This document shows positions 1 to 64,000 of a DNA stretch of 64,000 nt, in pieces; positions within the stretch are counted from its first letter, which is position 1, and the number at the start of each line of letters is the position of its first letter. A model generated the notes under the pieces. The model searched no databases, was not told the DNA's origin, and worked only from the letters and a program-made list of their open reading frames with translations. The translations under genes and the position numbers were made by a program. Source of the stretch: an uncultured Coxiellaceae bacterium (GTDB lineage: Bacteria > Myxococcota_A > Polyangia > Polyangiales > Houyiibacteriaceae); contig CAXMND010000044.1 of the NCBI GenBank assembly GCA_964194675.1, positions 5,114 through 69,113 on the forward strand, written 5' to 3'.

Positions 1-363
1 GAGGCGACCCGTGCGGCCGCCTCGGGCTGGCCAGCTCGCGCCTTCCTCGAACGGTGCGCGAAAAAGCCAAACGCCTTCGGATACGACATGGATGCCTTCT
101 TCACGAATGTCGTACTTCACGCTCCCCTGACCGGTGCGGACCGTTACGATCGATCCGCGTACGGTTTCGACTCGAGTCACGGCAAGCGTGCTAAGTGGCT
201 CACCGGTGCTCACGTCGTATGACCATGCGTTGCCGAGACGTAGTGGGTAGAGGTCGATCGGTGTGATCACCAAAGGTGGATCCGGGGTGGTCGGTTTCGA
301 CGCTCCGCAGCCCAACACCGTAAGACACGTCACGAGAAGCCCTGCTCCCATCCAGCTCGTCAT
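1..363 (-). CDS. Putative lipoprotein, N-terminal 121 codons only (gene continues beyond window start)
   Basis: Own translation of the minus strand: ATG at 361-363, open to base 1 with no stop. It is absent from the ORF track because no stop lies in the window. N-terminus MTSWMGAGLLVTCLTVLGCGASKP is a signal peptide with lipobox L-G-C. Confidence 0.5.
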   Translation of the reverse strand, partial: MTSWMGAGLLVTCLTVLGCGASKPTTPDPPLVITPIDLYPLRLGNAWSYDVSTGEPLSTLAVTRVETVRGSIVTVRTGQGSVKYDIREEGIHVVSEGVWLFRAPFEEGASWPARGGRTGRL

Positions 364-396
364 GTCAGGTGAGCTTAGCAGCTCCCATGTAGGCAG

Positions 397-831
397 GTGG
401 CGCATATTCGCGAACACGGCACATCCTGTTACGATACAGTGGTGACTGCGAAGGCCACCATCTTGGTTCTCGACGACGACCCTTCTGTCCGCCACTTGTT
501 GCAAGTGCTTCTCCGAAAAGAAGGCTACGCGGTGATCGCCGCCGGTGATGTGCAGTCAGCGTTGGCGCAGTGCGGAGTGCAACTTCCGGACCTGATGGTC
601 GTCGATTTGATGTTACCCATCGAAGATGGCGAGATGTTCTTGCGCGAGTTCCGCCGTCGATGGGGGCAGGTCGACGTTCCGGTCATCCTGTTGAGCGCAA
701 GCACCGCGCGCAACGAAATCGCACGCGATCTCAAGGTAGCAGCGACCCTCGGAAAGCCGTTTTTCGCCGAGGACTTGCTGGAGCTCGTGGTAACCCACAC
801 GGCTACAGGGGAGCCTGCAGCCACGGGCTGA
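397..831 (+). CDS. Single-domain response regulator (CheY-like receiver)
   Basis: ORF 397-831. ILVLDDDPS, DLMVVDLMLP, LLSAS and LGKPF are the receiver acidic pocket, phospho-Asp, T/S and Lys signatures. No output domain. Start uncertain (GTG 397 or GTG 439/442). Confidence 0.85.
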   Translation: MAHIREHGTSCYDTVVTAKATILVLDDDPSVRHLLQVLLRKEGYAVIAAGDVQSALAQCGVQLPDLMVVDLMLPIEDGEMFLREFRRRWGQVDVPVILLSASTARNEIARDLKVAATLGKPFFAEDLLELVVTHTATGEPAATG

Positions 832-863
832 GGCTTTCGTCGTCCGAGCGCGCTTCCCGTGGT

Positions 864-1706
864 ATGAGCCGCGCCATGGATCGAGTGTACGCGGACGGGT
901 TGTTCGCCAACGAAGTCGTCCTGATAACCGGTGGAGGGACCGGGATCGGTTTGGTCTCCGCGACGGAGATGGGCCTTCTAGGAGCCAAGGTCGCCATCTG
1001 CGGCAGACGGCAGGAACCGCTTCAAGAGGCGGTGAAGGAACTCGGATCCCTGGGCATCGATGCCTTCGGTGCCCCCTGTGACATTCGCGAACCGGAGGTC
1101 ATCGATGGGTTCGTCGACACGGTGCTGGAGCGTTTCGGCCGCATCGACGTCCTGGTCAACAACGCGGGCGGCCAGTTTCCTACGACCGCCGAGTCGCTCT
1201 CGGCGAAGGGCTTTCACGCCGTCATCCGCAACAACTTGGTCGGTACGTGGGCAATGACCCACGCGGTAGCGAACAAGGCGATGATCCCGCAGAAGCGGGG
1301 CCGAATCGTGAACGTCATCGCTAACATCATTCGTGGCTTCCCCGGCATGATCCATACCGGCGCCGCACGAGCAGGGGTCGACAACATGACCAAGACTCTC
1401 GCGGTCGAGTGGGCAACGCATGGCATCCGCGCCAACTCGGTAGCGCCCGGTGTGATCGTGACGAGCGGGACGAAGCAGTACCCCCCGGAGCTTCTCAACA
1501 GCGCGGAAAAGGCCAACCCTCTTCATCGCCTCGGCACCGCGGAAGAGGTCTCCCACCTCATCACATACCTCGCATCACGCTACGCAGACTTCATCACCGG
1601 CCAGACGGTGTACATCGACGGGGGAGCAAGCATCTGGGGCGACCAATGGGAAGTCCCGGAGGACGTCCCGAAGTATCCGCCATATCCTATTCCCGGGCGC
1701 GAATAG
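864..1706 (+). CDS. Short-chain dehydrogenase/reductase (enoyl/dienoyl-CoA reductase-like)
   Basis: Internal ATG at 864 of ORF 570-1706 (MSRAMDRVY...). TGGGTGIG Rossmann motif, NNAG, classical SDR length (280 aa), ends YIDGGASIW. Confidence 0.85.
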   Translation: MSRAMDRVYADGLFANEVVLITGGGTGIGLVSATEMGLLGAKVAICGRRQEPLQEAVKELGSLGIDAFGAPCDIREPEVIDGFVDTVLERFGRIDVLVNNAGGQFPTTAESLSAKGFHAVIRNNLVGTWAMTHAVANKAMIPQKRGRIVNVIANIIRGFPGMIHTGAARAGVDNMTKTLAVEWATHGIRANSVAPGVIVTSGTKQYPPELLNSAEKANPLHRLGTAEEVSHLITYLASRYADFITGQTVYIDGGASIWGDQWEVPEDVPKYPPYPIPGRE

Positions 1707-1727
1707 CGCTCGTCGTTCACGTGGTCC

Positions 1728-2528
1728 CTAGGTCTTCTCTCCTTCTCTCTGGAACAGGCTGATGAGATACGCGGCGCCGACTCCCACGAAATACAGCAAC
1801 ACCAACGGGATCAACATCATCACCATGGTGTAGACGTCTTGAGGCGTTAGTAGCATCGAGATGAAGGCCGCGACTATGATCCACCAGCGTGAGAACTGGA
1901 GCAACTGACGCCAAGTCACGATGCCAGCGCCAGCAAGGAATGTGACGATCACGGGTACCTCGAAGACGACGCCAAACGCCAACAGCATCCTCCGGAAGAA
2001 CGGCATGTAGTCTTTCACGAACAGCGTCGCGACGAGCGTTTCGTCGCTGAAGCCGAGCAAGACCGTGAACGCCTCGGGGAAAACGAGTTTGTACCCGAAC
2101 ACCGCTCCGCCCACGAAACACAGGGTAGACGCGATGATGAACGGAACCGCTAGTGCTTTTTCCTTCTTGTAGAGGCCCGGGGAGATGAACATCCACAGCT
2201 GCCAGAAGATCCAGGGCGACGCCAACAAGAGGCCCACGATGAGCGAGTTCTTCATGTACATCATGAAGGCGTCCGCGGGTCCGGAGAAACGCAATACCGC
2301 CTCGCCCGGCAGTTGGAGCTTCTCCCACGCGGGTTGAAGCGGAGCCACCAAGAAGTCTTTGATCTCCTTCTTGAAGAACCAAGCGATCGCCACCGCGGGA
2401 ACCAGGGCCAGGATGCTTCGAAGCAAGCGTGCTCGAAGCTCGCCGAGGTGCTCGAAGAAGCTCATCTCCTGATCGGCCTCAGGCGCCGAGGGGGGCTCGG
2501 GAGCCGTGGCCTGGATGGAATCGGTCAT
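1728..2528 (-). CDS. tatC: Twin-arginine translocase subunit TatC
   Basis: 266 aa. N-terminal MSFFEHLGELRARLL motif typical of TatC, six hydrophobic segments, 4-nt overlap with the upstream Tat gene. Confidence 0.9.
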   Translation of the reverse strand: MTDSIQATAPEPPSAPEADQEMSFFEHLGELRARLLRSILALVPAVAIAWFFKKEIKDFLVAPLQPAWEKLQLPGEAVLRFSGPADAFMMYMKNSLIVGLLLASPWIFWQLWMFISPGLYKKEKALAVPFIIASTLCFVGGAVFGYKLVFPEAFTVLLGFSDETLVATLFVKDYMPFFRRMLLAFGVVFEVPVIVTFLAGAGIVTWRQLLQFSRWWIIVAAFISMLLTPQDVYTMVMMLIPLVLLYFVGVGAAYLISLFQREGEKT

Positions 2529-2938
2529 GGGTGATTCGCCTTGGCCGAGTCGTCGGGCTCGGGCGGCTTGTCTGTATCGGTGGCCGGCTCGGGCGTCACG
2601 GGCTTTCGAAGTGCCTGCGCGGCGTCACTCGGCGGGGGCACCGGGGGCGGGGTTGAAGGTTGCGGTTGCCGTTGAGGCTCCGGCTCCGGTTCTTCCTGCT
2701 TTGACTCGGTCGGTACGGGTCGGGCGCGCGGCGGTCGAACTGGTGGAGAACGGAAAGGATCGCCTTCTCGCATGAGCTCGTCCAACCCGATGGCATCCTT
2801 GAACTCGCGGCTCGCGCCCCTTACCCGGCGCATACCCTTGCCGACCGTCCGCATGAAGGTCGGAAGCTTCTCCGGCCCCACTGCCAGCAGAAGGATGACC
2901 AGGAAGACAATCAGCTCCGTGGGTCCAATCCCAAACAT
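2525..2938 (-). CDS. Sec-independent translocase TatA/TatB family protein (TatB-like, long Pro-rich tail)
   Basis: MFGIGPTELIVFLVILLLAVGPEKLP, a TM helix plus the GPxxLP hinge as in TatB. 137 aa with a proline-rich C-terminus. Overlaps the tatC start by 4 nt. Confidence 0.8.
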   Translation of the reverse strand: MFGIGPTELIVFLVILLLAVGPEKLPTFMRTVGKGMRRVRGASREFKDAIGLDELMREGDPFRSPPVRPPRARPVPTESKQEEPEPEPQRQPQPSTPPPVPPPSDAAQALRKPVTPEPATDTDKPPEPDDSAKANHP

Positions 2939-2999
2939 GTTCCCCTAGAATGAGGCGTAGGGCCCCTGAGGGGCAACCTAAGCGCTTTAGGCGTCCGGA

Positions 3000-4526
3000 T
3001 CACGCCTCGAAACGCAACTGTCGCAATCGCTCCACAGCGCGATTGACGGCACGGACACGCCTTTCGTAGTCACGTGTGAGCTCTTGGATGCGAGCCGCGG
3101 CGACAAGTGTCTGCTCGGAGGTCTCCGAATGCTTGCGGTGCGACTGCTGAAGCTGATGAGCCATGTCCGAGATGTGCTCGATCGCTCCGGTCATTTGTCG
3201 ACCGCCTTCCGCCTGTTCTTGGCTGCTGCGCTCCATTTGCTGCGTGATGAGGCGCATGTTGTCAGCGCTTTTCATGATGAGCTCCGAGCCTCGAGCTTGT
3301 TCGGCCGTGGCGGCGGCGATCTGCTGAACGGTGTCGGCGATGCGGCCGATGGCATCGGTCACTTGCTTTGATCCTTGTGCCTGTTCGACCGTCGCACGCG
3401 CGATGCCGCCCACCATCGCGGTCGACTGCTTCGACGATTCGAGGATCTTCTTGAGGGCTCGCTCTGCATCTGCGCTGACGGTGACGCCTCGGTCGACCGT
3501 ACCTGCCCCGCGCTCGACCGCTTCGATGGCGTTCCTGGTCTCCTCCTGAATGGTCTTGATCAGATCGGCGATCTCTCTGGTGGAAGCGCCCGCCCGCTCG
3601 GCGAGGTCCTTGATCTCGTCGGCGACGACTGCAAACCCTTTGCCGTGTTCGCCGGCTTGCGCAGCGATGATCGCGGCGTTGAGCGCGAGAAGGTTGGTCT
3701 GCTCGGCCACGTCGTCAATGACGTTCAGGATGTCTCCGATAGCCTCGATACGGTCTCCCAAACTCGAGATTTTCGTGACTGCCTGCAGCGAGGTCGACTT
3801 GATGAGATTGATCTCGTCGATGATTTTCAGAATCGATTCCGCGCCGGTTTCTGCATCTGCCGCGACCTCTTGGGAGAGCCTGGCCGTCTCCTTGGCATTC
3901 GATTGCACCTGATCGATCGAAACGTCCATCTCGTTCATCGCGGACGACGTCTCCTCGGCCGTCAGGGCTAGGGCGTCCACATTTCGCGCCACTTCCTTGA
4001 TGCTGTAGGTCATTTCTTCGATGGAGGACGCGGTTTCGCGGACGCTCGACCCTAGATTACCCATGTTCTCGGCAACTTCATGGTTCGTCGCCGTCATTTG
4101 CAGAATGCTCGAGGAGCTTTCCTCCGTGCTCGAGGAAAGCGCCTCGACGCGATCGCCGATCACCTGAAGCGAGATGGCCATCGACTTCAACGCGCGCGCG
4201 GTCTCTTCGATGGCAACCATCTGCTCACCGAGGCCGCTGGTAAGCTCCTGGACGTTCTCCCCGAGCGTGTTTTCGACGTCGTTGACTTCGGTTTGGATCT
4301 CCCGCAGCCGTGCGTCGACTTTGGCGACCTCGAGTGATGGCGGCTGGCCCGACGCAATGATCAACATCCCGAGCACGCCAAGGATGGATGCCACGACCCC
4401 TGCCACGGCGACGGTCAGAGCGCCGGTCTCAGCTCCGATCGGCCCGACGGCGAACGCGAACACGAAGCACAACGACCCCGGAAAGATATAACGGCTCTTG
4501 GCAATAGCCCGAAACATGACCCCCAC
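3000..4526 (-). CDS. Methyl-accepting chemotaxis protein (orphan, no che genes in window)
   Basis: Highly conserved MCP signalling hairpin [34 protein letters not shown]. Two N-terminal TM segments with a very short loop. Long coiled coil. Confidence 0.85.
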
Positions 4527-4595
4527 TAACGTCAGTAAGGGTATCTGGCGGCAGGACGGCCAGGCAAGTTCCGCTTGAATCTCCGGATCTTCCGT

Positions 4596-5231
4596 TCAGA
4601 GCGGATTGGTGAGGAGCTGCATCGAGATCTGGAGGGCCAGCGAGTAATCGCCTTCCATCTTGAGCTTCCCGCCGAGGAAAAGCTCTTGGATCGTGAGCTC
4701 GCCACGGCGAACCGCCTCGAGGTCTGAGAACTGGAGCTCCGTGACAAAACCAGGCTCGGCTGGGACCTCAGGAACGTTGAAGGCTACCCGCAGGACCACG
4801 TCCCCCAACTCGGGAACACCCCTGATGGTCGCCTTGAAGGTCATGGGCTGCCCGGCGAGCGCGTCCTCGAACCGCTTGGACGCCGTTTGGGCCGCTCCGA
4901 CCGCCACTTCATCGTCCTCTAGGGCACCGGATTCAAGCGCCTCGCCGAGCAAAAGTTGAACCGCATCGCCAGGAATTTTGGCTGTCGCCCTGAGGGGGAC
5001 GCCTTCGGCTGGCTCGTCTCCCGCCGTCAGGGAGCCCCCGTCGCCCGATAGAACGATTGGCGGGTGGTCGTCGACCTCGAGGCGTACCGCCCCTGTCACT
5101 CCTTTGACGTCGGCAAGGATGCGCTGCGCCCGCTCGTCCCCAGCCGTGGCGCGGGCCTTAAGGACTTCCACTCCGCGGGTGAAGAGCTTTGGGAAGGTGT
5201 CTCGGAGGAACTCGATCGGTTGTATGGTCAT
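4596..5231 (-). CDS. SCP2 sterol-carrier-like domain protein
   Basis: C-terminal ELFLGGKLKMEGDYSLALQISMQLL matches the SCP2 fold signature. Start taken at ATG 5229-5231 (MTIQPIEFL); the ORF track extends to 5300. Confidence 0.7.
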   Translation of the reverse strand: MTIQPIEFLRDTFPKLFTRGVEVLKARATAGDERAQRILADVKGVTGAVRLEVDDHPPIVLSGDGGSLTAGDEPAEGVPLRATAKIPGDAVQLLLGEALESGALEDDEVAVGAAQTASKRFEDALAGQPMTFKATIRGVPELGDVVLRVAFNVPEVPAEPGFVTELQFSDLEAVRRGELTIQELFLGGKLKMEGDYSLALQISMQLLTNPL

Positions 5232-5278
5232 GAGCGGCGGAGTGTAGCCAAGAAGGCCACTCGCACCAAGCTGGCGAA

Positions 5279-7939
5279 ATGGCTCATAATCAGCCACCAT
5301 TCGGAGCCATGTCGGAGGAGGAGCACCGACCTACCGTATTGGTGGTGGGCCAGGGCGAACCGATGCAGACGGCGCTGGGCGAGGCGCTTCGTCGCCACGG
5401 GGCGTCTGTCGCGGCGTGTGCGACCGCGGAGCTCGAGAACGCGGCGCGCGTCTACGCACCAGATCTGGTCGTCCTGATCGGCGACGCCGCGGTGCGGGGC
5501 GGCGCGAATGTCGTGCAACGGATGGCGGCAAACCGAGCAACCGATGTTCTGCCCATCGCCGTCGTCTCGAGCGAAGCCGTCCTCAAGCATGAAGAGCCAG
5601 ACTTTCGCGCCGGCGCAGTAGCAATTGTGCCGCGAGGCGCGGGGGCCGACGCGATCGCTCGTCGACTTGCCGACCTCGCGCGGGAAGTACCCGACCGCAC
5701 CGGCCTCGCAAGGGGCGAGCTCAATGAAGACAACTTGAAGGACATCGTGTCCCTGGTTTCGAGCGACCACAAGACCGGCATCTTGAGCATTCAGTCTCCG
5801 AAGGGCGTTCTCGAAGGCATGCCGATGGTGATCGAGACCGAATCGCCAAGCGCTCACAACATGGAAGTGATCCTCGAGCGTCTGCAGGAGGCGATCGCCG
5901 AGGCCGGGCCTCTCGAGTACGAGTTTCACGAGGCGAGCGGGGGTCGACTGTCGACCTTTCCCGCTCCGATCGAACCTACAGAGCCTGCAGAAGAGATCGA
6001 CCTCCGCGCGCTCGAGGGAACGCGAATAGTGATTCTCGACTCGGACGAGCTTCGTGCGGAGAAGCTCGCTCACGCGCTGCACGCAAGAGGGGTACAGGTC
6101 GCCGCAGCCGATTTTTCGACCGCAGTCATCCCCAGGATTCGAGAGGTCGACCCGCAGGTCGTCGTGATGGACTCAAACGCAGTCGGCGGTAAGGGTATCG
6201 AGTTCGTCCGTGCTATTCGCAGGGATCCGCAGCTTCGCTGGTCTTCGATGCTCGTGGTGCGGTGGGATGATTTCTGGCCGAGCGCCTTCTCGGATGCCGA
6301 ACCGGACCTCGCACAACTGACCGCACGTGTCATGCCCCTCATCGAGCAAGACACGGTGATCACTCGTCGCGTCACCGACGAGATCGATTTCGACACGAGG
6401 CTCGAGCTGATCGGCCCCGGGCGCCTGCTGCGCGCACTCGGTTCGGTTGCCGGTGTGCGTCACGTCGCAATCGCCGGGAACAAGCGAAGCATCCAGGTAG
6501 ACATCGCGGACAACTCGATCGTGGGGGCATACGCGACGCTTCGGGAAGGAACGACCCAGAACTTCCAAGGCATGCCCGCTCTGACAGCGCTCTGGGGTAT
6601 GAACTCGGGCCGTGTTTCGATCCGGGAGCAGGAGCTCCCCTCGGTCGCGAACATCATGATGCCGGTCGACGAAGCGCTCGGGGTTGTGGCGCGCGAGCTC
6701 GGCCTCGCCGAAGGGGAGAACGACGTAGTCGGGGACGAACCGACCGTCCCGCCAGCCGCACCGGCCGTGCGGGATCACGCGACGATGGCTCCGAGTGCCC
6801 TGTCTAGTGAGGAGCTCCAAGAGCTACGGACCATGGCACCCCCCAGGTTCCAGCATCTTCAAGCCGCGGGTGCCGAAGGGCAGGCGCTCTCCGAGGACGA
6901 AGCTCCGACGAACAAGATGCCCCAACCACTCGCGAAGGTAGAGACCGAACGTCGCGCCGCCGCTGTTGCTGGCAGTCTACGAGAGAGCAACGGTCCTGAA
7001 CGACACACCGACCACGGCGCAACGCGTCCCCCGAAGAAGACCCAGATGGGCCTTGCACCGGTATTCGAAACGCTCCCCGATGCGGCCGACAAGAAGACGG
7101 CCTCCCCGAGGCAACCGACCCCGCCATCACCACCGCCCTCCAGCCGAAAGTCCTCGCGAGGTCCGCTGTTTGCGGACGAGGCGTTCGAGCACGAGCTCGC
7201 GCCGATGCTGGAAGGGCCAGCCACGATTCTCGCGCCCGCCGCGACCCCCTCGACACCCGCTTGGATTCAGGTCCTGCTTCTCATGGCGGTCATCGGAGGC
7301 GGCGGTTTCTTGGCCTGGCAGCTCTGGCTCGGCGCCGACTCGGATGCGGTCACGACCGCCGAGGTCGAAAAGGATACGCCTACCGACAAAAGCCCGATCA
7401 CCGGACCCGCAGACGGGCTCGAAGCCGCGGATGAAGGTCTCACGGACGAAGCGCCCCCTCCCAAGAAAGAAGTCGTGGAGGCGAAACCCCAGGAGGCGGA
7501 GCCTGAAGTGAAGCCGCCAGCCCAAGAGAAGCCGAAGCTGGTCATTCCCACGCGAAACCTGCCCCGAGATCCGGGCGAGGCATCCGACGTCCTCGTGCGC
7601 CGTGCCCTTGCCTTGATCCGAGGCGGTGAGCTCAACCGAGCAGAGGCGACGCTCGACCGCGCATGGGAGCTCGACCCGAAGAATCCGCAGGCCATGGCCG
7701 GCTACGCCACCCTCTACATCACTGCCAAGGAGGGCGATCGGGCGGTCAAATGGGCCGAGCGAGCTGTTGAAAAAAGGCCCCGCCGCGCACCGTACAGAGT
7801 GCTCCTCGGAGATGCCCTCATGCTTCGAGGCGAGGCACGCCGGGCACGCAAAGCCTGGCGAAAAGCCCTCGAGCAGGACCCCGACAATCGAGCAGCGCGG
7901 GCGCGCCTCGCCAAGACCACTGGCACGACCGCCAATTAG
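5279..7939 (+). CDS. Large multidomain protein: two degenerate receiver-like domains, DUF4388-like motif, Pro-rich region, one TM helix, C-terminal TPR
   Basis: 886-aa ORF. TVLVVGQGE...DLVVLIGD and RIVILDSDE...VVVMDS are receiver-like. DIVSLVSSDHKTGILSI is DUF4388-like. AWIQVLLLMAVIGGGGFLAWQLWL is the TM helix. C-terminal repeats RAWELDPKNPQA / KALEQDPDNRAA are TPR. Alternative start ATG 5309. Confidence 0.7.
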   Translation: MAHNQPPFGAMSEEEHRPTVLVVGQGEPMQTALGEALRRHGASVAACATAELENAARVYAPDLVVLIGDAAVRGGANVVQRMAANRATDVLPIAVVSSEAVLKHEEPDFRAGAVAIVPRGAGADAIARRLADLAREVPDRTGLARGELNEDNLKDIVSLVSSDHKTGILSIQSPKGVLEGMPMVIETESPSAHNMEVILERLQEAIAEAGPLEYEFHEASGGRLSTFPAPIEPTEPAEEIDLRALEGTRIVILDSDELRAEKLAHALHARGVQVAAADFSTAVIPRIREVDPQVVVMDSNAVGGKGIEFVRAIRRDPQLRWSSMLVVRWDDFWPSAFSDAEPDLAQLTARVMPLIEQDTVITRRVTDEIDFDTRLELIGPGRLLRALGSVAGVRHVAIAGNKRSIQVDIADNSIVGAYATLREGTTQNFQGMPALTALWGMNSGRVSIREQELPSVANIMMPVDEALGVVARELGLAEGENDVVGDEPTVPPAAPAVRDHATMAPSALSSEELQELRTMAPPRFQHLQAAGAEGQALSEDEAPTNKMPQPLAKVETERRAAAVAGSLRESNGPERHTDHGATRPPKKTQMGLAPVFETLPDAADKKTASPRQPTPPSPPPSSRKSSRGPLFADEAFEHELAPMLEGPATILAPAATPSTPAWIQVLLLMAVIGGGGFLAWQLWLGADSDAVTTAEVEKDTPTDKSPITGPADGLEAADEGLTDEAPPPKKEVVEAKPQEAEPEVKPPAQEKPKLVIPTRNLPRDPGEASDVLVRRALALIRGGELNRAEATLDRAWELDPKNPQAMAGYATLYITAKEGDRAVKWAERAVEKRPRRAPYRVLLGDALMLRGEARRARKAWRKALEQDPDNRAARARLAKTTGTTAN

Positions 7940-7975
7940 TTGCGCATTTTCGGGCCCCAGGCCTAGCGTCGACCC

Positions 7976-8482
7976 ATGTCGAGACGAATCTGGTGGGCGA
8001 GCCTGTTGCTAGGACTGAGCGGCTGCTTGATACAGAACTTGAGTCCCGAAACAAGGCTTCGCGACGCAGTGATCGAGCTCAACGAGGGAGCGCGCTGGGG
8101 TCGAATGGACGTCGCGGCCGGTTACGTGTCGCCGGTGTTCCAGAACCAGTTTCGGTTGTCGCATGTGCGCTGGGGGCGGGACATCCAGATCGCGGACAGC
8201 GAGATCCTCGCTGTCAACGCCCACACCGAGGAAGATGGCTCGGGAGCGCTCTCCCGCGTTGCGATCCGCTGGTACGATCACGAGACAATGGTCATCGCGC
8301 AGACCGTAATCCGACAGGCATGGCAGAAGCACAAGCAAACGTTCCTGCTGGTCAACGAGTCCGTCGAGAATGGTCATCCGGGCCTGCTCGCGATTCCTCA
8401 ATTGGACCGGCCCGTCGAGGGACCCGTCGAAACCGAAGAGTATGAGGACTTCGACGACGCTCAGTGGAGCAGCGTCTACTGA
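7976..8482 (+). CDS. Hypothetical lipoprotein
   Basis: MSRRIWWASLLLGLSGC signal peptide with lipobox. 168 aa with an acidic C-terminus. No recognisable family. Confidence 0.6.
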   Translation: MSRRIWWASLLLGLSGCLIQNLSPETRLRDAVIELNEGARWGRMDVAAGYVSPVFQNQFRLSHVRWGRDIQIADSEILAVNAHTEEDGSGALSRVAIRWYDHETMVIAQTVIRQAWQKHKQTFLLVNESVENGHPGLLAIPQLDRPVEGPVETEEYEDFDDAQWSSVY

Positions 8483-8483
8483 C

Positions 8484-9473
8484 TCAGCCGACGCCCACCG
8501 CGCTCCGCACGCGCTGAATGGTCGCGTGGGCAATGGTGCGCGCCTTGTCTGCGCCGTCACTCAAGATCGCATCGAGCTTCGGCTCGTCAGAACGAGTCTC
8601 GATGTACGCTTCTCGCTTGGGGCCGATCTCGGCTTCGATCGCCTCGTAGAGTTCCTGCTTGGCGTGGCCCCAGCCGTAGCCGCCCGCTTCGAGCTTGTGC
8701 TTCATCTCGGGGGCCCGCTCCGGGGCGACGAGCTCGTAGAGATCATAGACGGTCGAGCCTTCGGCGGTCTTGGGATCGTCGAGCGACTCGGAGCCCGTGG
8801 TGATACTCATGATCACCTTTCGAAGCTTCTTGGGCGATTCGAAAAGGGGAATCCCGTTGCCGCCGCTCTTGCTCATCTTCTCGCCGTCGGTACCCGGTAC
8901 GAGGGGAGCCTCGGTGATCAACGCTTCAGGCACGACGAGCGTGTTCTCGCCGTAAATGTGGTTCAGCCGCATCGCGATGTCGCGAGTAAGCTCCAGATGC
9001 TGCTTCTGGTCCTTGCCAATCGGCACTACGTCAGTGTCGTAAAGAAGAATGTCGGCGGCCATCAGCAGCGGGTAGTTGAAGAGCCCAGCACTCGGTGAAT
9101 CGCCCCGTGCAAGCGCGTCTTTGTAGGCATGGCCGCGCTCGAGCTGGCCCTTCGCCAGCATACAGCTCAAGACCCATGTGAGCTCGAACACGTAGGACAC
9201 GGCGGACTGTCGGTAGAGCAAGGTGCGCTCCGGATTGAGACCGCAGGCAAGCCAGGTGGCCGCGACGTCACGAATGTAGCCTCTCAGCTGCCCTGCATCC
9301 CTAACGGTCGTGAGCGCGTGGTAGTCCGCAATGAAGTAGAGCGTTCGATACCGGTCGACGAGCGAGAGCGCGGGACGGATCGCACCGAGGTAGTTTCCGA
9401 GGTGCGGCAGGTGCGTCGGTTTGATACCGGTCAGTGACGTCTTCACCGGGCGGAGGGTGTCCCATGTGGACAT
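8484..9473 (-). CDS. trpS: Tryptophan--tRNA ligase
   Basis: TGIKPTHLPHLGNY (HIGH-type motif) and KMSKSGG (KMSKS). 330 aa from ATG 9471-9473 (MSTWDT); the ORF track extends further upstream to 9755. Confidence 0.9.
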   Translation of the reverse strand: MSTWDTLRPVKTSLTGIKPTHLPHLGNYLGAIRPALSLVDRYRTLYFIADYHALTTVRDAGQLRGYIRDVAATWLACGLNPERTLLYRQSAVSYVFELTWVLSCMLAKGQLERGHAYKDALARGDSPSAGLFNYPLLMAADILLYDTDVVPIGKDQKQHLELTRDIAMRLNHIYGENTLVVPEALITEAPLVPGTDGEKMSKSGGNGIPLFESPKKLRKVIMSITTGSESLDDPKTAEGSTVYDLYELVAPERAPEMKHKLEAGGYGWGHAKQELYEAIEAEIGPKREAYIETRSDEPKLDAILSDGADKARTIAHATIQRVRSAVGVG

Positions 9474-9503
9474 GCGCGGCAACCGGGGTAAGAACGCGGA
9501 ACC

Positions 9504-9977
9504 ATGACAGATCGTCCGTTCAAGGTCCTTGGCATCCAGCAAATCGCCGTCGGCGCGTCTGACAAAACGGCCCTCGTCCGACTGTGGGTCGACGCGCTCG
9601 GGCTGACACCCGCCGGAAATTTCCGAAGCGAACAAGAGAACGTCGACGAGGACATCGTCACGATGGGCGCTGGCGCATTCGCGGTCGAGGTCGACCTCAT
9701 GCAGCCGATCGATCCCGAGAAGAAGCCTAGGGTCGACAGCCCGCCTCTCAATCACGTCGGGCTATGGGTCGACGACATCGACGCGGCCGTGGAGTGGCTG
9801 AGCGCTCAGGGGATACGTTTCACGCCTGGTGGAATCCGCCCTGGTGCGGCCGGCCATCGCGTGTGCTTCATTCACCCGAAGGGCAACGAAGAAGCGCCAA
9901 TCGGTGGAGAAGGCGTCCTGATCGAGCTTGTCGAGGCTCCTGCGGAGGTTCGAGACGCGTTCGAGGCGCTAGGCTAG
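9504..9977 (+). CDS. VOC/glyoxalase-family protein (methylmalonyl-CoA epimerase-like)
   Basis: 157 aa. Paired beta-alpha-beta-beta-beta modules LGIQQIAVG... and [18 protein letters not shown]...VCFIHPKG...VLIELVE. Confidence 0.75.
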
Positions 9978-12079
9978 GGGCTGGGGTGCGCGAGCAGGAG
10001 CTTGCGGGCCATCTCGTACTCGTAGAAGCTGACCATTTGGGTATCGAGGACGCGTTGAAGCTGAGCGTTCGCCGCATCGTGATCGCCTGCTACGAAGAGG
10101 CGGGTGGCTTCGTAGAACAAGGCCTCGGTCTCCTCCCCGAGGCTCGAAGCTACGGTTAGAAGGTCGTCGTAGCTGATATCCTGAGCGCCGAAGCTGGCGA
10201 GCTTTCCCCACCAGTTGGCGGGCTGACCGAGCCGGCGAAGCAGCTCGGTGTGCTCGGGGCTCGGGGCCTGCTCGGCGCGCGCTGCGATGAACTGGAGCCA
10301 GAGGGTGAAATACACCTTCCATTCGGGCGGCAGGTTCAGCTGGAGTTGCGCGCGGCGCCAGACGGTCGATGCGAACTCGGGGTCGGGCTCGGCGACGACG
10401 AGGTGCGAAAGGATGGTGGCGTACACCTCTCGCCACTGGGGGGCGAGGGCCATCGCACTATGGAACGCATCGAGTGCTTCGTCGTGCCGGCCGAGATTGT
10501 CCAAGAGGACTCCGCGGCGTATCTCGACCAGCGCTGCGGTAGGCCCTTCGACGAGACCGACCGCCTCGCTCCATGCGACGAGCGCAGTCTCGTGGTTCGT
10601 TTTCATTTCGCGTGCGCGACCTTGAGCGCCCGCGGCGTTGCCAATGTGCTCGAGGATCTCTGCGCGATGGAGGGAATCGCTCAACGTATTCAAAGGGGTG
10701 AGTGCGAGAGCACGCTGATAGTAAACCTCTGCGCCTTTGGGGCGCCCGGTGCGCTCGAGAAGAAGGCCGAGTTGAAGTAACGCGTTGGAATTCTCGTCGC
10801 GAGCGATGCTTGCTTCGAACCGCTGCTCGGCCTCGTCGACATGGCCGGCGTTCATTTCCAGCATGCCGATCAAGAACTCGAGTTGGTCCGGCGCTATCGG
10901 AGGGGCCGAGTCGGGCCAGCGTTCGAGCCTTGCCGCGAGGATCTGCTCGGCACCGCGGGCCAGGGAGTTCGATCGCTCCGGATGGGGATCCATGAGACGA
11001 CTCTCGATGAACTCGTCGAGCTGGTCGAGCGCTTCGTCATAGAGCTCGATCATCTCCGGCGCCAGCTCGATCGCACTGACATACCAGGCAGTCGCGTCGG
11101 CGAATCGGCCCTCGTCGGCGGCGACGCGCGCCATGCAGCGGCGAAATCGGAAGTCTTTGGGGTATCGGCCGAGGGACGCGCGACAAAGGCCGGACGCGAC
11201 GTCCGGTCGAGCAACCGAAAAGCCTTCGACCAGCTCATAGGTGGCATCGGCGCCCTCCTTGTCTTGGCTCTTGGCGACCCGCAGAAGATCGAGCAACCGA
11301 ATCTGCAGATCGCCACCGGGACCCATGTTCTCGACCTGCGTGATGGCCGAGTCGACGTCGCCGTGAGTGAGGTATACGGCCGCAACATCGAGCGGTGCGA
11401 TCCTCCAGATGCGGTTGGTGATCGCCCCGTACTGGCCGCGGGCCTCCGATGACTCCGCGGAGAGAGCGTCGCGGCGCCCGATGTATAGAGTAGCGAGCGT
11501 GTCGAGGACTTCAGGAGCCGGTGTCAGATCGGCGTGCTCCGTCCAGACACCGAGAAGCTGGCCGTAGCGCGGAAGGACATCGTCCACTTGGCCGCGTGCC
11601 TCGAGGCCCCAGGTGGCGACTTCATCGTAGCCCTGCTGGTATCTCTCCTCCCCGGTGAGGCGCGCGAGGAGGAAATACGCCGCTAGAACACGCCCCTCGT
11701 CTCCGAGGCGCCCGCCGCGATCCACGACGAACGCCGCGATGGGCTCGAGGCCGTGGGGAAGCACTCCCGTTGCGAAATCGGACGACGTGAGGACATCGGT
11801 CAGTCGCTCGACTTGGACTACGACGCCTTCGTAATCGCCGATGTCGGCAAGGCTTTGAGCCTCGACGAGGATCGTAGCAATCAGTCGATCGCGAAGAGTG
11901 AGGCGCTCGGGGTCCGAGCTCGTCATCCGCATATACCGACGCGACTCGACGGGATATTCAGCTCGGGGGATCGGCTCGGCGCTTCGGACGAGGACCTGCC
12001 CGTTTGTCGCCGATCGCGAGTGCGCGCAGGCTGCCGTGAGGCTGAGCAGGCCAAGGATGAGGAGAGACCGAGTTCTCAT
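9974..12079 (-). CDS. TPR-repeat lipoprotein
   Basis: [18 protein letters not shown] lipobox. 701 aa with repeated A/Y/L-rich TPR-like helices (e.g. [13 protein letters not shown]). Its stop shares the CTAG at 9974-9977 with the convergent VOC gene. Confidence 0.7.
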
Positions 12080-12169
12080 GGCGCTCAGCCGCTATAGCAG
12101 GCTCGGCCAAACAGGGCAGGCGCATATCTTGCCTGATACCCCTCGGTCCGTGTCAGGCTATGTCGCATC

Positions 12170-13030
12170 GTGGGCCGATACCTTCGAGCTGCGCCGGCGA
12201 TGGTGGGCGCATTGCTGATCGCTTTGGCAATGCCCCTCTTCAGCCAAGCCTTCGTGGCGTTGGCGGGCGTCCTTCAGTTGAAGAGCGTGTCCGTGACCTG
12301 GACCGAAGCAGTTCGTGCCGGCGCCGAAGCGCCCTTGAACCTGGCTTTGGCGCAAGCGGCGAGCGTGGGTGTGCTCTTCATCGTGGCGTTTCCTCACAAA
12401 TCGCGCGAGGGCGGATTCCTCAAAGCGGTTCATGTGCGGCCTCTCGCGGGCGCAATCGTGGCCCTTTGCTTCGCGGCCGGGGTCTCGCTTCAGTTCACGT
12501 TGGCCGAGGTCGGAAACCTCGCGCAAGAGATCTGGCCGTTGGGCTTCGACGAGTTGGCCCGACGGTATCGAATGATGACTCCGACGACCTGGTGGGGCGG
12601 CATGTCGGCCCTGATTGCCTTCGTCTTGGTTCCACCAGTCACCGAGGAGCTCGTTTTTCGAGGCTGGCTCCTTCCGATGCTCCAGCGTCGCACTGGGACC
12701 CCCGTGGCATGGGTATGGAGCTCGATCCTCTTCGGAGTCGTCCACGGGGAGTACGGCGCAATCCTCTACGCGACCCTCGGCGGGCTCATCCTCGGCGCCG
12801 TCGCGCTACGGACCAAATCCATCCTGGCGAGCATCGCGCTGCACGCGGGCATCAACGCAACGCCGCTCCTCCTGCCGGCGACGCTGCTCCGAATCGAGGG
12901 TTTCAACACCCTCTCCGATCGGGTGGAGCACATCGGTCTGTGGCTAGTCTTGATCTCGATCGCGGTCACCGCGGCGCTGCTGACCGTCCTTTGGCGTTCC
13001 ACCGAAGACGAAGGCCCCTCGTCGTCGTGA
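12170..13030 (+). CDS. CPBP (CAAX) family intramembrane metalloprotease
   Basis: EELVFRGW (EExxxR), FGVVHGEY (FxxxH) and ASIALHAGINA (HxxxN/D) motifs in a polytopic membrane protein. Confidence 0.8.
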   Translation: MGRYLRAAPAMVGALLIALAMPLFSQAFVALAGVLQLKSVSVTWTEAVRAGAEAPLNLALAQAASVGVLFIVAFPHKSREGGFLKAVHVRPLAGAIVALCFAAGVSLQFTLAEVGNLAQEIWPLGFDELARRYRMMTPTTWWGGMSALIAFVLVPPVTEELVFRGWLLPMLQRRTGTPVAWVWSSILFGVVHGEYGAILYATLGGLILGAVALRTKSILASIALHAGINATPLLLPATLLRIEGFNTLSDRVEHIGLWLVLISIAVTAALLTVLWRSTEDEGPSSS

Positions 13031-13065
13031 TCGAAGAACGAAAAGCTTAAGGGGAGCGCCCCTAC

Positions 13066-15210
13066 TTAAACCCGCTCCACGTCGATGACGCCCTGGAGTT
13101 TTGCGACGCCGCGCATGAGGTCGCGCAGACGGTCGAGGTCGCCTATCCGAAAGTGAAACATGTTTTCGGCGCGGCCGTCTCTGGATAGGCAGGAAGCCTC
13201 GTTGATACTGACGCCGTTCGACGAAAAGACAGACGAGACCGAGGCAAGGATGCCGGAACGGTCGTCGGTCATCACGCGGAGCGAAACCGGGAGGTCGACG
13301 TTGACGTCGTCGGCCCAACTCACCTGCACGCGCCGCTCTGGATCGAGCTCGAGAACGCGCGGGCAACCTCGGCGGTGCACCGATACACCACGGCCGCGGG
13401 TAATCCAGCCAGTGACCGGATCACCAGGAACGGGACTGCAGCACTGCGCAAACCGAACGAGCATGTTGTCGATGCCTTGAATGCGAATACCGCCGCCGTC
13501 CGAGCTCTTCGAGACGCGCTGAACCGTTCGCTCGATAAAGCCCGGCCGAAGTGTCTCGCGCTCGCCGTCTTCGCTCGGGATGATCGCCTCCATGATCGTC
13601 GGAAGCGCGAGCTTCCCGATCCCGACCCGGGCGTAGAGCTCTTCTTCGCTCCCCGTGCGGAACCGTGTGAAAATGTCTTTGGCGCGACTGCTCTTGAGGA
13701 AACGAGAAAGCGACAGCTTGTTCTTTCGCATCTCCTTTTCGAGCAGCTCTCGGCCGAGCTCTACAGCCTGCTTTCGCTCCTCCATGCGCAGGTACGCTCG
13801 AATACGCGAGCGTGCCCGACTCGTGATGGCGAACTCGAGCCAATCCTTGCTGGGATGATGGTTCTTGCTCCTGATGATCTCGACCACATCGCCGTTCTGA
13901 AGTTTGTGGCGCAGCGGCGCGATCGCCCCGTTGACGCGCGCTCCCGAGCATCTGTGGCCCACCTCGGAGTGAACAGCATATGCGAAGTCGACGGGGGTGG
14001 CGCCTCGGGGAAATGTCTTGACGTCGCCCTTGGGCGTGAAAACGTAGACGTCCTCCGGAAAGAGATCGACCTTGACGCTCTCGTAGAACTCCTCTGGATC
14101 GGCGACTTCCTTTTGGAACTCCATCAGTTGTCGGAGCCACACGAACCGCGCGGCGTCCTTGGGGTCGATCCCGCCAGTGTGGTCCTTGTACTGCCAGTGT
14201 GCTGCGATCCCGTACTCGCCAGTGCGATGCATCTCGTGCGTACGAATCTGAACCTCGACACGACGGTTCCCCGGCCCGATCACTGTGGTGTGCAGCGATT
14301 GGTACATGTTCGACTTCGGGAGCGCGACATAGTCCTTGAAACGTCCTGGCACCGGCGTCCACTCCGAATGGATCACGCCGAGCGTCGCATAGCAATCGGC
14401 GACGCTCTCGGTGATGACTCGGAACGCGACGAAGTCATGCACCTGCTCGAAGCCGACACCCGTCGTTTTCATCTTGCGGTGAAGCGAATAGAGATGTTTA
14501 CGGCGCCCACTGATCTGCACCGAGAAGCCCCGCGTCAAGAGCATCTTCTTCAACTGTGCGGTGACGTCGGCAATGTAACTGTCCGTGCTCTTGGCTACCG
14601 CGTCGACTTGGGCAACGAGAACCTCGTACGCATCTGGTTCGAGGTGTTTGAAGCTGAGGTCTTCGAGCTCGGCCTTGAGCCACTGAATCCCGAGTCGGCC
14701 GGAAAGTGGCGCGTATATCTCCAACGTCTCGCCGGCAATGCGTTCCTGCGAGGCCGGTGACATGTGTTCGAGCGTGCGCATGTTGTCGAGCCGGTCCGCC
14801 AACTTGACGAGTAGCACTCGAATGTCCCGAGCCATCGCCACCAGCATCTTCCGGAAGCTTTCCGCCTGCCGGTCTTCTCGCGACGCGAAGTTGATCTTGC
14901 CGAGCTTGGTGACGCCATCGACCAGGAACGCCACCTCCTCGCCGAACACCGTTTCAATGTCGGGAATGCTCGCTTCGCAGTCTTCGACCACGTCGTGAAG
15001 AAGCGCGGCACAAACGCTCGACGCGTCCAAGTGCATGTCGGCGATGATGTCCGCCACCGCCACGGGATGGGCGAAATAGGGATCCCCGGACTTCCGGTTT
15101 TGCCCATCGTGCATCCTGGCGGCGTACACGTAGGCCTTGTTGATCAGATCGGTATCCGCTCGGGGATGGTATCCCTTCACCTTTTCAAGAATGTTGGTGA
15201 GGCGGACCAT
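13066..15210 (-). CDS. rel: Bifunctional (p)ppGpp synthetase/hydrolase (RelA/SpoT homologue)
   Basis: 714 aa. HD hydrolase motif (HPVAV...LLHDVVED), synthetase region (YRSLHTTV-like QSLHTTVIGP), TGS (VFTPKGDV) and a C-terminal ACT-like domain. Confidence 0.92.
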   Translation of the reverse strand: MVRLTNILEKVKGYHPRADTDLINKAYVYAARMHDGQNRKSGDPYFAHPVAVADIIADMHLDASSVCAALLHDVVEDCEASIPDIETVFGEEVAFLVDGVTKLGKINFASREDRQAESFRKMLVAMARDIRVLLVKLADRLDNMRTLEHMSPASQERIAGETLEIYAPLSGRLGIQWLKAELEDLSFKHLEPDAYEVLVAQVDAVAKSTDSYIADVTAQLKKMLLTRGFSVQISGRRKHLYSLHRKMKTTGVGFEQVHDFVAFRVITESVADCYATLGVIHSEWTPVPGRFKDYVALPKSNMYQSLHTTVIGPGNRRVEVQIRTHEMHRTGEYGIAAHWQYKDHTGGIDPKDAARFVWLRQLMEFQKEVADPEEFYESVKVDLFPEDVYVFTPKGDVKTFPRGATPVDFAYAVHSEVGHRCSGARVNGAIAPLRHKLQNGDVVEIIRSKNHHPSKDWLEFAITSRARSRIRAYLRMEERKQAVELGRELLEKEMRKNKLSLSRFLKSSRAKDIFTRFRTGSEEELYARVGIGKLALPTIMEAIIPSEDGERETLRPGFIERTVQRVSKSSDGGGIRIQGIDNMLVRFAQCCSPVPGDPVTGWITRGRGVSVHRRGCPRVLELDPERRVQVSWADDVNVDLPVSLRVMTDDRSGILASVSSVFSSNGVSINEASCLSRDGRAENMFHFRIGDLDRLRDLMRGVAKLQGVIDVERV

Positions 15211-15308
15211 AGCGGCGCACTAGTTGGGCACCCTCCAATTTAACACCGACTCCAATTGGTGCCAAGGTAGTGACGTTTACTCATCTAATCACCATAACCA
15301 CGATTTGG

Positions 15309-15686
15309 ATGACGCACGCCCTACCCACCCCAGGACCCTCCCCGACCCGGAAACGGCTCGCGACCGTCGTTGCGGTGGTCGGACTGGCGGTGGTCGGCGG
15401 TCAACTCGCTCGGATCTGGCCCCGCGACGTGGAAGTGGTCTATCAGCCTGGTCCTCGAGTCCTCCAGGTGGATGTGGATATCCTCCAGGACGGTCAGGCC
15501 GTCGTGGTCGCGCGCTTCAACCACGCCGCCGGCGACGGGAGCACCTTTTCCCACACGGTCAGCCTTCCGCCGGGCGAGTACAGGGTCCATATCACGGTCT
15601 ATGGGCCCGACGGTGGGGGGATTGAGCATAGCCGACTGCTGATCGTTCCGGCCGACGGGCTGACTCGATTCGACCTGAGGGAGTGA
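15309..15686 (+). CDS. Hypothetical small membrane-anchored protein
   Basis: ORF 15270-15686. One TM (LATVVAVVGLAVVGG) then a beta-rich domain. Stop overlaps the GTG start of the downstream GT39 gene (GTGA at 15683-15686). Start uncertain (GTG 15270 or ATG 15309). Confidence 0.45.
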   Translation: MTHALPTPGPSPTRKRLATVVAVVGLAVVGGQLARIWPRDVEVVYQPGPRVLQVDVDILQDGQAVVVARFNHAAGDGSTFSHTVSLPPGEYRVHITVYGPDGGGIEHSRLLIVPADGLTRFDLRE

Positions 15687-18343
15687 GCCCCGCCTGCTAT
15701 GCTCGGGCCGCGTTGCAGAGCGCGGAGGGTCCCAGAGAGTCGAGGAAAGTCACCGCCTTGGTCGCGGCCGTGCTGGCTTCCGTCGCGATGGTCCTGTGGA
15801 TGGCGAACCGCGACCCCTTCTTTCTCGGCCCCCTGTGGGGAACGCTGATCGCTCTGGTCGCGTCGGTCGCATGGGTCGTGTGGTTCGTCCCGACGTCCTC
15901 GGTCGATCCGGTCTCGTGGCGCAATACGACGCTTGGCAAACAGCCCGGGGAGCGGGTGTCGCTCGTCACCGCGGCTGCGCTGGCGGCGGCCGTGGTAGCG
16001 ATCGGGAGTTGGCTCGGCGGCTACGAAGGGATGCCGGTCACGATCTGCATCGCGCTTCTGTGTTTGGTTCCTCCAGCGTTGCGACGTCCGGGGCTCCTGG
16101 CGCTGGTCATCGTCTCCGCGCTCTACCTTCCGCTGCTCGGCACTTACGGATTGTGGGATCCGTGGGAGACCCACTATGGAGAGGTCGCCCGGGAGATCCT
16201 GGCTCGAAACGACTGGATCAGCTTGTGGTGGGCGCAGAGCAACTGGTTTTGGTCGAAGCCGATCTTCCTCTTCTGGGCTGAGGCGTGGAGCATGGGCGTC
16301 GCCGGGATCGACTTCATGCCCGACGCCAACCCGGCGCACCCGGAGTGGGCGATTCGGATGCCGACTTTCGTCATGACGATCGCCGCGCTCGGAGTCGTCT
16401 ACGAGACGATACGGCGCCAGTTCGGCCCACGGGCGGGGGCACTCGCCGTCATGGTCACAGCGACGATGCCGCAGTTCTTTTTCATATCGCGACAGGCGAT
16501 CACCGACCTCCCTCTCGTGGCTGCGATCACGATCGCGGCCTGCTGCTTGCTGATGGCGGTCCAAGAAGATCCCGAGCGCGAAGCCACGCTCTTCCGCATC
16601 GGTCCCGTTGAGCTGTCGTTGCAGCATGTGATTCTGTTCTTGGTCGTGCTCGCCGTGCTTCCGCAGGCGGCCTACCTGATCTCTCGTAACGTCTCGTGGA
16701 TCGATGGTTGGCACCTGGTGACCCACTCCGATCGCTTTCTCTACGGCTCCGCCGGCAACCTCGACGTCCCGGGAAACCCAGACCTCCGGGATCAGCTCCC
16801 CAGGGTGCGGGGCTTCGGCGGACAACCGTTCATCCAAGGCATTCTTTGGCTCTGCGCCCTCTACGCGATCGCGTTCTTCCTTCGCAAGGAACGCCGGCAG
16901 CGGCCCCTGCTGATGTACGCGTTCTATTTCTCGTGCGCGATCGCCTTCATGGCCAAGGGGCTCCTAGGGCTCGCAGTCCCGGGGCTGATCGCTCTCCTCT
17001 TTTTGGCCTCCTCCCGACGCTGGGCACTGCTCGGTGACGGTCAACTCCGAATCACGTCAGGCGCGCTCGTCGTCGTTGCGGTGAGTATTCCCTGGTACCT
17101 CGCGATGTACGTGCGGCACGGATCGAGCTTCACGAACCGCCTCCTGATTCACGACCACATCAATCGGCTCGCGGCCGGCGTCCACGGCGACAAGGGCACC
17201 ATCGAGTACTTCCTCACCCAGATCGGGTATGCGACCTTCCCCTGGGTCGCCCTCATCCCTGCAGCTCTGATCATGTTCCTCTGGTATCGCACCCAACCGC
17301 GATCGACGAACGACCGACGAAGCGACACACTGCTCTTCCTGGGCCTTTGGTTGCTGTCCTCATTCGTGCTGTTCAGCGCGATGATGACCAAGTTCCATCA
17401 CTATATCCTCCCAGCGATCATCCCCGCGGGGATCCTGATCGGCATCGCGATGGCGGAATGGTGGGGACCGAAACGCCCTTTGACCACGGTCCTCGCTGGT
17501 ACCGCTGCGGTGCTCTTCGTGGCGGGGTTCGCGTTCCTCGCCGGTGACCCGCGCGGGATCATCCCGGCCGGGGCGATGGAGATCGACGACTGGATTTTGC
17601 AGCAATCCAATCCAGCCAAGGCGTACGCCTGTCTTGGGGCCGGGCTTCTGATGATTGTGCTGGCCCGGCGGGACCTTGCCAAGGCCGAGACCCATGTTCC
17701 CTCGTCTCGGTGGAGCATCGCGATGGGGGTGGCCTCGATCGTCGGGGCATGCGTCGTCGCGTTCGTCGGGCGAGACTTGAGCTGGGCGACAACCGCACGA
17801 CCCCAGGGAAACGAACGGCTGATCCACCTCTTCGTCTATAACTACGGCCGGCTCTGGCCTGAGCACCTCGACTACAGGGCCGTCCTGACCGGCTTTGCAA
17901 TTGCGACGACGCTCTTTGCCGCCGCACTAGGATTTCAAGCCTGGCAACGGGTCGCCGGTCGAGGGCTCATGGGCCTTGCGATCGCCTTCTGCGCCTGGGG
18001 CTTGAACGTCTACACGGTAGACCTCGCGGATCACTGGAGCATCCAAAAGCTAGCCGAGCGCTACTACGAAGACCGCCAGAGCGCCGACGAGCCTCTCGTT
18101 GCCTGGCAAATGAACTGGAAGGGCGAGAACTTCTACACCGGCAATCGGATCCACGTTTTTGCGGAGCTCGACAACAAGCGGATGAAGAAGTGGTTGGAGG
18201 CGAATCGAGGACGGAGGGCCTACTTCGTGCTCGAGCACAAGCGGTACCCAAACTTCAAGAAGCTGGTCCCAGACCGGCCGATCCGAGAGCTCTCCACGAA
18301 GCGAGACTGCAACAAGCTGTTACTCGTCGAGCTTGAGATCTGA
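15683..18343 (+). CDS. Glycosyltransferase family 39 (ArnT/PMT-like) polytopic membrane protein with C-terminal soluble extension
   Basis: 886 aa with many TM helices. LWDPWETHYGEVAREILARNDWISLWW resembles the first periplasmic-loop acidic motif of the ArnT/PMT family. Confidence 0.8.
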   Translation: MSPACYARAALQSAEGPRESRKVTALVAAVLASVAMVLWMANRDPFFLGPLWGTLIALVASVAWVVWFVPTSSVDPVSWRNTTLGKQPGERVSLVTAAALAAAVVAIGSWLGGYEGMPVTICIALLCLVPPALRRPGLLALVIVSALYLPLLGTYGLWDPWETHYGEVAREILARNDWISLWWAQSNWFWSKPIFLFWAEAWSMGVAGIDFMPDANPAHPEWAIRMPTFVMTIAALGVVYETIRRQFGPRAGALAVMVTATMPQFFFISRQAITDLPLVAAITIAACCLLMAVQEDPEREATLFRIGPVELSLQHVILFLVVLAVLPQAAYLISRNVSWIDGWHLVTHSDRFLYGSAGNLDVPGNPDLRDQLPRVRGFGGQPFIQGILWLCALYAIAFFLRKERRQRPLLMYAFYFSCAIAFMAKGLLGLAVPGLIALLFLASSRRWALLGDGQLRITSGALVVVAVSIPWYLAMYVRHGSSFTNRLLIHDHINRLAAGVHGDKGTIEYFLTQIGYATFPWVALIPAALIMFLWYRTQPRSTNDRRSDTLLFLGLWLLSSFVLFSAMMTKFHHYILPAIIPAGILIGIAMAEWWGPKRPLTTVLAGTAAVLFVAGFAFLAGDPRGIIPAGAMEIDDWILQQSNPAKAYACLGAGLLMIVLARRDLAKAETHVPSSRWSIAMGVASIVGACVVAFVGRDLSWATTARPQGNERLIHLFVYNYGRLWPEHLDYRAVLTGFAIATTLFAAALGFQAWQRVAGRGLMGLAIAFCAWGLNVYTVDLADHWSIQKLAERYYEDRQSADEPLVAWQMNWKGENFYTGNRIHVFAELDNKRMKKWLEANRGRRAYFVLEHKRYPNFKKLVPDRPIRELSTKRDCNKLLLVELEI

Positions 18344-18441
18344 GGGGCAAAAGCGTATACAATTTCGATCAGTTGCAGATTCGGACCTACTGAACACCAA
18401 AAACTGGACCGATTATCAGTAGTAGGTATTCTGGCTCCCTG

Positions 18442-18696
18442 ATGAAACTAGAAGACGAACAACTAGCTCTCTGTCTGTTGGAGACACTCTACGACCTCGG
18501 CCGGGCCGACATCCCTGCCACCCCCGAGGGACTTGCCAAATGGCTGAAAGCCCCGGAGTCCCAGGTCCAAGATCTACTAACCCGCCTAGACGCCCAAACC
18601 CTAGTCGACGCCTCCCACTGCCGTCTGACCATGCAAGGCCTAGTCCTAGCCCTCTCGATCGCCGGCACAACCAAATTTGCCAAGCATGCAGCGTAG
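18442..18696 (+). CDS. Small hypothetical protein, possible winged-helix DNA-binding fold
   Basis: 84-aa ORF in a visibly lower-GC patch. PATPEGLAKWLKAPESQVQDLLTRLDAQTLV resembles a wHTH recognition region. Weak call. Confidence 0.4.
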   Translation: MKLEDEQLALCLLETLYDLGRADIPATPEGLAKWLKAPESQVQDLLTRLDAQTLVDASHCRLTMQGLVLALSIAGTTKFAKHAA

Positions 18697-18714
18697 CGTC
18701 GGTCAGGGTATGCC

Positions 18715-18743
18715 TTGACAGGCTTGGGGCCAACACCTATCGA
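18715..18743 (+). promoter_or_regulatory. Sigma70-like promoter candidate for tRNA-Leu
   Basis: TTGACA (18715-18720), 17-nt spacer, TATCGA (18738-18743). The tRNA starts 13 nt downstream. Confidence 0.4.
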
Positions 18744-18755
18744 GCCTTCTCTTCA

Positions 18756-18839
18756 GCGGAAGTGGCGGAATTGGCAGACGCGCATGATTCAGGTTCATGT
18801 GAGGTAACACTCGTGGAGGTTCGAGTCCTCTCTTCCGCA
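18756..18839 (+). tRNA. tRNA-Leu (anticodon CAG), type II with long variable arm
   Basis: GCGGAAG...CTTCCGC acceptor stem, anticodon loop TTCAGGT, T-arm GGAGGTTCGAGTCCTCT. Strong resemblance to E. coli tRNA-Leu(CAG). No encoded CCA. Confidence 0.9.
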
Positions 18840-19019
18840 CCGTCCCCGCCATAAGGGCGACATTGTCTACGAGGATTTGACATACGGAGCACTCGGCCCC
18901 TGCGGGGCTTGTGTACCGGGTCTGTATTTTTTTCATAAGGTCTGCATGAAATGCGGGGTTTTGGGGTTCTTGTCGGGGCGGACTTGTTTGATTTCATATG
19001 CTTACGGGGTTTTTCGTTT

Positions 19020-19035
19020 CGGTACGGAGGTTGCA
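19020..19035 (+). promoter_or_regulatory. Sigma54 -24/-12 promoter candidate upstream of the pilin operon
   Basis: cGGtACGgaggTTGCA versus consensus TGGCACG-N4-TTGCW: 10 of 12 specified positions, with the invariant GG (19021-22) and GC (19033-34) at correct spacing. Confidence 0.35.
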
Positions 19036-19047
19036 CGTAAGAAGTAC

Positions 19048-19689
19048 GTGCTTGGGGAAGCTAGACATAGACTAGTTGGATTTACACTTGTGGAGCTGAT
19101 GGTCGTGCTGGCAGTGATGGGCGTGCTCGTCAGCGCTGCTTTGCCGAGCATTAGCGAAGGGTTCGCCGACCGGCGGGTGGCCATGGTCTCCCGCGAGGTC
19201 GTCGGCCTCTTTCAGCGCGCGCGATACATGTCGAGCGCATACGGACGCGCCCACCAGGTCGTCTACGACAACGACGCCGGCACCGGGCTCAGCGAACCCT
19301 TCGCCTTCGAGACGCTCCGGGGCACGGCCGGTGGGTGCTCGGTGAGCAGCTTCGAGAACGCCTCCAACATGAAGCTCTCCGACCTCGACTGCGACAACAC
19401 GAACCATTGGCGTTGCGTCGATCATCTCTATGCAAGCACGCACGACCCGGACCCGTCAGACAACGATCTCATTCGCGTAGACGGCTGGGGGGACACCACG
19501 TTTTGCTACGAGGCAGGATCCAACAACCAGGTGTTCATCGATACGGTGCTCTACACGAACTGGGATGCACCGAGGTCGCAAGCCGGTTTCGGCTTCGTCG
19601 TTTACCGCGACCTCGGTGGAAGGCCGATCGGTGTGGCGCGAAAGGTCTTGGTCCCGTCCGGCACGGGGTCGCCGAGGATCCTGCGATGA
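19048..19689 (+). CDS. GspH/FimT-like type IV minor pilin
   Basis: Prepilin motif G/FTLVELMVVLAVMGVLVSAALP (Gly-1, Phe+1, Glu+5), followed by RRVAMVSREVVGLFQRARYMS typical of GspH/FimT. Start uncertain: GTG 19048 gives a 9-aa leader, and the ORF track extends to 18877. Confidence 0.75.
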   Translation: MLGEARHRLVGFTLVELMVVLAVMGVLVSAALPSISEGFADRRVAMVSREVVGLFQRARYMSSAYGRAHQVVYDNDAGTGLSEPFAFETLRGTAGGCSVSSFENASNMKLSDLDCDNTNHWRCVDHLYASTHDPDPSDNDLIRVDGWGDTTFCYEAGSNNQVFIDTVLYTNWDAPRSQAGFGFVVYRDLGGRPIGVARKVLVPSGTGSPRILR

Positions 19690-20312
19690 AGCGCCCCGCA
19701 ACAGATGCCCCAGCAGGCTTCACACTGGTCGAGGTCATGATCGCGATCGGCATCATGACGGTCGGCTCACTCGGCATCCTTTCGATGCATCAGGCAGTGA
19801 CGCGTGCCAATCGGGAAGCGCGCGAAATGAATACCGCGCTCGCGATTACCGAGACCTGGATCGAGCGTGTGGAGCGCGACGCGTTGCTGTGGACCGCTCA
19901 AGGCTTCAACACCACCGAGCTTCAGGCCACCGCGTACCTCCAAACGATCGCCGGCGTCGCGGATGAAACCGCTTGGTTCAGGCCTGCCCCCACGCTCTCG
20001 ATGGAGTCTTGGGCCTTCGACTACTTCGGCGGCGACACGAGAACCACCGCGGACACCACGTACTGCGTCAATCTCAAGATGAGCTGGCTTCGACAGGGAA
20101 GCTCGGTGCGCGTCGACATTCGCACGTACTGGCTCCGCCCGGGCCACATGACCGGGACGCCGGCGCACTCGGACTGGGTCGCGGCGTCTGCCTTTCGTGG
20201 GGCAGGGTGTGCCGCAGGAACGGCCGATGGCTGGAACCTCGGAAGCGCCCCCAACGTGAACGTGATCTTCGCATCGACGGTGGTGACTTGGCTACGGAGG
20301 GACACGCCATGA
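19686..20312 (+). CDS. pilV: PilV-like type IV minor pilin
   Basis: MKRPATDAPAG/FTLVEVMIAIGIMTVGSLGILSMHQ prepilin N-terminus. ATGA overlap with the upstream gene at 19686-19689. Confidence 0.75.
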   Translation: MKRPATDAPAGFTLVEVMIAIGIMTVGSLGILSMHQAVTRANREAREMNTALAITETWIERVERDALLWTAQGFNTTELQATAYLQTIAGVADETAWFRPAPTLSMESWAFDYFGGDTRTTADTTYCVNLKMSWLRQGSSVRVDIRTYWLRPGHMTGTPAHSDWVAASAFRGAGCAAGTADGWNLGSAPNVNVIFASTVVTWLRRDTP

Positions 20313-21703
20313 GGCAAAGTGGGTTCACCCTAATCGAACTGATGATCGCCATGGTCGTGGGTCTGACCGCGGTCAGCTCGGTCTATGCACTCGGCTCGGC
20401 GATGAGTGAGCAGTTCTTCGTCGAGCAACGGGTGGCCTCTTCGCAGGGGACATCGCGGGTGGCCACCTTGGAGCTTCGGCAGGACATCTCACGCGCAGGA
20501 CTGTTTGGCACACCGAACGCTTATCTCCGACAAGGGGACACCGGTGTGGAGCGGTTCGAGCCCACCTGTGACGCCAATCGACCTGAGCTCCCGAAGCTTG
20601 GCGGCGGAAACGGTCCGATGGGTGCTTTTCAGTATTACGCGAACGAAGACATCGCGGTCCTGGACCCCGATAGCGTGAACGCGGGGGCACGAGCTGACCG
20701 GCTTCGCGTCCTCACCAGCATGTATCTCACCGAGCAACTTCTGGTGAACTCGACGAGCATCAACGGCGAGGTCATCGTGTTGCAAACCGGCAACCAGGCA
20801 TACCGGCGAACATTTGCCTGGGGAAACACGGCGGGCCCGTTCACGAGCGGCCAAGCGCCCGACTACCTCCCGGGCACCCTGAACTGGGACAGCGCATGGG
20901 GCAGCGAAACCGGGAGCTGGAAGGGCATCGGAATGCGGGGCGCACGAGCCTTCCAAAGCGGCTCGGTCCTTCACATCGAGACCCCCGAAGGGCGTCACTT
21001 CTTTCGATCGGTGTACGGAAAGGGCAGCAACGTACAAAACCAAATCCGGCTGGTACTCCCGTCGGGAGACGGGTTGCCGATCGGCACGTCATGCCTTCCC
21101 GGTGCCGCCGAGGGCTCCATGATCGCGCCGCTTCAGTGGGTGGAATACGCCATCGTCGACCCCTTCGACCCGGCCGATACTTCCAACACGGACGACTTTC
21201 TCAAGTTCGACGGCATCTTCTTCGGCGACCTTTCCGATGCGGACAGTCCCATCCACGACGTCTATGCGCTGACAGAGGCCGACCTGCTCGAGGCTCCAAA
21301 TCGGGTGCTGGTCCGTCGGATCTTGGACGCCACCAATGGGTCGGTGAAGGCGAACTCGACGCAAGTCGTCGCGGAATTCGTCACGCACTTCGAAGTGAGC
21401 TTCATGATCGACGCCAACTCCGGCTCGACGACATCGGCTGCGCCGCCAACCCTCAGCCACCAGAAGGGGTCGACGGCCGAAACGACGGTCAACGGCAATC
21501 CCGAGCGCGTGCGCTCGGTCATCATCGACCTCGGCATCCGTAGCCCGCTCGAAGATCCATCCCTCGAATACAATGGCGACGTCGACGCGGGTATCGTTCC
21601 GACGCGCTTTGAGGTGAACAAGGATAGCAAGGGCTCGGCCCGCGTGCGGCATCTACGGATCGAGATCCCGGTGATGAGCGTCGCTAGGAGGAATCTCGGA
21701 TGA
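20309..21703 (+). CDS. pilW: PilW-like type IV minor pilin
   Basis: MRQSG/FTLIELMIAMVVGLTAVSSVYALG, then ...LELRQDISRAGLFG typical of PilW. 464 aa. ATGA overlap at 20309-20312. Confidence 0.75.
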   Translation: MRQSGFTLIELMIAMVVGLTAVSSVYALGSAMSEQFFVEQRVASSQGTSRVATLELRQDISRAGLFGTPNAYLRQGDTGVERFEPTCDANRPELPKLGGGNGPMGAFQYYANEDIAVLDPDSVNAGARADRLRVLTSMYLTEQLLVNSTSINGEVIVLQTGNQAYRRTFAWGNTAGPFTSGQAPDYLPGTLNWDSAWGSETGSWKGIGMRGARAFQSGSVLHIETPEGRHFFRSVYGKGSNVQNQIRLVLPSGDGLPIGTSCLPGAAEGSMIAPLQWVEYAIVDPFDPADTSNTDDFLKFDGIFFGDLSDADSPIHDVYALTEADLLEAPNRVLVRRILDATNGSVKANSTQVVAEFVTHFEVSFMIDANSGSTTSAAPPTLSHQKGSTAETTVNGNPERVRSVIIDLGIRSPLEDPSLEYNGDVDAGIVPTRFEVNKDSKGSARVRHLRIEIPVMSVARRNLG

Positions 21704-22377
21704 AGCATCCTCGCAAACAGGAAGGCGCAGTCCTTTTCGTGGTCCTGATGATCGTGATGGTGGGCACCGCAAGCGCGGTGTTCTCGGCCAACACCGTGTC
21801 GCACGAGGTTCGGGGCACTGGTTTCGCGCGTCAGCAAATGCAAACGAGATACGCCGCGAAGGCCGGCCTCGCCGCCGCCATGGATTGGTTCGACATTTTC
21901 GGTCCGGAAACGGTGCGAAACTTGATGCTCGCCCCGGGAAGCACCCAGGGGGTCACATTCAGCTGCGCCAGCGGCGGCACCTGTTACCCGGAGATCCCGA
22001 TGGCCAACGGTCGCCGCGCGTATCGGCTCTACCCGGAGCACTTTTCGAAGTTGCTGGCCGCCGGCGGAGGGCCAGGGTTGCTGGTCAACGTACCCTACGA
22101 ACAGGGCTCGTCGTTTGGAACTTACACAGCGCTGACCCCGATCGTGACGATCGACATCTACGACGAGCACATCCTCAGCAAGCTGGCACCGGGCGCTGCG
22201 GCCCAGGGCGGCTCCAAGTTCAAGTATATGCGGACCACGCTCACGGCTCGGGCGCGGGCGCGGGTGAGCGCCGGTGACGTCGCCCTCGAAGCCGCAGACC
22301 AAGCCCGTGAGCGCAACGAAACCGGCGCCGACTTCCGCGCCTACATCATAAGTGGGCCATTCGTCACAGGATCATGA
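21700..22377 (+). CDS. pilX: PilX-like minor pilin / pilus assembly protein
   Basis: N-terminus GAVLFVVLMIVMVGTASAVFSANTVSHEVRGTGFARQQMQTRYAAKAGL matches the PilX N-terminal pattern. ATGA overlap at 21700-21703. Confidence 0.7.
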   Translation: MKHPRKQEGAVLFVVLMIVMVGTASAVFSANTVSHEVRGTGFARQQMQTRYAAKAGLAAAMDWFDIFGPETVRNLMLAPGSTQGVTFSCASGGTCYPEIPMANGRRAYRLYPEHFSKLLAAGGGPGLLVNVPYEQGSSFGTYTALTPIVTIDIYDEHILSKLAPGAAAQGGSKFKYMRTTLTARARARVSAGDVALEAADQARERNETGADFRAYIISGPFVTGS

Positions 22378-25300
22378 TGCGGATTTCATTTCACATAGCA
22401 CTTGGACTTCTTCTTTTCGCGGCGCTCGGGCTAGGTGGAGATGTCGCTGCGCAGGCGCCGGACATCCGGAACATTCGTCCGCACGTCGTCCTCCTGGTCG
22501 ATACTTCGGGTTCGATGGAGCGAAAGCCGAATTGTCTCTGCGTCACTCCCGCCTGCTTGGAGTGTCTCCCGGTCTGTAGCGGGGTGACATTCGAGCAGAA
22601 CCGCTGGTCGGTCGTCGCCCAGGCGCTCACCGGAGAGTTCTCACCGTTCGAGTGCAGCTCCGAAAACCGAATCGGGGGTATCTACTCCGGCCAGTACGAC
22701 GAAGGGTACTTCCTTCCGCACATACTGTTACCTCAAGAGATCGGGGCGTACACCGGCTCCCAAAACGGCAACGGCGTCCTCGACATCTACCTCGAGCGCA
22801 TCAAGTTCGGTCTGATGACGTTCGACTCGGTCGGGACCCTGAGCGACCAGCCTCCGCTCGTCACTCAGACCGTTTTCCAGACCGCCCCGTTCCCGACCGA
22901 GTCCGTGGGAACGAAGGGTATGTACTCCTTCGGAGCCGACGCGCCTTTCTCGTTCCCGGGCGCCCTGGCGACGTACATGATCAACGCGGGAGCTCGATCG
23001 GCGTCTGCCACAGAAGGCGGCCTTGTCACCGTCGGCGGCGATAGCACGGCCGCGATGACCGCAACCAATGACTCCATCCAAGCGACGATTCTCGGAGATG
23101 CGGGCCTCGGGAAGAATCCCCTGCGGCCGTTCGGTTCGACGCCGACGGCAGCCATGGTGACCGACCTCCAGGTGTTCGTGCAGACCGACAACGACTTCAT
23201 CGAGAAAACTGCAGATCCCGGCCCGGGTGACGCTTACTACAATTGCCGCAACAAGGCCGCGGTCCTGATCACCGACGGTTTCCCGAATGGCGACATGCGC
23301 GGAAGCCCGGTGTTCTGCGAAGCGCTAGGCCAGCCGGTCGGCGCTACGGGCTGCCCCTACGAGGAAATCCAGACGACGGTCGCGGCGATGATCGCGGCCG
23401 GAGAGCTCGATGAGTTCTACGTCATCGGGTTTGCACTCGATGGCGACCCCGCCGAGGTAGCCGCCGTCGAAGCCCTGCTCGACGATATCGCGTCAGTCGG
23501 TGGAACGACTGAAGCCTTTTTCGTTGCGGATCGGGCGGAACTAGTGACCGCCCTGAGCACCATTCTCAACGAGCAGAACCCGGGCGCCACCAGCCGCACG
23601 GCCCCCGTGGCGACCGGCCTCTCGCCGGGCCTCATCGAGTCCGAGTTCATTTCGGGGTTCAGGGCATCGTTGGGTGTGACGGATCCTTGGGACGGAATTC
23701 TCGAGCGACGCCGCGTACTCTGCGTCGGGACGCCCCCCGTGCCGGTCGAGCAGACGGTTGTCGACTCGGATCGCTTCCAGCTGGTGCTCAACAACCAGTC
23801 GTCCCCTCCGGGAAATGTCGAGCCCTTCGGCTCGGGCAACGGTGTAGCCTTCACCGGCGGGTTCTCGAGGAATCTCTGGACGGTGTTGCCCTCTGACCCC
23901 GCAGACGTCAACAAGCACCTCGTCGGCAATGGCAAGAGCAAGATCACTGCACTCGGCGACGACGGCATCGACGTCCCCCCGGATTCCGGCCTCGAAATCC
24001 GGAACGTGCCGGTCGGCGAGCTCAACACGTCGATCAATCCCGAGTACTTCTTTGGGGTGGGGAGCGTCGATACCGCGCAGCGGACGACACTGGTGAACTA
24101 CATTCACGGCGTTGCCGGAAGCGGAAGAGAAAACGAGCGTCTCGGCGACATCTACCACTCCACCCCAGCCATCGTAGGCCCGCTTGTCGACGACCTCGAC
24201 GACCAAACCTACAACGATTGGCGGCTCGGCCTCGCGCACCAGCTTAGCCCGGATCCACTGGAAGCTTCCCCGCCCGACTGGCTGCTCAGCCGCCGTCCGC
24301 GCGTGATCTACGTATCGACCAACGACGGCGTCATTCACGCGTTCCTCGCGGATGACTATGCAGCGAGCACGTTCACCGCGGGCGCCAACCTCGACGAGTT
24401 CCAGTGCGCGGACGGCAAGGCCGCTGGTACAGAACTCTGGGGTTTCATTCCGCCGATGTTCCTGGACGATCTCGACAACCTGCTTTCGGGAGGCAGCAAG
24501 CAGTGGTTTGCCGACGGCAACATCGTGATCCGCAATCTCTACGACGTCCGCAAGTTCGCCGAAGACGACGGGGGCGGCAGCACGATCGATTCGGCCGCCA
24601 GCAATACCAACGTCTGGCGCACGGTGATGTTCCTCAGCTTCCGAAACGGGGGCAATGGCATGGTCGCGCTCGACGTGACCAACCCCTGTAAGCCCGAGTT
24701 CCTTTGGCAGTTCACCGATGCTGACCTCGGCAACACCTACGGCCAGCCGACCGCAGCCCAGGTCTTCCTCGAAGACAACGACCCGCTGCCGGTCTCCGGC
24801 GGTGCCGGCGGTCCGATCGTGTTCAAGCCACGACAGTCCCATGCTGTCATCATTCTCCCGGGCGGGCAGGGCGTCGAAGATGCGGCTGCGAGCCCCTGCT
24901 CGTTCGTATCGGGCCCAGCCTTTCCGGAGGGCATGGACGAAGCGGACGATGTCACGACGATCACGCCGAGATCGGACCGGCGTTGCTGGCGAGGCTCTAC
25001 CTCTGTGCCGGCAGCGACTCCAACCGGACGCGCGCTCTACTTCATCGATCTGGCAACGGGATCGATCATCGAAAAGATGGACGAGAACGACTTCCCCGCG
25101 CCTCTCAACGGCGGCGTGTCGGTGTTCCGAGGTGATACGGGAACGGTGGGAAGCGCGGTCTACACGGTAGATGCCGACGGGGTTCTCTGGCGCATCGACA
25201 TGGCGCCTTCGGATCCAGAGGACTGGACCGCCGAGGCGCTGCACGACATGTACTATGCGGACTCTTTTGACGAGGCCGAGCCGACCTATTATCCTCCCGC

Positions 25301-25973
25301 GCTCACGATCGACAGGTCGGGGAACATCGTGATTCTGCTCGGCACCGGCAACATCGACGTGCTCGATGATGCCACCGCAAAGAACCGGGTCGTCTCGATC
25401 ACCGAGAAACTCACCTTCGACGGCAGTGGCAACATCAGCACGCTCGAGGGGCGGCTCAACTGGGAGATCGTTCTCGACGATGGTGAGCAGATGACCGGAC
25501 CCATCGAGCTCTTCGGAGGCCAAGGGTTCTTCGGGTCGTTCAAGGCCGCCGGCGTCAATCCGATCAACGCCTGTGGCATCGGCGGTAGCCGAATCTTCGG
25601 TGTGGACTTCTTGGATGATCCAGCAAGCCCAGGAACGTTGGTGCCACTGCTGGTGGATGCGATGAGCAATCCTGCAACGAACCTCGATGGCACCGACATC
25701 GCCGACCTGCAGAACTCGCTGGTCGTTGGGCTCCAGGTTGCCCAGCAACCGGTGTGTACGTCCCTGTCCTCGGTCCTAGTGACCGATCCCTTCGGTAGTT
25801 CCTTCACCTTGGCGATGCCGGTCAATACGAGCGGACGCGAGTTCAAGCTCATGGCTCACCTCAGCGGCTCGGGGACGCCCGTCAGCGGGCTGTCGATCGA
25901 TGTCCTCAGCGAAACGATTACGGCACCCGAGATGTTCACGACGGTCTCCGGCATGGCCGAGACACTGGAGTAA
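22374..25973 (+). CDS. pilY1: PilY1-like pilus tip adhesin with N-terminal von Willebrand A domain
   Basis: 1199 aa with a signal peptide. vWA MIDAS VVLLVDTSGSM (DTSGS at 22500-22514) and LITDGFPNGD. PilY1/PilC signature LGDIYHSTPAIVGP followed by a beta-propeller-like C-terminal half. ATGA overlap at 22374-22377. Confidence 0.8.
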   Translation: MMRISFHIALGLLLFAALGLGGDVAAQAPDIRNIRPHVVLLVDTSGSMERKPNCLCVTPACLECLPVCSGVTFEQNRWSVVAQALTGEFSPFECSSENRIGGIYSGQYDEGYFLPHILLPQEIGAYTGSQNGNGVLDIYLERIKFGLMTFDSVGTLSDQPPLVTQTVFQTAPFPTESVGTKGMYSFGADAPFSFPGALATYMINAGARSASATEGGLVTVGGDSTAAMTATNDSIQATILGDAGLGKNPLRPFGSTPTAAMVTDLQVFVQTDNDFIEKTADPGPGDAYYNCRNKAAVLITDGFPNGDMRGSPVFCEALGQPVGATGCPYEEIQTTVAAMIAAGELDEFYVIGFALDGDPAEVAAVEALLDDIASVGGTTEAFFVADRAELVTALSTILNEQNPGATSRTAPVATGLSPGLIESEFISGFRASLGVTDPWDGILERRRVLCVGTPPVPVEQTVVDSDRFQLVLNNQSSPPGNVEPFGSGNGVAFTGGFSRNLWTVLPSDPADVNKHLVGNGKSKITALGDDGIDVPPDSGLEIRNVPVGELNTSINPEYFFGVGSVDTAQRTTLVNYIHGVAGSGRENERLGDIYHSTPAIVGPLVDDLDDQTYNDWRLGLAHQLSPDPLEASPPDWLLSRRPRVIYVSTNDGVIHAFLADDYAASTFTAGANLDEFQCADGKAAGTELWGFIPPMFLDDLDNLLSGGSKQWFADGNIVIRNLYDVRKFAEDDGGGSTIDSAASNTNVWRTVMFLSFRNGGNGMVALDVTNPCKPEFLWQFTDADLGNTYGQPTAAQVFLEDNDPLPVSGGAGGPIVFKPRQSHAVIILPGGQGVEDAAASPCSFVSGPAFPEGMDEADDVTTITPRSDRRCWRGSTSVPAATPTGRALYFIDLATGSIIEKMDENDFPAPLNGGVSVFRGDTGTVGSAVYTVDADGVLWRIDMAPSDPEDWTAEALHDMYYADSFDEAEPTYYPPALTIDRSGNIVILLGTGNIDVLDDATAKNRVVSITEKLTFDGSGNISTLEGRLNWEIVLDDGEQMTGPIELFGGQGFFGSFKAAGVNPINACGIGGSRIFGVDFLDDPASPGTLVPLLVDAMSNPATNLDGTDIADLQNSLVVGLQVAQQPVCTSLSSVLVTDPFGSSFTLAMPVNTSGREFKLMAHLSGSGTPVSGLSIDVLSETITAPEMFTTVSGMAETLE

Positions 25974-25978
25974 AAGCG

Positions 25979-26509
25979 ATGCCCGAACTGCGGCCACTCT
26001 TGCTCACCTCGTCATTGCTGCTCATGTCATGCCGTTCGGAGGCTGTGGAGGCGCCGCCACCCGCACCCAGTGCCCCCGAGCCGGTGACTGCCGAAGAAGC
26101 GCTGCCCAAACCTCAGGAAATTGTCTACATCTACGACGCGAAAGGAGCGCTGATCCCGTCGGACGACTTCGTCGTAGGGGTTCGGCTTCCTCGTGGCCTC
26201 AAGCTCTTTCTAGAGCAAGAGGGCCTCCACGTGTACCGAATCCAGGCGCCGATCGCGAAGGTGCTCAACTATTTTGGTCCGATGTTGATCACTGGCAAGG
26301 TCGAACGGCAAGGAAAGGGCGCCGTCTATCGCAACGCGAGCGTCCGTGGCGGAGAGGTCAACCCCACCAAAGTCGACGTGTCGATCCTGGAGGTCGGCAG
26401 CCGCCTGACACGCGTGTCGATCACCGAGCTTCCACCCCCGCCCGCGTATCCTCCGCCTCAGAGCGAAACGCTCCAACGAGCGCGGCGCGATTTTCAACGG
26501 CTCGACTAA
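25979..26509 (+). CDS. Hypothetical lipoprotein, last gene of the pilY1 operon
   Basis: ATG 5 nt after the pilY1 stop. LLLTSSLLLMSC lipobox, Pro-rich linker, 176 aa, no recognisable family. Confidence 0.55.
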   Translation: MPELRPLLLTSSLLLMSCRSEAVEAPPPAPSAPEPVTAEEALPKPQEIVYIYDAKGALIPSDDFVVGVRLPRGLKLFLEQEGLHVYRIQAPIAKVLNYFGPMLITGKVERQGKGAVYRNASVRGGEVNPTKVDVSILEVGSRLTRVSITELPPPPAYPPPQSETLQRARRDFQRLD

Positions 26510-27528
26510 AGCCCGCGATACGCGGCGAAGGTACACTGAACCGTGCCCGTCCCGAGAGCATCCGTCACCACCATGCCGGTCGACACACGACCGGGATCAT
26601 CCATCCGCCCCAAGCGTTCGACTAGCGAGGCGACCCGTCGCGCCCAGACACGGCTGCGAAGCTCGGGAACGGCTACCTGGCAAGCGACGGGCCCATGGGG
26701 AAACGCTTCGAGCAAGCCGTGAAAGCGTTTCACGGTGGCCGAGGACACCCGGCCCGAAGCCGTGAAGAAACGCTCGGAACGAACGATCACGCTCGTGTTG
26801 GTGCGATCCGCCATGAAACCCGTGACCAGCGCCGTCTCGATCAGCTCGGCCGCGGCGCCTTGAAGTGGTTCGGGCCACTCAGCGCGCATGTCGCCGATCA
26901 GAGCTTCGGTTTCGAGGAGCAGCGTCTCTGCCCGCTTCGCGGACTTTGGGTACCGCCGCTCGATCGAGTTGGCTCGCTCGTCGAGCGGGTGGAGCTCGCC
27001 TTTCTCCGCGCCGAGCGCCTCCGCAAGCGCTAGGTTAAGCCTGACCCGGGTGAGGAGAGCGGCGACGATTTCCTCGGTCGACCCGCGGTCCGATACGGGG
27101 GAGAGTCGCTCCGCCTCTTTCAGCGCCACGGACCGTGCCGCGTAGCGAGAAATGTCCTGCGCGACGATTCCTGCGGCGCCCTGGTCCCGCGCCAGCTGCT
27201 TTGCCCACCGCTCTTCCTCGGCTTGAAGCTCGATGCGGCGACGATCGAGCTCCACACGCCTGGCCTCGGTGGCCGCCGCCGCCAGCCACAACCGCGCCTC
27301 GGTCCGGAAGTCACCGGCTGCCTCCTCATCGCCGTCCCGTTCCGCCTGGTCTGCCGCTGACCAGGCGGTTTCCGCATTGCGATGGAGATCGGGAGCGAGC
27401 TCCTTCGCAAGATCGGCCGCCGGCGACGCGAAGAGGGCGTCCGAAGCGGACGGGGTCTGCTGCGCGGCACAAGCCGTCAGGACCGCGCAAGCGCCAACGG
27501 CCACTAGAACAACGAACAGGTAACGCAT
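26506..27528 (-). CDS. Lipoprotein with DUF4398-like helical region and possible degenerate OmpA-like C-terminus
   Basis: MRYLFVVLVAVGACAVLTAC lipobox. Charged helical region with E/R/A repeats. The C-terminal FFTASGRVSSATVKRFHGLLEAF...RRVASLVERL loosely resembles OmpA_C (inference). The start overlaps the upstream stop by 1 nt (TAATG at 27526-27530). Confidence 0.5.
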   Translation of the reverse strand: MRYLFVVLVAVGACAVLTACAAQQTPSASDALFASPAADLAKELAPDLHRNAETAWSAADQAERDGDEEAAGDFRTEARLWLAAAATEARRVELDRRRIELQAEEERWAKQLARDQGAAGIVAQDISRYAARSVALKEAERLSPVSDRGSTEEIVAALLTRVRLNLALAEALGAEKGELHPLDERANSIERRYPKSAKRAETLLLETEALIGDMRAEWPEPLQGAAAELIETALVTGFMADRTNTSVIVRSERFFTASGRVSSATVKRFHGLLEAFPHGPVACQVAVPELRSRVWARRVASLVERLGRMDDPGRVSTGMVVTDALGTGTVQCTFAAYRGL

Positions 27529-28046
27529 TAGGGCGACTCCGCTGCGCGTGCCAACTCCGCACGCTCACGCATGAGTGCCTCGAGCACGCGGCGCTGCGCA
27601 TGGGCACGGTCACGAACGCTGCTCAGTCGTCGCTGCGTTTCAAAGAGCTCGGCCTGGGAGCGTCTTCGGTCGAGCTGACGACCCGCCAACACCATCGCGG
27701 CGTCGGCGATCTGTTGAGCACGCGCTGCGGCAAGAGGGTCTTCGATGGGACCGCTCGCGCTGTCGAGCGCGCGTCTGGCTTGTTGGAGAGCGCCCTTGGC
27801 GTACTTGGCGTCCTCCCGGGCTTCGAGGTCTCCGAGACGTCGCTGAAGCTGAGCAGTTCGCGCACGAAGCCCCCCGTCAGCCGACACGTTCAGGGTCGCA
27901 CCCACAGCCAACAAGCCGACGAGAACCGCGGATCTGAGGGTTCGGCTACCGATACGTGAAGCGAAGCTCGTAGTCGCAAATGCGATAAACGTCGCCTTCT
28001 TCGATGCGCTTGGATTCGACACGTTGCTCCGCGAATTCGATTCCAT
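27528..28046 (-). CDS. Hypothetical coiled-coil (DUF4398-like) protein
   Basis: ORF 27528-28046. Signal/TM-like LRSAVLVGLLAVGATLNVSA, then helical AKYAKGALQQARRALDSA. The only in-frame starts before the hydrophobic segment (ATG 28046, GTG 28022) overlap the FHA gene 3' end by 77-101 nt, so the start is uncertain. Confidence 0.45.
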   Translation of the reverse strand: MESNSRSNVSNPSASKKATFIAFATTSFASRIGSRTLRSAVLVGLLAVGATLNVSADGGLRARTAQLQRRLGDLEAREDAKYAKGALQQARRALDSASGPIEDPLAAARAQQIADAAMVLAGRQLDRRRSQAELFETQRRLSSVRDRAHAQRRVLEALMRERAELARAAESP

Positions 28047-28581
28047 TCGTGCTGCCCAAGTCTTTCATGAAGTAGACACCGTCGTGAAATACCACCGCTG
28101 CGTGTCGACGCGAAATATTGCCGTCACGAATCGCGAGATCCGCACTCTTGGTGCCCCGCCCGATGATGAACTCATCTTTTTCGATCGGGAAATCCTGGCC
28201 GTTGAACACCAACACGAGCACGCGGCGCGAGACCGCATCGGAAGGCCGGTGACCTGGCAGCGGAGGTGGCGCGGTCGGGAGTCTTGTAGGCATCGGTGTG
28301 AGCAGAGGGGTCGGGCGCGCTTGCGCGACTGGCCGTGGCTGAACCGGGGGTTGGGGGACTCCCCCAGCACCATCTCCGGCGGCAACGGCCGAGCCGAGCG
28401 CTTGCTGTGCGCTCAGGCTGGCCACCGCATGATCGCGGGACCGAGCGTATTCACGCATGGCTTCGTTGATGAGGTAGTCGACCGAACATTCCAGCTCGTC
28501 GCTCAGCCGATCGTAGATCTCAAACAGATAGTCCCGGCATTGAAATGCCCGCACTGTTTTTCTGTCGCCCTGATCAGCCAT
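27946..28581 (-). CDS. FHA-domain protein with N-terminal ribbon-helix-helix-like region
   Basis: C-terminal FHA signature FIIGRGTKSADLAIRDGNISRRHAAVVFHDGVYFMKDLGSTNG. N-terminal KTVRAFQCRDYLFEIYDRLSDELECSVDYLINEAMREYA resembles CopG/Arc RHH. Pro-rich linker. Confidence 0.8.
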   Translation of the reverse strand: MADQGDRKTVRAFQCRDYLFEIYDRLSDELECSVDYLINEAMREYARSRDHAVASLSAQQALGSAVAAGDGAGGVPQPPVQPRPVAQARPTPLLTPMPTRLPTAPPPLPGHRPSDAVSRRVLVLVFNGQDFPIEKDEFIIGRGTKSADLAIRDGNISRRHAAVVFHDGVYFMKDLGSTNGIEFAEQRVESKRIEEGDVYRICDYELRFTYR

Positions 28582-28589
28582 CTCGTCGA

Positions 28590-30137
28590 CTACTTCTGGT
28601 TGTCACCCTGTTCACGTGTCTGCACTACATCGATTGCCGCCCTGGCGACATCTCCAACTTGTTTGGCTGGAGGGTTGAGCTCGGACCAGCCTTCTCCCGC
28701 CACTTCCGTCGTGTCCGCCATCAATCGCTTCATAGCAGGGACATCTGCCGCCCCGCCTCTGCGTTCAAGATAGCGCAACGCGACGACACGATTCCACCAA
28801 TGTTCGGAATCGAGGAGCCCGAGGACCGTCGATGTAGGCGGAGGTGTCATCTGGCTCATCCGGGTGGCGTACCCCTCCAGCTCTTCTGGCTCGTATTGAA
28901 TCCCCACAGCTGTCGGTAATTGTTGAGAAAATTTCTCTATCTTGGCGGATCCACCCAGGGAGAGCACCAGCTCGCCGGCCCTCCAGCGAAGCCGTTTGTC
29001 CAACCTCGCTGCCGAGGTGCAGGAGGCCGCAGTACAGCCCGTTCGCTCGACCAGGGGCCAAAGACGGGGAATTGCGCGCCGGCTGCGGATGTCACCAACT
29101 CGGTCGAAAGCGTAGTCACGAACCTCGATCGAGTTGCCTGGGTCGAGTGCGATCGACAGCAAACGGTTCAATTGTGCGCGGCTGACGTGTCCCTCAAGAG
29201 CACGAAGGGCGGTTGCACGCCGCGCGTTGAGTCGCTCAGCCCAAGCCTTGCTGTCGTTCGGTCCCGGCTTGGTATCCGCGATCCGCAGTAGGCGGGCCGA
29301 CACGATTTCCTGATCGGCAAGGTACTTCATCGCCGGAAGCGCTCCGTTGTTGATGTAGTTCTCACGGTTGTAGACCGCGACCAACGACACACGCGGATTG
29401 TCCACCGGCTCGCCCGCGGCTTCGAGCGACTTCCGGATCGCGGCGCTCAGCCACTGCACGAAGCGCGGCTTTTCCATATCCTTTTCGATCTCGACGAGGC
29501 GTTTGGCGGCGCGTTTCTTGGTCTCTTCGTCCCCATCGTCGCCGATGATCTCTGCGATCTTGATCATCGCCTGCGGGGCCATCTTCTCGTGGAGGGCGTC
29601 GACGAGCATGCCGGCCGCGTCAGCCCCGAGAGCACGGGTTACCTGCTCGGCGCTATAGTCGCCGGCAAGGCTTCTCCCCTCGAAGTCACGGGAATACCAA
29701 CCCACGACCGATCGGGTGAGGGCGGTTCGCGACTCTTCGGGTGCATACGGAATAACCATGTAAGCAGCGTCTTTCGCGCGCACCTGCGCTTGAAGGGCGC
29801 CGTCGTCACTCGACTCGGACTCTTCGGCGAGGAGCGCCTCGAGGCGTGGGACCATGCCCGCGACGATCATTTCGCTGGCCTGCGGATCTTCGCGACGAAG
29901 CTCGTCGAGCGCTTGTTTGAGCAGACCGAGGCCGCTCACCTCATTGCGATCCATCTCGACGATCGCGAGCGCCGCTTGGGTTCGAAGGTCGTTTGAGTAA
30001 TGGTCGCTTCCGATGACGGCCATGAGCCGGGCCGGGCCTTTGACGGTCCCCTTCCACATCTCGATGCTGTCACTATCCGCCTTGCAGCCGGCCAACAATA
30101 AAGCGACCGCAGAGCAAATAAGCACGATCTTGCTCAT
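28590..30137 (-). CDS. HEAT/armadillo-like repeat lipoprotein
   Basis: MSKIVLICSAVALLLAGC lipobox (ATG 30135-30137; the ORF track extends to 30179). All-helical repeat protein with recurrent RxxAxxALxxL motifs. Confidence 0.6.
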   Translation of the reverse strand: MSKIVLICSAVALLLAGCKADSDSIEMWKGTVKGPARLMAVIGSDHYSNDLRTQAALAIVEMDRNEVSGLGLLKQALDELRREDPQASEMIVAGMVPRLEALLAEESESSDDGALQAQVRAKDAAYMVIPYAPEESRTALTRSVVGWYSRDFEGRSLAGDYSAEQVTRALGADAAGMLVDALHEKMAPQAMIKIAEIIGDDGDEETKKRAAKRLVEIEKDMEKPRFVQWLSAAIRKSLEAAGEPVDNPRVSLVAVYNRENYINNGALPAMKYLADQEIVSARLLRIADTKPGPNDSKAWAERLNARRATALRALEGHVSRAQLNRLLSIALDPGNSIEVRDYAFDRVGDIRSRRAIPRLWPLVERTGCTAASCTSAARLDKRLRWRAGELVLSLGGSAKIEKFSQQLPTAVGIQYEPEELEGYATRMSQMTPPPTSTVLGLLDSEHWWNRVVALRYLERRGGAADVPAMKRLMADTTEVAGEGWSELNPPAKQVGDVARAAIDVVQTREQGDNQK

Positions 30138-30292
30138 CCAACCCATTTGGCTCGCGAACCAATCCCCCGGAGCATGCAACCCGTGAGGATAATAGAGGAT
30201 TCAACCAGGCGATCAAGAGGCTGTAACAAGCGTGATTTCTTGACGAATCCAACCCGCGGCGAATAGCCTTCGCAATGTAGGAGGCCTCTTAC

Positions 30293-32647
30293 TTGAGAGT
30301 ACATGAAACCACCTCTTCCGGCGACCTCGTGTCGCCCGAAGGCAGGCGGCAGGACGTGCTCGCGATCCTAACCTTGACCGGAACCGTCCTGCTGACCCTC
30401 GCATTGATCTCGTATGACGCCCGGAACGGCTCCGCGAACCTCGTCGGGCCAGTTGGCCACAGGTTGGCGCGCACCGTGATGTTGGCCTTCGGCTTGGTGG
30501 CCTGGTTCCTGCCCCTCGAGGGCGCTTTGCTTACGTATCGATTGTTTCGACGTCGTGCCGCGATGCTCGGGTTGGCCACGCTGGCGTCGACGTTGGTCCT
30601 CGTGGTGATCGGTGCGGCCTTGGCCCATCTGCTCATCGAGCCGCAAGCAATGTGGGGGGTATCGCCTGGGGGGGCGGTCGGTGAATTGCTGGGGGAAGTG
30701 CTGCGCTCGCTGCTCGGGTTCACGGGGACGGTGGTGATCGGATTCGCTGTGCTTGGGATCGCTGTGATTCTGCGAACCCCGTGGACCCTCGAAGAGGTGG
30801 GACAGGCTTTCGTTCGGGCGGGACAGACAGTCTGGCAAAAGATGACGAGCATCGTCGTCGCGATGCGCGAGGCATGGGCTGAGGCCCGCGAAATTCATGA
30901 GGAAGAGATCCACGCAAACCAGCCAAGGATCAGTCAGCCGCGCGTGAGTCAGCCGAAGATCATGGGAGGGACCGTCGGGCACGAGGACGAGCACGAGCAC
31001 GAGGACGGGCACGAAGACCTGAAAGGCAAAGCGAAGGCTGCGGCACCGACGATCGTCGCCCCGAAGAAAACCCAACAGGAGCCGCTATCGATCTCGACTC
31101 GACCGAGGCGATCCAAGCACGACTTCCAACTCCCGCCGATCGACTTGCTCGACAAGCCGGACGCCTCGGTAATCCGAGTCGACGCAGACGTGCTTCGGGA
31201 CAACGCCGAGCTCCTCACCGAGAAGCTTGCCGCGTACGGCGTCCAGGGCCGCGTCGACGAGATCCACCCCGGCCCCGTCGTGACGATGTACGAGTTCGAG
31301 CCCGAAAGCGGGACGAAAGTCTCGAAGATCGCCGGCCTCGCGGACGACCTCGCAATGGCACTCGCCGCCCAAAAAGTGCGGATCGTGGCGCCAATCGCGG
31401 GCAAGGCGCGGGTCGGATTCGAGCTACCGAACGACGAGCGCAACACGGTCCATCTACGAGAGATCCTCGAAGACCGACGCTGGGTGAACCAGGGCGGAGC
31501 CCTTCCGATCGCGCTCGGCAAGGATATCGCTGGCCAACCGGTCTACACCGACCTCGCGAAAATGCCGCACTTGCTCGTCGCGGGCGCCACGGGATCCGGT
31601 AAGAGCGTCGCACTGAACGCCATGATCGTGTCGATTCTCGCGAAGAGAACCCCCGAAGAAGTTCGGATGTTGATGATCGACCCGAAGGTGGTCGAGCTTC
31701 AGGTCTTCGACGGCATTCCTCACATGCTGCTCCCCGTGGTCACCGACATGAAGAAGGCGGCCCTCGCCCTGCGCTGGGGAGTCGACGAGATGGAGCGGCG
31801 GTATCAGATGTTTGCCGACGCCGGGACGCGCAACATCGACACCTACAACCGCCGGGTCGACCGAGTGCAACGCGGAGAGCTTGCGATGGACAGGTTCATG
31901 CCGAAGCGCAAGGGCAAGGTCAGCGCGCAGGACGCATCCGGCCATGAGGTGCTGCTCGACCCGGTGGACGGTGAGACGCCCGATGCCGAGAGCCTCGAGC
32001 CGGAGAAGCTGCCATACGTGGTGGTTGTCGTCGACGAGTTCGCCGACCTGATGATGGTCGCGGCCAAAGACGTCGAATCGTGCATCGCGCGCCTCGCGCA
32101 GAAGGCGCGAGCGGCCGGGATTCACATAATCCTCGCCACACAACGCCCGAGCGTCGACGTGATCACCGGCATGATCAAGGCGAACTTCCCTGCACGCGTG
32201 GCCTTCAAAGTCTCGCAGCGTCAGGACTCGATGACGATCCTTGGCCGCACCGGCGCCGAGCATCTCCTCGGCATGGGCGACATGCTTATGATCCCCCCCG
32301 GCTCGAGCGAACTCAAACGCGTACACGCCGCCTTCGTCGGAGAAGACGAAGTCCGAACGGTGTGCGACTTCCTCCGCGAGCAGGGAGACCCCGAGTACCA
32401 GAACGAGATCCTAAAGCCTCGAGACGAGGAAGGAAGCCAAGCCGAAAGCGACGACCCGCTCTACGACAAGGCCGTTGGGGTCGTCGCCAACGCCGGCTAC
32501 TGTTCGATCAGCCACGTCCAACGACAACTAAGCGTAGGCTACAACAAGGCTGCGAAGCTGGTCGAACGAATGGAACAGGACGGCGTCGTCGGACCTCCAA
32601 GCTCAAAGGCAGGGGGACGGCGAGAGGTACTGGTTAGTCCACAGTAA
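30293..32647 (+). CDS. ftsK: DNA translocase FtsK/SpoIIIE
   Basis: N-terminal TM helices. Walker A LLVAGATGSGKS, Walker B YVVVVVDEFADLM. C-terminal gamma wHTH YDKAVGVVANAGYCSISHVQRQLSVGYNKAAKLVERME. TTG start 30293 preceded by AGGAGG. Confidence 0.92.
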   Translation: MRVHETTSSGDLVSPEGRRQDVLAILTLTGTVLLTLALISYDARNGSANLVGPVGHRLARTVMLAFGLVAWFLPLEGALLTYRLFRRRAAMLGLATLASTLVLVVIGAALAHLLIEPQAMWGVSPGGAVGELLGEVLRSLLGFTGTVVIGFAVLGIAVILRTPWTLEEVGQAFVRAGQTVWQKMTSIVVAMREAWAEAREIHEEEIHANQPRISQPRVSQPKIMGGTVGHEDEHEHEDGHEDLKGKAKAAAPTIVAPKKTQQEPLSISTRPRRSKHDFQLPPIDLLDKPDASVIRVDADVLRDNAELLTEKLAAYGVQGRVDEIHPGPVVTMYEFEPESGTKVSKIAGLADDLAMALAAQKVRIVAPIAGKARVGFELPNDERNTVHLREILEDRRWVNQGGALPIALGKDIAGQPVYTDLAKMPHLLVAGATGSGKSVALNAMIVSILAKRTPEEVRMLMIDPKVVELQVFDGIPHMLLPVVTDMKKAALALRWGVDEMERRYQMFADAGTRNIDTYNRRVDRVQRGELAMDRFMPKRKGKVSAQDASGHEVLLDPVDGETPDAESLEPEKLPYVVVVVDEFADLMMVAAKDVESCIARLAQKARAAGIHIILATQRPSVDVITGMIKANFPARVAFKVSQRQDSMTILGRTGAEHLLGMGDMLMIPPGSSELKRVHAAFVGEDEVRTVCDFLREQGDPEYQNEILKPRDEEGSQAESDDPLYDKAVGVVANAGYCSISHVQRQLSVGYNKAAKLVERMEQDGVVGPPSSKAGGRREVLVSPQ

Positions 32648-32695
32648 CGGGGCCAGCCCTGGCGCTGCCCCCGCCCCTGTCGCACAGTCCGCCCC

Positions 32696-34000
32696 ATGTC
32701 CCTTCCCGACGACGAGCTTCTTGCCCTCGATCGCCGGCATTTGTGGCGGCCTTACACCTCGAGCGAGGACCACGTGGGCCGGCCCCTTTTCATCGTCGAT
32801 CGTGCCGAAGGGCCCTGGCTGATCTCCCCTGGCGGTCGACGGATCCTCGACGCGAGCGGGTCCTGGTGGTGCAACAATCTCGGCCACGGGCATCCGAGGC
32901 TTCGAGGGGCATTGAGCCGCCAGGCGGAGCGGCTGATGCACGTTACGTTCGGGGGGGCAACGCACGAGCCGGGGGTCCGGCTGGCGTCCGAGCTCGCCGC
33001 CGTTGCACCGAAAGGGTTGGAGCGCGTCTTTTTCAGCGACAACGGGTCGACGTCGGTCGAGGTCGCCCTGAAGATCGCGTTTCAGTATTGGCAGCAGAAC
33101 GGCTGGACGAAGCGGAACCTCTTCCTGAGCCTTCCCGGGGGCTATCATGGCGACACCCTGGGTGCGATGAGCGTCGGTGCGGTCGACGAGTTCAGTGGCG
33201 TCTTTCGGCCTCTCTTGTTCGAGGCTGCTCGGCCCGCCGAGCCGGTCGAATACGACTGGGAGCCCGTCTTCGAGATCCTCATCGAGCGGCTCCGCGACGA
33301 CAGGGATCGCATCGCAGGAGTCATCGTGGAGCCGGTCGTGCAGGGCGCCGCGGGCATGCGGATGTATTCGCCGACCCTATTGGCCGAGCTTCGCGACGCG
33401 ACGACACGGGCCGACACCTTCTTGATCGCCGATGAGGTATTCACGGGTTTCGGACGAACCGGGCCCATGTGGGCGTCCGACCATGCCGGGATCGCCCCAG
33501 ACCTTCTTTGCACGGCCAAAGGACTGTCGGGCGGGGTGCTGCCGTTTGCCGCAACGTTGGCGACAGATCGGATCTACGACGGTTTTCTGGGCGGAAAAGA
33601 GCGCGCGCTCATGCATGGGCACACGTTTTTCGCAAACCCCCTCGGTGCCGCAATAGCCCTCGAGGTGCTTGCGATCTACCGTGAAGACCAAATCCTCGAA
33701 CGGGCCAAGCCGAAAGCAGCACGGCTCGCTGACGCCATCAAAGACATGGAGTCGCTTCCCGGCGTTCATCATCCCAGAGCGCTCGGTATGTGCGCTGCGT
33801 TCGATGTCGGTAAGACGGGTTATATGGGCAAGACCGGCTGGGAGATCTCCGAAGCCGCCCTCGAGCTCGGCGCGCATCTCCGGCCACTTGGAAACACGAT
33901 CTACGTCGTGCCCCCTCTCAATATCGATGACGACGACCTCGAGCAGTTACTGTATGTCGTGCGCGAAGCCACCGAGCACGTATTGGTGAACGAATCGTGA
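32696..34000 (+). CDS. bioA: Adenosylmethionine-8-amino-7-oxononanoate aminotransferase
   Basis: Class III aminotransferase. N-terminal LALDRRHLWRPYTS, ADEVFTGFGRTG, PLP-lysine region LCTAKGLSGG. 434 aa. Confidence 0.88.
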   Translation: MSLPDDELLALDRRHLWRPYTSSEDHVGRPLFIVDRAEGPWLISPGGRRILDASGSWWCNNLGHGHPRLRGALSRQAERLMHVTFGGATHEPGVRLASELAAVAPKGLERVFFSDNGSTSVEVALKIAFQYWQQNGWTKRNLFLSLPGGYHGDTLGAMSVGAVDEFSGVFRPLLFEAARPAEPVEYDWEPVFEILIERLRDDRDRIAGVIVEPVVQGAAGMRMYSPTLLAELRDATTRADTFLIADEVFTGFGRTGPMWASDHAGIAPDLLCTAKGLSGGVLPFAATLATDRIYDGFLGGKERALMHGHTFFANPLGAAIALEVLAIYREDQILERAKPKAARLADAIKDMESLPGVHHPRALGMCAAFDVGKTGYMGKTGWEISEAALELGAHLRPLGNTIYVVPPLNIDDDDLEQLLYVVREATEHVLVNES

Positions 34001-35541
34001 CCGAGACCGCGCGGGACAGCGCGAGCTACGGCAACCGGACCCGAGCGTACGCCTGGGCGGTCCTCGGCGGCGTGATCTACTTCCTCGGTTGGGCAGGCTT
34101 CGGCTATTGGCCGCTGGCGCTGGTCTCCCTCGTGCCCCTCTGGGCGGCGCTCGAGCTCTCGACGGAACGACCGTGGCAAGACGCGCTGGGCGTGGGCTGG
34201 GTGTACGGCATCGTGATGATCGCGGGTGGCTACCACTGGCTGGTGCCCTTTTTCGAGGTGTTTTCAGGCTATGGGTCATTCGCGAGCGTCGGTTTTTGGT
34301 TGGTTTTCTCGGCGTTCATAGGCGCCCAGTACGGGGTCTATGGCGCGATCTACTGGTCGTTGAGACGCCGTGGTTGGTCGGTCGCTCTGGCAGCGATCCC
34401 GCCTTTCCTCGCCGCCGAATGGCTCTACCCGAAGTTGTTTCAGGTCTACCTTGCGAACAGCTTCAATCAGCAACCCATGTGGGTACAGACAGCCGACCTC
34501 GGCGGACCCCTTTTGGTCACCGCAGTCGCCGCCATGGTCAACCTCGCGGTCTTCGAGACCTGGCGCTGGTGGAGAGGCATACGTGGAGCTCCGCACACGG
34601 TGTGGGCACTCACAATTCTGTCGGTCGGCTTCACCCTCGGCTACGGCACGATCCGAATCCCGCAGGTAGAAGCCGCGATGGCTTCCGCCCCGCCGCTTCG
34701 ATTGGGAGTCATCCAGGTCAACATGGGCATCTTCGAGAAACGAAGCGACGCCCTCGAGGGACACAAGCGCCACCTCGAGCAGAGCCGCGAGCTCGAAGAG
34801 GAGGGTGAGCTCGACCTCATCGTGTGGCCGGAGTCCGCATACACCCGAAGCCTCCCGCGAGAGCTACCGGTGTCGGGTGACGAGATTCGAAAGGAGCTTC
34901 GAACGCCGATCCTCTTTGGTGGCGTGTCGCAAGAATATGTCGACGGCCGCCGCAAGATCTTCAACACGGCTTTCATGATCGAGGCCGACGGTATGGTCCG
35001 CTCGACCTACGACAAGACCTATCTGTTGATGTTTGGGGAATATCTGCCGTTCGGGGAAACGTTCCCGGCGCTCTACGACCTGTCCCCGAACAGCGGCCAT
35101 TTCACGCCCGGCAGCCATGTGCGTCCGCTGCACCTCGGTGAGTGGCGAATCTCCACGCCGGTTTGCTACGAAGATGTGCTTCCCGGATTCATCCGCACCA
35201 TGGTTCGCGAGGCGAACCCCCATGTATTGATCAACCTCACGAACGACTCGTGGTTCGGCGACACGCAGGAGCCCTGGATCCACCTCGTATTGGCTCAGTT
35301 TCGCGCGATCGAGCACCGCCGCTATTTGGTCCGCGCGACCAACAGCGGGATCAGCGCCGTCATCGATCCGGTAGGTCGAATCGTGGCGCAAACGGGGACG
35401 CTCACCCGAGAGAACCTCCGGTACGAGGTCCACATGATGGAGGGTGCAACGATCTATGCGCGCTTCGGAGACTGGCCGGGTTGGCTGAGTCTCGCCGTTA
35501 TCGTGTTGATGCTCATCGTTCGGCGAGGGTCGGCGAGATGA
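33997..35541 (+). CDS. lnt: Apolipoprotein N-acyltransferase
   Basis: N-terminal polytopic region plus a C-N hydrolase domain with IVWPESA (Glu), TPVCYEDV (Cys) and NDSWFG. GTGA overlap with the bioA stop. Confidence 0.88.
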   Translation: MTETARDSASYGNRTRAYAWAVLGGVIYFLGWAGFGYWPLALVSLVPLWAALELSTERPWQDALGVGWVYGIVMIAGGYHWLVPFFEVFSGYGSFASVGFWLVFSAFIGAQYGVYGAIYWSLRRRGWSVALAAIPPFLAAEWLYPKLFQVYLANSFNQQPMWVQTADLGGPLLVTAVAAMVNLAVFETWRWWRGIRGAPHTVWALTILSVGFTLGYGTIRIPQVEAAMASAPPLRLGVIQVNMGIFEKRSDALEGHKRHLEQSRELEEEGELDLIVWPESAYTRSLPRELPVSGDEIRKELRTPILFGGVSQEYVDGRRKIFNTAFMIEADGMVRSTYDKTYLLMFGEYLPFGETFPALYDLSPNSGHFTPGSHVRPLHLGEWRISTPVCYEDVLPGFIRTMVREANPHVLINLTNDSWFGDTQEPWIHLVLAQFRAIEHRRYLVRATNSGISAVIDPVGRIVAQTGTLTRENLRYEVHMMEGATIYARFGDWPGWLSLAVIVLMLIVRRGSAR

Positions 35542-37288
35542 GAAGCCGGTAGGTACCGTCGACCTCGGAGACGGTCTCGGCTACTTGAATCGGACGGAGC
35601 TCATCCCCTACGCTCTCGAAGATGTAGGCGCGGATCTGTGCACCCCCTACAGTAGCGCCAGCGGCTGTCTGAAGCGTGCCACGAACCACGATCGGTGGCG
35701 GAAGCCTGTAGTCACGCGTGATCTCGCCTTGCTCTGCGCTCATGATGAGCTCCGGCTCGACCAGCCATGGAAACCCCGTCGTGTCCGCGACCTTGATCAG
35801 CATATCGTACCGTCCGGCGTCGACGGTCAAGCGAAACGTGCCGTCCGGACTCGATGCGGTCTCTCGCGAGCGCTGGAGCTCACCCATGTCCCCGCGCGCC
35901 CGGGCGAGAACCGTCACGCCGTTTGCAGGATCTCCTGCGAACGTGGTGCATGAGCCCGACAAGGCGATCTGCGAGGGAAGCACGAGGTCCTCGAGCTCGC
36001 CGACATCCTCGACCACGAACGCTTCCGCGGAAAGGGGAGCCCAGATATTCGCGGTGTCCGTGGGCGGAGTCACGATCACGGTGTAGAGCCCCGGCAAGAG
36101 CGTGACGCTGAAGCTGCCGTCATCGCTGGTCGTGGTCGACGCGCTGAAGGTGCCCTCAAGCCCAAGCTCGCTTTCCTCGAAGATCCCGTTGGACGAGAAT
36201 CCGACGGTTGCACCCTGGACCGCTCGTTCCTCTTCGTCGCGCACTGCCCCCGTAACTTGCACGCCATCGACGCGAGGCACGTGGATGCGCCGTTGGGCAG
36301 GATCGTTGATGAAGGCAAGGTCGGGATCCACGGATACCGAGGGAAAGGGGGCGCCGCCGGCGCTCGAAGTGACGCGAATCACATAAGGCCCAGCCTCGTC
36401 GCTGACTCGAATGGCGAACCCTCCGAACGGATTCGTCTCGCCGATCGAAGAGACGACGCGTCCGGATTCCTTCTCGACCGCGCGCACTTGAAGCCCCACC
36501 GCCGCAGTCTCGTCCTCGCCGTCAAAGCTGAGAACCGTCCCTATCAGCGTGCACCCGGCGAGCTGGTTCTCGGCGCACTCCTCGTCGAGGGCTTCCGGGA
36601 AGATCACATCGAATCGGAACACCTCGTCGACGACATCGTCGACCTCGACCGATGTATAGATGGGAGGGAGCGAGCGAATCGCGGCGGCGGCCTGATCGGC
36701 AGTCTCGATCACGTCGCTGCTAGGCACGATGACAACGTCGTAGCTCTGGCCCCGCGCAAGCACCGTGCTGTAGTCGACGTCGCCCGGGTCCTCTGCGCCG
36801 CTCGGCTCACGACGGGTATCGACCTCGATCGGTACCGCCGAGAGCGCAGACACCAGCGCGCCCATCCGGCGGGTGAACCGCAGAGTCGCCGGTACCGGGG
36901 TGCCTTGCCAACGAACGACCCCGACGACCTGTCTCGTCGGAGAAAGGGTGTAGTTTCGCTCGCTCGCTCCAGAAAACGATTCCGGCACGAAGACCCAGCT
37001 CGCGGGGGTCGCGCGCTGGGTGTTGGTATCGGAGGACCCCCGAAGCACCTCGACGGCAATGGTCACCTCGGTGGAAGAGTCATCGATGCAGATGCCTTCG
37101 TTGCAGAAGCCCTGCACGCAATCGGCGTCGCCTCCGCAAACGTTCTCCGGGGTAATCACCTCCGCAGATCCGAAGTCGCACCCACACATCCCAAGCAAGA
37201 GAAGTGTCAGCGACGCCCCGTAGGCGACCCCCGTAAAGTGACTTCGTCGCCACGAGGCTCGGCGAAGCGTCGATTTTACGGGGCTCAT
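35513..37288 (-). CDS. Lipoprotein with about four carboxypeptidase-regulatory-like (CarboxypepD_reg) beta-sandwich repeats
   Basis: MSPVKST...LTLLLLGMCGC lipobox. Repeated pattern GxV...G.P..GA.V........T..DG.F.L...G.Y.v.v (e.g. SDDGSFSVTLLPGLYTVIVTP, SPDGTFRLTVDAGRYDMLIKV, EVDGTYRLLI). ATGA overlap with the upstream gene at 37285-37288. Confidence 0.6.
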   Translation of the reverse strand: MSPVKSTLRRASWRRSHFTGVAYGASLTLLLLGMCGCDFGSAEVITPENVCGGDADCVQGFCNEGICIDDSSTEVTIAVEVLRGSSDTNTQRATPASWVFVPESFSGASERNYTLSPTRQVVGVVRWQGTPVPATLRFTRRMGALVSALSAVPIEVDTRREPSGAEDPGDVDYSTVLARGQSYDVVIVPSSDVIETADQAAAAIRSLPPIYTSVEVDDVVDEVFRFDVIFPEALDEECAENQLAGCTLIGTVLSFDGEDETAAVGLQVRAVEKESGRVVSSIGETNPFGGFAIRVSDEAGPYVIRVTSSAGGAPFPSVSVDPDLAFINDPAQRRIHVPRVDGVQVTGAVRDEEERAVQGATVGFSSNGIFEESELGLEGTFSASTTTSDDGSFSVTLLPGLYTVIVTPPTDTANIWAPLSAEAFVVEDVGELEDLVLPSQIALSGSCTTFAGDPANGVTVLARARGDMGELQRSRETASSPDGTFRLTVDAGRYDMLIKVADTTGFPWLVEPELIMSAEQGEITRDYRLPPPIVVRGTLQTAAGATVGGAQIRAYIFESVGDELRPIQVAETVSEVDGTYRLLISPTLAER

Positions 37289-37839
37289 CGACACCTCTCC
37301 GAGATGGGATTGTTGTCGTCGGTGATTTCGACCCACCATGTCGCTTGGTCGAAGTCACCCGGCTCGACGGGCCGACGCGGCTCCACGAAACTCGCGAAAT
37401 CGCCCACGACGACGAGCTCGATCTTGTGGCAGAAGCCTGGAGCAAGGAGCTCATACGGGATCGCAAACAATCCGTCCCGCTCGAGGAACCCGCTCGGAGG
37501 GATGTCTCCTTCAAGGATCGGGAACTCCGAAGCCGGGGGCGGAGGGGAGTCGAGAAAAATCCGAAACTGGAGTGTTTGATCGAAGTTCGGATCTCGGATG
37601 AACGTCTGGAGCAGCATCTCCGGCCCTTCCCCGGGCGGTGGGTCGTCGATATTGATCGCCCCGATCTCGTTGAGCGGGAACTCGGCCTCCGGTTGGCTGA
37701 TGATCGACGGAGGGAAGTTCTCGACCGGCTCGAACTCGATGCGATCGGTCGCAATGCACCCCGAGCTTGAGGCGGCGAAGCCCAGCGAAACGCTTGAGGC
37801 AAAGAGAAGCATCCAAGGGAATTTAGAAGCAAGGGCCAT
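37285..37839 (-). CDS. Hypothetical lipoprotein
   Basis: MALASKFPWMLLFASSVSLGFAASSSGC signal/lipobox (ATG 37837-37839; the ORF track extends to 37866). 184 aa. Translationally coupled to the downstream lipoprotein. Confidence 0.5.
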   Translation of the reverse strand: MALASKFPWMLLFASSVSLGFAASSSGCIATDRIEFEPVENFPPSIISQPEAEFPLNEIGAINIDDPPPGEGPEMLLQTFIRDPNFDQTLQFRIFLDSPPPPASEFPILEGDIPPSGFLERDGLFAIPYELLAPGFCHKIELVVVGDFASFVEPRRPVEPGDFDQATWWVEITDDNNPISERCR

Positions 37840-37917
37840 GCCGGGGCTCCAGTGCCGGGAACACACTGGTTTTGGGGATTATTCCACGAAAACCAGGTGG
37901 TTGCTATGACACAGATG

Positions 37918-39735
37918 TCAGCCCTCGGCCGCCCCACCGGGCTCAGGTGCATCGGGCTCCCGTTCGAGGTACCGGAAGACGGTGCGAGGGTCCACCCCGA
38001 GATCCCGAGCTGTCCGGGTCCTATTGCCGTCGTTCCGCTCGAGGCTCTCGAGGATGTATTGCCGGGTGAAGTCCTCGCGAGCCTGGGCCAACGGAACGAT
38101 CGCTCGCTGCTGGTCGCCTCCTAGATCGAGGTCGTCGACGCCAATGAGCGTCTTGTCGGCCAGGACGATCGATTTCTTGATCCGGTTCTCGAGCTCCCGG
38201 ACGTTCCCCGGCCAATCGTAGCCACGCATCGCCTCGAGCGCCCTCGGGGTGAAGCCCTTGACCGTAGCGCCGAACTCGGCCGCGTACTTCTTGAGGAGGA
38301 ACTTTGCGAGGATCACGATGTCGTGACCTCGTTCGCGAAGTGGGGGCAAGTGGACGTTGACCACATTCAATCGGTAGTAGAGGTCCTCGCGGAACGTGCC
38401 TTCCTTGATGCTAGCCTCGAGGTCGCGATTGGTCGCGGTAACGACGCGGATGTCGACCGATTGAGGCTTCGTGTCGCCGACCTTGACCACCTCGCGCTCC
38501 TGAAGCGCGCGGAGCAGCTTCACTTGAAGCGCGGGCGGCATTTCGCCGATCTCGTCGAGAAACAAAGTGCCGCCGTCCGCTGCTTGGAAGCTACCTTGTC
38601 GCGTCGCCACGGCTCCGGTGAACGCGCCGCGAACGTGACCGAAAAGCTCCGATTCCATCAGGTTCTCAGGAATGGCGCCACAGTTGACGACGATGAATGG
38701 CTTCTCCGAGCGATTCGAACGGCGGTGAAGCTCGCGTGCGATGAGCTCCTTCCCGGTGCCAGTTTCGCCAGTGATCAGCACGCTGATGTCCGCGACGGCC
38801 ACCTTTTCGACACGCCGAAAAACCTCGAGAAGGCTCGGGCAACTGCCGATGATGTCACCGAAGCGCTGCGAATCGAGCTCCTCAGCCATCCGATCGCGAT
38901 CGGTGGTTAGTTGGTCGAGTAGGATCGCGTTCTGCAGGATTAGGGAGGCTTGCCCCGCGAAGACCGTCAAGATGTCGAGGCTCGACTGCTCGAACAGGTT
39001 CACCACGTTGTCGTTCCCGACGTAGATCAAGCCAAGAAGCTGGCCCTGCGCAATCAGAGGCGCGACCATCACCGAGCTCAACTGGAGGTTCAACACGCTT
39101 TCGCTCGAGTGGAACATGGTATCGTTGACCGCATCACTCACGATCAACGGCTGCCTAGTATCGATGCAGCGCCGTAGGATGCTGTCTGAGAGCTGGGTAA
39201 CCGCGTCTGGAATCGTCTCCTGATCGACGTTGCGCGCCGCAGCTATGGCAGGGTCACCATCTCGAAGAAGAATGATAAAGCCCTTGTTGGCGTGAACGAC
39301 CTCGATTACCGCATCGAGCAGCGCCTCGATCTGGTCAGGGACTGCCCGTATTTCGAGAAGCCGGCGATTGAAGTCGCTCAGCTTCATCATACCGGCGAGC
39401 TCCGAACTCTCTGAACCCTCGTTGCCCTGCTCGCGTGAAGACCCTTCGTCGTAGAGCGAGAAAACGAGCTCGACGTCACCTAATGTGAGCTTGTCATTGT
39501 GGAAGACCTTGGACTTCTTCTTCTTTTTCCCATTGACCAGAATGACGCTGTCGGGATCGACCGCGTTGAGTGAAAAGTCACGGCCATCGAAGACGATCTG
39601 TGCGTGGTGATCCTGGAGCGAGTTCGCATCGACGGAGATGTCGTTGGCGCCAGCTCGACCGATCGACGTCACACGCTTGTAGATCGCAAACACGCGGGGT
39701 CGTCCCTGAGGAACGATCCACTTGAGGCTCGGCAT
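37918..39735 (-). CDS. Sigma54-dependent transcriptional activator, FHA-GAF-AAA+-HTH architecture
   Basis: N-terminal FHA (TSIGRAGANDISVDANSLQDHHAQIVF), central GAF, AAA+ with GETGTGKE, ESELFGHVRGAFTGA (GAFTGA), and a C-terminal Fis-type HTH (NRTRTARDLGVDPRTV). Confidence 0.88.
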   Translation of the reverse strand: MPSLKWIVPQGRPRVFAIYKRVTSIGRAGANDISVDANSLQDHHAQIVFDGRDFSLNAVDPDSVILVNGKKKKKSKVFHNDKLTLGDVELVFSLYDEGSSREQGNEGSESSELAGMMKLSDFNRRLLEIRAVPDQIEALLDAVIEVVHANKGFIILLRDGDPAIAAARNVDQETIPDAVTQLSDSILRRCIDTRQPLIVSDAVNDTMFHSSESVLNLQLSSVMVAPLIAQGQLLGLIYVGNDNVVNLFEQSSLDILTVFAGQASLILQNAILLDQLTTDRDRMAEELDSQRFGDIIGSCPSLLEVFRRVEKVAVADISVLITGETGTGKELIARELHRRSNRSEKPFIVVNCGAIPENLMESELFGHVRGAFTGAVATRQGSFQAADGGTLFLDEIGEMPPALQVKLLRALQEREVVKVGDTKPQSVDIRVVTATNRDLEASIKEGTFREDLYYRLNVVNVHLPPLRERGHDIVILAKFLLKKYAAEFGATVKGFTPRALEAMRGYDWPGNVRELENRIKKSIVLADKTLIGVDDLDLGGDQQRAIVPLAQAREDFTRQYILESLERNDGNRTRTARDLGVDPRTVFRYLEREPDAPEPGGAAEG

Positions 39736-39744
39736 AGAGCCAGC

Positions 39745-39773
39745 ATTCTAACAGACAGCGCCCGAAGCGTCAG
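39745..39773 (-). promoter_or_regulatory. Sigma70-like promoter candidate for the FHA-GAF activator, implying a near-leaderless mRNA
   Basis: Minus strand CTGACG (39773-39768), 17 nt, TAGAAT (39750-39745). Only 9 nt lie between the -10 hexamer and ATG 39735. Confidence 0.3.
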
Positions 39774-39921
39774 TGCCAGCGCCAGTGTTGAGGAGATCTT
39801 AACTGGACCGGGGTCTTGGGGCGCGCCGTCTCTTCATCGCGGTGCCTTTCGGGACCGTCCCCCGAAGGCCCCTGGTCGTGAGGGCGGACGTTCCCAGGTG
39901 TCGCCGTGCCTCTCTAACCCA

Positions 39922-40050
39922 TCCTGAAGGGGGTCAGGTGCGTCGATCGGCGAGCGCCCCCGCAGGGACGGAGTGAGGAATACGAATGTATTTCGCAGCG
40001 GAGTCGCGAGGAGGAAAGCCGCCGAACGGCGTGCCTGACCCCCTTCAGGA
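39922..40050. other. Long imperfect inverted repeat / candidate structured RNA or MITE-like element overlapping the nrdJ stop
   Basis: 17-bp perfect arms TCCTGAAGGGGGTCAGG (39922-39938) and CCTGACCCCCTTCAGGA (40034-40050). The stem continues for 7 bp (3 G-T pairs) and, after an A-A mismatch, for 6 more bp (TCGGCG/CGCCGA). Inner hairpin GGAATAC-GAAT-GTATTTC at 39977-39994. Confidence 0.35.
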
Positions 40051-43000
40051 ACAGCCCATGGAGTTGCCACAATTTAAACACTTGTAGCAGGCCCCGTTTC
40101 GCACCGTGATGTGCCCGCATTTGTCGCACATGGGGGCGTCGCCCATCATCTCTCCGAGTTGTTGGTCGAGCGCATTGGGTTGGGGGGCGACTGCGCCGTC
40201 GAAGCCGAAAGTGACTTGCTCAGCAGGCTCGATCGCCGGCGGAGGCTCGCGTCGTGTGGAGCCCTCGAGGCGATGCACGGCGGCAACGTCGGTAGGGTTC
40301 CGGAGTTCTTCTTGCTCTTCCTTCGGGGGCACCTGAGCAAAATCATACTGTTTCAGGTACTCGACCCCGAGCACGCGGAAGACGTAGTCGATGATCGACG
40401 TCGAGAACTTGATGTTCGGATGACCCTCGACGATCCCCTGTGGCTCGAACCGAGTGAACGTGAACTGCCTGACGTACGCGTCGAGCGGAACGCCATGCTG
40501 TAGACCCATCGAAACACTGATGGCGAAACAGTTCATCAGGGAACGGAATGCCGCGCCCTCCTTGTGCATGTCGACGAAAATCTCACCAAGAGAGCCGTCT
40601 TCGTATTCACCCGTCCGCAAGAACACCTTGTGACCACCGATCCGTGCTTCCTGCGTGAAGCCAACACGCTTTTGCGGAAGCCGGTGTCGCCGCGTCGGCG
40701 GAGGCGTGAGCCACTCACGCACAGGGGCTTCGAGAGCCCGAGCCGTATTTTGCGATTCTTGCGATTCTTCTTGGCCGTTGGAGTCGTCGGCGGTGTTAAG
40801 CGGCTGCGACGACTTCGACCCGTCACGGTAGAGCGCGATAGACTTGAGCCCGAGCTTCCAACCCTCCTTGTAGATCTGCTCCACGTCTTCGACGGTCGAC
40901 TCTGCCGGAAGGTTGACCGTCTTCGAGATCGCGCCGGAAAGGAACGGCTGAGCGGCCGCCATCGTGTGGATATGAGCCATCGGTGCCAGGAATCGCTCGC
41001 CGATCTTGCCGCATCGGTTGGCGCAATCGAACACCGGCAAGTGCTCGGCTCGCAGATGCGGAGCGCCCTCCACGGTCATCCGGCCGATGACCACGTCGTT
41101 GATCTCGCCGATCGCTTTGGCGGAAACGCCCCAATGTCGAAGGAGGTGAAAGCCAGGTTTGCTATAGACGTCCGGCGCGATTCCTAGCCGGTCGTAGGCC
41201 TCGGTTCCAATCACCCAAGGCGCCAGCGCCGATCCAACGTCGAACACGCCGCGGAGCGCAGTCTCGACCTTTTCGATCTCACGCTCGGTAAGGCCCTTGT
41301 CGAGGAGCGCTTTGCGACCGAAGTGCGGCGCACCGGTGAACGTGCTGGTGCCGGTCACGTACGATACGATGTCCGCCACTTGCGCGTCGGTGTATCCGAG
41401 TCGGTCGAGCGCTTTCGGAACGCTCTGATTGACGATCTTGAAGTAGCCGCCGCCGGCGAGCTTCTTGAACTTCACGAGCGCGAAGTCCGGCTCGATGCCG
41501 GTCGTGTCGCAGTCCATCAGGAGCCCGATCGTCCCGGTGGGTGCAAGCACAGTCGTCTGCGAGTTCCGGTAGCCATACATTTCGCCGAGCTTGCAAGCGA
41601 GATCCCAATCCTCGTGGGCCGCATGGATTAGCTCGGGCGGGCACGCGGTCGGATCCCCGCCGGCCATTCCCGGTCCGCCCACCTCGTTGATGCGGTAGGC
41701 CGCCTCACGATGCTTTCCCATCACCCGCAACATCGGCTGACGATTGCGCTGGAAGCCCGTGAAAGGCCCCTTCGCCGCGGCGATTTCGGCGGACGTTGCA
41801 TAAGCGTGACCGCAGAGAATCGCCGTGAGCGCCGCACAGATCGTCCGGCCCTCGTCGCTGTCGTACGGGATGCCAAGTTGCATCAAAAGCGTGCCGAGGT
41901 TCGCGTAACCAAGCCCCAGCGGCCTGTAGTTGTGGCTGTTTTTGCCGATGAGTTGTGTCGGATAGCTCGCGTAGTCCACGAGGATGTCCATCGCTATGAT
42001 CAGTACGCGAATTGTCTGGCGATAGTCTTCGACGTCGAATCTGCCTTCCTCATCGAGGAACTTCGAGAGATTGATCGAGGCGAGGTTACACGCTGAATTG
42101 TCGAGGAACATGTACTCCGAGCATGGATTCGATGCGTTGATCCGGTCGGTGTTCGGGCAGGTGTGCCAGTCGTTGATCGTAGTGTCGTACTGAACGCCAG
42201 GATCGGCACAGCCCCATGCGGCCTGAGCGATCTTCCGCCAGAGGTCTCGCGCCCGGTACGTATCGCACACCTCGCCCGAAGTCCTGAAATAGGTCTTCCA
42301 CTCACCGTCCGTCTCGAGAGCTTTCATGAACTCGTCAGTGACCCGAAGCGAGTTGTTCGAATTCTGACCCGAGACGGTGTGGTAGGCCTCGCCGTTGAAG
42401 TCAGACTCGTAGCCAGCTTCGATCAACGCTCGCGCCTTTTTCTCCTCACGTACTTTCCACTCGATGAAGTCGACGATTTCGGGATGGTCCATGTCGAGGC
42501 AGACCATCTTGGCAGCGCGTCGGGTGGTCCCACCGGACTTCGTCGCGCCGGCCGCGCGGTCGAGTACCTCGAGGAAGCTCATCAAGCCGCTCGACGTGCC
42601 GCCGCCCGAGAGTTTCTCCTGCTTGCCGCGAATCTTCGAGAAATTGGTGCCTGTGCCGGAGCCGTACTTGAAGAGGCGCGCTTCGTTCTTGATGAGGTCG
42701 TAGATCCCCATGAGGTCGTCGTTGACTGCCTGGATGAAGCAGGCGGAGCACTGTGGACGCTCATACGCCGTGTCGGTTTGGAAGATGATGTCCTGCTCGG
42801 GATCCCACGCGTAGTTTCCGCCCGAACCTTCGATGCCATAGCGCTGATAAAGGCCGCAGTTGAACCAGACGGGAGAATTGAAGGCGGCTTTCTGGTGGAT
42901 CAAGAGGTGCGAAAGCTCGGCTTCGAACGTTTCGGCCGCGTCGGCATCGGCGAAGTAACCGCCAAACCCTTCCCCGGCTTCTCGGATGGAATGGGCGACG

Positions 43001-43329
43001 CGATACACCAACTCGCGAACGCTCTTCTCGCCGCGGTTCTTGTCACCTTGGATCCCAGCCTTCCGAAAATACTTCGAAACGGCGATGTCGGTCGCGAGTT
43101 GACTCCAGCCTTCGGGGACCTCCGCGCCCTTGAGCTCGAAGACGACCGAACCATCCGAATTGGTGATCTGGCTGTCGCGAAGGACGTATTCCACGGTCTC
43201 GAGCGCCTCCTCACCGGTCCCCGTGAGCCGCCGCTCGACGGCTAAGCCGCCTGTCTCTTGCGACACCTCCGCCCTTTGGGCACCTTCGATCTCCAAATTG
43301 CTCGTCATTCCCCTAGTTTCTAGTGCCAC
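40045..43329 (-). CDS. nrdJ: Adenosylcobalamin-dependent ribonucleoside-diphosphate/triphosphate reductase (class II RNR)
   Basis: 1094 aa. Active-site region ASNPCSEYMFLDNSACNLASINL, ten-stranded barrel motifs, C-terminal CDKCGHITVRNGACYKCLNCGNSMGCS zinc-ribbon tail typical of NrdJ. Confidence 0.92.
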   Translation of the reverse strand: MALETRGMTSNLEIEGAQRAEVSQETGGLAVERRLTGTGEEALETVEYVLRDSQITNSDGSVVFELKGAEVPEGWSQLATDIAVSKYFRKAGIQGDKNRGEKSVRELVYRVAHSIREAGEGFGGYFADADAAETFEAELSHLLIHQKAAFNSPVWFNCGLYQRYGIEGSGGNYAWDPEQDIIFQTDTAYERPQCSACFIQAVNDDLMGIYDLIKNEARLFKYGSGTGTNFSKIRGKQEKLSGGGTSSGLMSFLEVLDRAAGATKSGGTTRRAAKMVCLDMDHPEIVDFIEWKVREEKKARALIEAGYESDFNGEAYHTVSGQNSNNSLRVTDEFMKALETDGEWKTYFRTSGEVCDTYRARDLWRKIAQAAWGCADPGVQYDTTINDWHTCPNTDRINASNPCSEYMFLDNSACNLASINLSKFLDEEGRFDVEDYRQTIRVLIIAMDILVDYASYPTQLIGKNSHNYRPLGLGYANLGTLLMQLGIPYDSDEGRTICAALTAILCGHAYATSAEIAAAKGPFTGFQRNRQPMLRVMGKHREAAYRINEVGGPGMAGGDPTACPPELIHAAHEDWDLACKLGEMYGYRNSQTTVLAPTGTIGLLMDCDTTGIEPDFALVKFKKLAGGGYFKIVNQSVPKALDRLGYTDAQVADIVSYVTGTSTFTGAPHFGRKALLDKGLTEREIEKVETALRGVFDVGSALAPWVIGTEAYDRLGIAPDVYSKPGFHLLRHWGVSAKAIGEINDVVIGRMTVEGAPHLRAEHLPVFDCANRCGKIGERFLAPMAHIHTMAAAQPFLSGAISKTVNLPAESTVEDVEQIYKEGWKLGLKSIALYRDGSKSSQPLNTADDSNGQEESQESQNTARALEAPVREWLTPPPTRRHRLPQKRVGFTQEARIGGHKVFLRTGEYEDGSLGEIFVDMHKEGAAFRSLMNCFAISVSMGLQHGVPLDAYVRQFTFTRFEPQGIVEGHPNIKFSTSIIDYVFRVLGVEYLKQYDFAQVPPKEEQEELRNPTDVAAVHRLEGSTRREPPPAIEPAEQVTFGFDGAVAPQPNALDQQLGEMMGDAPMCDKCGHITVRNGACYKCLNCGNSMGCS

Positions 43330-43665
43330 AGCATACCTCCAACCAGACGCACTTCACCATCCGAGCGCTGTCCACCTTCCGTCCCCAGGTGGTGCACCCG
43401 CTATCCACAATGATCCCACAAGGGATTGCGCTGGCAGCCTCCTTGCCACCACAACCGCTAGGGGACGAGCCTGGGAAGTAGCCCCGCGACCGTGACACAG
43501 TCAAGCAGAAATGTTGGGCCGATTGCTCTTTCTTCATTTCATGCATGATTTCATGTGGTTGAAGAAGGCTCCCGACCGCAATTTTCCCGGCTCCAGACAC
43601 CCGGAAAACCGTGTCCAGACTGATACGCATTAGGTTACACCTTGTGTATGGTCATAACCTACAAG

Positions 43666-43681
43666 GTACAATATATAGGGG
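43666..43681. promoter_or_regulatory. NrdR-box-like palindrome (box 1)
   Basis: The minus strand reads CCCCTATATATTGTAC. It matches 12/16 of the published NrdR consensus acaCwAtATaTwGtgt, with the core CTATATATTGT fully matched. Confidence 0.45.
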
Positions 43682-43697
43682 TGCCCCGGCAAGAAAG

Positions 43698-43713
43698 GCG
43701 CAATATTTGGCGG
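43698..43713. promoter_or_regulatory. NrdR-box-like palindrome (box 2, weaker)
   Basis: GCGCAATATTTGGCGG, 10/16 to the consensus. The centre is 32 bp from box 1, the spacing typical of tandem NrdR boxes. Confidence 0.3.
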
Positions 43714-43877
43714 CATCGTCGCGCCATCGTCGCGATGACGGGCCTCCTTCGTCGTCACTTGAATCTCATCCAACCAGGGTCGCTCCGGCCTACAAGATCG
43801 TTCCACAAGTATTCGAAATGCCGATCCTTCTTCCGACCGCCCCGTGCCGAAACGTCGAGTTGGGGTAAGACCGCGCG

Positions 43878-44741
43878 ATGAACGTGCACCTCGTCGACGG
43901 GACGTACGAGCTGTTCCGCGCTTGGTTCGGCGCGCCCGAAGCAACCTCGCCGACCGGAGTGGAGGTCGGGGCTACCCGCGGTTTTCTGCGTTCGATGGCT
44001 GCGCTCCTCCAAGACCGGGAGGTTACGCACGTAGGTTGCGCGTTCGATCACACGGTCGAGTCGTTTCGCAATGACCTGTTTGATAACTACAAGACCGGCG
44101 AGGGACTGGAGCCGGATCTGTTTGCGCAGTTCCCCTTCGCTGAGCGAGCAAGCCTGGCGCTCGGGATGGTCACTTGGCCGATGGTCGAGTTTGAAGCAGA
44201 CGACGCGCTGGCGACGGCGGCGGCGAGGTTCGAAGCCGCGCCTATTGTCGACCAAGTCGTCATCTGTTCGCCCGACAAAGACCTTTGCCAGTGCGTTCGG
44301 GGTAGTCGCGTCGTGACATTGGATCGTCGACGGAAGATTTTGCTCGACGAGCATGGGGTCCAAGGGAAGTTTGGCGTACTTCCCGAATCGATCCCCGACT
44401 ACCTCGCACTCGTGGGCGACACGGCAGACGGTATCCCCGGGATCCCTCGCTGGGGCGCCAAGAGCACAGCGGCCGTGCTCGCCAAGTTCATGCACGTCGA
44501 AAACATTCCAGCCGATCACGACACGTGGGGGATCGAGGTTCGTGGCGCAGCCACCCTCGCCCAAAATCTGAACGCAATGCCTGACGAGGCACGACTCTAT
44601 CGAGAGCTCGCAACATTGAGACTCGACGTGCCGTTAGAAGAATCGATCGAGGACATGAAGTGGCAAGGCCCCAACCTTCCCGCCCTGGAGGCGCTCTGCG
44701 AGGAGCTAGGCGAATCCAGACTGTTGGACAGATTCAAATGA
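43878..44741 (+). CDS. Stand-alone 5'-3' exonuclease (FEN/Pol I N-terminal-domain-like)
   Basis: MNVHLVDGTYELFRAWF, FEADDALATAA, SPDKDLCQCV acidic metal-site motifs and an H3TH region DGIPGIPRWGAKSTAAVL. 287 aa with no polymerase domain. Confidence 0.8.
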   Translation: MNVHLVDGTYELFRAWFGAPEATSPTGVEVGATRGFLRSMAALLQDREVTHVGCAFDHTVESFRNDLFDNYKTGEGLEPDLFAQFPFAERASLALGMVTWPMVEFEADDALATAAARFEAAPIVDQVVICSPDKDLCQCVRGSRVVTLDRRRKILLDEHGVQGKFGVLPESIPDYLALVGDTADGIPGIPRWGAKSTAAVLAKFMHVENIPADHDTWGIEVRGAATLAQNLNAMPDEARLYRELATLRLDVPLEESIEDMKWQGPNLPALEALCEELGESRLLDRFK

Positions 44742-44762
44742 CGCTGACACTGGTTACGTGTT

Positions 44763-44794
44763 CGTAGACGTGTTCGTGGTCGTGATCGTCTACG
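44763..44794 (+). terminator. Hairpin in the convergent gap after the exonuclease gene
   Basis: CGTAGACG (44763-44770) pairs with CGTCTACG (44787-44794), 16-nt loop, followed by AGTTTAG. Lies in a 12-nt periodic repeat tract. Confidence 0.35.
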
Positions 44795-44810
44795 AGTTTA
44801 GCTTGGGGTG

Positions 44811-45341
44811 CTACGAAAAGCGGATGTCGGGGTGCAGTGACTTCAAGTACAGGCGTGCGCGCCTGACGTAACCTTCCGCGCTCTTTTCCAGTCCCTTGCC
44901 CTTGGCCGGCTCGAGCTGTCGGACGACTTTGCTGGGAACGCCTAAGACCACGGAATAATCGGGAATTTCTTGGCCCTGGGTGACCAGCGCATTCGCGCCG
45001 ATCGTGCAGTACTTTCCGATCCTCGCGTGATTCATGACCACCGCGTTGATGCCGATCAAGCTGTAGTCTCCCACTTGGCAACCGTGCACGATCGCGTGAT
45101 GCCCGACGGTCACTCCACGACCCAAGGTCAATGGAACGCCGGGGTCGGTGTGTAGGACCGCACCGTCCTGTACGTTGCTCTCTTCTCCCACGATGATCTC
45201 GTCCGAGTCACCCCGAACGACGGCATTGAACCATATACTCGAATTGTTCTTGAGGACTACCGAACCGATGATGTCGGCCGAGTCCGCCACGAAGACCTCA
45301 CCTTCGATGCGAACCCTCCTATCGTCGAGCTCGTAGATCAT
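44811..45341 (-). CDS. Gamma-class carbonic anhydrase-like / hexapeptide-repeat (left-handed beta-helix) protein
   Basis: MIYELDDRRVRIEGEVFVADSADIIGSV...WFNAVVRGD...VQDGAVLHTD...GHHAIVHGC, the YrdA/PaaY-type pattern with conserved His residues. 176 aa from ATG 45339-45341. Confidence 0.85.
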   Translation of the reverse strand: MIYELDDRRVRIEGEVFVADSADIIGSVVLKNNSSIWFNAVVRGDSDEIIVGEESNVQDGAVLHTDPGVPLTLGRGVTVGHHAIVHGCQVGDYSLIGINAVVMNHARIGKYCTIGANALVTQGQEIPDYSVVLGVPSKVVRQLEPAKGKGLEKSAEGYVRRARLYLKSLHPDIRFS

Positions 45342-46513
45342 CAGAGGGCGCTGCCCTTGAAGAGCACCGGAGAGTAGATGTTGAAACCGATCGTCACCGC
45401 CCAGGTTTCGGCGTTGACCTCCGAGGCCCTGGTCGTGAACCCGTAAAGCGTCGGGAATCTGAAGTTCGCGAAGATGTCGATCATCGTGCTCCGCGCTTCG
45501 AGTGTGTAGCCGCCGCCGACGCCCAGCGGGAAGAAGTAGAAGGGTCCGTTGATGAGCCCCGATGTGGCGGTGCGAATCACCTGGCTCAGATCGAAGAAGT
45601 GCATGCCCGAATTGAAATTCAAGAACACCTGATCGGTAACGTTCGCCGTAAAGCCAAACGGGATGCTCATCGACCAAACCGTCGGTCCGTTCGGGTTGTT
45701 CTCGACGTTGAACTCGATCCCCGTGTCGAACGCGTAGTGCTCTTTTGCAACGAACCGCATCGGGACTCCCATCAGGAACCCGAACTCGGTGCGTGTCGGA
45801 ATTCGAAACACCGCGTCGATGGCGATCTGGGAGACGCCATTGTTGAGCGGTTGGAAGCGCGCGTAGAACGGGATGTCCCCGAACTTCACCTCCGGCGCCA
45901 CGATCATCGAGACGAGCCCCGAGCCGCCAAATCCGAAATCGGGAAAGATGCTGACCGGGGGATAGCTGCCCATGCGATAGCGAGAAAATCCGATCTCTAT
46001 GTCGTCCGCCACCGTGAGCGCGACGCCGAGGTTCAGGGTAGAGATCGTTCCAGTGGGCCCGAAGGGGTCGAACATCCCTTGGACCTCCTTGCGACGCCCG
46101 AGGACCACATCGAAAGTCCCGCGCATCATGCCGCGGGGCATGGTCAGGCTTCGGTTGGCGTAGCGAATGTCGTACTTGGCAGATGCACTAACTGGCTGGT
46201 CACCCACCGGCGGGGCCTCGTCTTCCTCGACCCAATCGGGGTTCTGAGGCGACCGTTCCTCGTACTCGGTGGGCGGTGCGTCGGCCCAGTCTGGGCTTGC
46301 CTCGGTGCGCTCCGGCGCCACTGACTCAGGTGCCGGCTCGGGCGCGGGAGCGGGTGGGGAGGGTGGAGCGGGCTGCGCCTTCGGGGCCTTGGGCTGAAGT
46401 GGCTCCCCCCAACCGGCCTGCCCGAGCGCGCCTGACGCCGACAGCAGGCCACACAAGGTGGCGATGGAGAAAGCAGCGATCACTCGATTCGTCACGGTGC
46501 TCGCATAGACCAA
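45341..46513 (-). CDS. Secreted beta-rich protein, possible outer-membrane beta-barrel
   Basis: Signal peptide (AAFSIATLCGLLSASGALGQA), Pro/acidic linker, then alternating-hydrophobicity strands with many aromatic/Gly residues. The stop overlaps the start of the downstream gamma-CA-like gene by 1 nt (TGATG). Confidence 0.5.
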   Translation of the reverse strand: MVYASTVTNRVIAAFSIATLCGLLSASGALGQAGWGEPLQPKAPKAQPAPPSPPAPAPEPAPESVAPERTEASPDWADAPPTEYEERSPQNPDWVEEDEAPPVGDQPVSASAKYDIRYANRSLTMPRGMMRGTFDVVLGRRKEVQGMFDPFGPTGTISTLNLGVALTVADDIEIGFSRYRMGSYPPVSIFPDFGFGGSGLVSMIVAPEVKFGDIPFYARFQPLNNGVSQIAIDAVFRIPTRTEFGFLMGVPMRFVAKEHYAFDTGIEFNVENNPNGPTVWSMSIPFGFTANVTDQVFLNFNSGMHFFDLSQVIRTATSGLINGPFYFFPLGVGGGYTLEARSTMIDIFANFRFPTLYGFTTRASEVNAETWAVTIGFNIYSPVLFKGSAL

Positions 46514-46559
46514 GGGAGCTGCCCTGCCAAGCGCGTACTTTCATCCACACGAGACCACA

Positions 46560-46587
46560 TTGCGCGGCAAGCGCCCACGCTTATACT
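46560..46587 (+). promoter_or_regulatory. Sigma70-like promoter candidate for tRNA-Met
   Basis: TTGCGC (46560-46565), 16 nt, TATACT (46582-46587). The tRNA starts 12 nt downstream. Confidence 0.4.
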
Positions 46588-46598
46588 CGCGCCCCTTT

Positions 46599-46675
46599 GG
46601 CGATGTAGCTCAGGCGGTTAGAGCGGGCGTTTCATACGCGCTAGGTCGGTGGTTCGAGTCCACCCATCGCCACCA
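46599..46675 (+). tRNA. tRNA with anticodon CAT (elongator Met, or Ile2 if lysidine-modified), CCA encoded
   Basis: GGCGATG...CATCGCC acceptor stem (G1-C72, so not an initiator), D-arm GCTCAGGCGGTTAGAGC, anticodon loop TTCATAC, T-arm GGTGGTTCGAGTCCACC, 3' ACCA. Confidence 0.9.
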
Positions 46676-46699
46676 GACCCGGAGGCCCATGGTCTGGCC

Positions 46700-46727
46700 T
46701 TGACTGAACGGGCGTACTGCGTAGCGT
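46700..46727 (+). promoter_or_regulatory. Sigma70-like promoter candidate for the GAF-GGDEF gene (near-leaderless)
   Basis: TTGACT (46700-46705), 16 nt, TAGCGT (46722-46727). ATG 46734 lies 6 nt after the -10 hexamer. Confidence 0.3.
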
Positions 46728-46733
46728 GAATGG

Positions 46734-48221
46734 ATGCCCGCGGCTTCCCGCCGAAGACTCGCACTACGAGCAGGCCTTCAAGCATCTGGGCTGTCGTTGA
46801 TTCTATCTGGGGCAGGCTGGTTTGCTTTGCGCTGGGCCGGCATCGACGTGGGCACGCTGGTCTTTGTGTGGATCACCTTGGGTGCAACGCTGACCGCGGG
46901 GGCACTCACCAGCTTCTACGTGGAGTTCGCGGTCAGCCGTCGTATTGCGCGTGTGGTTCAAGTCTTGGATGCGCATGCTCGCGAGAAGAGCCTGCAACGA
47001 CTCCCGGATATGGGCGGCGACGAGATCGGAGAGATCGGACGCGCGGTCAACGGTCTTTTGGCCAACCTCACTTCGCTCGAAGTTCGAATGATCGAACAGG
47101 GTCACGAGCTCCGCAACACGCGCGAGGAGCTCATACTCAAGAAGGCACTCGGCGAGAAAACCGCTGAGCTCGAGCAGCGGCTTCGCGAGCGCGCGCTCTT
47201 GTTTGACATCGTTCGCGCCAGCGCATCCGAGCAAGAGCTCGATGCTGTCTTGGCCGATATCGTCAGTCGCCTCGTCGAGGCGTTGGGGTTGCGAGAGTGC
47301 ATGTTGTTTCTAGTCGATGCGGAGACCGAGCGGCTCACCCTACGAGCGGCACAGGGGTTCGAAAAGCCGGGCGAGCTCCTCGAACGGATTGTACTCTTCG
47401 ACGAGGAACCGCTTGGGAACGCGGCGCGGAGCGGCGAGACCATCGTCGTCGAGGACCTGGCGGCGCTCCCAGACAACTCGTTGTGGGAGGCGATCGAACA
47501 ACGTGGGTCTATGGCAATCCTTCCGGTGATTCATCACGGCACCACGACCGGCGTGCTCGCGGCCACGCGGCCTGAGCAGAGCTCCTTTTCCGAAGTAGAA
47601 ACCGGTCTTCTAGGCGCGATCTCAGACCAGTTGGGTCTCGCGATTCGCCACACCCAACTCTTCGATGAGCTCCGCCGGGGATCTCAGCACGACGACCTCA
47701 CGGGGCTCGGAAACCGACGGCTGCTTCGCATTCGACTCGAAGACGAGCTGCACCGCGCCGAACGTTTCGACCATGCGGTCAGCGTCTTGGCGATCGACAT
47801 CGACTACTTCAAGTCGCTCAACGACCGACACGGTCATCCGACAGGCGATGCCTCGCTTCGCAAGCTCGCCGGCCTCATGACCCGAAATCTGCGCCGAATC
47901 GACACGATCGCGCGCATCGGCGGCGAGGAGTTCGTCGTCCTGCTACCGCGAACCGACGCCGTGGTGGCCGTCAAGGTCGCCGAGAAACTTCGCTCCATGG
48001 TCGAGGAAACCGAGTTCCCGGGCGGCGTGGGGCAGCCCGAAGGCGCGCTCACGATCAGCATCGGTGTTGCGTCCCGGCATCCGGTCGAAACAGGCGCCGA
48101 GCTCCTCGCCCGTGCCGACAACGCCCTCTACGAAGCCAAAGATCGAGGGCGCAATCGTGTGGAGGCAGCGCCTCAGCCAACGGCCGGCTCGGCGCGCTCC
48201 CTGACCAGATCGCGGATCTGA
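46734..48221 (+). CDS. Membrane-anchored diguanylate cyclase (TM-HAMP-GAF-GGDEF)
   Basis: Two N-terminal TM segments, HAMP-like linker, GAF. GGDEF domain with RIGGEEFVVLLP and I-site RRID five residues upstream. Confidence 0.88.
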   Translation: MPAASRRRLALRAGLQASGLSLILSGAGWFALRWAGIDVGTLVFVWITLGATLTAGALTSFYVEFAVSRRIARVVQVLDAHAREKSLQRLPDMGGDEIGEIGRAVNGLLANLTSLEVRMIEQGHELRNTREELILKKALGEKTAELEQRLRERALLFDIVRASASEQELDAVLADIVSRLVEALGLRECMLFLVDAETERLTLRAAQGFEKPGELLERIVLFDEEPLGNAARSGETIVVEDLAALPDNSLWEAIEQRGSMAILPVIHHGTTTGVLAATRPEQSSFSEVETGLLGAISDQLGLAIRHTQLFDELRRGSQHDDLTGLGNRRLLRIRLEDELHRAERFDHAVSVLAIDIDYFKSLNDRHGHPTGDASLRKLAGLMTRNLRRIDTIARIGGEEFVVLLPRTDAVVAVKVAEKLRSMVEETEFPGGVGQPEGALTISIGVASRHPVETGAELLARADNALYEAKDRGRNRVEAAPQPTAGSARSLTRSRI

Positions 48222-49723
48222 TGAAGCTCAAACGGCTTTTCGAGGCAGACTAACGGTGTCCGCTTCAAAAACTCCCGCGCTTGTGGGGTGAATGCTCCGC
48301 CGGTCATGAACACGAATCGTGAAGCGATCTCCGGGCGGCACTCGGCAACCATTCGGAACACATCCATGCCGCTCACCCCTGGCATCATGAGGTCGCAAAA
48401 GACCACGTCACACGGCTCGTCTGCGCAAAGGGCATCGATCGCCTCTTGGCCATGCAGGAACACCTGGACGTCGTGATGGCGGAGAGCGCGTCGGATCGAT
48501 CGCCCGACGAGCGGCTCGTCGTCAACCACGACGACGCGAGCGCGACCTCCGGCGTGCACCATGGGCGGCGCCTGGGCCACGAGCGGGACGTAGGAGCGCT
48601 TCGACGGCGGAAGCTTGACCCGAAACGTCGTCCCGCGATCGACTTCGCTCTCCGCGTCGATCGAACCGCCAGCGCTTTGAACGATGTTCCGGCAGATCGA
48701 GAGGCCGAGGCCGGTGCCCTCCCCGACCCCTTTGGTGGTGAAGAAGGGATCGAAAATGTGACCACGGGTCTCCGGCGCAATTCCGCTTCCGTTGTCGATC
48801 ACCTCGATGACCGCCCATCCATCCACGTCGGTGTACGTGCGTACGGTGATCAGATTCCTATGGAGCCCTCGCTCGGACATTGCCTGGGCAGCGTTGATCA
48901 GCAGATTCAAGAAGACTTGGCCGAGACGAGACTCGTTGACCTCGACCAGTGGCGTTGGTTCGACGTTGCGCTTCAGGGTCGCGCGGTGACGGATCTGATT
49001 CCAGCACATGTTGATCGACGACTCGAGCACCTCACGCACGTCGACGTTGCCACTTTGCTCATCGTCAACGCGCGAAAAAGTCTTGAGATCTCGGACGACG
49101 CTCTGCATGCGGACCGCCCCGTGGATGGCCTCGTCGACCTGCTGCTTCGCTCGGTCGAGCCAACCTCCCTCGTTCGGAACCTCTAGCTCCTCACGGGTCA
49201 AATGGAGATTCGACAGGACATACATGAGCGGGTTGTTCAGTTCGTGGGCGACGCCCGCCGCCAAGGTCCCGACCGAAGCCATCCGGTCGGCGAATATTAG
49301 CCGCGACTGCATGTCCTTGTGCTCCGAGGCACGCCGGACGCTCTCGCGGATCGCACGCTCGGCGATCAACAGACGGGTGCCGAGGATTTGGGTGTCGATG
49401 GGCTTCGACAGGTAGTCCGAAGCTCCGGCGTCCAACACCTCATTGAGGTCTTCGATCCGATTGCGCCCCGTGATCACCAGGAACACCACGTCCTCACCCC
49501 CCTCGCGCTCCCGGACGGCCCGGCACAGGTCTAGCCCTGACATCCCGGGGAGGGTCCAGTCGACCAACATGAGCTCGAATGGGTTTTCCAGATGGGCCGC
49601 CAGGGCCTCCTCGGCCGACTCGACCGCAACCACTTCGTAATTTCGCTCACGCAGCAGCTCGCTCAGAAGCCGCCGCATGGAGCTAGAGTCCTCGACGACC
49701 AGCGTTCGAAAAATCCCTCTCAC
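48173..49723 (-). CDS. Hybrid sensor histidine kinase (REC-HisKA-HATPase-REC)
   Basis: N-terminal receiver (LVVEDSSS...LMLVDWTLPGMSG), H-box LAAGVAHELNNPL, ATPase N/G boxes (NLLINAAQA, DNGSGI, GTGLGLS), C-terminal receiver (VVVVDDEP...VFCDLMMPGVSG). Confidence 0.88.
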   Translation of the reverse strand: MRGIFRTLVVEDSSSMRRLLSELLRERNYEVVAVESAEEALAAHLENPFELMLVDWTLPGMSGLDLCRAVREREGGEDVVFLVITGRNRIEDLNEVLDAGASDYLSKPIDTQILGTRLLIAERAIRESVRRASEHKDMQSRLIFADRMASVGTLAAGVAHELNNPLMYVLSNLHLTREELEVPNEGGWLDRAKQQVDEAIHGAVRMQSVVRDLKTFSRVDDEQSGNVDVREVLESSINMCWNQIRHRATLKRNVEPTPLVEVNESRLGQVFLNLLINAAQAMSERGLHRNLITVRTYTDVDGWAVIEVIDNGSGIAPETRGHIFDPFFTTKGVGEGTGLGLSICRNIVQSAGGSIDAESEVDRGTTFRVKLPPSKRSYVPLVAQAPPMVHAGGRARVVVVDDEPLVGRSIRRALRHHDVQVFLHGQEAIDALCADEPCDVVFCDLMMPGVSGMDVFRMVAECRPEIASRFVFMTGGAFTPQAREFLKRTPLVCLEKPFELHQIRDLVRERAEPAVG

Positions 49724-49776
49724 TAGCCCTAAAGTCTAATGCAAGTCGCCAGAAGGTTCATGGTTTCGAGCGCGGT

Positions 49777-49804
49777 TTGACTATGGCGCGTTCGTGACTA
49801 TCGT
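49777..49804 (+). promoter_or_regulatory. Sigma70-like promoter candidate
   Basis: TTGACT (49777-49782), 16 nt, TATCGT (49799-49804). About 45 nt upstream of ATG 49850, with AAGGGGA as a possible RBS. Confidence 0.35.
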
Positions 49805-49849
49805 TTGCCTGGATAACGCACCGCGTCATCCAAAAGGGGAAAGAAAACC

Positions 49850-50506
49850 ATGTCTAACACAAATAAGCTCGTGCAGAGCGGCGATCGCCTCCAGCGGCAG
49901 AGCCTGCTCTTTTTTCAACAAACTCAGCATTCTGGGGGGGCCTTCGTATCCGAAGCCCGCACGGCAAGTGTGGCTTTTGGGGATGAGATGACCCGCGCCA
50001 CCACCAAGCTGGTCAACTCGACACGCCGTTCCGCCGCCGCCCTGGGGCGTGCCTTCCGCAAGGAGGCCATCTCCTGGCGTGATTTGACGATCAAGACCCG
50101 AGAGGCCTACGTGCAAGCCCTGAAGGCGCAGGCAAGCGACCTCGAAGGCCGCGCTGCGGTCACATGGGACGGACTCCGGCCCGCAGCCCTTCAGACGAGC
50201 GTCCTGCGTACGGCCCACGATCTTCTGGGCAATGCGCAAGGCCTCGTCGATGGACGACTAGAATCGGCGACCGAGCCCCAAAAGGCGGTCCCCCGGACCA
50301 CGACGCCAACGAAAGCGAAACGGACGGGGCACAAGACCGGGCGGGCCCCGATCCGCAACTACGACCGGCTGACGGCGAAAGACGTCGTCGAGCGTATCCG
50401 GCGGCTTTCTGGGTCGCAGGCGACGGCGCTGCTCGACTACGAGCAGGTGCGTAAGAACCGAGCGACGGTGGTTCGTGCCGCCAAGCAACGGCTCGCCGCA
50501 AACTGA
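49850..50506 (+). CDS. Hypothetical protein (helical; C-terminal HeH/SAP-like motif)
   Basis: 218 aa with no signal peptide. The C-terminal PIRNYDRLTAKDVVERIRRLSGSQATALLDYEQVRKNRATVVRAAKQRL resembles a helix-extension-helix module. Precedes an NtrC-type gene by 22 nt. Confidence 0.5.
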   Translation: MSNTNKLVQSGDRLQRQSLLFFQQTQHSGGAFVSEARTASVAFGDEMTRATTKLVNSTRRSAAALGRAFRKEAISWRDLTIKTREAYVQALKAQASDLEGRAAVTWDGLRPAALQTSVLRTAHDLLGNAQGLVDGRLESATEPQKAVPRTTTPTKAKRTGHKTGRAPIRNYDRLTAKDVVERIRRLSGSQATALLDYEQVRKNRATVVRAAKQRLAAN

Positions 50507-50528
50507 GTCTGCGCGCTACACTCCGCCC

Positions 50529-51923
50529 GTGACCGAAACGAAACAAGTCCTAGTCGCGGACGACGAGGACAACCTGCGCCGCGTTCTCAAGGCGCAGCTT
50601 CAACACGATGGCTACGAGGTGCATACCGTTGCAGACGGCGAGGCGGTGCTTCGCGCGTTGGACGAGCACCACATCGACGTTCTCATCACCGACTTGCGGA
50701 TGCCGCAGCTCGACGGGATGCGCGTGCTCGAAGCGGTCAGCGCTCGATTCCCGCGACTGCCCGTGATCATGATCACCGCGCACGGCACGGTGGATACTGC
50801 GGTCGAAGCCTTGAAGCTCGGAGCATTCGACTACGTCACGAAGCCCTTCGACCAGACCGAGTTTCGAAATGTAGTTCACAAGGCAGCACGAACTCGGGAA
50901 CTTTCACAGGCTCACGTAAGCGGCGACCCCAACGAGCGCGGGCGGTATCGCATCATTGGGCAGTCCCCACTGATGAGGGAAGTCTACGACGTCATCGAAA
51001 AAGTCGCGGACACACCGAGCACCGTCCTGATCACGGGCGAGAGCGGGACCGGTAAAGAGCTCATCGCCCGGGCTCTTCACGAGAACAGCGCAAGGAAGGA
51101 CAAAGCCTTCGTCAGCGTCAACTGCGCCGCGATCCCGCCTGATCTTTTGGAAAGCGAGCTCTTCGGATACGAAAAGGGCGCGTTCACCGGCGCGGTCACG
51201 AGCAAACCCGGGCGGTTCGAGCTGGCCAACGGCGGAACGCTTTTCCTCGACGAGATCGCAGAGATCCCGGTCAGCATGCAGGTAAAGCTCCTTCGGGCGA
51301 TCCAAGAACAACAGTTCGAGCGCGTCGGCGGCATCAAGACCATCACCATCGACTCGCGCCTAGTCGCCGCTACCAACCGTGACTTGAAGGAGGAGATCGC
51401 GGACGGGAACTTCCGAGAGGACCTCTACTATCGCCTCAACGTCGTCCATGTACATTTGCCTCCTCTGCGCGCACGGCCAAGCGATATCCCACTACTCATC
51501 GAACACTTCCTTCGGCAGCTCAACAAGAAACTCGACCGGTCGGTCACCGGGTTCGATGACGATGCGATCGGGAGGCTTCTTCGCTACGGCTGGCCTGGGA
51601 ACATTCGAGAGCTCGAAAACGTTGTCGAGCGTTGCGTGATTTTCGCCGAGGACGGGGAGGTGGGCGTACAGTATTTGACCCCTGAGGTGCGAGACGCGGT
51701 CGGTGGCCGCGCGCCGTCCCCGGTGGCGGGGCTCGAGGCCACACCTGGCGAAACCGGCTTGAAAGAAGCCGTCCGCAAGGCAACGCTCAAGCTCGAACGG
51801 GAGTTCATCGCCAGGGCGCTCGAACGAACCGGCGGCAACGTCACCCACACCGCCCGGCTGCTCAAAATCTCGCGCAAGAGCCTCCAGAACAAGATGAAAG
51901 AGCTCGGCCTACGCAACGAGTAG
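50529..51923 (+). CDS. Sigma54-dependent response regulator (NtrC family)
   Basis: Receiver (VLVADDEDN...VLITDLRMPQLDG...TKPF), AAA+ (GESGTGKE, ESELFGYEKGAFTGA), Fis HTH (GNVTHTARLLKISRKSL). Start taken at GTG 50529; the ORF track begins at 50475. Confidence 0.88.
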   Translation: MTETKQVLVADDEDNLRRVLKAQLQHDGYEVHTVADGEAVLRALDEHHIDVLITDLRMPQLDGMRVLEAVSARFPRLPVIMITAHGTVDTAVEALKLGAFDYVTKPFDQTEFRNVVHKAARTRELSQAHVSGDPNERGRYRIIGQSPLMREVYDVIEKVADTPSTVLITGESGTGKELIARALHENSARKDKAFVSVNCAAIPPDLLESELFGYEKGAFTGAVTSKPGRFELANGGTLFLDEIAEIPVSMQVKLLRAIQEQQFERVGGIKTITIDSRLVAATNRDLKEEIADGNFREDLYYRLNVVHVHLPPLRARPSDIPLLIEHFLRQLNKKLDRSVTGFDDDAIGRLLRYGWPGNIRELENVVERCVIFAEDGEVGVQYLTPEVRDAVGGRAPSPVAGLEATPGETGLKEAVRKATLKLEREFIARALERTGGNVTHTARLLKISRKSLQNKMKELGLRNE

Positions 51924-51955
51924 TCGGTGTGCGGATCTTTTCTCTCCCACACCGA
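51924..51955. terminator. Conserved intergenic hairpin, copy 1 of 2 (bidirectional terminator candidate)
   Basis: TCGGTGTG (51924-51931) pairs with CACACCGA (51948-51955). Begins 1 nt after the TAG stop at 51921-51923. Shares the 16-nt identity GTGTGCGGATCTTTTC with copy 2. Confidence 0.5.
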
Positions 51956-51962
51956 GGAGTGG

Positions 51963-53933
51963 TTAGTTTTCGGATGGGTCTTCGCGGATCGAGGCGAGCA
52001 TGGACTCGAGGTGTTCGCGGGTGACCGGCTTTTGCAGCACCGGGTTGGACACGGACGCGGCGAACTTACGAAGACGCGGGGTGAAAGCGCCACCGCTCAT
52101 GAACACGATGCGGTCGACCAGCCTGGGATGCTCTTCTCGAATCGTGTCGTAGAAAGACTTCCCGTCGACCTCGGGCATCATGAGGTCACAGATGATCGCG
52201 TCGAAGTGTGAGTCCTCCGAAAGATGGGCTAGCGCTTCTACGCCTCCGAGCACCGTGATGGCGTCGTATCGCCTCCGCAGCCGTCGCCGAAGCGCCGAGA
52301 GGACCATGGCGTCGTCGTCGATGATCAAGATTCGCGAACGGGTGGCTGGTGCCTCGGAGATCGGTCGGCTTTCGTGCTTCTGTTCGACGGGCTCGAGACC
52401 CGTGTCGACAGGAATAATCAGCTCGAAGCGTGTCCCCCCGTCGGGCAGGTGATGAACCTCTACGCGACCGCCGTGCTCGTCGGCGACACGCTTGCACAAC
52501 GAAAGCCCGAGACCCATTCCGCCATCGTGGGCCTTCGTGGTGAACCCCGGCGTGAAGATCCGATGACGATCGGCCTCGTCGATCCCGACGCCGGTATCGC
52601 TGACACCGATGATCACGTGGTCGTCAGCGCAACGCGTGGAGACTACGATCCGATGCTTCTCGTATGCGCCGCCGTCGATCGCCTCTGCCCCATTAGTGAG
52701 CATGTTGACCAAAGCCTGGGCCAGTCGGCCGGGATAAGCGGGAATCATGGGAATCGGCTCGAACCGCTTCACGAGCCGAGCCCGGTAACGAATCTGATTG
52801 AAAACCATGGCGCAGGCGTCATCGACGACCCGTGCTAGGTCGATGAGCTCCGCGTGTTCATCGTCGGCCCGAGAGAACGTTCCCAAGCTGCGGGCGATGT
52901 CTCGAATGCGGTGCATGCCCTTGTGGCAGTCGGTCAACATGTCGGCGACGTCGTCGATGACTTCCTCGAGGTTGGCATCCTCTGTCAGGCGCTCGAAGGC
53001 CTTCGGACTGATCTCTCCATCATTGGCCAAGCCGAGACGAAGCTTGCGAACGAATCGGCGGATGGCCTGGTGTGATTCGCGAAGGCTCTCGAGGTTGGCA
53101 AGAACGAAAGTCAGGGGATTGTTCACCTCGTGCGCAAGACCTGCGGCCAATCGTCCGATGGCACGAAGGCGATCCTCTGGCACACGAACGCCGGAGGGGG
53201 GCGGCACGCTCGGTTTGAGCGTTGGTTGGAGTTGGACGATCGTCGCCTCCTGCCCGTCCCACATGGACGCGATCGCGGTGCCGGTCACCGATGACGTCGT
53301 ACCGTCCGCGGCCTCCACCTCGAAAACCGCTGGCTTTCCTTCTTCGGGCGCCTGCTCCCCGAGGATCCGCTCGAAGGAAGCCGCGCCCTCGACGCCGAAC
53401 AGTCCGCATGCCGCTGGGTTCGCAAAGACCACGGCGCGGGACCTATCGAGGACGACGATCCCGTCCGTCGCTCGGGCCAACAGCAAGCGGCTCTGCGTCT
53501 CGGAGCCATGCGCATCTCGGAGTTGGATCAATGCGTGCCGAAGCTCGTACTCGCGGTTGATCGAGCGCTGAAGCCCGGCGATATAGCCATCGGGCAGCAC
53601 CATCTCGAGGGACGGCTCCGCGGGTAGCTGACAGGCGTCCTCCTCGAGCAGGAGCACGCAAACCCCGCGCACGGCGGTCGGGGGTTCGGGCCCGAGCCCG
53701 GTATCCCAGCAAACGATATGAGGCTCGTGGCTATCCAGGTGGGCTAAGGTGTCCTCGACGCTGACCGCGACTCGGCAGACGACCGTCTCGGGCCAAGCGT
53801 AGAGGCTCTCCCGGACCAGCATGATCCGTTCGGGATTGCCCGAGGCGATGAGGACGCGAACGCGCCTCTTACCGGAAACCAGCGAGATTTCTGCTTTGCC
53901 TGCTAGCACGCCCACCCCTAGGGGCCGGATCAC
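51963..53933 (-). CDS. Hybrid sensor histidine kinase (receiver-like N-terminus, PAS, HisKA, HATPase, REC)
   Basis: PAS-like LARATDGIVVLDRSRAVVFANPAACGLFG. H-box LAAGLAHEVNNPL. ATPase boxes (NMLTNGAEA, DTGVGI, GMGLGLS). C-terminal receiver ILIIDDDA...IICDLMMPEVDG. GTG start, uncertain. Confidence 0.85.
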   Translation of the reverse strand: MIRPLGVGVLAGKAEISLVSGKRRVRVLIASGNPERIMLVRESLYAWPETVVCRVAVSVEDTLAHLDSHEPHIVCWDTGLGPEPPTAVRGVCVLLLEEDACQLPAEPSLEMVLPDGYIAGLQRSINREYELRHALIQLRDAHGSETQSRLLLARATDGIVVLDRSRAVVFANPAACGLFGVEGAASFERILGEQAPEEGKPAVFEVEAADGTTSSVTGTAIASMWDGQEATIVQLQPTLKPSVPPPSGVRVPEDRLRAIGRLAAGLAHEVNNPLTFVLANLESLRESHQAIRRFVRKLRLGLANDGEISPKAFERLTEDANLEEVIDDVADMLTDCHKGMHRIRDIARSLGTFSRADDEHAELIDLARVVDDACAMVFNQIRYRARLVKRFEPIPMIPAYPGRLAQALVNMLTNGAEAIDGGAYEKHRIVVSTRCADDHVIIGVSDTGVGIDEADRHRIFTPGFTTKAHDGGMGLGLSLCKRVADEHGGRVEVHHLPDGGTRFELIIPVDTGLEPVEQKHESRPISEAPATRSRILIIDDDAMVLSALRRRLRRRYDAITVLGGVEALAHLSEDSHFDAIICDLMMPEVDGKSFYDTIREEHPRLVDRIVFMSGGAFTPRLRKFAASVSNPVLQKPVTREHLESMLASIREDPSEN

Positions 53934-54003
53934 CCTTGACGCCCCTCACAAACCATAGCACTGTAATAAGGCGTTGGTAGCGTATTTTTAGGTGGTGAAG
54001 TGA

Positions 54004-55782
54004 ATGTCGGGTGACGGACACGGGGAGCAGCGCGAGGTCCAGGAAGTCCTCCTTGTGGAGGACAACCTCATCGACGCCCAGCTGATCCGAAGGCTGCTAC
54101 GCAGGATCACCGATGCCTACTACCGGATCACGCATGTGCGCACCTTGAACGACGCCGTGCTTTCGGCCGAGGAGCTGGCGCCGGACGTGATCCTCGCCGA
54201 CCTGAACCTGCCGGACTCGCGAGGCACGCAAACTGTGTCGAGTCTGCAGACGTCCTATCCCGACGTCCCGCTAGTCATCGTGAGCGCTTGGGAAGACGAA
54301 GCCATCTCGCTTCGTTCGGTGAAGGCGGGCGCACAGGACTATCTCGTCAAAGGGCACATCGATGGAGCGAATCTCCATCGGGTCATTCGCTATGCCGTCG
54401 AACGCAAACGCACGGAGCTCGAGCTCGTGCGGCTGGCGCAATACGACCAGCTCACGTCGCTCCCGAACCGAACCTTGCTTCGTGAGCGGGTCGATCACGC
54501 CCTGCGAAGAGCCATGAGGAGCGGCACCGGGGTGGCGACTCTGATTCTCGACATGGACCGCTTCAAAGAGATCAACGACATGCTCGGACACGAGAGCGGC
54601 GACAAGCTTCTCATCGAAGCGGCAAAGCGTATCCGTGCCGCCGTTCGCGATCAGGATACGGTGGCTCGTCTTGGTGGCGACGAATTCGCGGTGATCCTAG
54701 AAGGGGTGAGTGAGGCCAAAGAGGTTTTACCGGTGGTCGAGCGCATCATGGAAAGCCTGGAAGAGGTCAAGAGCATCGACGGCAACCAAGTCAACAGCTC
54801 GACTAGCATCGGAATCGCGATGTACCCGGATAACGGAAACGATTTATCCGAGCTCTTGCGGGCTGCAGACCTTGCGATGTATCAGGCCAAGTCGTCCGGA
54901 CGCGGTCGCTATCAGTTCTTCGCCAGCGCAATGCAGGAAGAAGCGCAATCGAGGCACGCGCTCGAGTGGGCCTTGCGTCGCGCGGTGGAAAAGGAGGAGT
55001 TTCAGCTGGTCTACCAGCCGCAGATCTGCCTCCAAACGGGGCGTATCATCGGCGTCGAGGCCCTCATCCGCTGGATGAACCCGAGCCGGGGCCTCCTGAC
55101 CCCGTACCACTTCATCGCGGGCCTCGAAGAGTTTGGGCTGATCGACCAAGTGGGGGAATGGGTACTGCACACTGCTTGCGAGCAGCTGCGGCGTTGGCAT
55201 GAGATGGACCTGGAGCCAATGCGGATCGGGGTGAACGTCTCCGCTCGGCAGCTCGAGGATCCGATGTTCATCGACAAGGTCCGCAACGCGCTCGGGGAAA
55301 CGAATCTCCCGCCCGAGTTCCTCGAGCTCGAGCTCACGGAGAGCTCGCTGATGTCCGACGCGGCCATAGCAAGCAGCCTTCTTCGAAACATCCAAGACGT
55401 GGGCGTTCGCATCGCGATCGACGACTTCGGCACTGGCTACTCGTCACTGATGTATCTCCACGAGTTTCCGCTGAATGCCCTCAAGATCGACAAGAACTTC
55501 GTTCAGAGCGTGGGGTCGCACGGGCGAGGTGGGCCGATCTCCAACATGATCATCGGGCTCGGGCAGAATCTCGGGTTGGAAGTCATCGCAGAGGGCGTGG
55601 AAACCGAGGGTCAGCTCGAATACATGCGGGAGCGCGGCTGCGACATCGCGCAGGGATATCTGTACTCTCGGCCAGAATCGGCCGAGACGCTGACACCCTG
55701 GCTGAAGGCCAACCAACGTATCTCCGAGACCAATGTCCGCTCGATGCCGATCAGGGAACAGGGTAGCGGGTCGGGCTCCTGA
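54004..55782 (+). CDS. Response regulator with GGDEF and EAL domains (REC-GGDEF-EAL)
   Basis: Receiver (VLLVEDNLID...ILADLNLPDS), GGDEF (ARLGGDEFAVIL with RDQD I-site), EAL (GVEALIRW, DDFGTGYSSL, KIDKNFV, EGVE). Both catalytic motifs look intact. Confidence 0.9.
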   Translation: MSGDGHGEQREVQEVLLVEDNLIDAQLIRRLLRRITDAYYRITHVRTLNDAVLSAEELAPDVILADLNLPDSRGTQTVSSLQTSYPDVPLVIVSAWEDEAISLRSVKAGAQDYLVKGHIDGANLHRVIRYAVERKRTELELVRLAQYDQLTSLPNRTLLRERVDHALRRAMRSGTGVATLILDMDRFKEINDMLGHESGDKLLIEAAKRIRAAVRDQDTVARLGGDEFAVILEGVSEAKEVLPVVERIMESLEEVKSIDGNQVNSSTSIGIAMYPDNGNDLSELLRAADLAMYQAKSSGRGRYQFFASAMQEEAQSRHALEWALRRAVEKEEFQLVYQPQICLQTGRIIGVEALIRWMNPSRGLLTPYHFIAGLEEFGLIDQVGEWVLHTACEQLRRWHEMDLEPMRIGVNVSARQLEDPMFIDKVRNALGETNLPPEFLELELTESSLMSDAAIASSLLRNIQDVGVRIAIDDFGTGYSSLMYLHEFPLNALKIDKNFVQSVGSHGRGGPISNMIIGLGQNLGLEVIAEGVETEGQLEYMRERGCDIAQGYLYSRPESAETLTPWLKANQRISETNVRSMPIREQGSGSGS

Positions 55783-55812
55783 GCTCGCGCTGTGGTGTGC
55801 TAGCGTAGCGAT

Positions 55813-57183
55813 ATGGCGGCCGCGACGATTCTCGTCGTCGACGACGAACGGAACATCCTGACCACGGTCTCTCGGGCGCTAGGGCTCGAAGGTTACGGCG
55901 TGGAAGTCGCCGGAAGCGCGGAAATCGCGCTCGAGAAGCTCGCAAGGCAGACCTTCGATGCGATCTTGCTAGACGTCCAGCTGCCCGGCATGGATGGCCT
56001 CGCAATGCTGGTGGAGCTCGGCGAGCGCGACATTTCCACGCCGGTGATCATGATGAGCGGACACGCGACGATCGAAACCGCGATGGAGGCCACCAGGCGC
56101 GGCGCGGACGATTTCATCGAGAAGCCGATCGGAAGCGACCGACTCGTCCTATCCCTCGAGCGAAGCCTCGAGATCCACGAGCTCCAACGCGAGAATCGCG
56201 AGCTTCGGCGGCGCTATGACTTCGGGGCTTCGCTCCTCGGGCAGAGTCCGGCCATGTCGAAGCTCCGAGGGCAGATCGAGCTCGCCGGCAACTCCAATGC
56301 TTCGGTCCTGATCCTGGGAGAACGCGGGACCGGTAAAGAGTTGGTCGCCTCCGCGATCCACGCCGCTTCGTCGCGGGCGGAGGGGCCCCTCGAGAAACTC
56401 AATTGCGCGGCAGTTCCCGAAGGGCTGATCGAAAGTGAGCTATTTGGCCATGAGGCGGGGGCCTTCACCGGAGCTACCAAGCAACGTCGCGGGAAGTTCG
56501 AACGAGCCAGCGGAGGGACGCTCTTCCTGGACGAGGTAGGCGACATGCCCGCTCAAATGCAGGCGAAGCTCCTTCGGGTCCTGCAGGAAGGCGAGATCGA
56601 ACGCGTGGGGAGCAGCGCGACGATCGAAGTCGACGTGCGTGTCGTGGCCGCCACCAACAAGTCACTCCAAGTGGAGATCGAAGCGGGACGATTTCGGCCG
56701 GACCTCTTCGACCGGCTGAACGTCTTGCCCTTGAAGATCCCCGCCCTCAGAGAACGCACGGTCGACGTGCGGCTGCTGGCCGAGCACTTCCTCACCCTGG
56801 CGTGTGAAGTGCATGATCGCCCGGAAAAGGTGATCGCACCTGGCGCCATGGAATTGCTGGATGGGTACACGTATCCAGGCAACGTGCGTGAGCTGCGCAA
56901 TCTCATCGAACGTCTCGTCATCCTCACCCCGGACGAGACCATCACCGAAGCCCAAGCGCGGGCCTTGCTGCCGATCGGAACAGGAGAGGCGACCGGCGGC
57001 TATTTTCGGCCGGAAACCCCACTCAGGGAGATGGTCGAAGCCGCAGAGCGGGATCTGATCGAGCGAGCGTTGCAGTTTCGAGACGGGCACGTGACCAAGA
57101 CTGCCGCCGACCTAGGACTCGAGCGGAGCCACCTGTACAAGAAGATGCGCGCGCTCAGGATCCGCAGGGCCAGCAACGAGTGA
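55813..57183 (+). CDS. Sigma54-dependent response regulator (NtrC family)
   Basis: Receiver (ILVVDDERN...ILLDVQLPGMDG...EKPI), AAA+ (GERGTGKE, ESELFGHEAGAFTGA), C-terminal HTH (GHVTKTAADLGLERSHL). Confidence 0.9.
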   Translation: MAAATILVVDDERNILTTVSRALGLEGYGVEVAGSAEIALEKLARQTFDAILLDVQLPGMDGLAMLVELGERDISTPVIMMSGHATIETAMEATRRGADDFIEKPIGSDRLVLSLERSLEIHELQRENRELRRRYDFGASLLGQSPAMSKLRGQIELAGNSNASVLILGERGTGKELVASAIHAASSRAEGPLEKLNCAAVPEGLIESELFGHEAGAFTGATKQRRGKFERASGGTLFLDEVGDMPAQMQAKLLRVLQEGEIERVGSSATIEVDVRVVAATNKSLQVEIEAGRFRPDLFDRLNVLPLKIPALRERTVDVRLLAEHFLTLACEVHDRPEKVIAPGAMELLDGYTYPGNVRELRNLIERLVILTPDETITEAQARALLPIGTGEATGGYFRPETPLREMVEAAERDLIERALQFRDGHVTKTAADLGLERSHLYKKMRALRIRRASNE

Positions 57184-58077
57184 TTGCGTTCTGCGCGCTC
57201 TCAACATAGAGATCCAAGCCCCGTTGGGGCCGAGGCAACCTTGCTGGACAAACTTCTACCCATCGATCCCCAGATTGCCGAGCGCATCGACGCGCTCAAC
57301 CTGTCGTTCAACAAGTTCGGGATCGACCCGTACGGCATCGCCCGAACCGACTTGATTCGATTCATGTCGGGATTCGCGTGGATCTACCGGCACTACTTCA
57401 AGGTCGACGTCTACGGGCTCGAGAACGTGCCGTCTCACGGCAGGGCGATGCTGATCGGCAATCACTCGGGCGGGGTTGCGATCGATGCCGCGATGGTCAT
57501 GGGTTCGATGCTCCTCGACGCAGAGCCGCCGCGCCTCCCACAAGCGATGATCGACAGGTTCATCCATCAATTTCCGGGCGCATCTCAGATCATGAGCCGC
57601 ACCGGCCAATTCACGGGAAATCCGGACCAAGCCATTCGACTGCTCCGCGACGACCGGCTCCTGCTCGTGTTTCCCGAGGGCGCCCGTGGTACGGCGAAGC
57701 TCGCGAAAGACGCCGACACGCTCGTGGGCTTTGGAACGGGCTTCATGCGATTGGCGCTCGAGACCAAGAGCCCGATCATCCCGTTCGGATTCGTCGGCGG
57801 CGGAGAGGCGCTGCCGACGGTGGCCAACTTGAAGACCCTAGGCCGCTTGATCGGGATTCCGTACATCCCCATCACGAAATGGGGCGTGCTGGTACCGAAG
57901 CCGACTCGGTTCCAGCTTCTCTACGGGAAGCCCATGGTCTTCGAGGGCTCGGGCCACGAACGGGACGAGATCTGTGGGGCGATGGTCGACGAGGTCAAGA
58001 CGAGGATCAGTGATTTGATACGGCAGGGGCGTCAGCTCAGAGAGAAGAACATCACCGAAGCGGATCTCGTGTTGTAA
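57184..58077 (+). CDS. Lysophospholipid/1-acyl-glycerol-3-phosphate acyltransferase family protein
   Basis: NHSGGVAID (HX4D motif) and VFPEGARG (motif III). Starts directly after the NtrC stop (TTG 57184; alternative TTG 57241). Confidence 0.75.
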
Positions 58078-58991
58078 TGAAGGTGCTGGTCACAGGCGTT
58101 GCAGGAACCTTGGGGCAGCGGGTCGCGATGCGACTCATCGAGCGTGGACACGACGTGATCGGGATCGATCGGCGGCCCTGGGCAGACGCGCCGAAGTCGA
58201 TCGAGATGCATCAGTACGACATCCGCAAGCGCCCCGCCGAGGACGTATTTCGAACGCGCCGCCCCCAGGCGGCCATCCACATGGCGACGGTCACCCACCT
58301 CGTTCACAAGAGCCCGGACAGGATGCGCGTGAACCTCTACGGGACGCGCGCGTTCATCCAGCACTGCCACAACTATGGGGTGAAGCAGGCGATCTTCGTC
58401 GGCCGGCATACGTTCTACGGCGCTGCTGCCGACTCACCCCTCTATCACACCGAGGACGAGCCGCCGATGGCGGCGCACAGTTTCCCGGAGCTCGCCGACC
58501 TCGTCGCCGCCGATCTCTATGCGGCGTCCGCACTATGGCGCTACCCGGAGATAGCCACGTGCGTGCTGCGGATGGTGTATACCCTTGGCCCAAGCAAACA
58601 CGGAACGCTTGCATCGTACCTCAAGGGTCCGACCGTCCCGCTCGTGATGGGATTCGATCCTCTCCTTCACTTCATCCACGAAGACGACGCAGCGGAAGCG
58701 ATCGCCACTGCCCTCAGCCGCAAGCTTCACGGGGTCTACAACGTTTCCGGTCCGACGCCGGTCCCGATCTCCATCATCGTGCGCGCTGCAGGAAGGCGCA
58801 CATTGCCCGTGCCGGCGATCATGATCAACCTCGGGCTTGGCCGACTGGCCCTTCCGAATTTGCCGCCAGCCGCGATCGACCATTTGAAGTATCCGATCGT
58901 CGTCGACAGCGAGGCGTTCAAACGCGCAACCGGCTACCAGCATCGCTACGACGAGCGCGAGACTATCGATGCGTTTCGCGCGGCCCAGTAG
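58077..58991 (+). CDS. NAD-dependent epimerase/dehydratase (extended SDR)
   Basis: [16 protein letters not shown] Rossmann GxxGxxG. 304 aa. TAATG overlap with the upstream gene. Confidence 0.8.
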
Positions 58992-59017
58992 TGTGCGGAT
59001 CTTTTCGCTCGCACACT
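58990..59017. terminator. Conserved intergenic hairpin, copy 2 of 2
   Basis: AGTGTGCG (58990-58997) pairs with CGCACACT (59010-59017). Overlaps the TAG stop at 58989-58991. 25 of 27 nt identical to copy 1 (GTGTGCGGATCTTTTCkCTCsCACAC). Confidence 0.5.
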
Positions 59018-59041
59018 GGAAATCGGCCGCAAACGCATATC

Positions 59042-59650
59042 TTACAGGGGGAGCTCCATGAACTTTACGTTTGGGACTCCCGAATTGTGCCGACCTTTGA
59101 ACCGCTTCTCTTTGACGAGCCCGAAGCCGAGTCGTCGGTAGAGTATTTCCGCACGCGGATTGTTGTCTGCAACATCCAGCGTCATTTTCTCAAAGCCTGC
59201 CGCCTTTGCCTTCGCGGTTTCGTGCTGGATCAGGGCGGAGCCGACGCCGTGCCCGCGCATGTCGGCGCGCACCCCCAAGTTCGCGATGTAGACGCTCCCG
59301 GGTCGCGGGCGCCAGATAACGCTTCCCGAGTGACTCGCGTGCCGAAGCACCGACGCCATCCCGCGGAACCCATAGAACCGGAGGATCTCGTACGCGCTCC
59401 CGCGCTGGAGCGCCGGATACTGGTCTCCCGTGTAAAACGCCCCCACCCCGACGATTTCGCCGTCGGCAATGGCTACCGTGTGAATCGTGTGACCGATGAA
59501 GCCATGACCGCTTCGGAACTCGTGCGCGACGTAGTCCCGGGCCGCGATCTTCCCACGGGCGAACATGTAGTCGTAGAGTTCGGGCGCAGAGCTATAGAGA
59601 AGATCGCGGCATTCGTCGGCGGCAAGGGCGGCGCGAAAAGTAAGGTCCAT
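59042..59650 (-). CDS. GNAT family N-acetyltransferase
   Basis: Acetyl-CoA motif A LGVRADMRGHGVGSALI. About 200 aa. ATG 59648-59650 (MDLTFRAA); the ORF track extends to GTG 59680. Confidence 0.8.
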   Translation of the reverse strand: MDLTFRAALAADECRDLLYSSAPELYDYMFARGKIAARDYVAHEFRSGHGFIGHTIHTVAIADGEIVGVGAFYTGDQYPALQRGSAYEILRFYGFRGMASVLRHASHSGSVIWRPRPGSVYIANLGVRADMRGHGVGSALIQHETAKAKAAGFEKMTLDVADNNPRAEILYRRLGFGLVKEKRFKGRHNSGVPNVKFMELPL

Positions 59651-59732
59651 ATCGCTGGACCCTAGCAGTTGAAAACCCACGAGGGGTTGCGCTTTTTTTG
59701 ACTGCTGATCGCCGGCGACAGAAGGTCAGGTC

Positions 59733-60701
59733 ATGTCGGTTTCGCGGGAGCGATGCGAGCTTCGCGGTCAGATCCTGGATGGCCGCTACCGCGTGGGAAA
59801 CGCGATCGGGGTCGGGGGGACGGGAATCGTCTTCGAGGCCGAACGCTTGGCCACGCTCGAGCCGGTCGTCGTGAAAACGCTGCGCCCGGCGTACGCGGGA
59901 AATCCAGATCTGACGGCGCGGGTCCTTCGCGAGGTCGAGGTCGCGCGCCGAGTTTTCCACCCTGGTATCGTTCCGGTGACCGACCACGGAACGCTCGACG
60001 ACGATTCGCCGTACGTGGTGATGAAGTACATGCGCTCCGAAAGCCTTGCGACTTACCTGCGGCGCTCGGGCACCCTCAGCGCGCCGCAAGTCTCTGTGAT
60101 CATGGCCCGCCTCGCGTCGATTCTGCACAGCGTGCACCGACACGGCTACGTCCATCGCGACATCAAGCCAGAGCACATCCTGATGAACCGCGGTGCGTAC
60201 GGCGAGCTCGACGTGCATCTGCTCGACTTCGGCGTCTGCGCCGCCGAAACCGCGCCGGCGGACGAACGATCGCGGGAGCGTGGACGTGTGTACGGCACCC
60301 CGAGCTATGCATCGCCCGAGCAGGCCAGCGGAAATCCCTACGTCGACGCTCGCGCCGACCTCTTTGGGGTGGGGACCACGATGTTCGAGGCGCTCACGGG
60401 GCAGCTCCCCTTCACGGGAACCGACGTAAACACAGTCCTTCGGCGCATCATTCGCGAAGACGCGCCGCGCGCCTCACTGCTATCGCCGCACGTTTGCCCT
60501 GCGATGGACAACGTTCTGTCGAAGCTGATGAGTCGCAATCCTGCGGCAAGATACCCTTCGGCTCGCGCGCTGATGCGGGCCCTCGAGCCCTGGCTTCAAG
60601 ACCGCGTGCGCACCGAGCGAGCCCTGGCCGAAACCCTCCAGGTCCCAGCGGAAACCTCCAGCATCCGGCCAACCGCCCGCCACGAAATGGCCGCGGCGTA
60701 A
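59733..60701 (+). CDS. Hanks-type serine/threonine protein kinase (kinase domain only)
   Basis: IGVGGTGIVF (P-loop), VVVKTL (Lys), HRDIKPEHIL, DFG, GTPSYASPEQ. 322 aa with no sensor domain. Confidence 0.88.
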   Translation: MSVSRERCELRGQILDGRYRVGNAIGVGGTGIVFEAERLATLEPVVVKTLRPAYAGNPDLTARVLREVEVARRVFHPGIVPVTDHGTLDDDSPYVVMKYMRSESLATYLRRSGTLSAPQVSVIMARLASILHSVHRHGYVHRDIKPEHILMNRGAYGELDVHLLDFGVCAAETAPADERSRERGRVYGTPSYASPEQASGNPYVDARADLFGVGTTMFEALTGQLPFTGTDVNTVLRRIIREDAPRASLLSPHVCPAMDNVLSKLMSRNPAARYPSARALMRALEPWLQDRVRTERALAETLQVPAETSSIRPTARHEMAAA

Positions 60702-60727
60702 AAACTCTTGGTGCTCGTGCTCGACTC

Positions 60728-61648
60728 TTAGTCCTTCGTCAGTTTGTCTACCAGCCCCTGCACATCCGCCGGGGCGGCCATCGCATGGTACCCCTTGTCG
60801 ACGTAGAGGATCGTGCCGGTGATTCCACTTGCAAGCGGGCTACACAGGAAAGCCGCGGCATTTCCGACCTCGTCGCCACGAAGCGCGACCGGCAGCGGAG
60901 CGTTGAGCTCGTAGTACTTGATCATCTTGTGAATGAAGCCGATAGCCGTCGCGGCGCGCGAGGCGTAGGGACCCGCTGAGATCACGTTGACGCGGTGGCC
61001 CCACCGTCGCCCGGTTTCGAACGCCAACATCCGGGCATCGTTCTCGAGCGCAGCTTTCGCCGACGCCATGCCCCCACCGTAGTCCGCAACGACGCCTTGA
61101 CTGGCGAGGTACGAAAGCGCCAAGAACGAGCCCTCGTCTCTCATCAAAGGCTGGAGCCGCTGCACCAAAGACACGAACGAATAGGCGCTCGCGCTGTGCG
61201 CAGCGAGGTACCCCGCACGGCTCGTTTCGAGCAGCGGCTTGGTTACTTCGGGCCCATTCGCAAGGCTGTGGACCACAATATCGAGGCACGGGCTCCCGAA
61301 GTCGTCGCGCAACCGCTGGGCTACGCCATCGAGCGTGAAGTCGCCGCGATCGCGGTAACGCTTGCTGCCTCGCAGCTCGTCGGGAACATCATCGAGGGAG
61401 TCGTATTCCGCATCGAGCGGATAGATCGCTTCGAACTCGAGCTCGCCGCCTCCCGGCAGCTGGAGCGATTCGTCGAGCTTCCCTCGCCGGAGGAGCGTTT
61501 CGAAAATGCCCAAGGCCGGCGGCCAAGTACCGACGCACACCGAAGCGCCGGCGCTCGCGAGCGCCTTAGCAATGGCAAAACCAAAACCGCCATCGTCCGC
61601 AACACCAGCGACGAAAGCCCTCTTCCCAGACAGATCGATCGACAACAT
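60728..61648 (-). CDS. fabI: Enoyl-[acyl-carrier-protein] reductase, long plant/chlamydia-like FabI
   Basis: GKRAFVAGVADDGGFGFAIAKAL...GTWPPALGIFETLLRRGK...VHSLANGPEVTKPLLETSR...GGGMASAKAALE...ISAGP, near-collinear with plastid-type ENR as I recall it. 306 aa. Confidence 0.85.
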   Translation of the reverse strand: MLSIDLSGKRAFVAGVADDGGFGFAIAKALASAGASVCVGTWPPALGIFETLLRRGKLDESLQLPGGGELEFEAIYPLDAEYDSLDDVPDELRGSKRYRDRGDFTLDGVAQRLRDDFGSPCLDIVVHSLANGPEVTKPLLETSRAGYLAAHSASAYSFVSLVQRLQPLMRDEGSFLALSYLASQGVVADYGGGMASAKAALENDARMLAFETGRRWGHRVNVISAGPYASRAATAIGFIHKMIKYYELNAPLPVALRGDEVGNAAAFLCSPLASGITGTILYVDKGYHAMAAPADVQGLVDKLTKD

Positions 61649-61695
61649 GCGCCGAACCTTATCGCCAGTCGCCCCAACCCGCTACACTCCGCGCC

Positions 61696-63156
61696 ATGCA
61701 GGGGCAGGAACAGGGCGTCGACTACGATCGAGTTGGGGGGGGGTACTTTCGGGAGCGCGGTTTACGCCGCTATGCGGGAGTCTGGTCGCTTTGGGCTCTG
61801 GGCGTCGGGGCGGTCATCTCGGGCGATTTTTTCGGGTGGAACTTCGGGCTCGCAGCGGGCGGCTTTGGAGGCCTGTTGATCGCCACCGTGATCATCACCG
61901 TCATGTACGCCGGCCTTTGTTTCAGTATCGCGGAAATGACCGCAGCGCTTCCGCACACCGGAGGTGCATACTCTTTTGCGCGGTCTGCGATGGGTCCCTG
62001 GGGGGGGTACATCACGGGCCTCGCAGAGAACATGGAGTACGTGCTCACGCCGGCCGTGATCGTGGTCGGCATCGGCGGTTACCTCGGCGCGATCTTTGGC
62101 ACACCGCCCGCGGTAGAACCACTTTGGTGGCTGGTCAGTTACGCACTATTCGTCGGGCTCAACATTACAGGGGTCGAGATCACCTTTCGATTCACGGTCC
62201 TGATCACCGTGCTCGCCCTAGGGGTGCTATTGGTGTTCTGGGTTTCGGCGATACCCCACTTCGACTTGAAGTGGGCGCTCAACGTCGAGCCCGAAGCCGA
62301 CGGCACTCGATGGCTGCCTAAGGGCTACATCGGGATTCTGTCGGCATTGCCCTTCGCGATCTGGTTTTTCCTCGCGATCGAACAACTTCCGCTCGCGGCC
62401 GAGGAAGCAGAGGCGCCGGGCCGGGACCTCCCGCGAGGCCTGCTGCTCGGACTGTTGACGCTGGTCGTGGCGGCCTTCCTGACTTTGTTTCTGAACGCAG
62501 GCATCGCGCCAGGCTCCTCGGCGTTGGGTTCATCCGCGGAACCACTGTTCGAAGGATTCAAAACGACCTTCGGCGGCGGCCTCAGCGCCAAGCTGCTCGC
62601 CCTGGTGGCGGTCACCGGCCTGGTCGCCAGCTTTCACACGATCATCTTTGCCTATGGGCGGCAGATCTTTTCGCTTTCGCGAGCGGGCTATTTTCCGCGT
62701 TGGTTGTCTCGCACGCATCCGACTCGGCAAACCCCGCACGCAGCCCTCTTGGTGGGCGCTGCGCTCGGCTACGCAGTGGCTTACGGCATCCACGCGCTCG
62801 GACCCGAGCATCCCGTTGGGGCGGTGTTGTTGAACATGGCGGTATTTGGCGCGGTGATCGCCTATGCCCTCCAGATGCTCTCGTACATCCTGCTCCGCAT
62901 CCGGTTGCCGAACATCGCACGCCCGTACCGTAGCCCCCTGGGTATCCCGGGTGCAGCGATCGCGCTGATCGTGGCCATCGTGACCCTAGTGGCGCTCTTC
63001 GTCACGGACCCGATCTACCAAAAGGTTGTGGTCGGCGCGGCGGTTTGGTATGGACTCGGACTTTTGTGGTTTGCGCTCTACGCGCGGCACAAGCTGGTCC
63101 TCGCTCCGGAGGAATCTTTTGCGCGATCGGCATACGCTCGGCAGGACGATCCTTGA
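61696..63156 (+). CDS. eat: Ethanolamine permease (APC superfamily)
   Basis: LWALGVGAVISGDFFGWNFG...MYAGLCFSIAEMTAALPHTGGAYSFAR matches the Eat/EutP-type ethanolamine permease N-terminal signature. About 12 TM. No eutBC in the window. Confidence 0.8.
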   Translation: MQGQEQGVDYDRVGGGYFRERGLRRYAGVWSLWALGVGAVISGDFFGWNFGLAAGGFGGLLIATVIITVMYAGLCFSIAEMTAALPHTGGAYSFARSAMGPWGGYITGLAENMEYVLTPAVIVVGIGGYLGAIFGTPPAVEPLWWLVSYALFVGLNITGVEITFRFTVLITVLALGVLLVFWVSAIPHFDLKWALNVEPEADGTRWLPKGYIGILSALPFAIWFFLAIEQLPLAAEEAEAPGRDLPRGLLLGLLTLVVAAFLTLFLNAGIAPGSSALGSSAEPLFEGFKTTFGGGLSAKLLALVAVTGLVASFHTIIFAYGRQIFSLSRAGYFPRWLSRTHPTRQTPHAALLVGAALGYAVAYGIHALGPEHPVGAVLLNMAVFGAVIAYALQMLSYILLRIRLPNIARPYRSPLGIPGAAIALIVAIVTLVALFVTDPIYQKVVVGAAVWYGLGLLWFALYARHKLVLAPEESFARSAYARQDDP

Positions 63157-63178
63157 CCGACGTGCAAGGCTCCGGCGC

Positions 63179-63664
63179 ATGCACGTTCTTTTCGTAAGGC
63201 ACGGGGCGGCTGTCGACATGAGCTCAGCACCGACCGACCGTGAGCGCTGGTTGACCGATGAGGGCCGCAGATCGATCACATCAGTTGGGAAGGCGCTCGC
63301 AAAGTTGGACCTCCCCTACACCTGTATCTACACGAGCCCGCTCGTTCGCGCTGTCCAGACGGCGGAGATTCTCGCCGCTACCCAAGCGAAGTTCGCGGGT
63401 CCCGTCGAAGTATACCCACCACTGTCGAGCGAAGAAGGAACAACGGTACAAGCCCTCGAGCCACTCAAACATGCGGCCGACGACGACGTCGTCGTCATGG
63501 TGACCCACATGCCCAAGGTCGAAGTTCTCGCCGGGCACGTTTGTCAAATGCAACGGTTCGCATCGTTCAAGACGGGATCGGCGTGCTTGGTTCGCATCGA
63601 GGGCGACAGGGGCTCGTTTCAGTGGATGCTCGATCCCCAAACGCTCGAGCTTAGATACGGCTGA
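63179..63664 (+). CDS. sixA: Phosphohistidine phosphatase SixA
   Basis: MHVLFVRHGAA (RHG catalytic motif), TSPLVRAVQTAEIL, VVMVTHMP. 161 aa from ATG 63179 inside ORF 63026-63664. Confidence 0.8.
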   Translation: MHVLFVRHGAAVDMSSAPTDRERWLTDEGRRSITSVGKALAKLDLPYTCIYTSPLVRAVQTAEILAATQAKFAGPVEVYPPLSSEEGTTVQALEPLKHAADDDVVVMVTHMPKVEVLAGHVCQMQRFASFKTGSACLVRIEGDRGSFQWMLDPQTLELRYG

Positions 63665-63719
63665 ACACTAGCCGCCTTCGGCGAGCAGTTTGTCCCGCCC
63701 CACCAACCCACACTATCAC

Positions 63720-64000
63720 CTAAACGGCGCAGACTTGATTGCGACCGAGGCTCTTCGCCCTGTAGAGAGCCTTGTCACCCTGAACGAACAGGTCTTCAGC
63801 CGTGGTCGCGTCATCCGGGAACGTCGCGACGCCGAGCGACGCCGTGACCCTCAACGGCCCGAGCTCTGTGGCTACTTCGGCGTTCTCTAGCTCCTCGCGA
63901 ACGCGTTCGGCCAGAAGTCTGGCGCCACGTGCGTCGGTCTCCTCGCAAAGGACGCAGAACTCTTCTCCGCCAAAACGCGCAACCAAGTCGGTTTCGCGCT
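63720..64000 (-). CDS. GGDEF-domain protein, C-terminal part only (gene continues beyond window end)
   Basis: VARFGGEEFCVL...SLGVATFP...GDKALYRAKSLGRNQV. The reading frame is open to base 64000. Confidence 0.8.
   Translation of the reverse strand, partial: RETDLVARFGGEEFCVLCEETDARGARLLAERVREELENAEVATELGPLRVTASLGVATFPDDATTAEDLFVQGDKALYRAKSLGRNQVCAV

Follow-up and report, generated by a model that had tools for sequence, protein, structure and literature searches.

Type IVa pili (T4aP) are primed and capped by a complex that minor pilins form with PilY1, and in Myxococcota the corresponding genes normally form a separate, translationally coupled cluster (PMC13190605). Clusters 1 to 3 of Myxococcus xanthus are the closest described systems; they encode four minor pilins and PilY1, are coupled and lie away from the machine genes (PMC7541494, PMC13190605), and priming/tip-complex roles have been established for them (PMC7541494). 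Clusters 1 and 3 also carry extra coupled genes, and among the extra genes of the M. xanthus pilY1 clusters are TfcP and MXAN_1370 (PMC13190605). TfcP is a non-canonical cytochrome c that stabilizes PilY1.1 in the periplasm without being built into the machine (PMC8833165). An NtrC-like activator, HsfA, binds the pilY1 cluster promoters (PMC9109919); the clusters bound by an NtrC-like activator in their promoter regions are those of pilY1.1 and pilY1.3. The second comparator is the fimU-pilVWXY1Y2E operon of Pseudomonas aeruginosa, for which such roles are likewise established, which is under FimS-AlgR control and in which a small gene located 3' of pilY1, pilY2, is listed as required for piliation (PMC10191384).

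The window analyzed here is a 64-kb stretch of DNA (64,000 nucleotides) in which six co-directional genes occupy positions 19048 to 26509, with the open reading frames placed as an earlier note on this DNA had them. We assign a probability of roughly 60% to the reading that they form a sigma-54-dependent operon of an uncultured Polyangiales-type myxobacterium, encoding a T4aP priming/tip complex together with a periplasmic lipoprotein accessory dedicated to PilY1. The identity as a pilus tip operon is based on the N_methyl matches of genes 1 to 3, the matches of gene 5 to PF05567 and to PDB entry 3hx6, the invariant MIDAS residues and the tight gene junctions. The features of the locus are as follows.

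18922..18948, + strand: conserved upstream element, consensus CTGTAATTTTTTCATAG..CCGCA, about 75 to 100 nt before the promoter
18988..19005, + strand: second conserved upstream element, consensus TGATTTCAG.TA.TTAG, kept in the 17-locus alignment
19021..19035, + strand: predicted sigma-54-type -24/-12 promoter GGTACGGAGGTTGCA (GG-N10-GC), conserved before the GTG
19048..19689, + strand: gene 1, minor pilin 1, FimU/GspH-like judging from position, 213 aa; starts with GTG, leader MLGEARHRLVG/FTLVE (the slash marks the cleavage site)
19686..20312, + strand: gene 2, minor pilin 2, 208 aa, PilV/GspI-like; ATGA overlap, start on the gene 1 stop
20309..21703, + strand: gene 3, minor pilin 3, PilW/GspJ-like judging from size and position, 464 aa; overlaps gene 2 in ATGA
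21700..22377, + strand: gene 4, minor pilin 4, 225 aa, PilX/GspK-like, no E+5; ATGA overlap with gene 3
22374..25973, + strand: gene 5, PilY1-class tip adhesin/priming protein, 1199 aa, type I signal peptide; overlaps gene 4 in ATGA
22479..23582, + strand: N-terminal VWA-like region of PilY1; MIDAS D43-x-S45-x-S47, T149, D301; Cys-rich insert
24129..25547, + strand: beta-propeller, PilY1 domain; three collinear segments aligned to 3hx6
25979..26509, + strand: gene 6, lipoprotein of an undescribed family, 176 aa, lipobox C18; 5-nt gap from gene 5

Direct reading of the sequence bore out the ATGA 4-nt overlaps at 19686, 20309, 21700 and 22374, as well as the 5-nt gap between the pilY1 stop (TAA, 25971-25973) and the lipoprotein ATG at 25979. 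The earlier note had presented the cluster as stand-alone and fully translationally coupled; both properties are present, but they are nothing special, being typical of Myxococcota pilY1 clusters (PMC13190605). As tip operons of type IV pili go, the minor-pilin/pilY1 part is ordinary, and the new element is the lipoprotein family, the cluster organization being already known. Pfam scans of the window's other called genes, with a few short ORFs outside the scan, detected no pilin, prepilin peptidase or pilBCMNOPQ gene, in agreement with the earlier claim that such genes are absent, and a six-frame scan of the 64 kb returned only the three class-III signal motifs of genes 1 to 3. Since the pilus machine genes of the source organism were not seen, the activity of the tip module in that organism is assumed.

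The prepilin motif G-1/F+1/E+5 was read, as had been claimed, in gene 1 (...VG/FTLVE), gene 2 (...AG/FTLVE) and gene 3 (...SG/FTLIE), and each of the three proteins scored above the PF07963 N_methyl cut-off of 21.2 bits (23.6, 25.4 and 30.4 bits, respectively). The N terminus of gene 4 (EG/AVLFV) lacks E+5, as in GspK/PilX-type subunits. Gene order and size agree with the names GspH/FimT, PilV, PilW and PilX that these proteins had been given, but every family match is sub-threshold: TIGR01708 GspH for gene 1 (29 bits, cut-off 80), TIGR02523 PilV for gene 2 (36.5 bits, cut-off 52.2), and, for gene 4, PilX_N (20.9 bits, cut-off 25.5) and the GspK N terminus (19 bits, cut-off 130). For gene 3, neither the curated models nor the PDB profile search returned a family-specific match. 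Profile searches of the PDB with the four minor pilins retrieved the common N-terminal helix or nothing; pilin N-terminal helices were the sole matches of gene 1, and gene 4 had none. The individual names are thereby putative, resting on order, size and sub-threshold matches. The order FimU/GspH-like, PilV, PilW, PilX, PilY1 is common to the P. aeruginosa operon, which, in contrast to this locus, also has pilE; no pilE-like fifth pilin is seen here.

The large protein of gene 5 had been taken for PilY1, and we reached the same assignment. It passes the PF05567 PilY1 model (35.7 bits, cut-off 28.1) and matches the C-terminal domain of P. aeruginosa PilY1 (3hx6) by sequence, with an E value of 1.6e-10 in three collinear segments. 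The best Foldseek PDB match of its AlphaFold2 model (pLDDT 75.9) is again 3hx6 (E 2.3e-12, probability 1.0, target-normalised TM 0.50). Moreover, pilY1 adjoins pilX and the other minor pilins both in the window and wherever a locus is long enough to show this. For the VWA match that the earlier note had set as a check (DxSxS...T...D metal-site residues on a Rossmann-like fold), the invariant MIDAS motif is present, but no VWA model matches significantly; the only Pfam hit is a weak one to VWA_CoxE (15.3 bits, cut-off 26.4). Residues D43, S45, S47, T149 and D301, together with those of the Cys-rich insert (C54, C56, C61, C64 and C68), are invariant in 22 homologs, down to 40% identity, and strands and helices alternate in this region of the model. 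The propeller dominates the whole-protein Foldseek ranking of gene 5. P. aeruginosa PilY1 combines a VWA domain with a propeller, and an N-terminal vWFA domain is found in M. xanthus PilY1.3.

Compared with the M. xanthus proteins, this PilY1 represents a divergent class with 16 cysteines, several members of which fall at or below the Pfam threshold. Its propeller lacks the EF-hand-like calcium motif Dx[DN]xDGxxD, a site present in PilY1 of P. aeruginosa, Kingella and Neisseria and in M. xanthus PilY1.1 and PilY1.2; the loop homologous to the P. aeruginosa site reads GDTGTVGSA. Because M. xanthus PilY1.3 is also without a C-terminal calcium motif (PMC8833165), the absence does not exclude membership in the PilY1 family.

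Upstream of gene 1, we searched for a sigma-54 promoter, taken as GG at -24 and GC at -12 with 10 nt between them (TGGCACG-N4-TTGCW) and kept across orthologous loci. Chance would give 0.12 matches to GGYAYGNNNNTTGCA in the 64 kb; there is one, GGTACGGAGGTTGCA. The motif precedes the conserved GTG in all 31 related loci, its position being -27 in 29 of them and -28 and -33 in one each, and GG(A/T)AC-N5-TTGCA occurs in the distant loci L053, L055, L056, L060 and L061. With the -12 GC ending 13 nt 5' of the GTG, the mRNA would be nearly leaderless. We infer from these sequence features that the operon is transcribed from a sigma-54 promoter, with near-leaderless translation of gene 1; by comparison, the M. 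xanthus pilY1.1 and pilY1.3 clusters have an NtrC-like activator at their promoters, and the P. aeruginosa operon answers to FimS-AlgR, whereas the one here has a predicted sigma-54 promoter. A scan for sigma-70 promoters and terminators gave background levels only, and a tRNA was the only Rfam match.

Two further elements lie upstream of the promoter. In an alignment of 17 loci, the columns of CTGTAATTTTTTCATAG..CCGCA form an invariant island amid diverged intergenic DNA, and strings resembling TTTTC.TA....CGCA occur upstream in L053, L056, L060 and L061, suggesting a candidate site for a sigma-54 activator protein or IHF. A string resembling TGATTTCAG.TA.TTAG was found in L060. Regarding the GTG start codon of gene 1, two alternatives were rejected: an in-frame ATG at 18946 precedes the conserved promoter, and the downstream ATG within ELMVV chosen by some annotators would delete the conserved G/FTLVE cleavage motif. 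The codons of this motif differ synonymously between loci.

Gene 6 encodes a protein with a lipobox (LLMS-C18) whose cysteine, the only one in the protein, is invariant in the close family; a lipobox-like motif (lipobox pattern [LVI][ASTG][GAS]C) is present in 242 of 272 full-length family members, and the product is therefore predicted to be a lipid-anchored lipoprotein. Behind the lipobox, ~30 disordered residues serve as a linker to a conserved alpha+beta domain ~110 residues long; a PPPP stretch comes next, and the protein closes with a C-terminal helix that ends in LD. The family comprises 233 clusters at 50% identity, nearly all of 160 to 195 aa and of the same architecture, and its core is strongly conserved; it is large and under constraint. 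At the C terminus an acidic residue is conserved: all 120 close members have Asp there, and 236 of 272 family members have either Asp or Glu. The statement that the lipoprotein belongs to no recognizable family held: the window protein has no Pfam or NCBIfam match, 22 distant members have no Pfam match, and a profile search found no PDB sequence match. Its AlphaFold2 model has a pLDDT of 80.9 overall, with residues 50 to 176 mostly >90; no PDB entry scored below E 0.01 in Foldseek, and the fold offers no functional clue. The top weak matches, the BamC N-domain, DcrB and Flpp3, similarly carry an alpha+beta sheet-plus-helix on a lipid anchor, but all have E >0.01 and query-normalised TM <=0.33, and are no evidence of homology or common function.

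Next to the described systems, the lipoprotein resembles TfcP (PMC8833165) in being a small exported protein encoded in a pilY1 cluster. The two have no sequence or fold relation, however. TfcP, whose signal peptide is of type I, is a soluble haem protein that works via the PilY1 calcium site, whereas the lipoprotein is predicted to be lipid-anchored, has no CxxCH and no cytochrome match in Pfam or the PDB, and is paired with a PilY1 devoid of the calcium motif. Like M. xanthus clusters 1 and 3, this operon has an extra gene, but one of a different, undescribed family. The likeness to P. aeruginosa pilY2 is one of position and not of compared sequences.

The evidence tying the lipoprotein to PilY1 comes from gene neighborhoods. 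The lipoprotein gene lies directly 3' of this pilY1 class in 46 related species genomes, and all 52 related-clade loci with a long enough contig have it immediately downstream, on the pilY1 strand. In seven further loci the pair sits among flanking genes that are different, wholly or for the most part. Among them, in Sandaracinus amylolyticus CP011125.1 (L053), L055 and L056 the whole six-gene module is embedded amid unrelated flanks, and in L058 and L059 the upstream end is cut and the pair is followed by different downstream genes. The proposed synteny with pilY1 was therefore found in every related locus reaching far enough and in the seven loci with other flanks. In a reciprocal test starting from two PilY1 homologs (36-39% identity), the next gene belonged to the lipoprotein family, with E values of 5e-45 and 2e-52 (profile A2). 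L001-L006, L054 and L059 show a 4-nt overlap between the two genes, which are <=81 nt apart in the other gene-called loci, and the pair is kept where divergence reaches ~29-40% identity in both genes. Overall, these results show a new lipoprotein family that is genetically locked to this PilY1 class.

Based on the homologous M. xanthus and P. aeruginosa clusters, we infer that genes 1 to 5 have tip-complex roles. The four minor pilins (FimU/GspH-, PilV-, PilW- and PilX-like) would sit in the inner membrane with PilY1 on top, docked on them by its C-terminal beta-propeller. Its N-terminal VWA/MIDAS domain would be the adhesive end, which may plug the secretin at rest and ride at the pilus tip. 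By analogy with TfcP, the lipoprotein is most likely a membrane-tethered periplasmic helper of PilY1. Lipid-anchored in the periplasm by a flexible tether, it would bind PilY1 or the PilY1/minor-pilin complex there and fold, stabilize or position the complex before or during its building into the machine, and it would be left behind when the pilus extends.

Alternatively, the lipoprotein could belong to the envelope machine, as a part of it or as a factor in its assembly, such as an outer-membrane-anchored, pilotin-like secretin helper or an element of the alignment complex, co-encoded with the tip-complex genes for co-regulation only. A small lipoprotein on a long tether is indeed reminiscent of pilotins and PilP, and the residue at +2 after the lipidated cysteine is mostly S, T or G in the family. 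In Escherichia coli, such +2 residues favor outer-membrane sorting, a rule whose validity in myxobacteria is uncertain. A mirror-tree analysis, controlled for housekeeping neighbors, gave partial r values of 0.22 to 0.58 (no significance test) between the lipoprotein and the five pilus proteins, and of -0.04 with the adjacent opposite-strand gene. This modest signal lends weak support to a link between lipoprotein and pilus; the value for PilY1 (0.34) is not above those of the minor pilins, and the strongest partner is a protein other than PilY1, as would suit a machine component. Nevertheless, the gene never adjoins pilQ or pilMNOP in the loci read, and it tracks pilY1 through rearranged neighborhoods. 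No Pfam or NCBIfam model of PilP or of the PilF/Tgl and GspS/AspS pilotins matches, the Foldseek search of the PDB returned nothing significant, and none of these proteins, which have HR beta-sandwich (PilP), TPR (PilF/Tgl) or pilotin folds, is among its 50 best weak matches. Fold and gene context thus led us to reject a PilP or pilotin homolog, and we regard a machine component as unlikely.

A bolder form of the PilY1-partner idea is that the lipoprotein is a sixth subunit or regulator of the tip module. As a tethered cap, it would hold PilY1 in the periplasm by the VWA/MIDAS adhesin end, which would stay silent and parked under the secretin until pulled away by extension, perhaps with its C-terminal acidic residue in the MIDAS metal site as a pseudo-ligand. 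We hold this to be quite unlikely; if true, it would constitute a new principle of pilus tip adhesin control.

It is very unlikely, in our estimation, that the lipoprotein is a functionally unrelated passenger kept behind pilY1 by operon inertia. Such a passenger would be expected to show no domain, motif or structure match to pilus biology, as is the case, and one family member (L057) has no pilY1 within 4.3 kb upstream, on a contig from a 1.5x long-read assembly. Against this, the linkage outlives the replacement of both flanks and the sequence divergence described above, the intergenic distances stay within -4 to 81 nt, and the lipoprotein co-varies with the pilus genes and not with the other adjacent gene. 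Finally, that the module serves another type IV filament, e.g., as the tip of a type II secretion pseudopilus with an unusual cap, appears highly improbable: the GspH, GspI/GspJ and GspK matches are about as weak as the FimU, PilV and PilX ones, the window holds no pilus machine genes and Polyangiales T2SS clusters have their own pilin-like genes (PMC13190605), but PilC/PilY1 caps T4aP and is absent from T2SS (PMC10191384), and a pilY1 cluster apart from pilQPONM is the usual Polyangiales layout (PMC13190605).

Returning to the dedicated helper of PilY1, the module was found in the cultured, fully sequenced Sandaracinus amylolyticus DSM 53668, from which, according to a recent survey, a pilY1 cluster is absent. 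Current surveys that rely on profiles count too few members of this PilY1 class. Since the organism is in culture, the lipoprotein question is open to experiment. Little is understood of how PilY1 is folded, stabilized and positioned on the minor-pilin complex, and the only described dedicated helper, TfcP, works via a calcium site that this PilY1 class does not have. A second, unrelated helper family with strict linkage to an entire class of VWA-type PilY1 proteins, if true, would mean that a periplasmic partner of its own is a common need of a tip adhesin, and would provide a handle on that step.

The six co-directional ORFs on the + strand at 19048-26509 of the window (G+C content, ~62%) have the high third-position G+C of real genes. 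The earlier note had described them as a stand-alone, fully coupled operon of four minor pilin genes, pilY1, and a trailing lipoprotein gene, and checks of ORFs, junctions, motifs, and Pfam matches found each stated detail correct. As read directly in the sequence, the four claimed ATGA overlaps lie at 19686, 20309, 21700, and 22374, and the lipoprotein gene starts 5 nt after the pilY1 stop codon (TAA, 25971-25973; ATG, 25979). The prepilin motif claimed for proteins 1 to 3 takes the form of G↓FTL(V/I)E after a short, basic leader; all three pass the Pfam N_methyl model. Protein 4 reads EG↓AVLFVVL, lacks Glu+5, and scores just under the Pfam PilX_N cut-off. Neither a curated model nor profile searches of PDB sequences place the four pilins as FimU, PilV, PilW, and PilX; their order and sizes agree with the fimU-pilV-pilW-pilX-pilY1 arrangement. 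No other pilus genes were detected in the window, in agreement with what had been stated: a six-frame scan of the 64 kb detected no further class-III signal motif, and Pfam scans of the other called genes (all but a few short ORFs) returned housekeeping and signaling functions, with no pilin, prepilin peptidase, or pilBCMNOPQ gene among them. The operon is flanked by the following features.

18442-18696, + strand: 84-aa ORF, between a PMT-family glycosyltransferase gene and the tRNA-Leu gene
18756-18841: tRNA-Leu gene, just upstream of the operon
~18922-18948: conserved element upstream of the operon (invariant columns in the intergenic alignment)
18988-19005: further conserved element upstream of the operon (invariant columns in the intergenic alignment)
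26506-27528, - strand: 340-aa protein with its own lipobox (VLTAC), convergent on the lipoprotein gene
27528-30179, - strand: block encoding three proteins, one of 172 aa, one with an FHA domain (211 aa), and one with HEAT repeats (529 aa)

The 84-aa ORF could encode a small regulator; an 86-aa ORF is called at the matching place in related loci L001, L003, L005, and L054. Since the stop codons of the 340-aa and lipoprotein genes overlap (CTAA), there is no space for a terminator between them. The 340-aa gene is kept beside the operon in the close clade only and is absent in L053, L055, L056, L060, and L061; it shows no covariation with the pilus genes. The 172-aa/FHA/HEAT block keeps its collinearity with the operon throughout the clade, at the same position in L001 to L052. 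L053 and L059 likewise have HEAT-repeat genes close to the module, but tblastn detected no homology between these and the window HEAT gene. In L032, L039, and L044, the upstream PMT-family glycosyltransferase gene is missing and RelA/SpoT and 138-aa genes abut the operon; thus, even inside the clade, the conserved block differs in its upstream edge, and the six genes remain together.

Operons of this type have been described before. The priming complex of the resting M. xanthus machine, the "short stem and plug," is built from four minor pilins together with PilY1. A 2026 survey of 67 Myxococcota genomes reported that the genes of pilY1 clusters are translationally coupled and that extra coupled genes occur, namely TfcP (cluster 1) and MXAN_1370 (cluster 3) (PMC13190605). 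Given what that survey describes of layout, coupling, and extra genes, the stand-alone and fully coupled character of the operon is present as claimed but is ordinary, being typical of Myxococcota.

The large protein is indeed a PilY1 protein. The 1199-aa product passes the Pfam PilY1 model (35.7 bits; cut-off, 28.1) and aligns in three collinear segments with 3hx6, a crystal structure of the C-terminal domain of P. aeruginosa PilY1 (E value, 1.6e-10). The same structure is the best PDB match (E value, 2.3e-12; probability, 1.0) of an AlphaFold2 model built on 22 homologs (pLDDT, 75.9; pTM, 0.73). The set of residues forming the metal-binding MIDAS motif, D43-x-S45-x-S47, T149, and D301, lies in the N-terminal third and is invariant across the 22 homologs; the sole Pfam VWA match is weak. 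Directly after the MIDAS DxSGS motif, residues 49 to 68 (gene 22374-25973) form a five-cysteine insert, ERKPNCLCVTPACLECLPVC, invariant in the 22 homologs at identities down to 40%, which is probably a disulfide-bonded or metal-binding knuckle beside the metal site. The 1199-aa protein lacks the EF-hand-like calcium motif Dx[DN]xDGxxD, which matters in other PilY1 proteins (PMC8833165).

In the 176-aa lipoprotein, the lipobox (LLMS-C18) is followed by a Pro-, Ala-, and Glu-rich linker of ~30 residues for which disorder is predicted. Then come a conserved domain of ~110 residues, built of four strands, one helix, and another four strands, a PPPP stretch, and a helix at the C terminus. Its conserved residues include the motifs G-x-L-x-S, LPRG, and YFGP. 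Neither Pfam nor NCBIfam gave a match for the protein or for 22 distant relatives, and its profile matched no PDB sequence. Its structural model (pLDDT, 80.9 overall and mostly >90 over residues 50 to 176) gave no Foldseek match with an E value of <0.01; the weak top matches are small alpha+beta domains of lipoproteins (DcrB, Flpp3, and the BamC N-domain). The family comprises 145 clusters at 90% identity in a word-indexed search and 233 clusters at 50% identity in a full profile search covering 1.84 billion representatives (E values up to 0.001). Nearly all clusters are 160 to 195 aa long and share one architecture, and the only names attached to them are Myxococcota MAGs and Sandaracinus amylolyticus. 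Among 272 full-length members (from the set P0001 to P0288), 242 carry a lipobox-like motif and 236 end in Asp or Glu, and the last residue is Asp in all 120 close members (Asp176 in the window, codon 26504-26506). Such conservation is unusual for a C terminus.

The lipoprotein gene follows pilY1 directly in 46 species-level genomes, found by searching with the lipoprotein, wherever the contig extends far enough. The same holds for the metagenome loci L001 to L006 and L054, with a 4-nt overlap between the two genes in several loci. Long contigs that carry the module include CAWBXS010000002.1 and the 9.07-Mb genome ERZ25074506. Within the related clade, ~20 kb is collinear (PMT, tRNA, operon, 340-aa gene, FHA, HEAT, and FtsK), so that synteny there could by itself mirror kinship. 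The decisive loci are those with different flanks, L053, L055, L056, L058, and L059, in which a PilY1 homolog of 30 to 38% identity is encoded immediately upstream of the lipoprotein homolog; the four pilins are also present in L053, L055, and L056, and L058 and L059 end early on the upstream side. Reciprocally, in two loci chosen from the PilY1 search (L060 and L061; 36 to 39% identity), the gene after pilY1 encodes a 174- or 175-aa member of the lipoprotein family (E values, 5e-45 and 2e-52 against family profile A2). This linkage, kept in all seven of these loci, argues against the lipoprotein being a passenger gene. The pairing has one exception: the L057 member (ERZ26696514 ctg196009, gene 4365-4901) has no pilY1 within 4.3 kb upstream, and its upstream neighbors are a UbiB-like gene and two genes with no assignment. 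As that contig comes from a 1.5x-coverage long-read assembly, it may hold a genuine orphan copy or may reflect faulty assembly. The expected synteny of lipoprotein and pilY1 in relatives was therefore found both within the clade and in differing neighborhoods. A mirror-tree calculation over 28 loci, controlled for FtsK, HEAT, and FHA distances, gave the lipoprotein partial correlations of 0.22 to 0.58 with the five pilus proteins, versus -0.04 with the adjacent opposite-strand 340-aa gene (pilus proteins versus PilY1, 0.50 to 0.80), and lends weak support to the link.

Upstream of the operon, the sequence GGTACGGAGGTTGCA (19021-19035) agrees with the sigma-54 -24/-12 consensus (GG-N10-GC with TTGCA); no second such match occurs in the window, against an expectation of 0.12. 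The element is an island of invariant columns amid diverged intergenic DNA. Among 31 related loci, it lies 27 nt before the conserved GTG in 29, 28 nt before it in one, and 33 nt before it in another; GG(A/T)AC-N5-TTGCA also precedes the first pilin gene in L053, L055, L056, L060, and L061. Since the -12 GC ends 13 nt ahead of the GTG at 19048, and this is the sole in-frame start between the promoter and the G↓FTLVE cleavage site, we infer that the gene 1 mRNA would be leaderless or nearly so. In M. xanthus, HsfA, an NtrC-like regulator, binds to both the pilY1.1 and the pilY1.3 promoter region (PMC9109919), a precedent for activator control of pilY1 clusters. The window encodes three sigma-54 activators, at 37918-39735 (-), 50475-51923 (+), and 55813-57183 (+), one of FHA-GAF type and two of response-regulator type, along with genes for GGDEF and GGDEF-EAL proteins and hybrid kinases. 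These would be candidate activators of the operon promoter, though such genes are numerous in myxobacteria.

The module is complete in the cultured strain Sandaracinus amylolyticus DSM 53668 (L053; CP011125.1:487270-507800), where genes at 3354-10531 of the locus (about 490.6-497.8 kb of CP011125.1) encode four pilins, a PilY1-like protein of 1144 aa, and the lipoprotein. The 2026 survey, which applied an E-value cut-off of 1e-5, listed this strain as lacking a pilY1 cluster (PMC13190605). The score of its PilY1 on PF05567 (21.7 bits against a cut-off of 28.1; E value, 1.1e-4) probably explains the omission, since the protein would miss the 1e-5 threshold if the other profile searches of the survey scored similarly.

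We consider that the lipoprotein is functionally part of the pilus-tip module, with a probability of roughly three in four. In the established model, taken over by homology, the minor pilins would sit in the inner membrane with the PilY1 propeller docked on them, and the VWA end of PilY1 would plug the secretin vestibule and then serve as the adhesive tip. A tentative role for the lipoprotein, argued from analogy, is that of a dedicated periplasmic helper on a membrane tether, which might bind PilY1 or the complex to fold, stabilize, or park it and would be left in the cell when the pilus extends. It would then be a functional analogue, without homology, of TfcP, the periplasmic stabilizer of PilY1.1 in M. 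xanthus. More speculatively, its C-terminal acidic residue may act as a pseudo-ligand of the MIDAS site. Rival readings are that the lipoprotein is a component of the machine or associated with the secretin, that it is a passenger gene product, or that the module serves something other than a type IVa pilus. Overall, what is new is an undescribed, widespread lipoprotein family tied to a divergent, VWA-type class of PilY1 that is devoid of the calcium motif, together with a conserved sigma-54 control region, predicted to be near-leaderless, and the presence of the cluster in S. amylolyticus DSM 53668.

Follow-up and report, generated by a model that had tools for sequence, protein, structure and literature searches.

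The nrdJ stop codon of an uncultured bacterium lies at the base of a 129-nt element that is, on good support, one copy of an uncatalogued family of rod-forming elements of ~130 nt. The form of the family is equally well supported: a variable, covarying basal stem of ~30 bp closes an apical half whose sequence is conserved. The data also support well, for a clade of marine Myxococcota, a history of vertical inheritance at the nrdJ stop, with two subtypes, tandem and half copies, and purifying selection. Structure, covariation, folding strand, selection, and fidelity to the locus are demonstrated by sequence comparison; from these we infer a plus-strand transcript, its partner, and any effect on nrdJ. 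Throughout, "the window" means the whole 64-kb stretch of DNA that was analysed, and coordinates are those of the window unless a locus of a relative (L060 to L114) is named.

Every sequence detail that the first-pass annotation had claimed for the element at 39922-40050 was borne out. The closing stem comprises 30 pairs between arms at 39922-39952 and 40020-40050: perfect 17-nt arms (39922-39938 and 40034-40050) continue inward for 7 pairs (39939-39945 with 40027-40033, G.T in 3/7), which brings the run to 24; an A39946 x A40026 mismatch follows, and then 6 further pairs (39947-39952 with 40020-40025). The arms enclose 67 nt that contain a 7-bp hairpin and two CGCAG...GAGGA direct motifs, CGCAGGGACGGAGTGAGGA at 39961-39979 and CGCAGCGGAGTCGCGAGGA at 39995-40013. 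As had been noticed, the non-Watson-Crick pairs of the helices are all G.T on the plus strand; they number five when the 2-bp helix of 39973-39974 with 39998-39999 is included. Both flanking genes, nrdJ and a sigma54 activator, are on the minus strand, and the nrdJ stop indeed falls within the right arm. The parts of the element and its immediate context are as follows.

39922..40050, plus strand: whole element, a 129-nt rod-like hairpin, supported by the fold, covariance model R1, and alignment A1
39922..39945, plus strand: 5' strand of P1, 24 nt; variable in sequence among relatives, with covarying pairs of 3-5 pair types
40027..40050, plus strand: 3' strand of P1, 24 nt; includes the complement of the nrdJ stop and last codon (40045-40050)
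39947..39952, plus strand: 5' strand of P2, TCGGCG; pairs with 40020-40025 (alignment columns 28-33 with 102-107)
40020..40025, plus strand: 3' strand of P2, CGCCGA; partner of 39947-39952
39953..40019, plus strand: conserved core with short helices P3-P6; invariant alignment columns, helices from the alignment and RNAalifold
39977..39994, plus strand: apical 7-bp hairpin, GGAATAC-GAAT-GTATTTC; loop free to vary; its one G.T pair, G39978.T39993, is a plus-strand wobble
40045..40047, minus strand: nrdJ stop TGA, at the stem base and inside the right arm
39908..39921, plus strand: motif GCCTCTCTAACCCA, immediately before the stem when the folding strand is read 5' to 3'
40045..43308, minus strand: nrdJ, adenosylcobalamin-dependent (class II) ribonucleotide reductase; public call, 1087 aa; open reading frame 40045-43329; Pfam Ribonuc_red_2_N, Ribonuc_red_lgC, and TSCPD
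37918..39735, minus strand: sigma54-dependent activator, FHA-GAF-AAA+-HTH; downstream neighbour in the window lineage only
39745..39773, minus strand: sigma70-like promoter of the sigma54-activator gene, CTGACG-17-TAGAAT; context outside the element, kept in L064

The 5' strand of P1 holds a small palindrome of its own (CCTGA-AGGGGG-TCAGG). In the core, purine-rich internal loops (GC/AAA, GCA/GA, GGA/GGA, and GA/GCA) lie between helices P3-P6, and the recurring sequence motifs are GAGCGCCCCCGCAG, CGAGGAGG-AAGCC, and CGCAG, the last occurring twice. The P4 register, 38-96 and 39-95 in alignment columns, is paired in 39/39 sequences, with a CG/GC swap between subtypes. The apical loop differs in nearly every relative. 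Motif GCCTCTCTAACCCA precedes copies in the closest relatives only (L060, L063, and L065), and the gene downstream of nrdJ is dapF or another gene in other lineages.

The structure is real and far from chance. The plus-strand RNA folds at -86.6 kcal/mol, compared with -50.9 +/- 3.8 in shuffles (z = -9.35; 0/200 shuffles as good), and the minus-strand RNA at -76.1 kcal/mol (z = -6.56; no shuffle as good). The 17-mer arm occurs 2 times in the window against 0.15 expected, and the element is the sole long inverted repeat of its kind in these 64 kb. A chance palindrome is rejected on the fold z-scores against shuffles and on conservation in relatives.

More than 30 distinct contigs from related marine Myxococcota have the ~130-nt element after their nrdJ stop, frequently in the form of tandem or half copies. 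A metagenome collection scanned with the core pattern GCTGCGRAATACNNNNGTATTCCTC yielded 41 loci, 0 of them in viral contigs; ~32 lie directly after an nrdJ stop, always in identical orientation. This pattern fixes the apical hairpin as invariant in the loci it finds, and the scan is incomplete: L061 and L062 are not among its matches, and other copies may exist. Further loci were reached via relatives of NrdJ, and in these the apical core is common and the arms differ. Subtypes A and B coexist within single contigs, and even there the arms differ (L098, L086, and L107). Tandem copies occur in L065, L082, L084, L086, L097, and L098, and arrays of right halves in L069, L070, L096, L102, and L107. 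The tie to the gene extends into its coding sequence: changes in the last codon and stop are matched by changes in the far arm (TCCTGA/TCAGGA, AGCTGA/TCAGCT, and TCCTAA/TTAGGA), and in L091, L097, and L098 the tandemly repeated unit includes the final 8-12 nt of nrdJ as well. The element is absent from L110 and L068, L064 retains a left-arm remnant only, Sandaracinus-type loci differ, and several contigs break within the repeat (L066 and L067). A scan of genome contigs with the 17-mer arm gave 57 single matches in unrelated taxa, about the number expected by chance, and no contig with both arms. The Planctomycetaceae match in that scan is unrelated; the arm is lineage-specific, so copy number is not informed by it.

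Pairing was assessed on alignment A1, which holds 39 sequences in plus-strand orientation and 50 specified pairs. Of its cells, 91.3% are paired, compared with 76.3% in shuffles; 30/50 pairs change on both sides, and 277 cells do so compared with 94 in shuffles. None of 500 shuffles matched any of these observed values, and sliding the 3' partner by 1-3 columns lowered pairing to 34-45%. The rows of A1 are related sequences and cell counts overstate independent events; the numbers of pair types and of wobble positions are sturdier measures. RNAalifold independently gives the same rod fold, with 26/41 pairs compensated. The first-pass annotation had named covariation in RNAalifold as a check, and the outcome is heavy covariation with the stem kept in relatives. 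Compensatory change beyond controls, the defining test of a structured nucleic acid, also reaches the apex: L111 (85% NrdJ identity), which was reached via its protein and not via the pattern, has an element with a compensated apical hairpin, GGAGUAC/GUACUCC, and this compensation in P7 is therefore independent of the search pattern.

Which strand folds is told by the wobble pairs. The first-pass annotation had argued for the plus strand from one sequence, at a chance of 1 in 16, and the argument holds across the family: read on the plus strand, A1 contains 171 G.U cells in 28 pairs; read in the nrdJ sense, it has 16, spread over 10 pairs, and the share of paired cells is 91.3% and 83.3%, respectively. 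Among 31 nrdJ-linked full copies, the G.U count is 138 on the plus strand versus 5 on the other. The plus strand has the lower free energy in 43/46 distinct copies, with a mean gain of 10.6 kcal/mol. Wobbles are themselves conserved (U24.G111 in 31/39 sequences; a tandem 5'-UG/3'-GU in 16-18/39), and the internal loops are all purine-rich on the plus strand. We attribute this asymmetry to selection on the folded plus strand because mutational bias would need a strand difference of more than 10-fold. Folding with a purine/pyrimidine-reduced alphabet, tried for a strand-neutral register, proved too permissive and gave spurious pairs; explicit alignment helices were used instead.

The asymmetry bears directly on the possibility that the element acts in the nrdJ mRNA, where from the stop codon onward it would stabilise the 3' end, be processed, or bring about factor-dependent termination. 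REP/BIME and ERIC elements act as sense 3'-UTR elements. The start of the element always coincides with the nrdJ stop, its orientation is constant, and the sense RNA folds well too (-76.1 kcal/mol, z = -6.6); in several lineages a canonical terminator comes after the element or elements, which would make them co-transcribed with nrdJ. Selection on a sense RNA, however, would tolerate G.U and remove A.C, and the opposite is found (16 vs 171 cells). Some A.C positions are even conserved (for example 24/119, in 28/31 copies), the non-canonical positions are pyrimidine-pyrimidine on the sense strand, and no U tract follows the stem. Taken together, a sense 3'-UTR role seems to us rather unlikely.

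The element also evolves more slowly than the gene it adjoins. Its identity to the window copy is 76-97%, compared with 40-90% at the 4-fold degenerate sites of nrdJ, as three loci illustrate.

L099: element 90.5%, nrdJ 4-fold sites 61.7%, identity to the window
L075: element 85.7%, nrdJ 4-fold sites 47.4%, identity to the window
L111: element 76.3%, nrdJ 4-fold sites 40.1%, identity to the window

Conservation so far above that of neutral nrdJ sites, over long divergence, argues against a selfish palindromic repeat devoid of host function, that is, a MITE or REP remnant kept by tandem duplication and arm-to-arm gene conversion. Conversion plus drift would not be expected to leave a 10-fold strand asymmetry of transition mismatches or conserved wobbles, and within the nrdJ lineage there is a single locus with no target duplication. 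What speaks for such a repeat is the company the element keeps: half copies, rearranged fragments, losses in L110, L068, and L064, contigs that break inside the repeat (L066 and L067), and a MITE relative with terminal inverted repeats and 8-bp target duplications. We consider this explanation very unlikely.

That MITE relative was found in sample Ga0247727, where dispersed copies occur in six contigs. It is 205 bp long, carries the core of the element at its centre (L078 1790-1995, L081, and L106), and is bounded by terminal inverted repeats CTCATGATTGATCACATCT... and 8-bp target duplications. Its outer arms show no strand asymmetry. For the organism's pgi, the nearest sequences are from Polyangiaceae/Myxococcota (57-58% identity). 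In L080, positions 2571-2724 form a second copy that has diverged (37.8 bits). An orientation bias of the MITE copies (at first 5/7 nrdJ-like) was dropped: the copies in L106 and L087 have convergent genes on their two sides, and those in L078 and L103 are located upstream of a gene on the folding strand, so that no bias can be claimed.

The nrdJ lineage presents a different picture. Covariance model R1 gives the window element 142.5 bits on the plus strand and 41.3 on the minus strand. With this model a single copy was detected in the 64-kb window, and a search of 474 kb found no strong copy away from nrdJ in nrdJ-lineage contigs; contigs of 301, 326, and 410 kb contain one exact core each. 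The copy count that had been proposed as a check thus places the element, in the window and in the nrdJ-lineage contigs sampled, at the nrdJ locus only. No target duplication was seen at the window copy, whose flanks are TAACCCA and ACAGCCC. This counts against the suggestion in the first-pass annotation that a MITE-like insertion supplies the nrdJ stop, as do the confinement to one locus in the lineage and the proteins themselves: NrdJ, which terminates in ...CLNCGNSMGCS* in the window, ends ...GCS* at the same position in the element-less L110, L068, and L112. Because NrdJ ends GCS* in all relatives compared, the stop codon is, by this comparison, native and not supplied by an insertion.

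Several features point to dynamics at the level of DNA, and with them to a hairpin of plus-strand single-stranded DNA, which could form when the DNA is replicated, for instance, and on which a DNA enzyme could act in recombination, transposition, or priming. On that account the element would be akin to REP/REPIN-RAYT systems, IS200/IS605 ends, or attC sites, and recombination would have a hot spot in the 3' flank of nrdJ. Strand-specific G.T and sheared G.A pairs also fit folded DNA, a promoter is unnecessary, and two inverted small palindromes with a pairing spacer give a REPIN-like design. The locus is dynamic, with tandem copies, right-half arrays, and presence or absence in close relatives; the copies in L091, L097, and L098 that carry the last 8-12 nt of nrdJ, the variable gene content downstream of nrdJ, and a 7.8-kb insert between partial copies in L063 fit as well. 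Other observations run the opposite way. There is no transposase, integrase, or reverse transcriptase in 20 further open reading frames scanned in the window or in neighbouring genes, about one copy is present per genome region sampled in the nrdJ lineage, and the dispersed copies elsewhere travel as passengers of a TIR/TSD (DDE-type) MITE and not alone. In attC and REPIN conservation runs the other way from the conserved apex and variable base seen here, most copies lack the attC core sites RYYYAAC/GTTRRRY, and the advantage of the plus strand over the minus strand is only 3.6 kcal/mol with DNA parameters, compared with 10.5 kcal/mol with RNA parameters, a difference that speaks for RNA rather than DNA. 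A single-stranded DNA function is in our estimate unlikely.

The L063 locus has further peculiarities. Downstream of its full copy, at ~5130-5460, lie rearranged partial copies together with a duplicated sigma54-activator promoter and first codons. The 7.8-kb block consists of unassigned genes, sits between nrdJ and the activator gene, and is flanked by partial copies. A tRNA-fMet-like 3' half (CTCATAACCCGAAGGTCGTCAGTTCAAATCTGGCG, minus strand) is fused to the inner half of the element; as a tRNA source of the element this piece was rejected, being a 3' half only, and ARAGORN calls no tRNA there. In L072, an inverted fragment at ~4890-4930 that resembles the folding-strand arm of another copy (CTTGAAGGGGCTCGCTCACGCG) follows the full element, and the flank differs even though NrdJ is 97% identical to that of the window.

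Comparison with catalogued elements yielded no known class. The Rfam search that the first-pass annotation had called for was run and no family matches: Rfam 15 gave no match at E <= 10 in window positions 39400-40400, only two tRNAs reach the gathering score in the whole window, and six related loci gave only a chance-level snoRNA match (E = 0.11). No match to the element was found in plasmids or phages, and no description of the nrdJ-stop element was found in the literature searched. An "unusually elaborate terminator" had also been suggested. No U tract follows the stem on either strand (AACAGCCC on the plus strand, TGGGTTAG on the minus strand), no terminator-like sites were found on either strand of 39500-40400, and several relatives have a canonical hairpin with a T-run right after the element. 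By its sequence, the element is not an intrinsic terminator.

REPINs are REP doublets that form hairpins (Bertels and Rainey 2011, PMC3116915), and the resemblance is considerable. Both are hairpins of ~100-130 nt built from two inverted short palindromes and a pairing spacer; both are extragenic, located by gene ends, with compensatory changes, single-half remnants, and ordered clusters of tandem units; and for both a fold is predicted in single-stranded DNA or mRNA (PMC3116915). The inverted short palindrome in each arm, joined into one long hairpin with compensatory changes, is the REPIN feature found here. REPINs, however, number in the hundreds per genome and come with a cognate RAYT, whereas the nrdJ element has one locus per region sampled, and no RAYT (Y1 transposase) gene was seen among the 20 further window open reading frames scanned or the neighbouring genes. 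In REPINs the basal REP is conserved and the spacer variable, whereas here the base is variable and the apex conserved. Unlike REPINs, the nrdJ element is kept at an orthologous site across species under purifying selection. A classical REP/REPIN was rejected, as neither high copy number nor arms conserved within a genome were found in the window and contigs sampled.

The likeness to attC sites lies in imperfect palindromes of 57-141 nt at a gene 3' end, often overlapping the stop, with structure kept more than sequence and one specific DNA strand that folds. As an integron attC, the element was rejected: RYYYAAC...GTTRRRY core sites are absent in most copies, the base is mostly CTGAC...GTCAG, and TAAC...GTTA appears at the base only where the nrdJ stop is TAA, which makes the resemblance accidental in those lineages. 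It differs from attC sites, too, in having no cassette arrays and no integrase, in a conserved part that is the apex and not the base, and in its association with nrdJ, a syntenic housekeeping gene; no cassette array and no tyrosine recombinase were found in its neighbourhood, which is syntenic and of housekeeping character. A retron msr-msd was dismissed, with no reverse transcriptase among the flanking genes (nrdJ, the sigma54 activator, or dapF in other lineages).

ERIC (IRU) and Correia/NEMIS-type MITEs are imperfect palindromes of 100-160 bp that often lie directly past stop codons and are co-transcribed; their long RNA hairpins are cleavable by RNase III or RNase E. The nrdJ element resembles them in having a relative that is a true MITE with terminal inverted repeats and target duplications. 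Those families are dispersed and polymorphic in insertion site, whereas the nrdJ element occupies one locus with no target duplication, and, unlike in ERIC and Correia elements, its conserved wobbles favour the strand opposite the host gene.

The reading we prefer, if tentatively, is a structured plus-strand RNA that acts at the 3' end of nrdJ. The functional form would be a folded single strand with the plus-strand sequence, complementary to the nrdJ mRNA, and the RNA would be transcribed towards the nrdJ 3' end. Its long duplex, with conserved G.U and G.A pairs, could be a module recognised by a protein or by RNase III. It might affect the 3' end of the nrdJ message in cis, or keep out antisense transcription that arrives from the variable downstream DNA; a cis action is conceivable because the 3' arm overlaps the last codon and stop of nrdJ. 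The likeness to cis-antisense and 3'-overlapping sRNAs consists in a folded strand complementary to the last codons and the stop; the differences are that no promoter or terminator was found, that the upstream flank is unconserved, and that tandem arrays and a MITE occurrence exist.

Transcription around the element sits uneasily with an antisense RNA. No plus-strand sigma70-like promoter was found near the element in the window; among relatives, a single weak promoter-like site, built from hexamer repeats, is present on the folding strand of L075. The idea of an independent sRNA gene, which the first-pass annotation had entertained, is weakened because the plus-strand upstream flank is unconserved, even where NrdJ is 93-97% identical between relatives. 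Directly next to the element, several lineages have a hairpin with A and T runs on its sides (AAAAGGGGACAGTCCCCTTTTT); a promoter would hardly fit there, and antisense transcription coming in should be halted. In L069, L075, L079, L082, L101, L104, and L109, AAAAGGGGACAGTCCCCTTTTTGAAAGGGTTAAT directly adjoins the element or a half copy that trails it; its position would mean that transcription of nrdJ extends across the element in the sense direction and that antisense transcription is kept from entering. In relatives with a canonical terminator after the element, the terminator implies sense co-transcription with nrdJ. Against the antisense RNA it also counts that nrdJ is the only constant neighbour and that its transcript carries the weaker-folding complement, and that dynamics at the DNA level are suggested by arrays of half copies, by tandem duplication, and by the MITE relative. 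The puzzle is plain: the comparative data indicate that the opposite strand folds, and gene order indicates that the nrdJ strand is the one certainly transcribed.

The AAAAGGGGACAGTCCCCTTTTTGAAAGGGTTAAT module, an A/T-run-flanked hairpin with a GGGTTAAT tail, is itself nearly identical in L075 (~1940-1975), L069, L077, L079, L082, L101, L104, and L109. It is kept where the arms of the element have diverged, an unusually strong conservation for a terminator.

A broader idea, possible but doubtful, is that a MITE core was captured, came to regulate or guard the 3' end of nrdJ, and has been kept for a long time opposite the stop, either as an antisense RNA or as a template-strand DNA hairpin. If true, such control by a captured core would be of a kind not described for any ribonucleotide reductase gene. 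The family joins a fixed, selected chromosomal element to a mobile MITE with the same core, and host capture of a mobile-element module, or the reverse, is possible. If functional, the element would add to the non-coding motifs of bacteria a new one for which the comparative support is unusually clear and which is linked to an essential enzyme of DNA-precursor synthesis. A solution of the strand puzzle would reveal either an unrecognised antisense layer at ribonucleotide reductase genes or a function for chromosomal single-stranded DNA hairpins.

Other features of the neighbourhood deserve mention. Sandaracinus-type nrdJ genes (76% identity) are represented by L112, L113, and L114, three shown of 23 contigs read with such an NrdJ. 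These three contigs end 100-175 nt past the nrdJ stop, model R1 is unmatched there, and the pattern suggests that another repeat breaks Sandaracinus-type assemblies at the same position. A short palindrome, CAGCT-GAGCGAG-AGCTG, spans the nrdJ stop at these loci.

A 107-aa open reading frame on the plus strand (39604-39927), antisense to the start of the sigma54 activator, ends at a TGA in the left arm that mirrors the nrdJ stop; it is probably spurious because the flank is not conserved. Descent of the element from a tRNA was also considered and rejected: the window has a tRNA-Met (CAT) at 46599-46675 on the plus strand, opposite in strand to nrdJ, and it is unrelated in sequence to the element. 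L064, L065, L066, and L068 likewise have a tRNA-Met at the corresponding place, ~3.2 kb upstream of the nrdJ start. GC skew gave a flat profile, from which no replication direction could be read. Elsewhere in the window, a 16-nt inverted repeat (19154-19169 / 19289-19304, 94% complementary, 119 nt between arms) lies in the open reading frame 18877-19689, which has no Pfam match and is situated just upstream of pilin-like genes. Finally, hexamer repeats (GTCAGT/GCCAGC/GCCAGT) form 3 units at 39769-39787, just upstream of the promoter of the next gene; similar repeats occur downstream of the element in L069, L074, L075, L076, L092, L099, L100, L101, and L109, where arrays reach up to ~20 units (CAGTGC/CGGTGC) and the number of units differs between close relatives.
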